A stretch of DNA of 27,883 nucleotides from the NCBI GenBank assembly GCA_003483645.1, contig DMYM01000431.1, positions 1-27,883 on the forward strand, read 5' to 3'. Positions 1 through 27,883 of this stretch are shown here, piece by piece; position 1 is the stretch's first letter; the number at the start of each line of letters is the position of its first letter. A program made the position numbers and the translations under genes. Below the pieces are notes generated by a model that saw only the letters and a list, made by a program, of their open reading frames with translations, made no database searches and had not been told where the DNA came from. This stretch comes from Verrucomicrobiales bacterium. GTDB lineage: Bacteria > Verrucomicrobiota > Verrucomicrobiia > Verrucomicrobiales > Akkermansiaceae.

Positions 1-1
1 C

Positions 2-310
2 CTCAACTCTCCCAGCCTGCCCTTCGTTATCGCGGGAAGTGGATTTGGCGGATGGGAACAGAAGATCGACCGCCGTCTCATGATCATGAAGGCACAGGAA
101 GCCATCGCCAAACACGACGAATTCAAGGGTGACACCCGCTATGTGGAAACGCGGAGCTTCTTCCGCGATGGGCCCGTCTCTCCCCGCCCCATCCGCTACC
201 ACTGGTGTTGCAATGCCGAGAGCTACTGGTTGATCGGGGAGGGTATGGGCCGGGCCATGGTGGAACTGCTGGGCGGGCCCAAGGCTCCCCCTAATGCTGC
301 AGGGCCCTGA
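2..310 (+). CDS. C-terminal part of a sialate O-acetylesterase-like (SASA/SGNH-type) protein, 5'-truncated by the window
   Basis: The frame is open from base 2 (LNSPSLPFVIAGSGFGG...) to TGA at 308-310. The ending RYHWCCNAESYWLIGEGMGRAM matches the YHW-x-x-NAE-x-Y-x-LIG-x-x-MG-x-AM ending typical of SASA-domain esterases. The ATG at 80 is internal. Confidence 0.65.
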   Translation, partial: LNSPSLPFVIAGSGFGGWEQKIDRRLMIMKAQEAIAKHDEFKGDTRYVETRSFFRDGPVSPRPIRYHWCCNAESYWLIGEGMGRAMVELLGGPKAPPNAAGP

Positions 311-392
311 TCCGCGCGGACACGGACATCAATCGGGTCAAGACATCTTCTCCGCGGCTTGCCTCCCGCCGTTCCTCTGCTTGGATGGCCGG

Positions 393-1172
393 GTGCTGAT
401 CACCCTGACCACCGACTTCGGGACCAGCGACTGGTTTACAGGCTCCATGAAGGGTGTGATCTCAGGGATTGCCCCGGCCACCCGCATTATTGACATCACG
501 CACCAGATCCCCCCTGGTGACCTGGTTGACGGAGCCTTCACCCTGGCTGCCTCCTCGCCCTACTTCCCTGCCGGCACGATCCACGTCGCAGTGGTCGACC
601 CGGGAGTGGGGAGTGCCCGCCGGGCCATCACCCTGCGCACCCGGCGCGCCATTTTCATCGGCCCCGATAACGGTGTGCTCTCCTGGGCCGTACGGGAACA
701 GCAGATCGAGGAAGTGCGGATCCTCAACAATGAGGACTGGTTCCTTGAACCGGTAAGTCACACCTTCCACGGGCGCGACATCTTCGCCCCTGCTGCTGCC
801 CGGCTAGCAACCGGTGCCCGCTTCGATGAGGCAGGAGATACGATTGAGGATTACGTGCGTCTCCCCTGGCCCGAAGTGGTGGAAGGGGACAACGAGGTGC
901 GGGGCGAAATTGTCCACATCGATCGCTTCGGCAATGCCATTTCCAATCTGCCCGCCTCCGTCTTCCCCCGGGAATTGCTGGATAGCGGTGGCATCACCAC
1001 AATGTGCGGCGGACGCCCCGCTCCGCTCCGTCATTGCTATACGGACGTCCACCTCGGCAAGACTCTTGCCATCCTGGGATCAAGCGATCTGCTTGAACTC
1101 GCCATCAATGGCGATGACTTCGCCGAACAGAATGGCATCGAAGTAGGATCGCCAGTGCGTGCCAAATGGTAG
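393..1172 (+). CDS. SAM hydroxide adenosyltransferase (DUF62; SAM-dependent chlorinase/fluorinase superfamily)
   Basis: Motifs ITLTTDFG, IIDITH, VAVVDPGVGSARR, GPDNG, TFHGRDIFAP and HIDRFGNAISN are present, with the Asp-Arg-His triad intact. I chose the GTG at 393 as start because family homology begins there; TTG at 381 is an alternative, and the ATG at 294 overlaps the upstream gene. Confidence 0.92.
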   Translation: MLITLTTDFGTSDWFTGSMKGVISGIAPATRIIDITHQIPPGDLVDGAFTLAASSPYFPAGTIHVAVVDPGVGSARRAITLRTRRAIFIGPDNGVLSWAVREQQIEEVRILNNEDWFLEPVSHTFHGRDIFAPAAARLATGARFDEAGDTIEDYVRLPWPEVVEGDNEVRGEIVHIDRFGNAISNLPASVFPRELLDSGGITTMCGGRPAPLRHCYTDVHLGKTLAILGSSDLLELAINGDDFAEQNGIEVGSPVRAKW

Positions 1173-1196
1173 GGGCGGGGGAACCCCACCCGTCCT
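1172..1196. terminator. GC-rich hairpin between convergent genes, possible terminator
   Basis: GGGCGGG(1173-1179) pairs with CCCGTCC(1189-1195) with one G-U pair, continued by GG/CC around an AACC loop. It lies in the 36-nt gap between two converging stop codons. There is no U-tract on either side. Confidence 0.3.
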
Positions 1197-1208
1197 GCCA
1201 TGATCCCG

Positions 1209-4200
1209 CTACTCCACGCGGGCACGGTAGAATCGCCGCTCCTGACCAGCTGCGGCGGGATCAAGTTGCGAAGTGGACGTCCCCGTCGCCAGAATGCCTG
1301 AGGACGCGTCGACCCAGTTCACCATGTCCGAACTCGCTTCCAGGGTGTAACTCTTGCCCGGAACACTGTTCCAGGTGGCCGTCAAGAATCCGGTAACCGG
1401 ATTTCTGCTCAACCTGATGATCCTGAAGATGGACGAAGCATCGAGGGGGTCAGTCCCTGCCTGCACTTCCGCACCGTCCAGAGCCCCGTCAGAGTCGGTG
1501 TCGGGTCTGAGCGGATTCGTTCCTGCCAGGGCCTCATCGGTGTCACTCAATCCATCCCCGTCAGTGTCGAGGAGAACTCCCGCTCCCGGAGTTCCCCCCA
1601 CCACTGCACTGGCTCGCCAGTTGGCCGGGTCGTTATAGTCACCCTCGATATCGATGACTTCGAGGGAAGGTCCCTGTCCGGCCGGCGTGACCGGCCAGGG
1701 TGCCACCGTATCGTAGTTGAAATCATGAATGATGTTGCCTGCGTCGTCGCGCAGAACAATTTTCTCTCCGCTGTTGGACAGAGATCCCCCCGTCCACTCA
1801 CCCATGATGCGGACGGCACCTCCGTATTCCGCCTGGAAGGTGGCAGTATCGGCCACCAGCACGGCATGTTCGTCAGGATCGAGAGTGAGCGCACTGAAGG
1901 TGAAGGCATCGAAGGGATCGCCCCCGTCGAAACTCACCCCGTTGAGATTCAACGGAGTGTTGCCGGTGTTGACCAACTCAACGAACTCCAGATTGATCCC
2001 TCCTGTGGGCTCATACATGAGCTCCGTGACCCGGAGATGGTTTACCGCCGGACTGGATACCGAGGGATCGATCACCATGACATAGTCGAACCTGAAGCGG
2101 GCCGCCCGCGCGGTATCATTGGCTGCAAAAAGGCCACCCCGGCCCATCGTGGAGGCGACCGGCATGACACGCGAGTAAATCGTGGTCCAGACACCAGGCT
2201 CCAGGCGTCGCTCAAAACGCAGATTTCTGCCCTCGCGCCGGATGCGGATCACCGCCGTTCCCCCGGAGTAACTCCGGTTGTAGAGCTGCGTATAGGAGCC
2301 TCCGCTGGAGCGTTTGATCCGCAGGGCGTTGCCATCCTCCATGCCGAAGACATACCGTGATGAGGTCGCGCCTTCCTGAATCTCCAGGATGAGACCGGCT
2401 ATGAAGTCCCCGCGCTGAACCGAATCGAGCGTCATGTCCGTCTGCAGCGTGAAGTCCACACTGTCCGGAACCTCACGCCACATGACGGGGTGGGAGGGAT
2501 TGGATCCGGTGAGGGGCGTGGGCGCGCTGTCTCCCAGCTTCACTACCAGGTTACCCGGCCGGTCATTGAGGGAATACCATGAGTCTCCGCTGTAGTCATG
2601 ACGAACCTCCATATTCTCAAGGGTCCACCAACTCTCCAGCAGGCGGTCGGTGAAGGAGCTCCAGCCGGAATCGGCATAAACAGAGACCTCCCGCATTTCC
2701 GAGTATCCTTCTCCGTTGGCATCGGAGGCGGTTACCGTGATCTCGTAGAGACCCGGGTTCCCGAAGATCACTTCAGAGGTATCGACGGTGGGATTTGTCA
2801 GGATCGCTCCAGCTTCCGGATTCACGCTCCACGAAAAGCTCAGATTGGATCCTTCCGGATCGTAACTGCCGGTGGCATCCAGATCGAGGTCATCGGCCAC
2901 GGACACGTTGAAGGAGTCCGGCCTGGAATCCACCTCCACCACAGGACGGGCATTCCCGGACTTGTTCACGTTGACGGCATCGGTGTGCACCACGTTTCCG
3001 TCGCGATCGAGTCCCTGGACGGTGAGAGTCGTGAGACCCTGCCTGAGCTGGATCCCGTTGATCGTCCAGCTCGTTTCCGAGTTGAAAACCCACTCCGCCT
3101 CCGGATGACCAAGAACCCCCACTGTGAAAACGTTGTAGGGGCTGGTGCCTCTGAGGGAGAGAGTCTGTCCGCTGGTGCTGATTGTCCCGCCTCCGCCCGA
3201 AGTCACGTTGAAGGCCATGTTCAGCGAAGTCGATCCGATCGCACTGCTCCGGGCGTTGTTGACCCGGCTGTTGTTGAAGTTGTTGTAGGTGGAGGCATTT
3301 GCCGAGTAGGAACCGGAAGCCGCCTCCTCCAGGCTCAGCCAGGTGCTCAACCGTCCCGACCCGGCGGTGTACTTGTCGACCATCTCACCGATGTAATAAT
3401 TGAGACGCTGCCGGACATATGGCTTATAGAAAAAGTTGCGCACGCCCGCCAGGTTTCCGATGAACTCTGCCGAGGTGCTGCCGAAGGTGAGATCGGAATC
3501 CCACTGAGCCAGCTGCCACTTGCCATCGGAGTAACGCCGCAGGAAATACCCGTTTTTCCCACGGTTCCGCGTGATATTATCCCAGTCATCGACCCAGCCG
3601 CGGACCGCCGCATTGGCAGCCATCAGATCAATATCCGCCATTCGTTCGATCTCCGCCCGGGAGAAAGTGTCCTGGCCGACCAACTCCACCCAGTTGATGA
3701 ATGAGGAATAATCATACTCGTCCTCCCGGGAACGTTTGATCCACTCCGCATGGTAACGTTCCGGTTCACGGGTTCCCTTGTAACTCCAATCCGCATTCCT
3801 CTGTCCCCGGCTCCAACTGTCCTCAAACCACCACTCGTCGTCGATGCGGTAAAGCTCCCCTTTTTCACCCTGATCCCAGTTGCGCTTGAGAAAATCGTTG
3901 GCGTTCGGTTCCACATCTTCACGCAGGGAGGCACTGCTTCCGTTGACAATCACGCGAACAAACTCGTTCTCGTTATAGGCATGCCCGAGGAGGTATAGCC
4001 AGTAACGGATGATCCGGTTGTGATAACCCCTGCTGCCTCCCGCGTCATTGTCAATCGAGCGCCGGGTGTAACCCCGGAAACGGCGATCCCTCGGTGATTT
4101 CCACTTGGCACGCGCTAGGCTCTCCCCTTCCGATCGCGTCCACGGACTCCCGCTCTTGCGGATCTCCGAGTTGTAGATGATCTCACTCTCATTGCTGATG

Positions 4201-7200
4201 AAGGTCGCATTGAAATACTGGTTCGAGAGACGTGGGAAGGCATAGTTGTTCTTTGACTCTCCCGATGCTCCCCCGCCGAGATAGTCGATATCACGGGCCG
4301 AGATAACAAACCTCTGCGTGCGCAGGTCACTTGCGATATTGCTGTTATCTACCACGTAGAGGGCTGGTGCCTCGGGCGCCAGTCGGGGCACATGATTCGT
4401 GCCTGCCGCAGAGGCGGCCTCCACGTAAAACTGCGTAATGGTGTTATCGCTGCGGGAAGGAAGCGTCGTGCTGTAGATTCCGTCACTTGCCACCAGGTCG
4501 CCATTGACACCGCTGTCATTCATGACCTGGGTTCCCCATGAATTGCTCCAGGTAGCGTTGTCCAGCCGATGCCGCAGGTTGACGGAAGTCAGAGGACGCA
4601 CAGACTCCACCCGCGCCGTGATGGTAACTGAATCCGAGGAGGTGGGCACCGCCGGGTTGTGCATGATCTCCGAGAGGGTGGGCAAGGGACTGGCTTCCGT
4701 CCGGGAGTTGGGCGCTCCCGGCGTCCCCAGGTTCCGCGGAATGGGTAACCGGATGATATCCCCGAAGCTGCGGTCCCAGGTATGCACAATCAGGGTGGAT
4801 TTACCATACACCCAGCGGGCCTGGCACTCCCACACCAGGTTGTCATTGTCTGAGATGGAGGTCACATCAATCTCACAGCGATTCGCCTTCACGTCTCCGT
4901 GACCGGTCGAGACGATGCGGAATTCGTTTCCGGACATGTAACTCTGATAATGAGTGCCCTGGCACAGCCAGCCGTTGGAGGCATTTCCGTTGGTAACCAC
5001 TCTTTCTCCGTCATTCGGAAGGAAGTTGGACCCGGCTCCGTTCTCTTTCAGGCTCATGTTGCGCAGAGCGATGTGGGCATCTCCCACCGCATGCACGTGG
5101 AGTTCCTTGTAGTTGGAACTGCCTCCCCGCGAGTTGTTCTGCAGGTACTGGTCGGAAATGGTGTAGGTCTGGAAGGTTGATTTTCCGGACTCATCAGAGT
5201 CGGCCCAGGCGCTCGGCCTTGAGTTGTCCATGTCGGGATTCCGCAACTCGAGACTGCTTCCAAGTCCACCCGCCAGGAAGGGCCATTCACCACCGGTGGC
5301 ATAGTGCACTTCGTCCGCAAGGTTGCCCCACGAGTCAATGAGCCGGACACACTCTCCACTGTTGCTGAGATTATCGGTGAAGGGACCGACGACGCGTGCA
5401 CCCGGATGGGCCTGCCTGGTATACTCCGGGTTGGAGGCAACCACCAGGTATTCCCCCGGAGCAAGGCTCGTGCCACCGGGAAAGGCGTATCTTACTCCCT
5501 CGTCGATTCTCCATCCCTCCAGATTGATTGCAGAGCCAGAGTTGTTGTACAGTTCAATATACTCCCCATCCCGCTGGCTCGAAGGGGGCTCCACCATCAA
5601 CTCGGTCATCACGATGCCCGTTTCCCTGGTGGGATTGTTGGTGGCGTCCTGACTTCCCACCACCGAAGAGTAAAACTCCCCCGATCCATCCGGGTAGGCA
5701 GCCGAGAAATCCCTCCCGGACGCCTGCTTCACAACGGCGGCATCGATCACACGGTTTCCTGCGTCAATGAGCCAGAGCACTTCGTCGCCACCTCCCGTGG
5801 AGAAGGAAACCGGCCAACTCCTGACCCCCTGGGACGAAATCGATCCAGTGAGGGGAACCTTGTCGGTGAAATCACGGCGACTCGAAAGAAAGAGCCCCGA
5901 CATGTTCTGGGTGGCCCTGCTGCCATTATGGAGTTCGATCCAGTCGATATCCCCTCCTGCATCGTAGTGCACTTCATTGATGGCAAGCACGGTCCCGAGT
6001 TCCGAGGCACTTGAGTTGGCCGCATCCCGCGTGGGCGAGGTGAAAAGGAACCAGCTGCCTGATCCTGATGGCTTGCGTCCCAGGGAACGTCCATCGATGG
6101 GCATGGCGGTATCGACCCCGTTCACGATGGTGGACCCGTCACTCTGGGTCAGATAGACCACGGTGGGACTGCCCACCGTGAGGCCGGCCTCGGAGTAGCC
6201 GAGGGAGGCGATGCCGCCCGCCGGCACGTTGAGCGCACCCGGGATCCGGTACTTGGTCAGGTTGCTCACCGAGTCGCTGAGATACCAGCCCCCGATATCC
6301 ATGTCCGTCCCGGTGGGGTTGTAGAACTCCACGAATCCCGTTCCGTTCTGCGGAAGGACCTCGTTGATCACGATGCTCGGTGCGTTCGGGGTGGAAATAT
6401 TCACGCGCGCGCCGAAGACCACGTCCGAACTGGTTGTTCCCGTCTGATGCACCTCAACCGCGAGAACATTGGTGCCCACCACCAGCGGCGGAGCACTACT
6501 GGTAACAACGGCTTCCTCTTCGCTGGCATCACTTATGGTGCGACCGGCGGTCGTGGTATAGCTTGCGCCCTCGCTCACTCCAATGCCGCCCAGCCACTGA
6601 CCGTTGAGCCAGAAGCCCGCCCCATCATCGAGAATGGTGTCGATCGAGATACCCGTGCCCGCCACCGTGCCGTTGAAATCAAAGGTGGTCCGGAAGTAGT
6701 AGGTGATGATGTCGTTTCCCGGAGAGTTGGGGTTTTCGAACGGGGTTGTAATTCCAGGAGAGGGGACCGCTGAAGTCTCGTAGCCGTAGAGTCCCGGACC
6801 GCTGTCCCAACCTGCATCGTTGAAACCCACCTCTTTCCAGGATGTGCCCTGGTTGGATCCGTCATCGAGATACTTCCAGCTGTGGTCGTAATTGATGTAG
6901 GGCGCCCCTACCGAAAGATCGACTTCCGGATTGGAATAGGGTTCCTCGGCGGCGGTCGGTTCGCCTGTTCCAGGAGTTCCCCCGGATGCGGTACTAGGCC
7001 CCCAGAGACGATAGTCATCGATGGCATAGTTGTCGTTCTTCAAAACCAGACTGTGCCCACCACCATCCGCTTCAATGGACCACGGTGCCCGGTCATCGTA
7101 GCGGAGAGTACATACCATCGCACCGTTCTTGTCGCGCAGGTTGATCCGCTCGCCTTCGTTGGCCATGGAACCGGTCCAGGGACCGAAGACCCTTACCGAT

Positions 7201-7511
7201 CCGGGCAGACTGTAGGCCGACCGGAAGGTAGCGGGATCAACCCCGCAGATCACGATGCGTTCCCAGGGTTTGAGAAAATTGCTCTGGTGGTCGCCATCAT
7301 TGTATCCCGGGAAGTCGTATTCGACCGCCCCGCGCATACGCCACTGCGCGATATCAAAGACCGTCGCGGTGAGGTTCTCGACTTCCAGAAACTCGTAGAG
7401 GCCTGCCGGGGGATGATACATCACCTCGCTGATGACAACCTGCTCTGCCTTAATCTGTGAGAACGAACCAACTGCCATCAGGGCAGTGGGAATCAACAGG
7501 TGGATTTTCAT
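1209..7511 (-). CDS. Giant secreted lamin-tail-domain / CotH-like kinase protein, paralog 1 (about 2100 aa)
   Basis: Signal peptide MKIHLLIPTALMAVGSFSQIKA-EQ. Five LTD-like units (VISEVMYHP, VINEVLP, AINEVHY, VMTELMVEP, RVTELMYEP), a galactose-binding-like module (WKYLDDGSNQGTSW...YYFRTTF), a CotH-like core (DDWDN...KNGYF...WQLAQWDSDLTFG), PKD-like and ConA-like modules, DTDGDG repeats and a C-terminal ...FYRARVE. Start reassigned from 7604 to the ATG at 7511. Confidence 0.88.
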   Translation of the reverse strand: MKIHLLIPTALMAVGSFSQIKAEQVVISEVMYHPPAGLYEFLEVENLTATVFDIAQWRMRGAVEYDFPGYNDGDHQSNFLKPWERIVICGVDPATFRSAYSLPGSVRVFGPWTGSMANEGERINLRDKNGAMVCTLRYDDRAPWSIEADGGGHSLVLKNDNYAIDDYRLWGPSTASGGTPGTGEPTAAEEPYSNPEVDLSVGAPYINYDHSWKYLDDGSNQGTSWKEVGFNDAGWDSGPGLYGYETSAVPSPGITTPFENPNSPGNDIITYYFRTTFDFNGTVAGTGISIDTILDDGAGFWLNGQWLGGIGVSEGASYTTTAGRTISDASEEEAVVTSSAPPLVVGTNVLAVEVHQTGTTSSDVVFGARVNISTPNAPSIVINEVLPQNGTGFVEFYNPTGTDMDIGGWYLSDSVSNLTKYRIPGALNVPAGGIASLGYSEAGLTVGSPTVVYLTQSDGSTIVNGVDTAMPIDGRSLGRKPSGSGSWFLFTSPTRDAANSSASELGTVLAINEVHYDAGGDIDWIELHNGSRATQNMSGLFLSSRRDFTDKVPLTGSISSQGVRSWPVSFSTGGGDEVLWLIDAGNRVIDAAVVKQASGRDFSAAYPDGSGEFYSSVVGSQDATNNPTRETGIVMTELMVEPPSSQRDGEYIELYNNSGSAINLEGWRIDEGVRYAFPGGTSLAPGEYLVVASNPEYTRQAHPGARVVGPFTDNLSNSGECVRLIDSWGNLADEVHYATGGEWPFLAGGLGSSLELRNPDMDNSRPSAWADSDESGKSTFQTYTISDQYLQNNSRGGSSNYKELHVHAVGDAHIALRNMSLKENGAGSNFLPNDGERVVTNGNASNGWLCQGTHYQSYMSGNEFRIVSTGHGDVKANRCEIDVTSISDNDNLVWECQARWVYGKSTLIVHTWDRSFGDIIRLPIPRNLGTPGAPNSRTEASPLPTLSEIMHNPAVPTSSDSVTITARVESVRPLTSVNLRHRLDNATWSNSWGTQVMNDSGVNGDLVASDGIYSTTLPSRSDNTITQFYVEAASAAGTNHVPRLAPEAPALYVVDNSNIASDLRTQRFVISARDIDYLGGGASGESKNNYAFPRLSNQYFNATFISNESEIIYNSEIRKSGSPWTRSEGESLARAKWKSPRDRRFRGYTRRSIDNDAGGSRGYHNRIIRYWLYLLGHAYNENEFVRVIVNGSSASLREDVEPNANDFLKRNWDQGEKGELYRIDDEWWFEDSWSRGQRNADWSYKGTREPERYHAEWIKRSREDEYDYSSFINWVELVGQDTFSRAEIERMADIDLMAANAAVRGWVDDWDNITRNRGKNGYFLRRYSDGKWQLAQWDSDLTFGSTSAEFIGNLAGVRNFFYKPYVRQRLNYYIGEMVDKYTAGSGRLSTWLSLEEAASGSYSANASTYNNFNNSRVNNARSSAIGSTSLNMAFNVTSGGGGTISTSGQTLSLRGTSPYNVFTVGVLGHPEAEWVFNSETSWTINGIQLRQGLTTLTVQGLDRDGNVVHTDAVNVNKSGNARPVVEVDSRPDSFNVSVADDLDLDATGSYDPEGSNLSFSWSVNPEAGAILTNPTVDTSEVIFGNPGLYEITVTASDANGEGYSEMREVSVYADSGWSSFTDRLLESWWTLENMEVRHDYSGDSWYSLNDRPGNLVVKLGDSAPTPLTGSNPSHPVMWREVPDSVDFTLQTDMTLDSVQRGDFIAGLILEIQEGATSSRYVFGMEDGNALRIKRSSGGSYTQLYNRSYSGGTAVIRIRREGRNLRFERRLEPGVWTTIYSRVMPVASTMGRGGLFAANDTARAARFRFDYVMVIDPSVSSPAVNHLRVTELMYEPTGGINLEFVELVNTGNTPLNLNGVSFDGGDPFDAFTFSALTLDPDEHAVLVADTATFQAEYGGAVRIMGEWTGGSLSNSGEKIVLRDDAGNIIHDFNYDTVAPWPVTPAGQGPSLEVIDIEGDYNDPANWRASAVVGGTPGAGVLLDTDGDGLSDTDEALAGTNPLRPDTDSDGALDGAEVQAGTDPLDASSIFRIIRLSRNPVTGFLTATWNSVPGKSYTLEASSDMVNWVDASSGILATGTSTSQLDPAAAGQERRFYRARVE

Positions 7512-7718
7512 GTGGAATTCTCTTGAGAGAGGTGCCGTTCTGACACTACACCCCGTTACAATATCGTCACTCTGCACTCGGGCAAAGTTGAATGATCCGG
7601 CCAATTCCTGCTAATCCAGCCGTCTTTACCCCAGAAGAGGCACCCGGGCAGAGCCCCAAGACAACGGCATAACCCTGGCTACAAGCGGCGCCTCCACCGC
7701 TGCCCTGCCTCCCCTGCA

Positions 7719-10700
7719 CTACTCGACAATCACGCGATAGAAGAGTTCGGCGGCCCCTGCTCCGTCATGAGGAATCATGGTGGTGCCCTCCGTGGCCTCC
7801 ACGGTAGAAACATCCGTCCAACTTCCCTCCGTCAGGTCCGGGCTCACCTGCAGGGTGTAGCTCCGACCCGGAACACTGTTCCATGTCGCCTGGGTGGCAG
7901 CTCCCACGCGCACCACTTCGATAAGGCGAAAGACCGAGAGACGGTCCAGGGGATCGGTCCCGGCAGCCACCTCTGCGCCATCGAGCGCGCCATCGCCATC
8001 GGTGTCCGGATTGAGAGGATCCGTTCCGGCCGCCGCCTCTTCACTATCGTCCAGTCCATCATTATCCGGGTCACCGAGGGACACTTCACCGGGCGTCCCT
8101 CCCACCGCCACGCTGGCACGCCAGTTGGCAGGATCATTATAGTTTCCTTCCGTGTTGATCACTTCCAGGGAAGCCCCCTGTCCATCCGCTTCGATCGGCC
8201 AGGACGGTTGATCCGAATACTGGAAATCGTGGATGATGTCTCCCCGCGGATCAATGAGCACGATCGACTCGCCGCCATTGCTCATGCTGCCATCCGCCCA
8301 TGCAGCCAGAACCCGGATGCTCCCCCCGTAGATGGCCTCGAAGTCAAGTTCGTCGGCCACCACCACAGCCACCTCACCAGGCGCCAGGTCGAGATCACCG
8401 AAAACCAGTTCGGCAAAGGGATCGCCGTCCTGGAACTGTACCTGAGAGAGATTGATGGTGGAGTTCCCGGTATTCATCAGTTCGATGAACTCCAGATCGA
8501 ACCCGTTGCCGAGATCGAGAGCATTGTACATGATCTCCGTGATCCGCAGTGAGTCCACGGCCGGACCGATCGCCGAGGCATCTGCCACCATGAAGTAATC
8601 GAACTCAAAACGAGCCATGATAGGCGCGGGCGTGGAGGCAAAGATTCCCGTCTGCGTGAGGGTGGATTCGGCCGCCATCCCCGCCACGTGAAGGGACTCC
8701 CAGACACCCGGGCTGGTTCGATAGTCGAAATGGAGGTCATCCCCCACCCGCCGGATGCGGACCACCGCGCTGTCCTTGACCCAGGAGATGGTGGCCAGGC
8801 GCGTCTCGGTCGTTCCCACGATTTTCCTCACCCGGAGGAAGTCTCCGTTTTCCATGCCCACCGCATAAATCACCTGCTGCCCGTTCTCCTGCACCTTGAG
8901 GATCAGGCCTGCGATGAATCCTCCCTGCTGAATGTTGGAAAGCTTCACGTCGGTCTGCAGCAGGATGTCGCCGGTCCCGGAAACATCACGCCAGAGGACC
9001 GGATAGGCCGGTGCCTGACTGCGCATCGACTTGGCCACGTCATCGTTCAGTTTGAGGACCAACTGACCCGGTCGATCACCGAGAGAGTACCAGGCGCTCC
9101 CGCTGTAATCATGACGCACTTCCACGTTCTCTTCGGTCCACGCCTCCGAGAGCGTCTCGTCGGTGAAGGGGTGCCAGCCGGATTCCGCGTAAACTGCAAT
9201 CTGCCGGGTGGCCACCGTCTCGCGCTGGTCGCCATCTTCCACCGTTGCGGTAAGGAGATAGAGACCCGGTTGCGGAAACTGAACGTTAACGCGCTCCGGA
9301 GACGGATTGTTCAGGACCGCCCCTTGATCTACTTCCCAGGAGAAGGTGAGGTCCGTGCCCTCCGGGTCAAAACTCGCACTCGCGTCCACCACCAGGGTAT
9401 CGTGCATGCCGATGTTCAAGGAAGCCGGCGTACTGTTGAGATCCACGACTGGAGGTGCGTTTCCGGTCTTGTTGACTCTGAAATTGTCACTGGCCACTAT
9501 CAGGCCTTCCGAATCGAGCGCCTCGAACTCAAGGTCGTTGCGCCCTTCCCTCAGGTAGATGCCCGAAACCGTCCACTCAGCCTGGTCGGTGAACTGGATC
9601 ACCGCCTCCGGGTGCCCGACCAGGCGGATATCGAAAGCCCGGTGATTGCTTGTCCCGTTCAGGTCTATGACATTCTCCGAAGTGCTGGAGGGGCCACTCA
9701 CTTCAAAGGGCGCGTTGGAGACCGCGCTCCCAATCTCGGTGTTCATGGCATAGTTCACCCGCCCGTTGTTGAAGTTGTGGTACCTGCTCGGGTTGATGGA
9801 GACTCTCCTGTTGGAGCGCGTTTCCAGGTCAAACCAGGTCTCCAGGCGCTCGGAAACCTTGGTGTACTTTTCCACCATCTCACCGATGTAGTAGTTCACC
9901 CGCTGTTCGACGTAGGGCTTATAGAAGAAGTTGCGCACGCCCGGAAGGCCCCCGATGAAGGGGGCCGAGGTATTCCCAAAGGTGAGATCGGAGTCCCACT
10001 GCAGCAGGATCCACTTGCCGTCGCTGTACTTGCGCAGGAAATAGCCGTTCTTGCCCCGGTTGCGGGTAAGGGTATCCCAGTCGTCGATCCAGCCCCGCAC
10101 CACTGCATTGGCTGCCATCATATCGATATCCGCCATGCGCTCCAGTTCCTCGCGGGTGAAGCGGTTCTGCCCCACCGAAAAGACCCAGTTGATGAAGGAC
10201 CCGTAATCGTATTCATCCTCCCGGGAACGTTTCATCCACTCGGCGTGGTACATGTTGGGCTCAACACTGCGACCGTCCACTCCCCAGTCGGCATTCTCCT
10301 GGGCGCGGCCCCAACCGTCGTCGAACCACCACTCGTCATCGATACGGTAAAGCTCCCCCTTCTCTCCCTGCTCCCAGTTGCGTTTCAGGAAGTCGTTGGC
10401 GTTTGTCTCCACGTCTTCCCGGATCATTGCTGGTCCGTTGTTGATCACGATTCGAACGAACTCGTTTTCATTCGAGGGATGCCCAAGGAGATAGAGCCAG
10501 TAGCGCGCCAGACGGTTGTTGTGGGACCGACCTGCCACCGGGTCGTCATCGATCGCACGGCGGGACCAGCCCCGGTAACGCTTGTCCCGGGGACTCTTCC
10601 ACTTGAGGTTCTTCCCCTGCGAGGTGCTGAAGTTGTCGGCGCGCTGCCACGGACTCCCGGCCTTGCGAAACTCGGCATTGTAGATGACGTGCCGCTCGTT

Positions 10701-13073
10701 GGCGATGAAGGTGCAGTCGAAGAACTGGTTGGAGAGGCGGGGGAAGGCATAGTTGTAGGAGGAACCCTGTCCCGTATTCCCCAGGGCCTGCACGCTGCGG
10801 GCAGACAGGATAAAGCGCTGGCTCCGCAGATCCCGAGGGACTGCGGTGGTATCGACAATGAACATGGCTGGTCGCGCCGGCGCCAGACTCGGCATCACGG
10901 TGGCATCTCCGCTCCCGTTGTCGGTCTCCACGTAGAACTGCGCAATCGTGCCATCCGAGGTGTACTGGTTCAGGGTGGCCGTATAGATTCCGTCTCCCGC
11001 CACATTGTCGCCGTTGGTGCCATCATCCACCATGAGGGTCGTGCTCCAGGAGGAATTCTGGTTCGTGCTGTCGAGACGATGGCGCAGGTTGACGGTGGGC
11101 GCGGTGGCAGAATCCACTTTCACTGTGACCTCCACCGGATTGCCACGCGGAACGGCCGGACTGTGAATGAGCCCGCTCAGAGTAGGCACTGCCGAGGAAA
11201 TCAGCGCCGAGTTGGGTGCTCCCGCGGTCCCCAGATCCCTGGGCACGGGCAGACGCAGCACCCCACCGAAGGAACGGTCCCAAGTGTGCACGATCACGGT
11301 GGGCTTTCCGTAGACCCACCGGGCCTCGCACGCAAATGTCAGGGAATCCGATCTGTTCATCCCGGTCACGTCGATCTCCACCCGGTTGGCCTTGATGTCC
11401 CCGTGACCAGTCGAGACAAGATGAAACTCACGTCCCTCCATGTGGCTGAGGTGCTGGGTCCCCTGGCAGAGCCATCCGACTGTTCCCTGGCCGTTGTTGC
11501 TGACCCGCTCCCCGTTGCTCGGCAGCAGATTGGGTCCCACCCCCCTCACGGAAAAGTTCATGTTCCGCATTGCGATCTGGCAATCGCCCACGCCATGCAT
11601 GTGCAACTCCTTATAGCTGCTCTCCCCGCCCATCGTACGCAACCGGTCGTAACGGTCAGTGATGGCAAAGCTCGTCCACTCTCCCTTCTGTGACTCGTCG
11701 GAATCCCTCCAGGCAGTGGGGACGGAGTTGTCCATCTCCGGGTGACGCAGTTCGAGGGAACTGCCGAGGCCGCCCGCTTTCTCGGGCCAGTCACCGCCGG
11801 TATGATAGTGGACTTCGTCCACCAGGTTGCCCCAGGCATCCTCAATGCGGAGGAGTTCGTTGTTATTGTTCAGGTTGCCGCTATACTGCCCGATGATGCG
11901 GGCCTGTGGGAAGGCGGCCCCGGTAATGCGCTGATTGGCGGCAATGATGACATGCTCGCCGGGGTCGATCACAGCCCCAGCCGGGAAGCGGAAGCTCACT
12001 CCCTCCGAAATCCGCCAGCCACTCATGTCCACGCCGGAACCTCCCTTGTTGTAAAGCTCGATGAACTCACCATCACGATGCCCGGAGGGCGGCTCTAGCA
12101 TGAGTTCGTTGATGACCACCCCGGTCTCGCGATCCGGATTGTTCGGAGCGTCTCGGCTTCCCTGGGCAGAGGAGTAAAAGTCGGTCGAGCCATCGGGATA
12201 AGCCGCGGCGTGATCACGCCCCGTATCCCGGTCATAATCCACCGCACTACGCACTACATTGTTGGCATCGACGAGGAAGGCCACGCTGTTGTTGGAGAAC
12301 CCCACATCGAAGCTGAGGAAGCCATTCCCCGGCACTGATCCGGAGATATTCACCTTGTCGCCAAAGCCACGAGCCCCGCTCAGGAAGAAACCGTCCACAC
12401 TCTGGGGCGTCTGGGAGCTGTTGTGGATTTCAATCCAGTCGACATCCCCATTCTCGTCGAAATGCACCTCATTGATGAAGAGCGCGGAAACCACCGCACT
12501 GTCGGAGTTGCCGGGAAATCCTCCCACCCTTGAACTGGGACCCCAGCTCCGGTAGTCATCAGTAGCGCGCTCGCTATCTGTCAGGACCAGACTGTGCCCC
12601 GCACCGTCGGGAGCAACAGGCCAGGGGTGCTCGTCGTCGTAGCGCACCGACGCCATGATGACTCCGTTCTTGTCCCGCAACGTGACCCGCTCACCCGCGT
12701 TGTCCAGGGAACCGGTCCATGGACCGAACACCTGGATCGCTTCCGATACGCCGTAGGCGGCGCGGAAGGCGGCAGGATCACCCTCACACACCACGATCTT
12801 CCGTCGACCGATAAGGAAGGAATCCGTGGCGGCGGCGGGATCGAATCCGGGGAAGGTATAACTGACACCGCCAGTCACCTCCCATTCCGCAATATCAAAG
12901 ACGGTAGAGGTAAGATTATCGATCTCGATGAATTCCGGAAGCGGCGTCTCACCCTCCGGAACCATCTGCGGGTGATACATGATCTCCCTGATTACAACCT
13001 GCTCGGCCCAAAGGGACTGCGTGAACAAGGGGACACAAAGGAACGATATGGTGATCGCAAGGGAATGTTTCAT
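7719..13073 (-). CDS. Giant secreted lamin-tail-domain / CotH-like kinase protein, paralog 2 (about 1784 aa)
   Basis: Signal peptide MKHSLAITISFLCVPLFTQSLWA-EQ. Colinear with paralog 1 except for a missing block of about 316 aa. Kinase core DDWDT...KNGYF...WILLQWDSDLTFG, DxDxDG repeats and a C-terminal ...FYRVIVE. Start reassigned from 13154 to the ATG at 13073. Confidence 0.88.
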   Translation of the reverse strand: MKHSLAITISFLCVPLFTQSLWAEQVVIREIMYHPQMVPEGETPLPEFIEIDNLTSTVFDIAEWEVTGGVSYTFPGFDPAAATDSFLIGRRKIVVCEGDPAAFRAAYGVSEAIQVFGPWTGSLDNAGERVTLRDKNGVIMASVRYDDEHPWPVAPDGAGHSLVLTDSERATDDYRSWGPSSRVGGFPGNSDSAVVSALFINEVHFDENGDVDWIEIHNSSQTPQSVDGFFLSGARGFGDKVNISGSVPGNGFLSFDVGFSNNSVAFLVDANNVVRSAVDYDRDTGRDHAAAYPDGSTDFYSSAQGSRDAPNNPDRETGVVINELMLEPPSGHRDGEFIELYNKGGSGVDMSGWRISEGVSFRFPAGAVIDPGEHVIIAANQRITGAAFPQARIIGQYSGNLNNNNELLRIEDAWGNLVDEVHYHTGGDWPEKAGGLGSSLELRHPEMDNSVPTAWRDSDESQKGEWTSFAITDRYDRLRTMGGESSYKELHMHGVGDCQIAMRNMNFSVRGVGPNLLPSNGERVSNNGQGTVGWLCQGTQHLSHMEGREFHLVSTGHGDIKANRVEIDVTGMNRSDSLTFACEARWVYGKPTVIVHTWDRSFGGVLRLPVPRDLGTAGAPNSALISSAVPTLSGLIHSPAVPRGNPVEVTVKVDSATAPTVNLRHRLDSTNQNSSWSTTLMVDDGTNGDNVAGDGIYTATLNQYTSDGTIAQFYVETDNGSGDATVMPSLAPARPAMFIVDTTAVPRDLRSQRFILSARSVQALGNTGQGSSYNYAFPRLSNQFFDCTFIANERHVIYNAEFRKAGSPWQRADNFSTSQGKNLKWKSPRDKRYRGWSRRAIDDDPVAGRSHNNRLARYWLYLLGHPSNENEFVRIVINNGPAMIREDVETNANDFLKRNWEQGEKGELYRIDDEWWFDDGWGRAQENADWGVDGRSVEPNMYHAEWMKRSREDEYDYGSFINWVFSVGQNRFTREELERMADIDMMAANAVVRGWIDDWDTLTRNRGKNGYFLRKYSDGKWILLQWDSDLTFGNTSAPFIGGLPGVRNFFYKPYVEQRVNYYIGEMVEKYTKVSERLETWFDLETRSNRRVSINPSRYHNFNNGRVNYAMNTEIGSAVSNAPFEVSGPSSTSENVIDLNGTSNHRAFDIRLVGHPEAVIQFTDQAEWTVSGIYLREGRNDLEFEALDSEGLIVASDNFRVNKTGNAPPVVDLNSTPASLNIGMHDTLVVDASASFDPEGTDLTFSWEVDQGAVLNNPSPERVNVQFPQPGLYLLTATVEDGDQRETVATRQIAVYAESGWHPFTDETLSEAWTEENVEVRHDYSGSAWYSLGDRPGQLVLKLNDDVAKSMRSQAPAYPVLWRDVSGTGDILLQTDVKLSNIQQGGFIAGLILKVQENGQQVIYAVGMENGDFLRVRKIVGTTETRLATISWVKDSAVVRIRRVGDDLHFDYRTSPGVWESLHVAGMAAESTLTQTGIFASTPAPIMARFEFDYFMVADASAIGPAVDSLRITEIMYNALDLGNGFDLEFIELMNTGNSTINLSQVQFQDGDPFAELVFGDLDLAPGEVAVVVADELDFEAIYGGSIRVLAAWADGSMSNGGESIVLIDPRGDIIHDFQYSDQPSWPIEADGQGASLEVINTEGNYNDPANWRASVAVGGTPGEVSLGDPDNDGLDDSEEAAAGTDPLNPDTDGDGALDGAEVAAGTDPLDRLSVFRLIEVVRVGAATQATWNSVPGRSYTLQVSPDLTEGSWTDVSTVEATEGTTMIPHDGAGAAELFYRVIVE

Positions 13074-13319
13074 CTTTCTGGGATCCCAAAAAAGGGGGTG
13101 ATGGGTTTCGGCCGCCCAGTGGCCTGGCTTTATTTTTTCCGGACAAACCCTCATGTAAAGGTGGAAAGAGGACAGATTCGAAAAGAGTTCTTTTGAACAG
13201 TTCCCCAGGCCCGGTCGGAACCAGAATACCTGTCACCCATCCACTCCCCTCCCGCAAGGACTTCTTGCAATAGCCTGAAGAAAAACAAATTTGGCAGGCG
13301 CCCCTCCTATCCGCCCATG

Positions 13320-13339
13320 ACTCACGTGAACGAGTGAGT
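13320..13339. promoter_or_regulatory. Candidate operator ACTCAC-N8-GTGAGT in a divergent promoter region
   Basis: Perfect 6-bp inverted repeat that also contains the palindrome TCACGTGA (13322-13329). The same TCAC-N8-GTGA core recurs at 27343-27358 upstream of the other DUF1549 gene. Confidence 0.4.
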
Positions 13340-13416
13340 GGGAAATTCGGGTTGAGATGAGATAGGGATCATTTAACACCAAGTACGCGGAAGACCGACC
13401 GACTCCGCTCCCAGTC

Positions 13417-15885
13417 ATGAGATTTCCGATCCTGCTCCCGCGTACGGGCGCCCTCCAGGGCACCTTATTGTTCGCCGCCCTCATCTTCACTGCCCCCTCT
13501 GCCACCCTCGGCCAGAAGATCGACTTCGCCCGCGAGGTGCTCCCCATTCTCTCCAACAAGTGCTTCGTCTGCCACGGACCGGACACCAAGAAAAAGAAAC
13601 AGCTCCGTCTCGATTCCTACGAGGATGCCACCGCTGACCGCGGCGGCTATCACGCTATCGATCCCAACAATCCCGCCGAGAGTGAGATCCTCGCACGGCT
13701 TCACGACAAGGAAGATCCCATGCCGCCCGAGGATGCCGAGAAGCAACTGCCCGATGCCGAACGGAAAATCCTCATACAGTGGGTGAAGGAGGGAGGAACC
13801 TACGCCAGGCACTGGTCCTTCGTTGCACCCCGACGCACCGATCCATCCAAGGGTGCCACTTCAAATGGTCCAATCGACCGCTTCGTGGAATCCAAGCTCA
13901 AGGAAAAGTCCGATGGCAAGGTGGGTTTCGCCCCGGGGGCTGATCGCGCCACCCTCGCCCGGCGGGCCGCTCTTACTCTGACTGGCCTCCCGCCAGAGCC
14001 CACTGAGCTCGCCACTTTCCTTGCCGACGACAAAGCCGACGCCTATCCCCGTTTTCTCGACAAGCTCATGCAAAGCCCGCGTTACGGCGAGCATCAGGCC
14101 CGCTATTGGCTCGACGCCGTACGCTACGGCGACACCCATGGACTCCACCTCGACAACAAGCGTGGTATCTATCCCTATCGCGACTGGATCGTGCGAGCCT
14201 TCAACAAGAACCTTCCGCTCGACGATTTCATCCTGTGGCAACTGGCTGGTGATCTCCTTCCCAATCCCACCATCGAACAGAACGTGGCCACTGGCTTCGT
14301 CCGCATGAACCCCACCACCGCAGAGGGCGGAGCCATCCCGGCTGAGTTTCAGTGCAAGAACAATTTCGATCGCACCGAGACGCTCGGCACCATCCTCCTC
14401 GGCATGACAATGACCTGCGCCCGTTGTCACACCCACAAGTATGACCCCATCACGCAAACCGAGTATTACCAGCTCCTCGCCTTCTTCAACTCCACTTCGG
14501 AGTCCCCCATGGATGGCAACAAATACGAATACGGGCCGATCATGAAGGTTCCGGCTGATCAGGAAGCCTGGGATGAATGGGAGGGATTGACCTCGGAACG
14601 CAAAGGCCTCCTGCAGGAAGTGGCCAGTCAGCACCCTGGCCTGCTGACCGGTGGGGAGAAGGAGGCATGGGAGAAGTCACCGGCCCGTGACAAACTGAAC
14701 CGGATTGCAGACCCCAAGGGTCCCTTCAAGGATTCACCGCTCCATCAGAAGGCCTCAACCCTGGCCAAGCGCTTCAACGAATCAGAGAAGCGCTTCACTC
14801 CCACCCTCGTGGCTCGCGAACTGGGCAAGCCTCGTCCTACCAAGATGCTCCTGCGCGGCGAGTACGACCGCCCTGTCGGCGAACCGGTGCAACCCGATAT
14901 CCCTTCGGCCATGGGAGCGCTTCCCGAGAATGCCCCGCGCAATCGCCTCGGACTCGCCCAGTGGCTCGTCTCCCGTGACAATCCGCTCGTCGCCCGCGTC
15001 CTCGTCAACCGTATCTGGCAACGGGTCTTCGGTGAGGCTATCGTGCGCTCGCCCGAGGACTTCGGCCTCCAGGGCAAGCAACCGACCCACCCGGAACTGC
15101 TCGACTGGCTCGCGGTCGAACTGCAGGAAAGCGGTTGGAATCTGCAGCACATGCTCCGTCTCATCCTCACCAGCAAGACCTTCAGACAGCAGTCCGCCCA
15201 CCGGAAGAGCGCCTTTGAAGATCCCGAAAACCTCTGGTACGCCCGGGGACCCAGCTACCGCCTCGACGCAGAGGTTATTCGCGACATGGCTCTCTGGTCC
15301 AGCAAGCTCCTCGACGGACACATGGGTGGGGAAGGAGTGAAGCCCTACCAGCCCGCCGGCCTCTGGAAGGCGCTCATGCACCCTGGCAGCAACACCAAGA
15401 ACTACGTCGCCGACAAGGGGACCAAACTCTACCGCCGCAGCCTCTACGTTTACTGGAAACGCACCAGCCCCCATCCCATGATGATCCTCTTTGACGCCCC
15501 TGACCGCGAGTCGAGTTGTGTCCGCCGCTCGCGCACCAACACTTCCCTGCAGTCACTGGGCCTTCTCAATGAAACGCAGCGCATTGAAATGTCCCGCATC
15601 CTGGCGGAGCGCCTTGTTACCGAGGCCAAGGACGACGACAGTCGTCTGGATCTCCTCTTCACCCTGGTGGCCAGTCGGACGCCCAACGACGCCGAGAGAA
15701 AAGCCTGTGACGTCCTGCTGGAAAAGATGCAGACCCGCTACCAGTCCGCGAAGGAAGATGCCCTTGCCCTCCTCTCCACCGGCAACTCTCCCCGTAACGA
15801 AGCTCTCAACCCCGCCGAGGTGGCAGCCTGGAGCCAGGTGGCGACTACGGTACTGGCAAGCGATGTGGCGCTCCTGCTCCACTGA
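13417..15885 (+). CDS. PSD1 and planctomycete cytochrome C domain-containing protein (cytochrome c + DUF1549 + DUF1553)
   Basis: Signal peptide, then IDFAREVLPILSNKCFVCHGPD (CxxCH). DUF1549 motifs HWSF, RRAALTLTGLPP, YGEHQARYWLDAVRYGDT and CARCHTHKYDP. DUF1553 motifs RLGLAQWL, NRIWQ, PTHPELLDWLA and YRRSLY. Confidence 0.95.
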   Translation: MRFPILLPRTGALQGTLLFAALIFTAPSATLGQKIDFAREVLPILSNKCFVCHGPDTKKKKQLRLDSYEDATADRGGYHAIDPNNPAESEILARLHDKEDPMPPEDAEKQLPDAERKILIQWVKEGGTYARHWSFVAPRRTDPSKGATSNGPIDRFVESKLKEKSDGKVGFAPGADRATLARRAALTLTGLPPEPTELATFLADDKADAYPRFLDKLMQSPRYGEHQARYWLDAVRYGDTHGLHLDNKRGIYPYRDWIVRAFNKNLPLDDFILWQLAGDLLPNPTIEQNVATGFVRMNPTTAEGGAIPAEFQCKNNFDRTETLGTILLGMTMTCARCHTHKYDPITQTEYYQLLAFFNSTSESPMDGNKYEYGPIMKVPADQEAWDEWEGLTSERKGLLQEVASQHPGLLTGGEKEAWEKSPARDKLNRIADPKGPFKDSPLHQKASTLAKRFNESEKRFTPTLVARELGKPRPTKMLLRGEYDRPVGEPVQPDIPSAMGALPENAPRNRLGLAQWLVSRDNPLVARVLVNRIWQRVFGEAIVRSPEDFGLQGKQPTHPELLDWLAVELQESGWNLQHMLRLILTSKTFRQQSAHRKSAFEDPENLWYARGPSYRLDAEVIRDMALWSSKLLDGHMGGEGVKPYQPAGLWKALMHPGSNTKNYVADKGTKLYRRSLYVYWKRTSPHPMMILFDAPDRESSCVRRSRTNTSLQSLGLLNETQRIEMSRILAERLVTEAKDDDSRLDLLFTLVASRTPNDAERKACDVLLEKMQTRYQSAKEDALALLSTGNSPRNEALNPAEVAAWSQVATTVLASDVALLLH

Positions 15886-15927
15886 CTCTTCCGCCCACAC
15901 TCCAGAAACTGAAAACCATGCCCTGAC

Positions 15928-17424
15928 ATGAATCTTCACGACCACCAACTCTCCATCACACGCCGCCAGCTCTTTGGGCGCTCCGCCCTCGGGCTGGGAA
16001 CCGCGGCCATGGCACAGATGCTGCCCCACGAATTGCTGGCGGCCGAGGGAAAGGCCGCCCTCAATGGCGGAATTCACCATCGTGCTACTGCCAAGCGCGT
16101 CATCTATCTCTTCATGAGCGGGGGGCCCAGCCACCTCGACACCTGGGACTACAAGCCCAGGATGCGTGAGATGTTCGGCCAGGACCTGCCCAAGCACATC
16201 CGCGACGGACAACGGATCACGGGGATGACCGCCGGGCAGAAAACGCACCCGGTCTGCCCTTCCAAGTACAAGTTTACCAAGCATGAAAACAACCAGGAGG
16301 GCCTGTGGGCAAGCGAGCTGCTTCCCCATACCGCCAAGGTCGCCAAGGAGCTCTGCGTGGTGAACAGCACCTACACCGAGGCCATCAACCACGATCCCGC
16401 CATCACCTACATCCAGACCGGTAGCCAGATCCCCGGGCGTCCCAGCCTGGGCGCCTGGCTCAGCTACGGACTGGGCAACATGAACGAGGACCTGCCCGGC
16501 TACATCGTCATGCATGCCAAAACCAGCTTCCCCGAGCAAAGCCTCTTCAACCGTCTCTGGGGTCCCGGCTTCCTGCCTGCCGAGCACCAGGGTGTGCTCC
16601 TCCGCAGCCAGGGCGATCCGGTCCTCTACCTCAGCAATCCCAAGGGCACCTCCCGCGAGGATCGCCGCGCCCAGCTCGACACCCTCGCTGCCCTCAACAG
16701 GAGCCAGCACGAGAAGTCCCTCGATCCCCAGACCCTCGCCCGCATCAAGCAGCACGAGATGGCCTTCCGCATGCAGACTTCCGTCCCTGAACTGATGGAT
16801 CTCACCAAGGAAAGCGACAAGACCTTCGAACTCTACGGCGAGGAGGCACGCCAGGCCGGCACCTTCGCGGCCTGCTGTCTCAATGCCCGCCGTCTCGCCG
16901 AGCGAGAGGTCCGCAACATCCAGATCTTCCACCGCGGCTGGGATGCCCACGGTGGCCTGCCCCGCGAGCACGAATCCCAGTGCAGGGACATCGACCGCGC
17001 CTGCTACGCCCTCATCACCGACTTGAAACAGCGCGGGATGCTCGATGAAACCCTCGTCGTCTGGGGCGGAGAATTCGGCCGCACCTCCTACTGCCAGGGC
17101 AAACTCACCAAGGAAAACTACGGACGCGATCATCACCCCCGCTGCTTTACCACCTGGATGGCCGGAGGCGGCATCAAGCCCGGCACCACCTACGGAAAGA
17201 GCGATGACTACGGCTACAATATCGCCAACCCCGACGGAACCCCCATGTTACCCAAGCCCGAGAAGGACAAGTGGACTCCCGGCACCATGCACATCCACGA
17301 CCGCAACGCCACTATCCTGCATCTTCTGGGTATCAACCACCGCCGCCTCACCTACCGCTACCAGGGACGCGACTTCCGCCTCACTGATATCCACGGTCAC
17401 GTGCTGAAGGATATCCTTACGTGA
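15928..17424 (+). CDS. DUF1501 domain-containing protein (twin-arginine leader)
   Basis: TRRQLFGRSALGLG leader; AKRVIYLFMSGGPSHLDTWDYKP, INHDPA, GWDAH, WGGEFGRT, GRDHHP, GRDFRLTD. It starts 42 nt after the PSD1 gene, which is the usual pairing. Confidence 0.95.
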   Translation: MNLHDHQLSITRRQLFGRSALGLGTAAMAQMLPHELLAAEGKAALNGGIHHRATAKRVIYLFMSGGPSHLDTWDYKPRMREMFGQDLPKHIRDGQRITGMTAGQKTHPVCPSKYKFTKHENNQEGLWASELLPHTAKVAKELCVVNSTYTEAINHDPAITYIQTGSQIPGRPSLGAWLSYGLGNMNEDLPGYIVMHAKTSFPEQSLFNRLWGPGFLPAEHQGVLLRSQGDPVLYLSNPKGTSREDRRAQLDTLAALNRSQHEKSLDPQTLARIKQHEMAFRMQTSVPELMDLTKESDKTFELYGEEARQAGTFAACCLNARRLAEREVRNIQIFHRGWDAHGGLPREHESQCRDIDRACYALITDLKQRGMLDETLVVWGGEFGRTSYCQGKLTKENYGRDHHPRCFTTWMAGGGIKPGTTYGKSDDYGYNIANPDGTPMLPKPEKDKWTPGTMHIHDRNATILHLLGINHRRLTYRYQGRDFRLTDIHGHVLKDILT

Positions 17425-17618
17425 GGATTACCGGAGGGCAGGCGTCCGCCGGATACCAACCGTCCCGGGCATGGTCACGGCGGGAATGAATCGTCATTGA
17501 ACAGACCGGGCAGGTCAGGGTCTGGAAACTGTTCACTGCTGGCGGCTCACTGAAACTGCCCTTCTCAGCTTTACACCTCTCCTTCCACGCTCGATACTGC
17601 AGAATCACCTTCGCGGAC

Positions 17619-19064
17619 ATGTCCCGACTTCCGCATTATCATCCCACCCGCCGCACCGTCCTGCAGGCGGGTTCCATCGGTCTCATGGGGCTGGGGATGA
17701 ACCACCTGGGGCTGATCCGCTCGCTGGCAGCCGCAGGGACCAGAACCAGCAGCGCCAGGGCCCGTAACGTCATCTACATCTTCCTCTCCGGTGGACTCGC
17801 CCAGCACGAGTCCTTCGACATGAAGCCGGAGGCGCCTCGCGAGATCCGTGGGGAGTTCAGTCCCATCAGGACCAGGACCCCGGGTCTCCATATCTGCGAG
17901 CACCTCCCCGAATTGGCCAGGCGCAGTGAGATGTGGTCGCTCTGCCGCTCTCTGACCCACCCCTCGAACGAACACTCGCAGGGCCATCACATCATGCTCA
18001 CCGGGCGTAGCGAAATACCGCCCAACTTCAGCCCCAGCAAGCCACAGGAGAGCGATTGGCCATCCCTCGCAGCCCTGGCAAACGAGCTGCTTCCCCGACG
18101 TGGCAACCTCCCTCCCGCGATTGTTCTCCCCGACAAGATCAAGCATCGCACCGGCCGCATCATTCCCGGGCAGTTTGCCGGTCAACTGGGTGCCAAGAAG
18201 GAGCCCTTCTGGATTGAAGCCTCCCGATTTGACCCGAACTCCTACGGCGCCTATCCGGACTACCTTTTCCACCACGCCCGGGGAAAAGAAGACGGCAGCA
18301 ACCACAGTTTCGATTCTCCCACCTTTTCGCTTCCGGAGGGGTTGGACTTCCGCCGCCTGCGCGATCGGGTGAGCCTCCTTGAAAATCTCAATCAGCAGAG
18401 CGTTCACCTTGAGAAGGCCGGCGAAACCCATCAACTCGACCGTTATCAGGAGATGGTGGCCAACCTCCTGTTGGATCCCACCGTCAAGGATGCCTTCGAT
18501 GTGCACTCCGCCGATCCCGCATTACAGGAACGCTATGGACGGAATTCCTTCGGCTGGTCTCTCCTTCTCGCCCGCCAACTGGTCGAGGCCGGGGTGCGCC
18601 TGGTACAGGTCAACCTCGGCAACAATGAAGCCTGGGACACTCACCAGGCCGCTTTCCCCAATCTCCGGAACTACCTCCTCCCCCCGATGGACCGTGCCGT
18701 CTCGGCCCTCCTTGACGACCTCGGCGAACGTGGACTGCTGGAGAACACCCTCGTGGTGATGGCCAGCGAGTTCGGGCGCACCCCGCGCATCTTCAAGATC
18801 CCCAAGGCCAAGCTCCCTGGCCGCGATCACTGGGGGGCGGTCCAGACCGTTTTCTTCGCCGGGGGCGGTGTAGAGGGCGGACGGGTAATCGGTTCCTCCG
18901 ACCAGAAGGGCGAATTCCCTGCCCGTGATCCCCAGAAGCCGGAAGATCTGGCCGCCACCATTTACGACGCCCTGGGCCTGCCCCCCAGCATCAGATGGCA
19001 CGACCCCGAGCAACGTCCGCACTTCCTGTATCACGGGAAACCCATGGCCGGGCTCTTCTCCTGA
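17619..19064 (+). CDS. DUF1501 domain-containing protein, second subtype (twin-arginine leader)
   Basis: TRRTVLQAGSIG leader; VIYIFLSGGLAQHESFDMKP, WDTH, SEFGRTP, GRDHWG, DLAATIYDALG. Confidence 0.95.
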   Translation: MSRLPHYHPTRRTVLQAGSIGLMGLGMNHLGLIRSLAAAGTRTSSARARNVIYIFLSGGLAQHESFDMKPEAPREIRGEFSPIRTRTPGLHICEHLPELARRSEMWSLCRSLTHPSNEHSQGHHIMLTGRSEIPPNFSPSKPQESDWPSLAALANELLPRRGNLPPAIVLPDKIKHRTGRIIPGQFAGQLGAKKEPFWIEASRFDPNSYGAYPDYLFHHARGKEDGSNHSFDSPTFSLPEGLDFRRLRDRVSLLENLNQQSVHLEKAGETHQLDRYQEMVANLLLDPTVKDAFDVHSADPALQERYGRNSFGWSLLLARQLVEAGVRLVQVNLGNNEAWDTHQAAFPNLRNYLLPPMDRAVSALLDDLGERGLLENTLVVMASEFGRTPRIFKIPKAKLPGRDHWGAVQTVFFAGGGVEGGRVIGSSDQKGEFPARDPQKPEDLAATIYDALGLPPSIRWHDPEQRPHFLYHGKPMAGLFS

Positions 19065-19118
19065 CCGGACCCGTCCGGAGCGCCTGATACCGATGTCCCT
19101 CCGCTCCAACCTGCCCCC

Positions 19119-19145
19119 GGTGACTGGATCCAGCCTCCAGTTACC
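19119..19145 (+). terminator. Hairpin between convergent genes, possible terminator
   Basis: GGTGACTGGA(19119-19128) pairs with TCCAGTTACC(19136-19145), a 10-bp stem with one G-U pair and a 7-nt loop, in the gap between the DUF1501 and DUF502 stops. There is no clear U-tract. Confidence 0.35.
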
Positions 19146-19147
19146 CC

Positions 19148-19807
19148 TTAACCGGGATCAGGAGAAATCTCCTTTTCCTCCTGCCCAGCGTCGGCATCCG
19201 GACCTTTACCAACCAGTTTCGACGATCCGATCCCGAACATGGTGAGCGCTTCCAGGGTGGCGTGCATGGAGGCCTGCAGGGGGTGGACTCGTTCGCGGGG
19301 AACCAACTGCACCTGTCCGATAGTGGCGGCCGGCACCGAGGGCAGGAAGACCGCCACTTTCCCGTCGGCCAACTTTTCGATTTCAAATCCAACCGCCCGC
19401 GAGTCGGAGCCGTAGAGATCCACCAGCACGGGACGAAACTGTCGTTCTTCCTCATGCCCGAGATACTGGTGAATCAGGGTCCGGACAATACTGTATCCCG
19501 GAATACGCTCGAGAAGAAAGCGCTCGATCCAGCCCCGCATCGCTGATCCCCACCGCGTCCTGACCGCAACCCCGGTGAAGTAGCAGAGCAGCACTACTGA
19601 CAACAGGGCCATGGCGATTACCGAGTAGCGCATGAAGACCGAGTCAAAGGGAAGCTTCTCCACCACGGGGAGCAGGAGCGACCTGAAGAGAGAGGTGATC
19701 TGCCAGAGAGAAAATCCGATAATTCCAACCGGGACTACCACCAGCACGGCACCCATCAGTGTTGTCTTAAGGAATCCGAGGGGCTTTCCTTCCTTGTCCG
19801 TAGCCAT
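19148..19807 (-). CDS. DUF502 domain-containing membrane protein
   Basis: FLKTTLMGAVLVVVPV, two hydrophobic helices, LERIPGYSIVRTL and VAVFLPSVPAATIGQV, which fit the DUF502 pattern. Confidence 0.8.
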   Translation of the reverse strand: MATDKEGKPLGFLKTTLMGAVLVVVPVGIIGFSLWQITSLFRSLLLPVVEKLPFDSVFMRYSVIAMALLSVVLLCYFTGVAVRTRWGSAMRGWIERFLLERIPGYSIVRTLIHQYLGHEEERQFRPVLVDLYGSDSRAVGFEIEKLADGKVAVFLPSVPAATIGQVQLVPRERVHPLQASMHATLEALTMFGIGSSKLVGKGPDADAGQEEKEISPDPG

Positions 19808-19874
19808 GACTCATTTCTGCACGAATCGACAAAAGTGTCGACGCTTTGGAGCGGATCCTCCCCTTAAAGCGGCT

Positions 19875-21950
19875 TCAACCTGCAGGAGGCAGTTTCTCCT
19901 CCGGTTTGTCATCCTCGGTCAGTTCCTCCCCCTCTGATCCGCCCTCCGTTCCTTCGTCCTGCGGCGGCTCATACCACTCGCCGCGCAGCCAATCGACGAT
20001 GAAGCCGATTTCCTGGTCACTGAGTTGAGCGGGGCGCTCAAGAGAGCCATCCTCCTTATACTTCGGACCAAAGATGGACATGCGCTCATTTCGCTTCCCG
20101 TAGAAACGCTTGTGGGAGGGATTCCTGATGAAGGAAATTTGCCACTCCCGGTTGCCATAGCCCGTCAGATCGATGCCCTTCTCTCCTTCTCCGTGGTAGA
20201 CATGACAGTCGGTGCATTCAATCGAAAGCAATTCGCGACCTTCCTCGATAAGATCGACATCAGCCGCATCGATTGCTCGCTGGGCCTTTAACTGGGCTTC
20301 GGCGGAAAGAGCCACCCCTATCGCGTGAACCTCTTCCGAAGGAAGAGCCCCAAAGCTGTCACCCTTGAGAAACTTCAACATCTTGCTGCCTTCGATAAGC
20401 TTGGTCGCACCCAGGAAATCGGGATGCGCGAAGGACTCCGCATTCAGAATCTTCCTGGACCACTCACGCCCCGCGAAGCCCTTCAAATCGGAAGCGCTCT
20501 GTTGATTCTTCCTCTGCTGATCCATCCCATCGTGTCCGCCGTAACCATGGCAGGAGGCGCAGTTCTTCGCGAAAAGCTTCGGGCCCTGGATAAGCGGGTC
20601 GTTGCGCAGCAGGCTGATCGCCCCCTCCGGCGGGATTCCGTCGGGCGACTTGGCCAGGACCCTGACCCGGTCGGCTTCACGATGGGCTACCGCCACCGCG
20701 GCCTGGTGCCCGGCACTCGTCCAGTCATGCGTAAAGGCCGCCAGCGTGTAATGCACGAAGCCTCCCAGCACTACCACGAGGAAGACGAGATTGAACATGT
20801 GCCCGACACGCTTGCGGCCAATGAAGGGCATGAGGAAGACAACCGTCGCCACGACGCCGGGAATGACGAAAGCCCCCGTGATCAGGTCGAAGTCCTTGAG
20901 CAGGGCAAAGAGGGCCATGAAATACCAGTCCGGGCGAGCTGCGGAATAGTTTTCCGACGGATCAGCGGGCGCGCTCAGCTCCGTCCCAACCTGACCCACA
21001 AAAAAGAGGACCCCACCCATCACCACCGCACAGGCAATGGCATCGCGCAGGACCTGGTCCGGCCAGAAATAGGCGTCACCGCGACGGGGGCGGACGTCGT
21101 CCTCTTCCTCCAGTCCCCTCTTGCGCACGTAGAGATAGAGCACCCGCAACAGGCAGAGAACCGTGATCACTCCGGGCACGATTCCCACCATCGGCCTGGA
21201 TTCCTCCGGAAAGGCCCTCCAGTTGATGCCAACCATCGTCATGGCAAAGCCCATCGTGAAGCACGACACCCACCAGAAGTGACGGGTGGAAGCAGCTGTC
21301 TTGTGTGCTGCGGGTGTGATCCCGTGCTTCCTGAAAAGGTAGATATGCAGAACAATGAGACCGATCAAAAGGGCCGGCAGCACCCCGGCATGCAGGGCAA
21401 AGAAACGGGTGAGGGTATGATGTCCCGCCTCGTTTCCGCCGATGAGAAGGGGCTTGAGGTAATCTCCGATGAGGGGCGTGTTCCCCACAATGTTGGTGGC
21501 TACCTCGGTAGCCCAGTATCCTTTCTGATCCCAGGGCAGAAGGTAGCCGGTGAGCCCGAGACCCATCGTCAATCCCAGGAGAGCGAGCCCAAACCAGAAG
21601 TTGAATTCTCGCGGGGCCTTGTAGGCTCCGTCCACCACCACCTGCACCAGGTGAAGAACCAACAGCACGATCATGAACTGTGCAGTCCAGTGATGGATCC
21701 CCCGTAGCCAGTCGCCGCCTTTCACGTTCTCCTGGAGATGATACACGCTCTCCCACGCCGAGTTCGCGCTCGGACTGTAGAACATCCAGAGCATGATCCC
21801 CGTAATGAACTCGACCAGGATGGCAAAGGTCAGGGTGCTCCCCCACACATAGCGCCAGCGCGCCCCGCCAGGAATATTCTCAAAGAGCGCCTCGCGGGTG
21901 AGTCGCCGGATGCCGGTACGGTTGTCGAGCCAGTTCAGCAAGGACTTCAT
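19875..21950 (-). CDS. qcrB: Cytochrome bc complex cytochrome b subunit (b6 + subunit IV-like regions) fused to a C-terminal diheme cytochrome c
   Basis: Heme b ligands H86/H100 and H187/H202; GYLLPWDQKGYWA; TLTRFFALH; Qo motif RPDWYF; two CxxCH motifs (CASCH at aa 464-468, CTDCH at aa 579-583). Confidence 0.93.
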   Translation of the reverse strand: MKSLLNWLDNRTGIRRLTREALFENIPGGARWRYVWGSTLTFAILVEFITGIMLWMFYSPSANSAWESVYHLQENVKGGDWLRGIHHWTAQFMIVLLVLHLVQVVVDGAYKAPREFNFWFGLALLGLTMGLGLTGYLLPWDQKGYWATEVATNIVGNTPLIGDYLKPLLIGGNEAGHHTLTRFFALHAGVLPALLIGLIVLHIYLFRKHGITPAAHKTAASTRHFWWVSCFTMGFAMTMVGINWRAFPEESRPMVGIVPGVITVLCLLRVLYLYVRKRGLEEEDDVRPRRGDAYFWPDQVLRDAIACAVVMGGVLFFVGQVGTELSAPADPSENYSAARPDWYFMALFALLKDFDLITGAFVIPGVVATVVFLMPFIGRKRVGHMFNLVFLVVVLGGFVHYTLAAFTHDWTSAGHQAAVAVAHREADRVRVLAKSPDGIPPEGAISLLRNDPLIQGPKLFAKNCASCHGYGGHDGMDQQRKNQQSASDLKGFAGREWSRKILNAESFAHPDFLGATKLIEGSKMLKFLKGDSFGALPSEEVHAIGVALSAEAQLKAQRAIDAADVDLIEEGRELLSIECTDCHVYHGEGEKGIDLTGYGNREWQISFIRNPSHKRFYGKRNERMSIFGPKYKEDGSLERPAQLSDQEIGFIVDWLRGEWYEPPQDEGTEGGSEGEELTEDDKPEEKLPPAG

Positions 21951-21978
21951 CGCGGCAGGGAATCAGGGGTTGCGCAGG

Positions 21979-22647
21979 TCATGAGACCGCCTTCTTTTCG
22001 GTGATGCCGGCCTTGAATTTCTGGAAGCGTACCCAGACTTCCCCCTTCTCCAGCTTCTCCTGGTCCACTTCCAGTTCATCGAGACCACGCTTGGCCTGAG
22101 TGTTATCAGGAGCCAGGCTGCCATCCGTCCGGAAGCTGCTCTCGTGACAGGGGCAGTAGTAATGTGCACCATGAGCACCTTCCCTGCGGTACTCCACTGC
22201 ACATCCGGCATGCGGGCAACTCGCACTGAAGACCACGACCTTCTTCTCCGCGAAACGCTGGGCATAGACCAGCCCCAGCGGAAGATCCTTGTAGGTGGTC
22301 CAGGCATCGGTCTTGTCCGCGATCACCTTGAAGGCCTGAGGAGGCCCACCCACTTCCAGGCTGTCCAGGGTTGTCAGACGCGCCACGATCCCGCCCGCCT
22401 TCCTGCTGAAGAGCGGACTGAGCACCACCCGCAGCCCTACCACGGTGGGCGCCGCCACGATCGCACCCCCGAGCGCGATACTTAAGAATTCCCGTCGTAG
22501 GGGACTTGCATCCACGGGGGACGCAGGTTCACCCGGATCCTCTCCTCCCTCTTTCAGCTTTTCTTGCGCCCCCCCATCCCGCACCCCGCGAAGTGCCTGA
22601 GACATCGGCACATCGGCAATATCGTCATCTGGATCGTTAATGGCCAT
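21979..22647 (-). CDS. qcrA: Rieske [2Fe-2S] subunit of the cytochrome bc complex
   Basis: Cluster boxes CPHAGC and CPCHESSF; twin-arginine anchor LRREFLSIALGG; 28 nt upstream of cytochrome b. The start could alternatively be the Met at aa 15. Confidence 0.92.
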   Translation of the reverse strand: MAINDPDDDIADVPMSQALRGVRDGGAQEKLKEGGEDPGEPASPVDASPLRREFLSIALGGAIVAAPTVVGLRVVLSPLFSRKAGGIVARLTTLDSLEVGGPPQAFKVIADKTDAWTTYKDLPLGLVYAQRFAEKKVVVFSASCPHAGCAVEYRREGAHGAHYYCPCHESSFRTDGSLAPDNTQAKRGLDELEVDQEKLEKGEVWVRFQKFKAGITEKKAVS

Positions 22648-22793
22648 CTTATGTTCCGAATGATACGGCCGGAACTCTACCGCGATGTCCCCTTCATCTC
22701 AAGGCAGCAGCGTGATCGTGCGAGCACAAATCCCAGTCCGAAGATCTTCCAATGCAGATTCTCTCCAATCGGAGATCTCAATCCTGAAATCCA

Positions 22794-24107
22794 TCAAACA
22801 CCCCACCCCCTCCGCGGTTCGCTCCTGATGAGCTGATCGGCTTCCGGGTTCCCCCTGGCTTTCAGGTTCTCCGCGTCCCACTCAATTTTCCTGCTACTAC
22901 GCAAGGCCACGTTACCCAGCAGGACCATCTCGGTAAGCGGAACCGAGTATTCGAAATTCGAAAGGCAGAGAGAGCCTCCCTTGCAGGCCTTTATCCACTC
23001 CTTATAGGGGTTGTCTCCCACCCGCGGGAAGACCGGATCGGGATCCTCATAATTCAACTCCTTACCCTCCGCCAGCACGCGGAAGCCATTCGGGTTCCAC
23101 TCACGGAAGGCGATGGTAGCCTTTGAACCGACGATGAGGCTGCCATTCTTCGGCAGACTCTTCTCCCCTATGATGTCAGGGCTCGGCTTCTTGCCTCCAT
23201 CGTACCAGGTCAGGCTCACCGGCGGCTTTTCACCCCGAGCGGGAAACTCATAACGAATCACGCTCCACTTCGGCGCGGTATCCTTGTTCACACCCGAGAC
23301 GTCGGCCATCACGCTGGTGGGCGCACCAAGGTCCAGGGCCCAGAAGGCGGCATCCATGTTGTGGCAACCCATGTCACCAAGCGCTCCCGTCCCGAAGTCC
23401 CAGAAACCGCGCCATTTGAAGGGATGGTAACCGTCGTGATAGGGGCGCTCCGGGGCGGCTCCCAGCCACAGATCCCAGTCGAGATACTCGGGCACCGGCT
23501 TGGAACCCTTGGGCCGATCCATCCCCTGCGGCCAGATCGGTCGGTCGGTCCACACGTGTGCCTCCTTCACCTCCCCGATGATTCCGGACCGCACCACTTC
23601 CACCAGCTTGCGCGTGCTGCTGTAGGAGTGCCCCTGGTTGCCCATCTGCGTGATGACTTTCTTTTCCCGGGACAGCTTCAGCATTTCACGGGCCTGCCAG
23701 ACACTGTGCGCGAGCGGCTTCTGCACGTAGACGTGCAACCCCAGCTGCATTGCCAGCATGCTGGCCGGGAAGTGATGATGATCCGGTGTACTGACCGTCA
23801 CCGCATCGAGCTTGTCGCCGACCTTCTCCAGCATCACACGGTAGTCGCTGAAGGTCTGCGCCTTGGGAAACCTCCCCTTCCGGGCGCGCAACGTCCGTTC
23901 ATCGACATCACAGAGCGCGACAATATTTTCGCTCATTACGCCCTCACTGTCCGCGGTTCCCTTGCCACCCGCACCAATCACACCGATATTAAGCTTTTCG
24001 TTTGGGGAAACCTTGCGCCCGAAGAGCGAACCGCTGGGCAGGATCAAGGGACCGACAACTGAAGCGGATGTTCCCAGAAATCGCCGACGAGACAGGTTGG
24101 CTTTCAT
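22794..24107 (-). CDS. Gfo/Idh/MocA family oxidoreductase, Tat-exported
   Basis: MKANLSRRRFLGTS Tat leader; Rossmann motif IGVIGAGGKG; VSTPDHHH, HVYVQKPL, QMGNQ, WRGFWDFGTGALGDMGCH. Start reassigned from 24248 to the ATG at 24107. Confidence 0.95.
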   Translation of the reverse strand: MKANLSRRRFLGTSASVVGPLILPSGSLFGRKVSPNEKLNIGVIGAGGKGTADSEGVMSENIVALCDVDERTLRARKGRFPKAQTFSDYRVMLEKVGDKLDAVTVSTPDHHHFPASMLAMQLGLHVYVQKPLAHSVWQAREMLKLSREKKVITQMGNQGHSYSSTRKLVEVVRSGIIGEVKEAHVWTDRPIWPQGMDRPKGSKPVPEYLDWDLWLGAAPERPYHDGYHPFKWRGFWDFGTGALGDMGCHNMDAAFWALDLGAPTSVMADVSGVNKDTAPKWSVIRYEFPARGEKPPVSLTWYDGGKKPSPDIIGEKSLPKNGSLIVGSKATIAFREWNPNGFRVLAEGKELNYEDPDPVFPRVGDNPYKEWIKACKGGSLCLSNFEYSVPLTEMVLLGNVALRSSRKIEWDAENLKARGNPEADQLIRSEPRRGWGV

Positions 24108-24114
24108 TGATGGT

Positions 24115-24145
24115 ATTCGATGAATTTCAGGGCTTGAGGTCAAGC
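24115..24145 (-). promoter_or_regulatory. Candidate sigma70-type promoter with a palindrome over the -35 box
   Basis: The minus strand reads TTGACC(24143-24138)-17 nt-TCGAAT(24120-24115)-7 nt-ATG. The palindrome GCTTGA-GG-TCAAGC spans 24132-24145. The -10 box is a weak match. Confidence 0.3.
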
Positions 24146-24251
24146 TGTTGGAGCATCGACTCCCGTCACATGAATCCGCTACGAGGCCAAGCCAGGGCCG
24201 AACAGAAGAATCCGTCTTACCATTGAGCGCCCGGTGGAGTCGCTCCAACTG

Positions 24252-25214
24252 CTACCGGGAAAGATTCTTGTCTCCCTCTTCCCCCATCCTGACCTCCAAC
24301 CCCTCGTTACCGCCCACCACGTAGTCACTCCGTGACTCCCGGGCCAGTGCTGCCATGGCACAGCCTCTTTTCAGGGCAAGATCCACCTCGTCCTCCAGAA
24401 GCGAGTAGAGCACACCGGCTGCAAAGGCATCCCCGGCCCCGATCGGGCTGACCACCTCGGACGGGAAGGCCCCGTGGTCACACAAATAGTCGTCCAGTAG
24501 GGCCCGGGCCCCAAGCGAACCCCGGGTGAGGATCACATTGGCAATTCCAAAGTCATTCTGGAGGCGGTGCAATTCGTCGTCGGGATCTCCCGTGCGTTCC
24601 CATACCGTCCCCAGGTCGTCCTGCCCGATGAAGAGCACGTCAATTCCGCTGATGATGGTGGAAAGAACCTCGCGGGCCCGGGCCGGCTCCCAGAGCTTGG
24701 CACGATAATTCACATCGAAGGAGACCCGCACCCCGGCCTTGCGTGCCAGCTGCACCGCTTCCAGCACGGTGTGCCGGCAGTCCTCCGAGAGGGCCGGGGT
24801 GATCCCGGTGGCATGAAAGAAGGTGCTTTGCTGCAGAGCAGCCAGGTCTACTTCCTGGATCTTGAACGATTCCACCGCCGCCCCGGCCCGGTCGTATGTG
24901 ACCATCGTCCGGTTCCCGCCAAGCCCGGCCTCCACCCACATCTGTTCGTTACGCCCACTCTCGCTCCAGAAGACGGAGGAGACATCCACGCCGTGGGCGC
25001 GAATTCCCGAGACGATGCGCTCCCCGAGGGATGTGCGTGCCACCTTGGAATGCCAGGCCACCCGCTTCCCTAGTCGCGCGAGCGCAATCGCGCAGTTGGA
25101 CTCCGCCCCCGCAATGTCGAGACGGATTCCCTCGCTTGAGAGGAGAGGGGCACCCGATTCGGTGGTGAGGCTCAACATCGTCGAACCGAGGGTGGTGAGA
25201 TCCCAGGTTTTCAT
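24252..25214 (-). CDS. PfkB family sugar kinase, 2-keto-3-deoxygluconate kinase-like
   Basis: AGAESNCAIALARLG, FHATGITPALS, SFDVNYRAKLW and anion-hole IGAGDAFAAG. Start reassigned to the ATG at 25214 (MKTWDL). Confidence 0.9.
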   Translation of the reverse strand: MKTWDLTTLGSTMLSLTTESGAPLLSSEGIRLDIAGAESNCAIALARLGKRVAWHSKVARTSLGERIVSGIRAHGVDVSSVFWSESGRNEQMWVEAGLGGNRTMVTYDRAGAAVESFKIQEVDLAALQQSTFFHATGITPALSEDCRHTVLEAVQLARKAGVRVSFDVNYRAKLWEPARAREVLSTIISGIDVLFIGQDDLGTVWERTGDPDDELHRLQNDFGIANVILTRGSLGARALLDDYLCDHGAFPSEVVSPIGAGDAFAAGVLYSLLEDEVDLALKRGCAMAALARESRSDYVVGGNEGLEVRMGEEGDKNLSR

Positions 25215-25287
25215 CTTATGCAAGAGACACACTACCCGGACCGTCCATTGTCGGATCCCGCCGGAGTGAAAGGGAAGGCGTCCGCAC

Positions 25288-27180
25288 CTAGGAGTGAGGC
25301 GGGTCCACCCGGTCCGGACTGGCAGGAGCTACCACAGGCACCTGACGATCGTCCTGTCCTTCCACTTCCGCCGCCAGCGGCATGGCCGCAATACCAGCGG
25401 CCGCGGCACCAGCCAGAAGCTGCTTGCGCTTGTTGGGGTGTCCGAAGCGCTCCCGGCGAATGACGAGCGAGTTCCTGTCGTGGATGCGGTAGATCACGTT
25501 GCGCACCTCGTCATCGCGGAAGAACTCGCCACCCGCCTTGAAAATGCGGTGCCAGAGATGATAGTCGTCGGCCCCGAGACCCACCGCGCGCTCCTGGTAG
25601 TTGCCCGCCTTGAGCGCAATCTTCGTCCGCATGGTGACCGACGAATGCGGCAGCATATTGTCGTCCGAGTTGCCGGTGAACATGGTCTCCAACGGCTTGT
25701 TGGGCCAGTGCAGGCGCGGGGTGATCTCTCCTTCCTGCAGGGTGTTGAGAAGGCAGCCGTAAACATCCACCCCCTTCTGATCAAGGGTCTGGACCGCCCG
25801 CTCAAGGTAGGTGGGCAGGAGCTGATCGTCGTAGTCGAGGGGTTTGTAAAACTCCGTTTCGCAACGTTCGAGAGCCTGCCGATGCAGCCAGCTGCAATGT
25901 TCGATGTCGGCCTCGAGACCAGTGCATATCAGCGGCAGGTCATAACGTGCGGCCAGTTTCTCGCCCAGCGACCACGGGCCATCGACCAGGAGAACAGTCT
26001 TGAACCTGCGGCAGGTCTGGGTCGCGATACTGTTGATAGCTTCGTCAAGATAGGAAACGTCCACCCCGTCGTGGATGCGAACGCCAAAAGTCACGCGTGC
26101 GTCTTCATGCTGCAGCCCGGTATGAGTGAGCCTCGCCAGGACCGGGCGATAGGAGCGAGCGTAGTTGGAACCAAGCGAGAGCTGATCCATGGAGGCGAGG
26201 CACTTGACCGGGTCGAGCCTGGCCGCCTTGAGGATGGCACGGTGCGCCACCTTCGCCAGTCGCCTGGGATTGTCGTTCCAGTCGATGAGGTAACCATTCT
26301 GGCCGTTCCTGATGAAATCCGCGATGCCACACGTTTTCGTCACCACTACCGGGATGCTGCAGCTCAGGGCTTCGGCGGCGGTGAGGAGGAATCCTTCCTT
26401 CCGGCTGTTGCCCAGCAGGACGTGGCAACCCTCCAAACGATGGCGATAACTCAGGGCATTGAAGTCGAGCGGCCGGATATCGAACCGATCCATCACCCCC
26501 AGCTTGCGCGCCAGTTTCATGACGGCCTCCATCGCTTCACTCTGCACCCGGAGCGTGTAGTCCAGGCCCGCGGTTTCAGCGCCGGTCCAGGCCCGCACCA
26601 CAAGACGTGGGTTTTCGGCGAGGAGGTAGGGCAGGGTCATCAACCCCTTGTCTTCAAGTGGCCGTCCCATCCAGCCCACCACGATGCGTCCCTGGGGATC
26701 GTAATTTCCCTTCACCATGCAGAACTCGGTCACCGGCGGAGGGAGAATCCCCCCATCAACATGATCATTCTCGTCAATCCACTGCCCGTAGCGATCCATC
26801 ACCTTTTGAGAAACACCCGCCACCGTCATTCCCCGACGACCCGCATACGCCTTGCTGAAATAACGCCAACCCGCCTCGTCCCATGAATGGAGCACCAGCG
26901 AGGTCGGTCTCTCCGGCAGGCCCTCGAGGTTGCCATAGCTCAAGAACCACGCACTCGGGTCATTGGGTGCCACCCGGGTGATCTCGCCACACGCGAACCC
27001 GTTCTCAACTGCCCTGTCGAGAAGCGGCGTGTCATGGGACTGGCAATAGAGGGTGGTGCGATCACGAACCCACTCCGGCAACGTTTCAATGTAACGCAAG
27101 ACCGCAGTCTGGGCCCCTCCCAGGGCCATATTGTGACTCACGAAGCAGGGAGCAATCTGAGGGAGCATGGTGTGCGACAT
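25288..27180 (-). CDS. Bifunctional glycosyltransferase: N-terminal GT4 (GT-B) fused to C-terminal GT2 (GT-A)
   Basis: GT4 motifs LGGAQT, GWMGR..EDKG and the E-x7-E motif EGFLLTAAE...PVVVT. GT2 motifs YLDEAINSIATQT, LLVDG, the DXD motif LDYDD, HSSVTMR and DDYHLWHR. Start reassigned to the ATG at 27180 (27168 is possible). Confidence 0.85.
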   Translation of the reverse strand: MSHTMLPQIAPCFVSHNMALGGAQTAVLRYIETLPEWVRDRTTLYCQSHDTPLLDRAVENGFACGEITRVAPNDPSAWFLSYGNLEGLPERPTSLVLHSWDEAGWRYFSKAYAGRRGMTVAGVSQKVMDRYGQWIDENDHVDGGILPPPVTEFCMVKGNYDPQGRIVVGWMGRPLEDKGLMTLPYLLAENPRLVVRAWTGAETAGLDYTLRVQSEAMEAVMKLARKLGVMDRFDIRPLDFNALSYRHRLEGCHVLLGNSRKEGFLLTAAEALSCSIPVVVTKTCGIADFIRNGQNGYLIDWNDNPRRLAKVAHRAILKAARLDPVKCLASMDQLSLGSNYARSYRPVLARLTHTGLQHEDARVTFGVRIHDGVDVSYLDEAINSIATQTCRRFKTVLLVDGPWSLGEKLAARYDLPLICTGLEADIEHCSWLHRQALERCETEFYKPLDYDDQLLPTYLERAVQTLDQKGVDVYGCLLNTLQEGEITPRLHWPNKPLETMFTGNSDDNMLPHSSVTMRTKIALKAGNYQERAVGLGADDYHLWHRIFKAGGEFFRDDEVRNVIYRIHDRNSLVIRRERFGHPNKRKQLLAGAAAAGIAAMPLAAEVEGQDDRQVPVVAPASPDRVDPPHS

Positions 27181-27341
27181 GGTAAGGATCGGTGAACTGT
27201 CGAGGGGCGCAGAGTTTACCGAACTCGGCCGCCGCTGGCAACAACCGCGCGACGTGCCCATATAATCCTACGGTGGTAATTCAGTCCAAAATATTCAAAT
27301 TTCGTGCCAGGATCCCATTTTCCCCGGTTTTACCCCGATCT

Positions 27342-27359
27342 GTCACTACATGAAGTGAC
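27342..27359. promoter_or_regulatory. Candidate operator GTCACT-N6-AGTGAC (TCAC-N8-GTGA core) in a divergent promoter region
   Basis: Perfect 6-bp inverted repeat in the relatively AT-rich gap between the GT gene and the DUF1549 gene. It has the same core and spacing as the site at 13322-13337. Confidence 0.4.
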
Positions 27360-27490
27360 TCGCAGCCAACGCAAACCAATCAGGGTGGGTCGATCCGTAA
27401 AATGCGGGAAAATGTTCAGGTGACGACAACGGTGCTGTCGCGCTGTAGAATTCCTCCGAGCTGACTTAAACTGTTCCCGAGTTCGCCCCC

Positions 27491-27883
27491 ATGAAGCCCT
27501 GCCCCCCCGTCACGGTTCTCTGCCTCGTGTTCACGACGGCAGGGAGTCTCGTGGGCGGGGAGAAACTCCACTGGTCCTTTCAGGAACTGCGGAAACCCGG
27601 TCTGCCTTCTCCCTCACAGGATGGCTGGGGTCACAACGAGATCGACCGATTCGTGAGCGGTCCCCTGCGGGCGGCGGGACTGGAACCCAACTCCCGGGCA
27701 GCCCCTCTCACCCTTCTCCGCCGCCTCACCCTTGACCTCACCGGCCTCCCCCCGACCCTCGGGGAAATCGAACGCTTCGAGTCTGCGGTACATGACCAGG
27801 GTCCGGATCAGGCCTACCTTGGACTCGTCAATCGCCTTCTTGCTTCACCCCATTACGGGGAACGCTGGGGACGTCACTGGCTC
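27491..27883 (+). CDS. DUF1549 (PSCyt2) domain-containing protein, 3'-truncated by the window (not in the ORF track)
   Basis: My translation from the ATG at 27491 reads MKPCPPVTVLCLVFTTAGSLVGGEKLHWSFQ...NEIDRFV...LLRRLTLDLTGLPPT...RLLASPHYGERWGRHWL, with no stop to the window end. Confidence 0.93.
   Translation, partial: MKPCPPVTVLCLVFTTAGSLVGGEKLHWSFQELRKPGLPSPSQDGWGHNEIDRFVSGPLRAAGLEPNSRAAPLTLLRRLTLDLTGLPPTLGEIERFESAVHDQGPDQAYLGLVNRLLASPHYGERWGRHWL

Follow-up and report, generated by a model that had tools for sequence, protein, structure and literature searches.

The two giant genes examined here, A and B, are real, conserved and catalytically plausible new members of an already known, uncharacterised kind of protein. 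With a probability of about 0.55, their products are exported multi-module proteins that combine an intact CotH-type phosphotransferase heart with glycan docking and a possible supply of polyphosphate. Secreted CotH-domain proteins are widespread, occurring in cellulosomes, gut Bacteroidota, PVC bacteria and Mucorales. A reaction is known for the Bacillus spore-coat enzyme only, and kinase action without ATP is an open problem. Taken alone, the A/B locus introduces no new principle.

A pair of giant genes with predicted signal peptides

Both genes lie on the minus strand of the window, the whole stretch of 27,883 nucleotides that was analysed. Gene A (1209..7511, ATG at 7511) encodes 2100 aa and has kept the ancestral architecture. 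Gene B (7719..13073, ATG at 13073) encodes a derived paralogue of 1784 aa, with the same module order as A except that the counterpart of A residues 201-505 is missing. The two proteins share 52% identity over 1778 colinear columns (BLASTP), confirming the adjacent, co-oriented and colinear paralogues described in the initial annotation. Read by eye, both N-termini display lysine in the n-region, a hydrophobic core and an A-x-A-like site (IKA/EQ and LWA/EQ), as expected from the signal peptides that had been proposed for each. On the basis of these predicted peptides, A and B are apparently Sec-exported.

Selection analysis against ten congeneric orthologues gave dN/dS ratios of 0.05-0.16 across all domains. 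This indicates that A and B are genes and not chance ORFs. On the gene strand, the 207-bp spacer between B and A (7512..7718, minus strand) is free of terminator-like and promoter-like sites, and the counts in the promoter and terminator scan remained at shuffle level. Contigs from the RNA libraries of three studies match parts of A and of B (95-100% identity). Because these contigs are strandless, may stem from DNA carry-over and in none of the three studies bridge the spacer, they are weak evidence that A and B are expressed.

The neighbours of the pair in the window are SAM_HAT and PSCyt/PSD1-DUF1501. A functional link to them was considered and rejected, as PSCyt/PSD1 is syntenic within the genus only and SAM_HAT is absent from several congeneric loci. 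No conserved partner or substrate gene adjoins the pair outside the genus. Sporulation genes had not been seen initially, and none was found in the window. The host organism is a marine Roseibacillus (Verrucomicrobiales), a non-spore-former.

Modules outside the CotH core

The module order in A is SP-LTD-jellyroll-LTD-LTD-LTD-CBM4_9-like-Ig-CotH-beta-sandwich-PKD-ConA-like-LTD-TSP3-CTD. Pfam matches to LTD (PF00932) exceed the cut-off in both proteins, with 208.6 bits over 5 stretches in A and 169.4 bits over 4 stretches in B. The TSP3-type Ca-binding repeats (A 1437..1616, B 7941-8120, minus strand; Pfam and NCBIfam) score 54.0 and 54.6 bits with TSP3_bac (PF18884) against a cut-off of 25. 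The PKD domain (PF00801; A 2676..2951, B 9189-9458, minus strand; Pfam) is marginal, at 25.8 bits in A and 29.3 bits in B against a cut-off of 23.5.

Directly before the CotH core lies an Ig/FN3-like domain (A 4377..4706, B 10881-11210, minus strand), recognised from a structural model and from the NCBIfam entry choice_anch_X. In a two-domain model of jelly-roll and Ig (pLDDT 88.5), residues 199-311 match Ig/FN3 folds, and the best match of the Ig-like unit is the Ig-like domain of P. gingivalis PPAD (Z 13.0). The fold search with this model was dominated by the Ig domain, returning Ig/FN3 matches only, all of them for residues 199-311. The adjoining jelly-roll (A 4707..5276, B 11211-11780, minus strand) is all-beta in the model and 62% identical between A and B. 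It is called CBM_4_9-like from the model and from homologue hits: 8 of 34 segments homologous to the jelly-roll match CBM_4_9 (PF02018; best E 5.6e-8), A and B themselves being unmatched at E <= 1. Its look-alikes in the atlas have a score of 0.95, with 162-168 shared features.

The matches of the ConA-like region (A 2046..2675, B 8559-9188, minus strand) are all sub-threshold, both for GH43_C2 (E 4.9e-4, 20.3 bits, cut-off 22.7) and for DUF1349 (E 5.7e-4, 20.0 bits, cut-off 32.4). Most of the module list first proposed for the pair is retained, with LTD, PKD, TSP3 and CotH found by Pfam, the Ig unit by modelling and the jelly-roll as an all-beta domain; its ConA-like entry is matched below threshold only. 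The proteins end in a shared domain of about 60-75 aa that has no Pfam model (A 1212..1436, B 7722-7940, minus strand). As initially reported, it is common to both copies (46% identity across the last ~75 residues), and at least 29 further ORFs in the genome also carry it.

A divergent CotH core with a predicted ATP site

The CotH-fold core spans residues about 1046-1440 of A (3192..4376, minus strand; Pfam, profile match and model) and about 732-1126 of B (9696..10880, minus strand; Pfam and alignment). Matches to CotH (PF08757) reach 40.5 bits in A and 38.6 bits in B (cut-off 23.8) and extend over only positions 62-220 of the 322-position profile; the corresponding scores in the whole-genome scan are 43.3 and 42.5 bits. 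A phmmer search of the PDB with the core alone recovered nothing relevant and a profile was required: built from 69 cores, it matches B. cereus CotH (5jd9) with an E-value of 1.2e-18. The AF2 model of the A core (pLDDT 92.4, pTM 0.91) matches 5jd9 in Foldseek with E 3.9e-14 and TM 0.63/0.74 (0.74 by target). VIA-align superimposes it on B. cereus CotH with Z 30.8 and an rmsd of 2.7 Å over 328/358 residues, the next fold following at Z 11.

The catalytic segment of A (3492..3590, minus strand) contains the motifs DDWD (D1311), RGKN (N1320) and QWDSD (W1337, D1338), and that of B (9987-10085, minus strand) contains D1000, N1009 and D1027. These Asp/Asn/Asp residues are the equivalents of PKA D166/N171/D184 and align with the B. 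cereus residues that correspond to B. subtilis D228 and D251. In B. subtilis CotH, mutation of either D228 or D251 abolishes activity (PMC7821199). The respective columns (D268, N277 and D295) are invariant in 69/69 cores, at identities that range from 69% down to 22%. Adenine is held between Tyr142 and Trp245 in B. cereus CotH (PMC12189002), and sequence alignment places Y1221 and W1337 of A, with identical residues in B, at the equivalent positions. The first of these columns (Y178) is aromatic in 60 of the 69 cores and the second (W294) is Trp in 68.

Other features of the active site are less uniform. The candidate beta3 lysine is variable, with K/R at core position 93 in 57/69 and at position 95 in 48/69 cores. 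An insertion of 4 residues that is specific to the subfamily lengthens the catalytic loop (D-x8-N) and contains a near-invariant RGK, so the chemistry of the core may differ from that of Bacillus CotH. Even so divergent a CotH subfamily appears to retain all residues for catalysis. Purifying selection is strong and peaks in the core, where dN/dS (0.047) is lower than in any other module. The CotH core is apparently catalytically plausible, its ATP-site residues being complete at the level of sequence. The CotH-like core of the initial annotation is upheld by these results, and nothing in the Pfam and structure checks set beforehand spoke against it.

A genus-level duplicate within a large family

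The pair arose by a tandem duplication, specific to Roseibacillus, of a gene that is conserved as a single copy in Verrucomicrobiales. Both copies occur in tandem in 12/12 Roseibacillus loci with enough flank, and a single A-like copy is found elsewhere; the synteny of tandem pairs envisaged earlier holds inside the genus and does not extend beyond it. B is the derived copy, having lost about 305 residues that correspond to two N-terminal modules. The block present in A only (residues 201-505; 5997..6911, minus strand) consists of an N-terminal beta-sandwich and one LTD. Since this block is also found in single-copy outgroup orthologues, A keeps the ancestral form.

Besides A and B, the host genome contains ~25 further CotH ORFs. 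Roseibacillus genomes have 19-51 CotH matches each, often clustered, and other tandem clusters are common. With 20-50 genes of ~4-6 kb each, these marine bacteria give CotH proteins a visible share of the genome. LTD is matched 80 times in the host genome, mostly within CotH-bearing ORFs, and a crude regular expression detected the D...N...WD motif in at least 15 other paralogue ORFs. A and B are two ordinary members of this family of 20-50 genes per genome. The family pattern resembles a repertoire diversified for substrate targeting, much as in CAZyme expansions, and not a dedicated two-partner system. The literature on CotH in Verrucomicrobia, Planctomycetes or Roseibacillus yielded nothing about a CotH expansion.

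Association of VTC/DUF4956 with CotH genes

The one pair of VTC polyphosphate polymerase and DUF4956 genes in the host genome adjoins another LTD-CotH gene (L074, on contig C129) and is not adjacent to A/B. In a sample of 150 Verrucomicrobiota genomes, which are not phylogenetically independent, VTC was found only together with CotH: 25/25 VTC-positive genomes are also CotH-positive, and VTC occurs in 0/114 CotH-negative genomes. Eleven genomes of the sample are CotH-positive without VTC, and VTC was not found in three Roseibacillus genomes that are 86-96% complete. VTC usually has a CotH gene as its neighbour, and 15 or more genomes have the two matches no further than about 4 kb apart. In Gram-positives, a set of cotH, polyphosphate-polymerase and DUF4956 genes adjoins pel operons (10.1101/768473); no pel genes were seen here.

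This adjacency and co-occurrence make exported polyphosphate a testable supply route, and VTC/DUF4956 may be a candidate answer to the question of the extracytoplasmic phosphate donor. The retention of the adenine-binding residues favours a nucleotide over polyphosphate as the direct donor. One VTC module is present per 20-50 CotH genes. The genome share of the family, the residues kept and the co-occurrence of VTC with CotH make cultured Roseibacillus a reasonable setting in which to study both the extracellular role of CotH and its fuel.

Proposed function and alternative explanations

According to reviews, the extracellular function of CotH is still undefined. In the function proposed here, A and B would be exported by Sec and located in the envelope or outside the cell, with the CotH-type kinase-like domain as their functional heart. 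The LTDs and the CBM4_9-like, Ig, PKD and ConA-like modules would dock the enzyme onto a polymeric, probably glycan-rich target, while the Ca2+-type TSP3 repeats, together with the conserved domain at the C-terminus, may retain the protein at the cell surface. The core would then pass a phosphoryl group to a hydroxyl of a protein or glycan, with energy outside the cytoplasm perhaps coming from polyphosphate made and exported by VTC/DUF4956. A more speculative and rather unlikely extension is that A, B and the 20-50 LTD-CotH paralogues per Roseibacillus genome form an extracellular phosphotransferase repertoire, in which each member would be directed to a distinct polymer, algal or self, by CBM, LTD, PKD and lectin modules of its own, and polyphosphate made by VTC/DUF4956 and passed through the inner membrane would replace free ATP. 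If true, such a polyphosphate-fuelled repertoire would be an undescribed bacterial route to phosphoryl transfer outside the cell.

The same fold could also serve another chemistry, such as the phosphorylation of glycans or lipids, nucleotidyl transfer, or a transfer or attachment that depends on polyphosphate. The nearest folds after CotH are lipid and atypical kinases (PI4KII, MavQ, actin-fragmin kinase, CtkA and Fam20C; Z 8.6-11), the subfamily has the modified RGKN loop and the variable beta3 lysine, and a CBM-type module is fused upstream. The strict co-occurrence of VTC with CotH, and the cotH/polyphosphate-polymerase genes that adjoin exopolysaccharide operons, point the same way. However, the characterised CotH members are all protein Ser kinases, the adenine-sandwich residues are kept and no direct evidence supports any alternative substrate, so that such a change of chemistry is judged unlikely. 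The CotH domain might instead be a non-catalytic binding module, with the giants acting as Ca2+-stiffened adhesion stalks or structural surface proteins. ATP is scarce outside cells, which counts for this explanation, and the Ig-like, LTD, PKD and TSP3 modules form an adhesin-like set. There is also precedent in Mucorales, where CotH proteins act as ligands and CotH3 and CotH7 bind host receptors (PMC9973265). The catalytic residues would be needless in a pure binding module, and yet the D/N/D triad is invariant in every one of the 69 cores and the adenine-sandwich Trp is kept in all except one, at 22-69% identity, in the module with the lowest dN/dS; a purely adhesive role is accordingly regarded as quite improbable.

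The initial annotation had further suggested a distinct system with two paralogues acting together. A dedicated surface protein-phosphorylation system of this kind, with A and B working jointly or each on its own substrate within one pathway, would be consistent with the retention of both copies in every Roseibacillus locus examined, with a 207-bp spacer free of terminator-like sites and, weakly given possible DNA carry-over, with the fragments of both genes in RNA libraries of three studies. Nevertheless, one copy suffices in sister genera, the same genome has ~25 additional CotH ORFs and congeners also carry tandem clusters, no conserved partner or substrate gene lies near the pair, and no RNA-library contig crosses the spacer. 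The suggestion finds no support on these grounds, as the pair is a genus-level duplicate, and a two-paralogue system is considered very improbable. The preferred reading is the exported, glycan-docking phosphotransferase described above.

Comparison with characterised systems

Bacillus CotH (B. subtilis; B. cereus, PDB 5JD9/5JDA) has the same fold over its whole 358-residue chain, and its catalytic Asp/Asn/Asp and Tyr/Trp adenine sandwich, mapped by alignment, recur in A and B. The cores nevertheless share only 14% identity with it, the A/B match covers profile positions 62-220 only, and Bacillus CotH lacks the 4-residue catalytic-loop insertion with its near-invariant RGK. The A/B cores are also embedded in exported proteins of 1800-2100 aa from a non-spore-former, and the spore-coat setting is missing, with neither CotB/CotG-type substrates nor sporulation genes in the window.

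Cellulosome CotH proteins (C. thermocellum CseP Cthe_0044 and Cthe_0239, the latter 'LTD, LTD, Fn3, CotH'; R. cellulolyticum Ccel_1101; and anaerobic-fungal members) are likewise secreted and fused to LTD or beta-sandwich modules. They are set among polysaccharide-targeting machinery, and their function is as undefined as that of A/B. Unlike them, A and B have no dockerin, are much larger and belong to a divergent CotH subfamily, with verrucomicrobial TSP3 repeats and the unnamed C-terminal domain in place of cellulosome anchoring.

The secretory-pathway kinases Fam20C, Fam20B and POMK also have atypical folds and act outside the cytosol on secreted proteins or glycans; the structural match to Fam20C is remote (Z 8.4-8.6). 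These kinases have lumenal ATP, whereas the exterior of a marine bacterium is without it. Finally, the Gram-positive pel-accessory set of cotH, VTC and DUF4956 resembles the VTC-DUF4956 genes beside L074 in the host genome, unlike the A/B pair.

Two colinear secreted paralogs

The window contains two very long minus-strand open reading frames (1209..7604 and 7719..13154). Translation from the ATGs at 7511 and 13073 reproduced the lengths of the initial annotation, 2100 aa for gene A (1209..7511, -) and 1784 aa for gene B (7719..13073, -). At both N-termini a brief basic n-region precedes a hydrophobic stretch and an A-x-A-like site (IKA|EQ, LWA|EQ); judged by eye, these are probable Sec-type signal peptides without a convincing lipobox, as previously proposed. 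The claimed colinear paralogy is also borne out: the proteins share 52% identity over 1778 colinear columns (BLASTP), and in a global alignment A residues about 201-505 are absent from B while the remaining modules pair one to one.

The DNA here is 60% G+C, and long antisense ORFs also occur. The minus-strand frames are the genes: they encode Pfam domains, have hundreds of homologues in a cluster search with the CotH core of A and, compared with ten congeneric orthologues, give dN/dS values of 0.05-0.16 for each module; purifying selection is strong throughout. An open frame of 1001 aa antisense to gene B (8688..11693, +) has nothing to support it as a gene; such frames typically occur opposite long genes in high-G+C DNA.

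Metatranscriptome contigs from three studies match both genes in scattered places, at 95-100% identity. Because these are strandless assembler contigs with possible DNA carry-over, they are only consistent with transcription of A and B, and none from these libraries bridges the B-A spacer. A contig from RNA-library run X1 connects 10059 directly with 10325, omitting 265 bases within the CotH core of B; the sequence is unlike on both sides of the join, and chimeric assembly of paralogues or strains is the likeliest origin of this contig.

A predicted CotH fold with conserved active-site residues

The CotH profile (PF08757) matches A at 40.5 bits and B at 38.6 bits (cut-off 23.8), spanning only profile positions 62-220 of 322. 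An exhaustive search of 1.84 billion representatives with the core of A (residues about 1046-1440) returned 525 clusters at E <= 1e-3 and 94 at E <= 1e-30, and the A and B cores are a distinct, fairly small CotH subfamily. A profile of 69 such cores, whose identity to A extends down to 22%, matches B. cereus CotH (5jd9/5jda) at E 1.2e-18 over chain residues 51-356. The AF2 model built from this alignment (pLDDT 92.4, pTM 0.91) matches 5jd9 at a Foldseek E of 3.9e-14 (TM 0.63/0.74) and superposes over the whole chain in VIA-align at Z 30.8 (rmsd 2.7 A, 328/358 residues); the next unrelated kinase fold after CotH reaches Z 11.

Core positions D268, N277 and D295 (D1311, N1320 and D1338 of A) are invariant in 69/69 sequences and pair in the profile alignment with Asp, Asn and Asp residues of the B. 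cereus protein at spacings of 5 and 23. By spacing, the partners of D268 and D295 match B. subtilis D228 and D251, and the D228Q and D251A mutants of that protein are inactive (PMC7821199). CotH retains equivalents of PKA D166/N171/D184 and binds ATP with the adenine sandwiched by Tyr142 and Trp245 (2025 review, PMC12189002). Tyr142 aligns with core Y178 (aromatic in 60/69) and Trp245 with W294 (Trp in 68/69), and both A and B have Tyr and Trp at these positions. Unlike in Bacillus CotH, the catalytic loop of the subfamily is 4 residues longer and carries a near-invariant R274-G275-K276 ahead of the Asn, and the candidate beta3 lysine is K/R in 57/69 sequences at core position 93 and in 48/69 at position 95. 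The core is under the tightest constraint of all modules (dN/dS 0.047; orthologues 91% identical; A versus B 65%). In model and alignments the CotH fold is intact and keeps its catalytic and nucleotide-binding residues, and because profile, fold and putative ATP-site residues were all found, the original CotH-like assignment stands.

Modules around the core

Pfam detects five LTD domains in A and four in B, and TSP3_bac in both proteins, above threshold; PKD is marginally above threshold in both. These matches agree with the LTD units, PKD module and Ca2+-type repeats read initially. The segment preceding the core (A residues 744-1054) was modeled by AlphaFold at pLDDT 88.5. Its second half is an Ig/FN3-type sandwich with the Ig-like domain of P. 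gingivalis PPAD as best match (Foldseek E 5.5e-6; VIA Z 13.0), in support of the Ig-like unit that had been proposed; this unit carries a 'choice-of-anchor X' motif (NCBIfam). The first half is all-beta in the model and is itself without a Pfam match; CBM_4_9 is matched by 8/34 of its aligned homologues (best E 5.6e-8), and its language-model look-alikes are CBM_4_9 clusters. We read it as a diverged CBM4/9-type jelly-roll, so that the suggested jelly-roll is upheld by fold and homologues and not by a Pfam match of its own. For the suggested ConA-like module there are GH43_C2 and DUF1349 matches, both below threshold.

The proposed common C-terminal domain is recovered: the last 60-75 residues of A and B are 46% identical (global alignment) and have no Pfam model. 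The shared domain of about 58 residues (region 1212-1436 in A, - and 7722-7940 in B, -) has a motif like W-x-S-x-x-G-x-x-Y ... S-x-D-L ... W ... F-Y-R-V. With an iterated HMM it was detected in 31 ORFs of the window's own genome, a 2.93-Mb MAG of 541 contigs that is 71% complete (contigs C403, C462, C147, C219, C169, C107, C171, C509 and others). It stops 3-10 residues short of the stop codon in about 17 ORFs, and in about 9 it precedes a conserved tail of about 175 residues. Its Atlas look-alikes are unnamed, mostly verrucomicrobial clusters, and it may be an anchoring or sorting domain specific to the lineage.

A large CotH family in Roseibacillus

LTD-CotH exported proteins are a large, old and diversified family. 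The incomplete MAG has 27 PF08757 matches in about 25 ORFs, most scoring far above A and B (up to 176 bits) in frames of 900-2500 aa, and 80 LTD matches, mostly within CotH ORFs; about eight ORFs are of the A/B type (HMM from the 69 cores). In 16 of the 18 congeneric species CotH matches number 19-51 and rise roughly with genome size; a second genus of the same order has 30-39, and several contigs in relatives' genomes have two or three CotH genes in a row. Among the congeners (G001-G018), 3.5-3.9-Mb genomes have 19-27 matches and 4.6-5.7-Mb genomes 44-51; two have only 0 and 3. The fragmentation of several MAGs may be partly caused by this repeat-like gene family. A literature search found no published account of the Roseibacillus CotH expansion.

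Association with polyphosphate polymerase

The MAG has exactly one match to the polyphosphate-polymerase domain VTC, on contig C129 (genes at 2-1879 (-), 2053-2904 (+), 2908-3669 (+) and 3673-4500 (+)), and none beside A and B. On C129, the VTC and DUF4956 membrane-protein genes are divergent to an LTD-CHB_HEX_C-CotH gene, about 170 bp apart; the group also includes a prepilin-type N-methylation-motif protein. Among 150 Verrucomicrobiota genomes at least 85% complete, VTC was found in 25 and CotH in 36, with CotH in 25/25 VTC-positive genomes and VTC in 0/114 CotH-negative ones, counts that overstate independence because the sampled genomes are related. At least 15 of these genomes have VTC and CotH matches on one contig, no more than about 4 kb apart. 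All three control genomes with VTC (B. thetaiotaomicron, C. glutamicum and M. acetivorans) also match CotH, and cotH, polyP polymerase, DUF4956 and DUF4832 have been reported to accompany the pel exopolysaccharide operons of streptococci, clostridia and bifidobacteria as accessory genes (10.1101/768473).

VTC-made polyphosphate, passed outward by DUF4956, could plausibly supply extracytoplasmic CotH enzymes. This testable proposal is kept conditional because the genomes are related, 11 CotH-positive genomes of the sample and three Roseibacillus genomes are without VTC, A and B are not adjacent to it, and the adenine-binding residues retained in the alignment suggest that a nucleotide still binds.

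Proposed function and alternatives

A and B are exported proteins in which a glycan-binding-type module and an Ig domain are fused directly to the core, together with Ca-binding TSP3 repeats and a conserved C-terminal domain. The beta-sandwich modules would dock the protein on a polymer (a glycan, a glycoprotein or the cell's own surface), and the docked core would transfer phosphate to it, with protein or glycan as acceptor and ATP or a polyP-derived compound as donor. The invariant catalytic residues speak against a purely adhesive, non-catalytic role. The fold may instead support a different chemistry, given the modified catalytic loop, the variable Lys and lipid or atypical kinases as the next-best folds.

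The initial annotation had further suggested that A and B may act as a pair, and placed any novelty in function and in the tandem arrangement. The observation itself is confirmed and its interpretation upheld in part: secreted multi-domain CotH-fold proteins stand; with many CotH genes per genome and other CotH rows in relatives, the tandem is not distinctive and a separate two-paralogue system is not supported. The locus belongs, in a divergent subfamily, to the secreted LTD-CotH proteins, a class that is known but not functionally characterised. It is of value mainly as context: with so large a family in Roseibacillus and so strict an association of CotH with VTC, the old question of the extracellular CotH kinase role becomes somewhat easier to approach.

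Origin of the duplication and neighboring genes

Related loci come from marine Roseibacillus and other Verrucomicrobiales/Akkermansiaceae MAGs. The gene order B then A recurs in 12/12 Roseibacillus loci whose upstream flank is long enough, with orthologues 85-98% identical for A and 76-95% for B. Loci of other genera have a single copy (2070-2900 aa) that resembles A (about 68%) more than B (about 59%) and contains the 305-residue block absent from B. A therefore preserves the original module arrangement, whereas B is a derived copy from a duplication within Roseibacillus or at its base.

At many single-copy outgroup loci (L023, L027, L030, L034, L038 and others) the orthologue reaches about 2890-2910 aa and so exceeds A by roughly 780 aa; the family therefore varies in modules. 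In the close relative UBA7890 (locus L035, 6788-13497) a frameshift or an assembly error divides the A orthologue between two overlapping frames, of 1524 and 897 aa. The SAM_HAT (downstream) and PSCyt/PSD1-DUF1501 (upstream) neighbors are conserved within the genus only. The rest of the window (13417-19064, + and 19875-27261, -) is PVC-typical, with a PSCyt1/PSCyt2/PSD1 protein and two DUF1501 proteins, a cytochrome b/c fusion with a Rieske protein, a DUF502 protein, a GFO/IDH/MocA oxidoreductase, a PfkB kinase and a GT4 glycosyltransferase of 657 aa.
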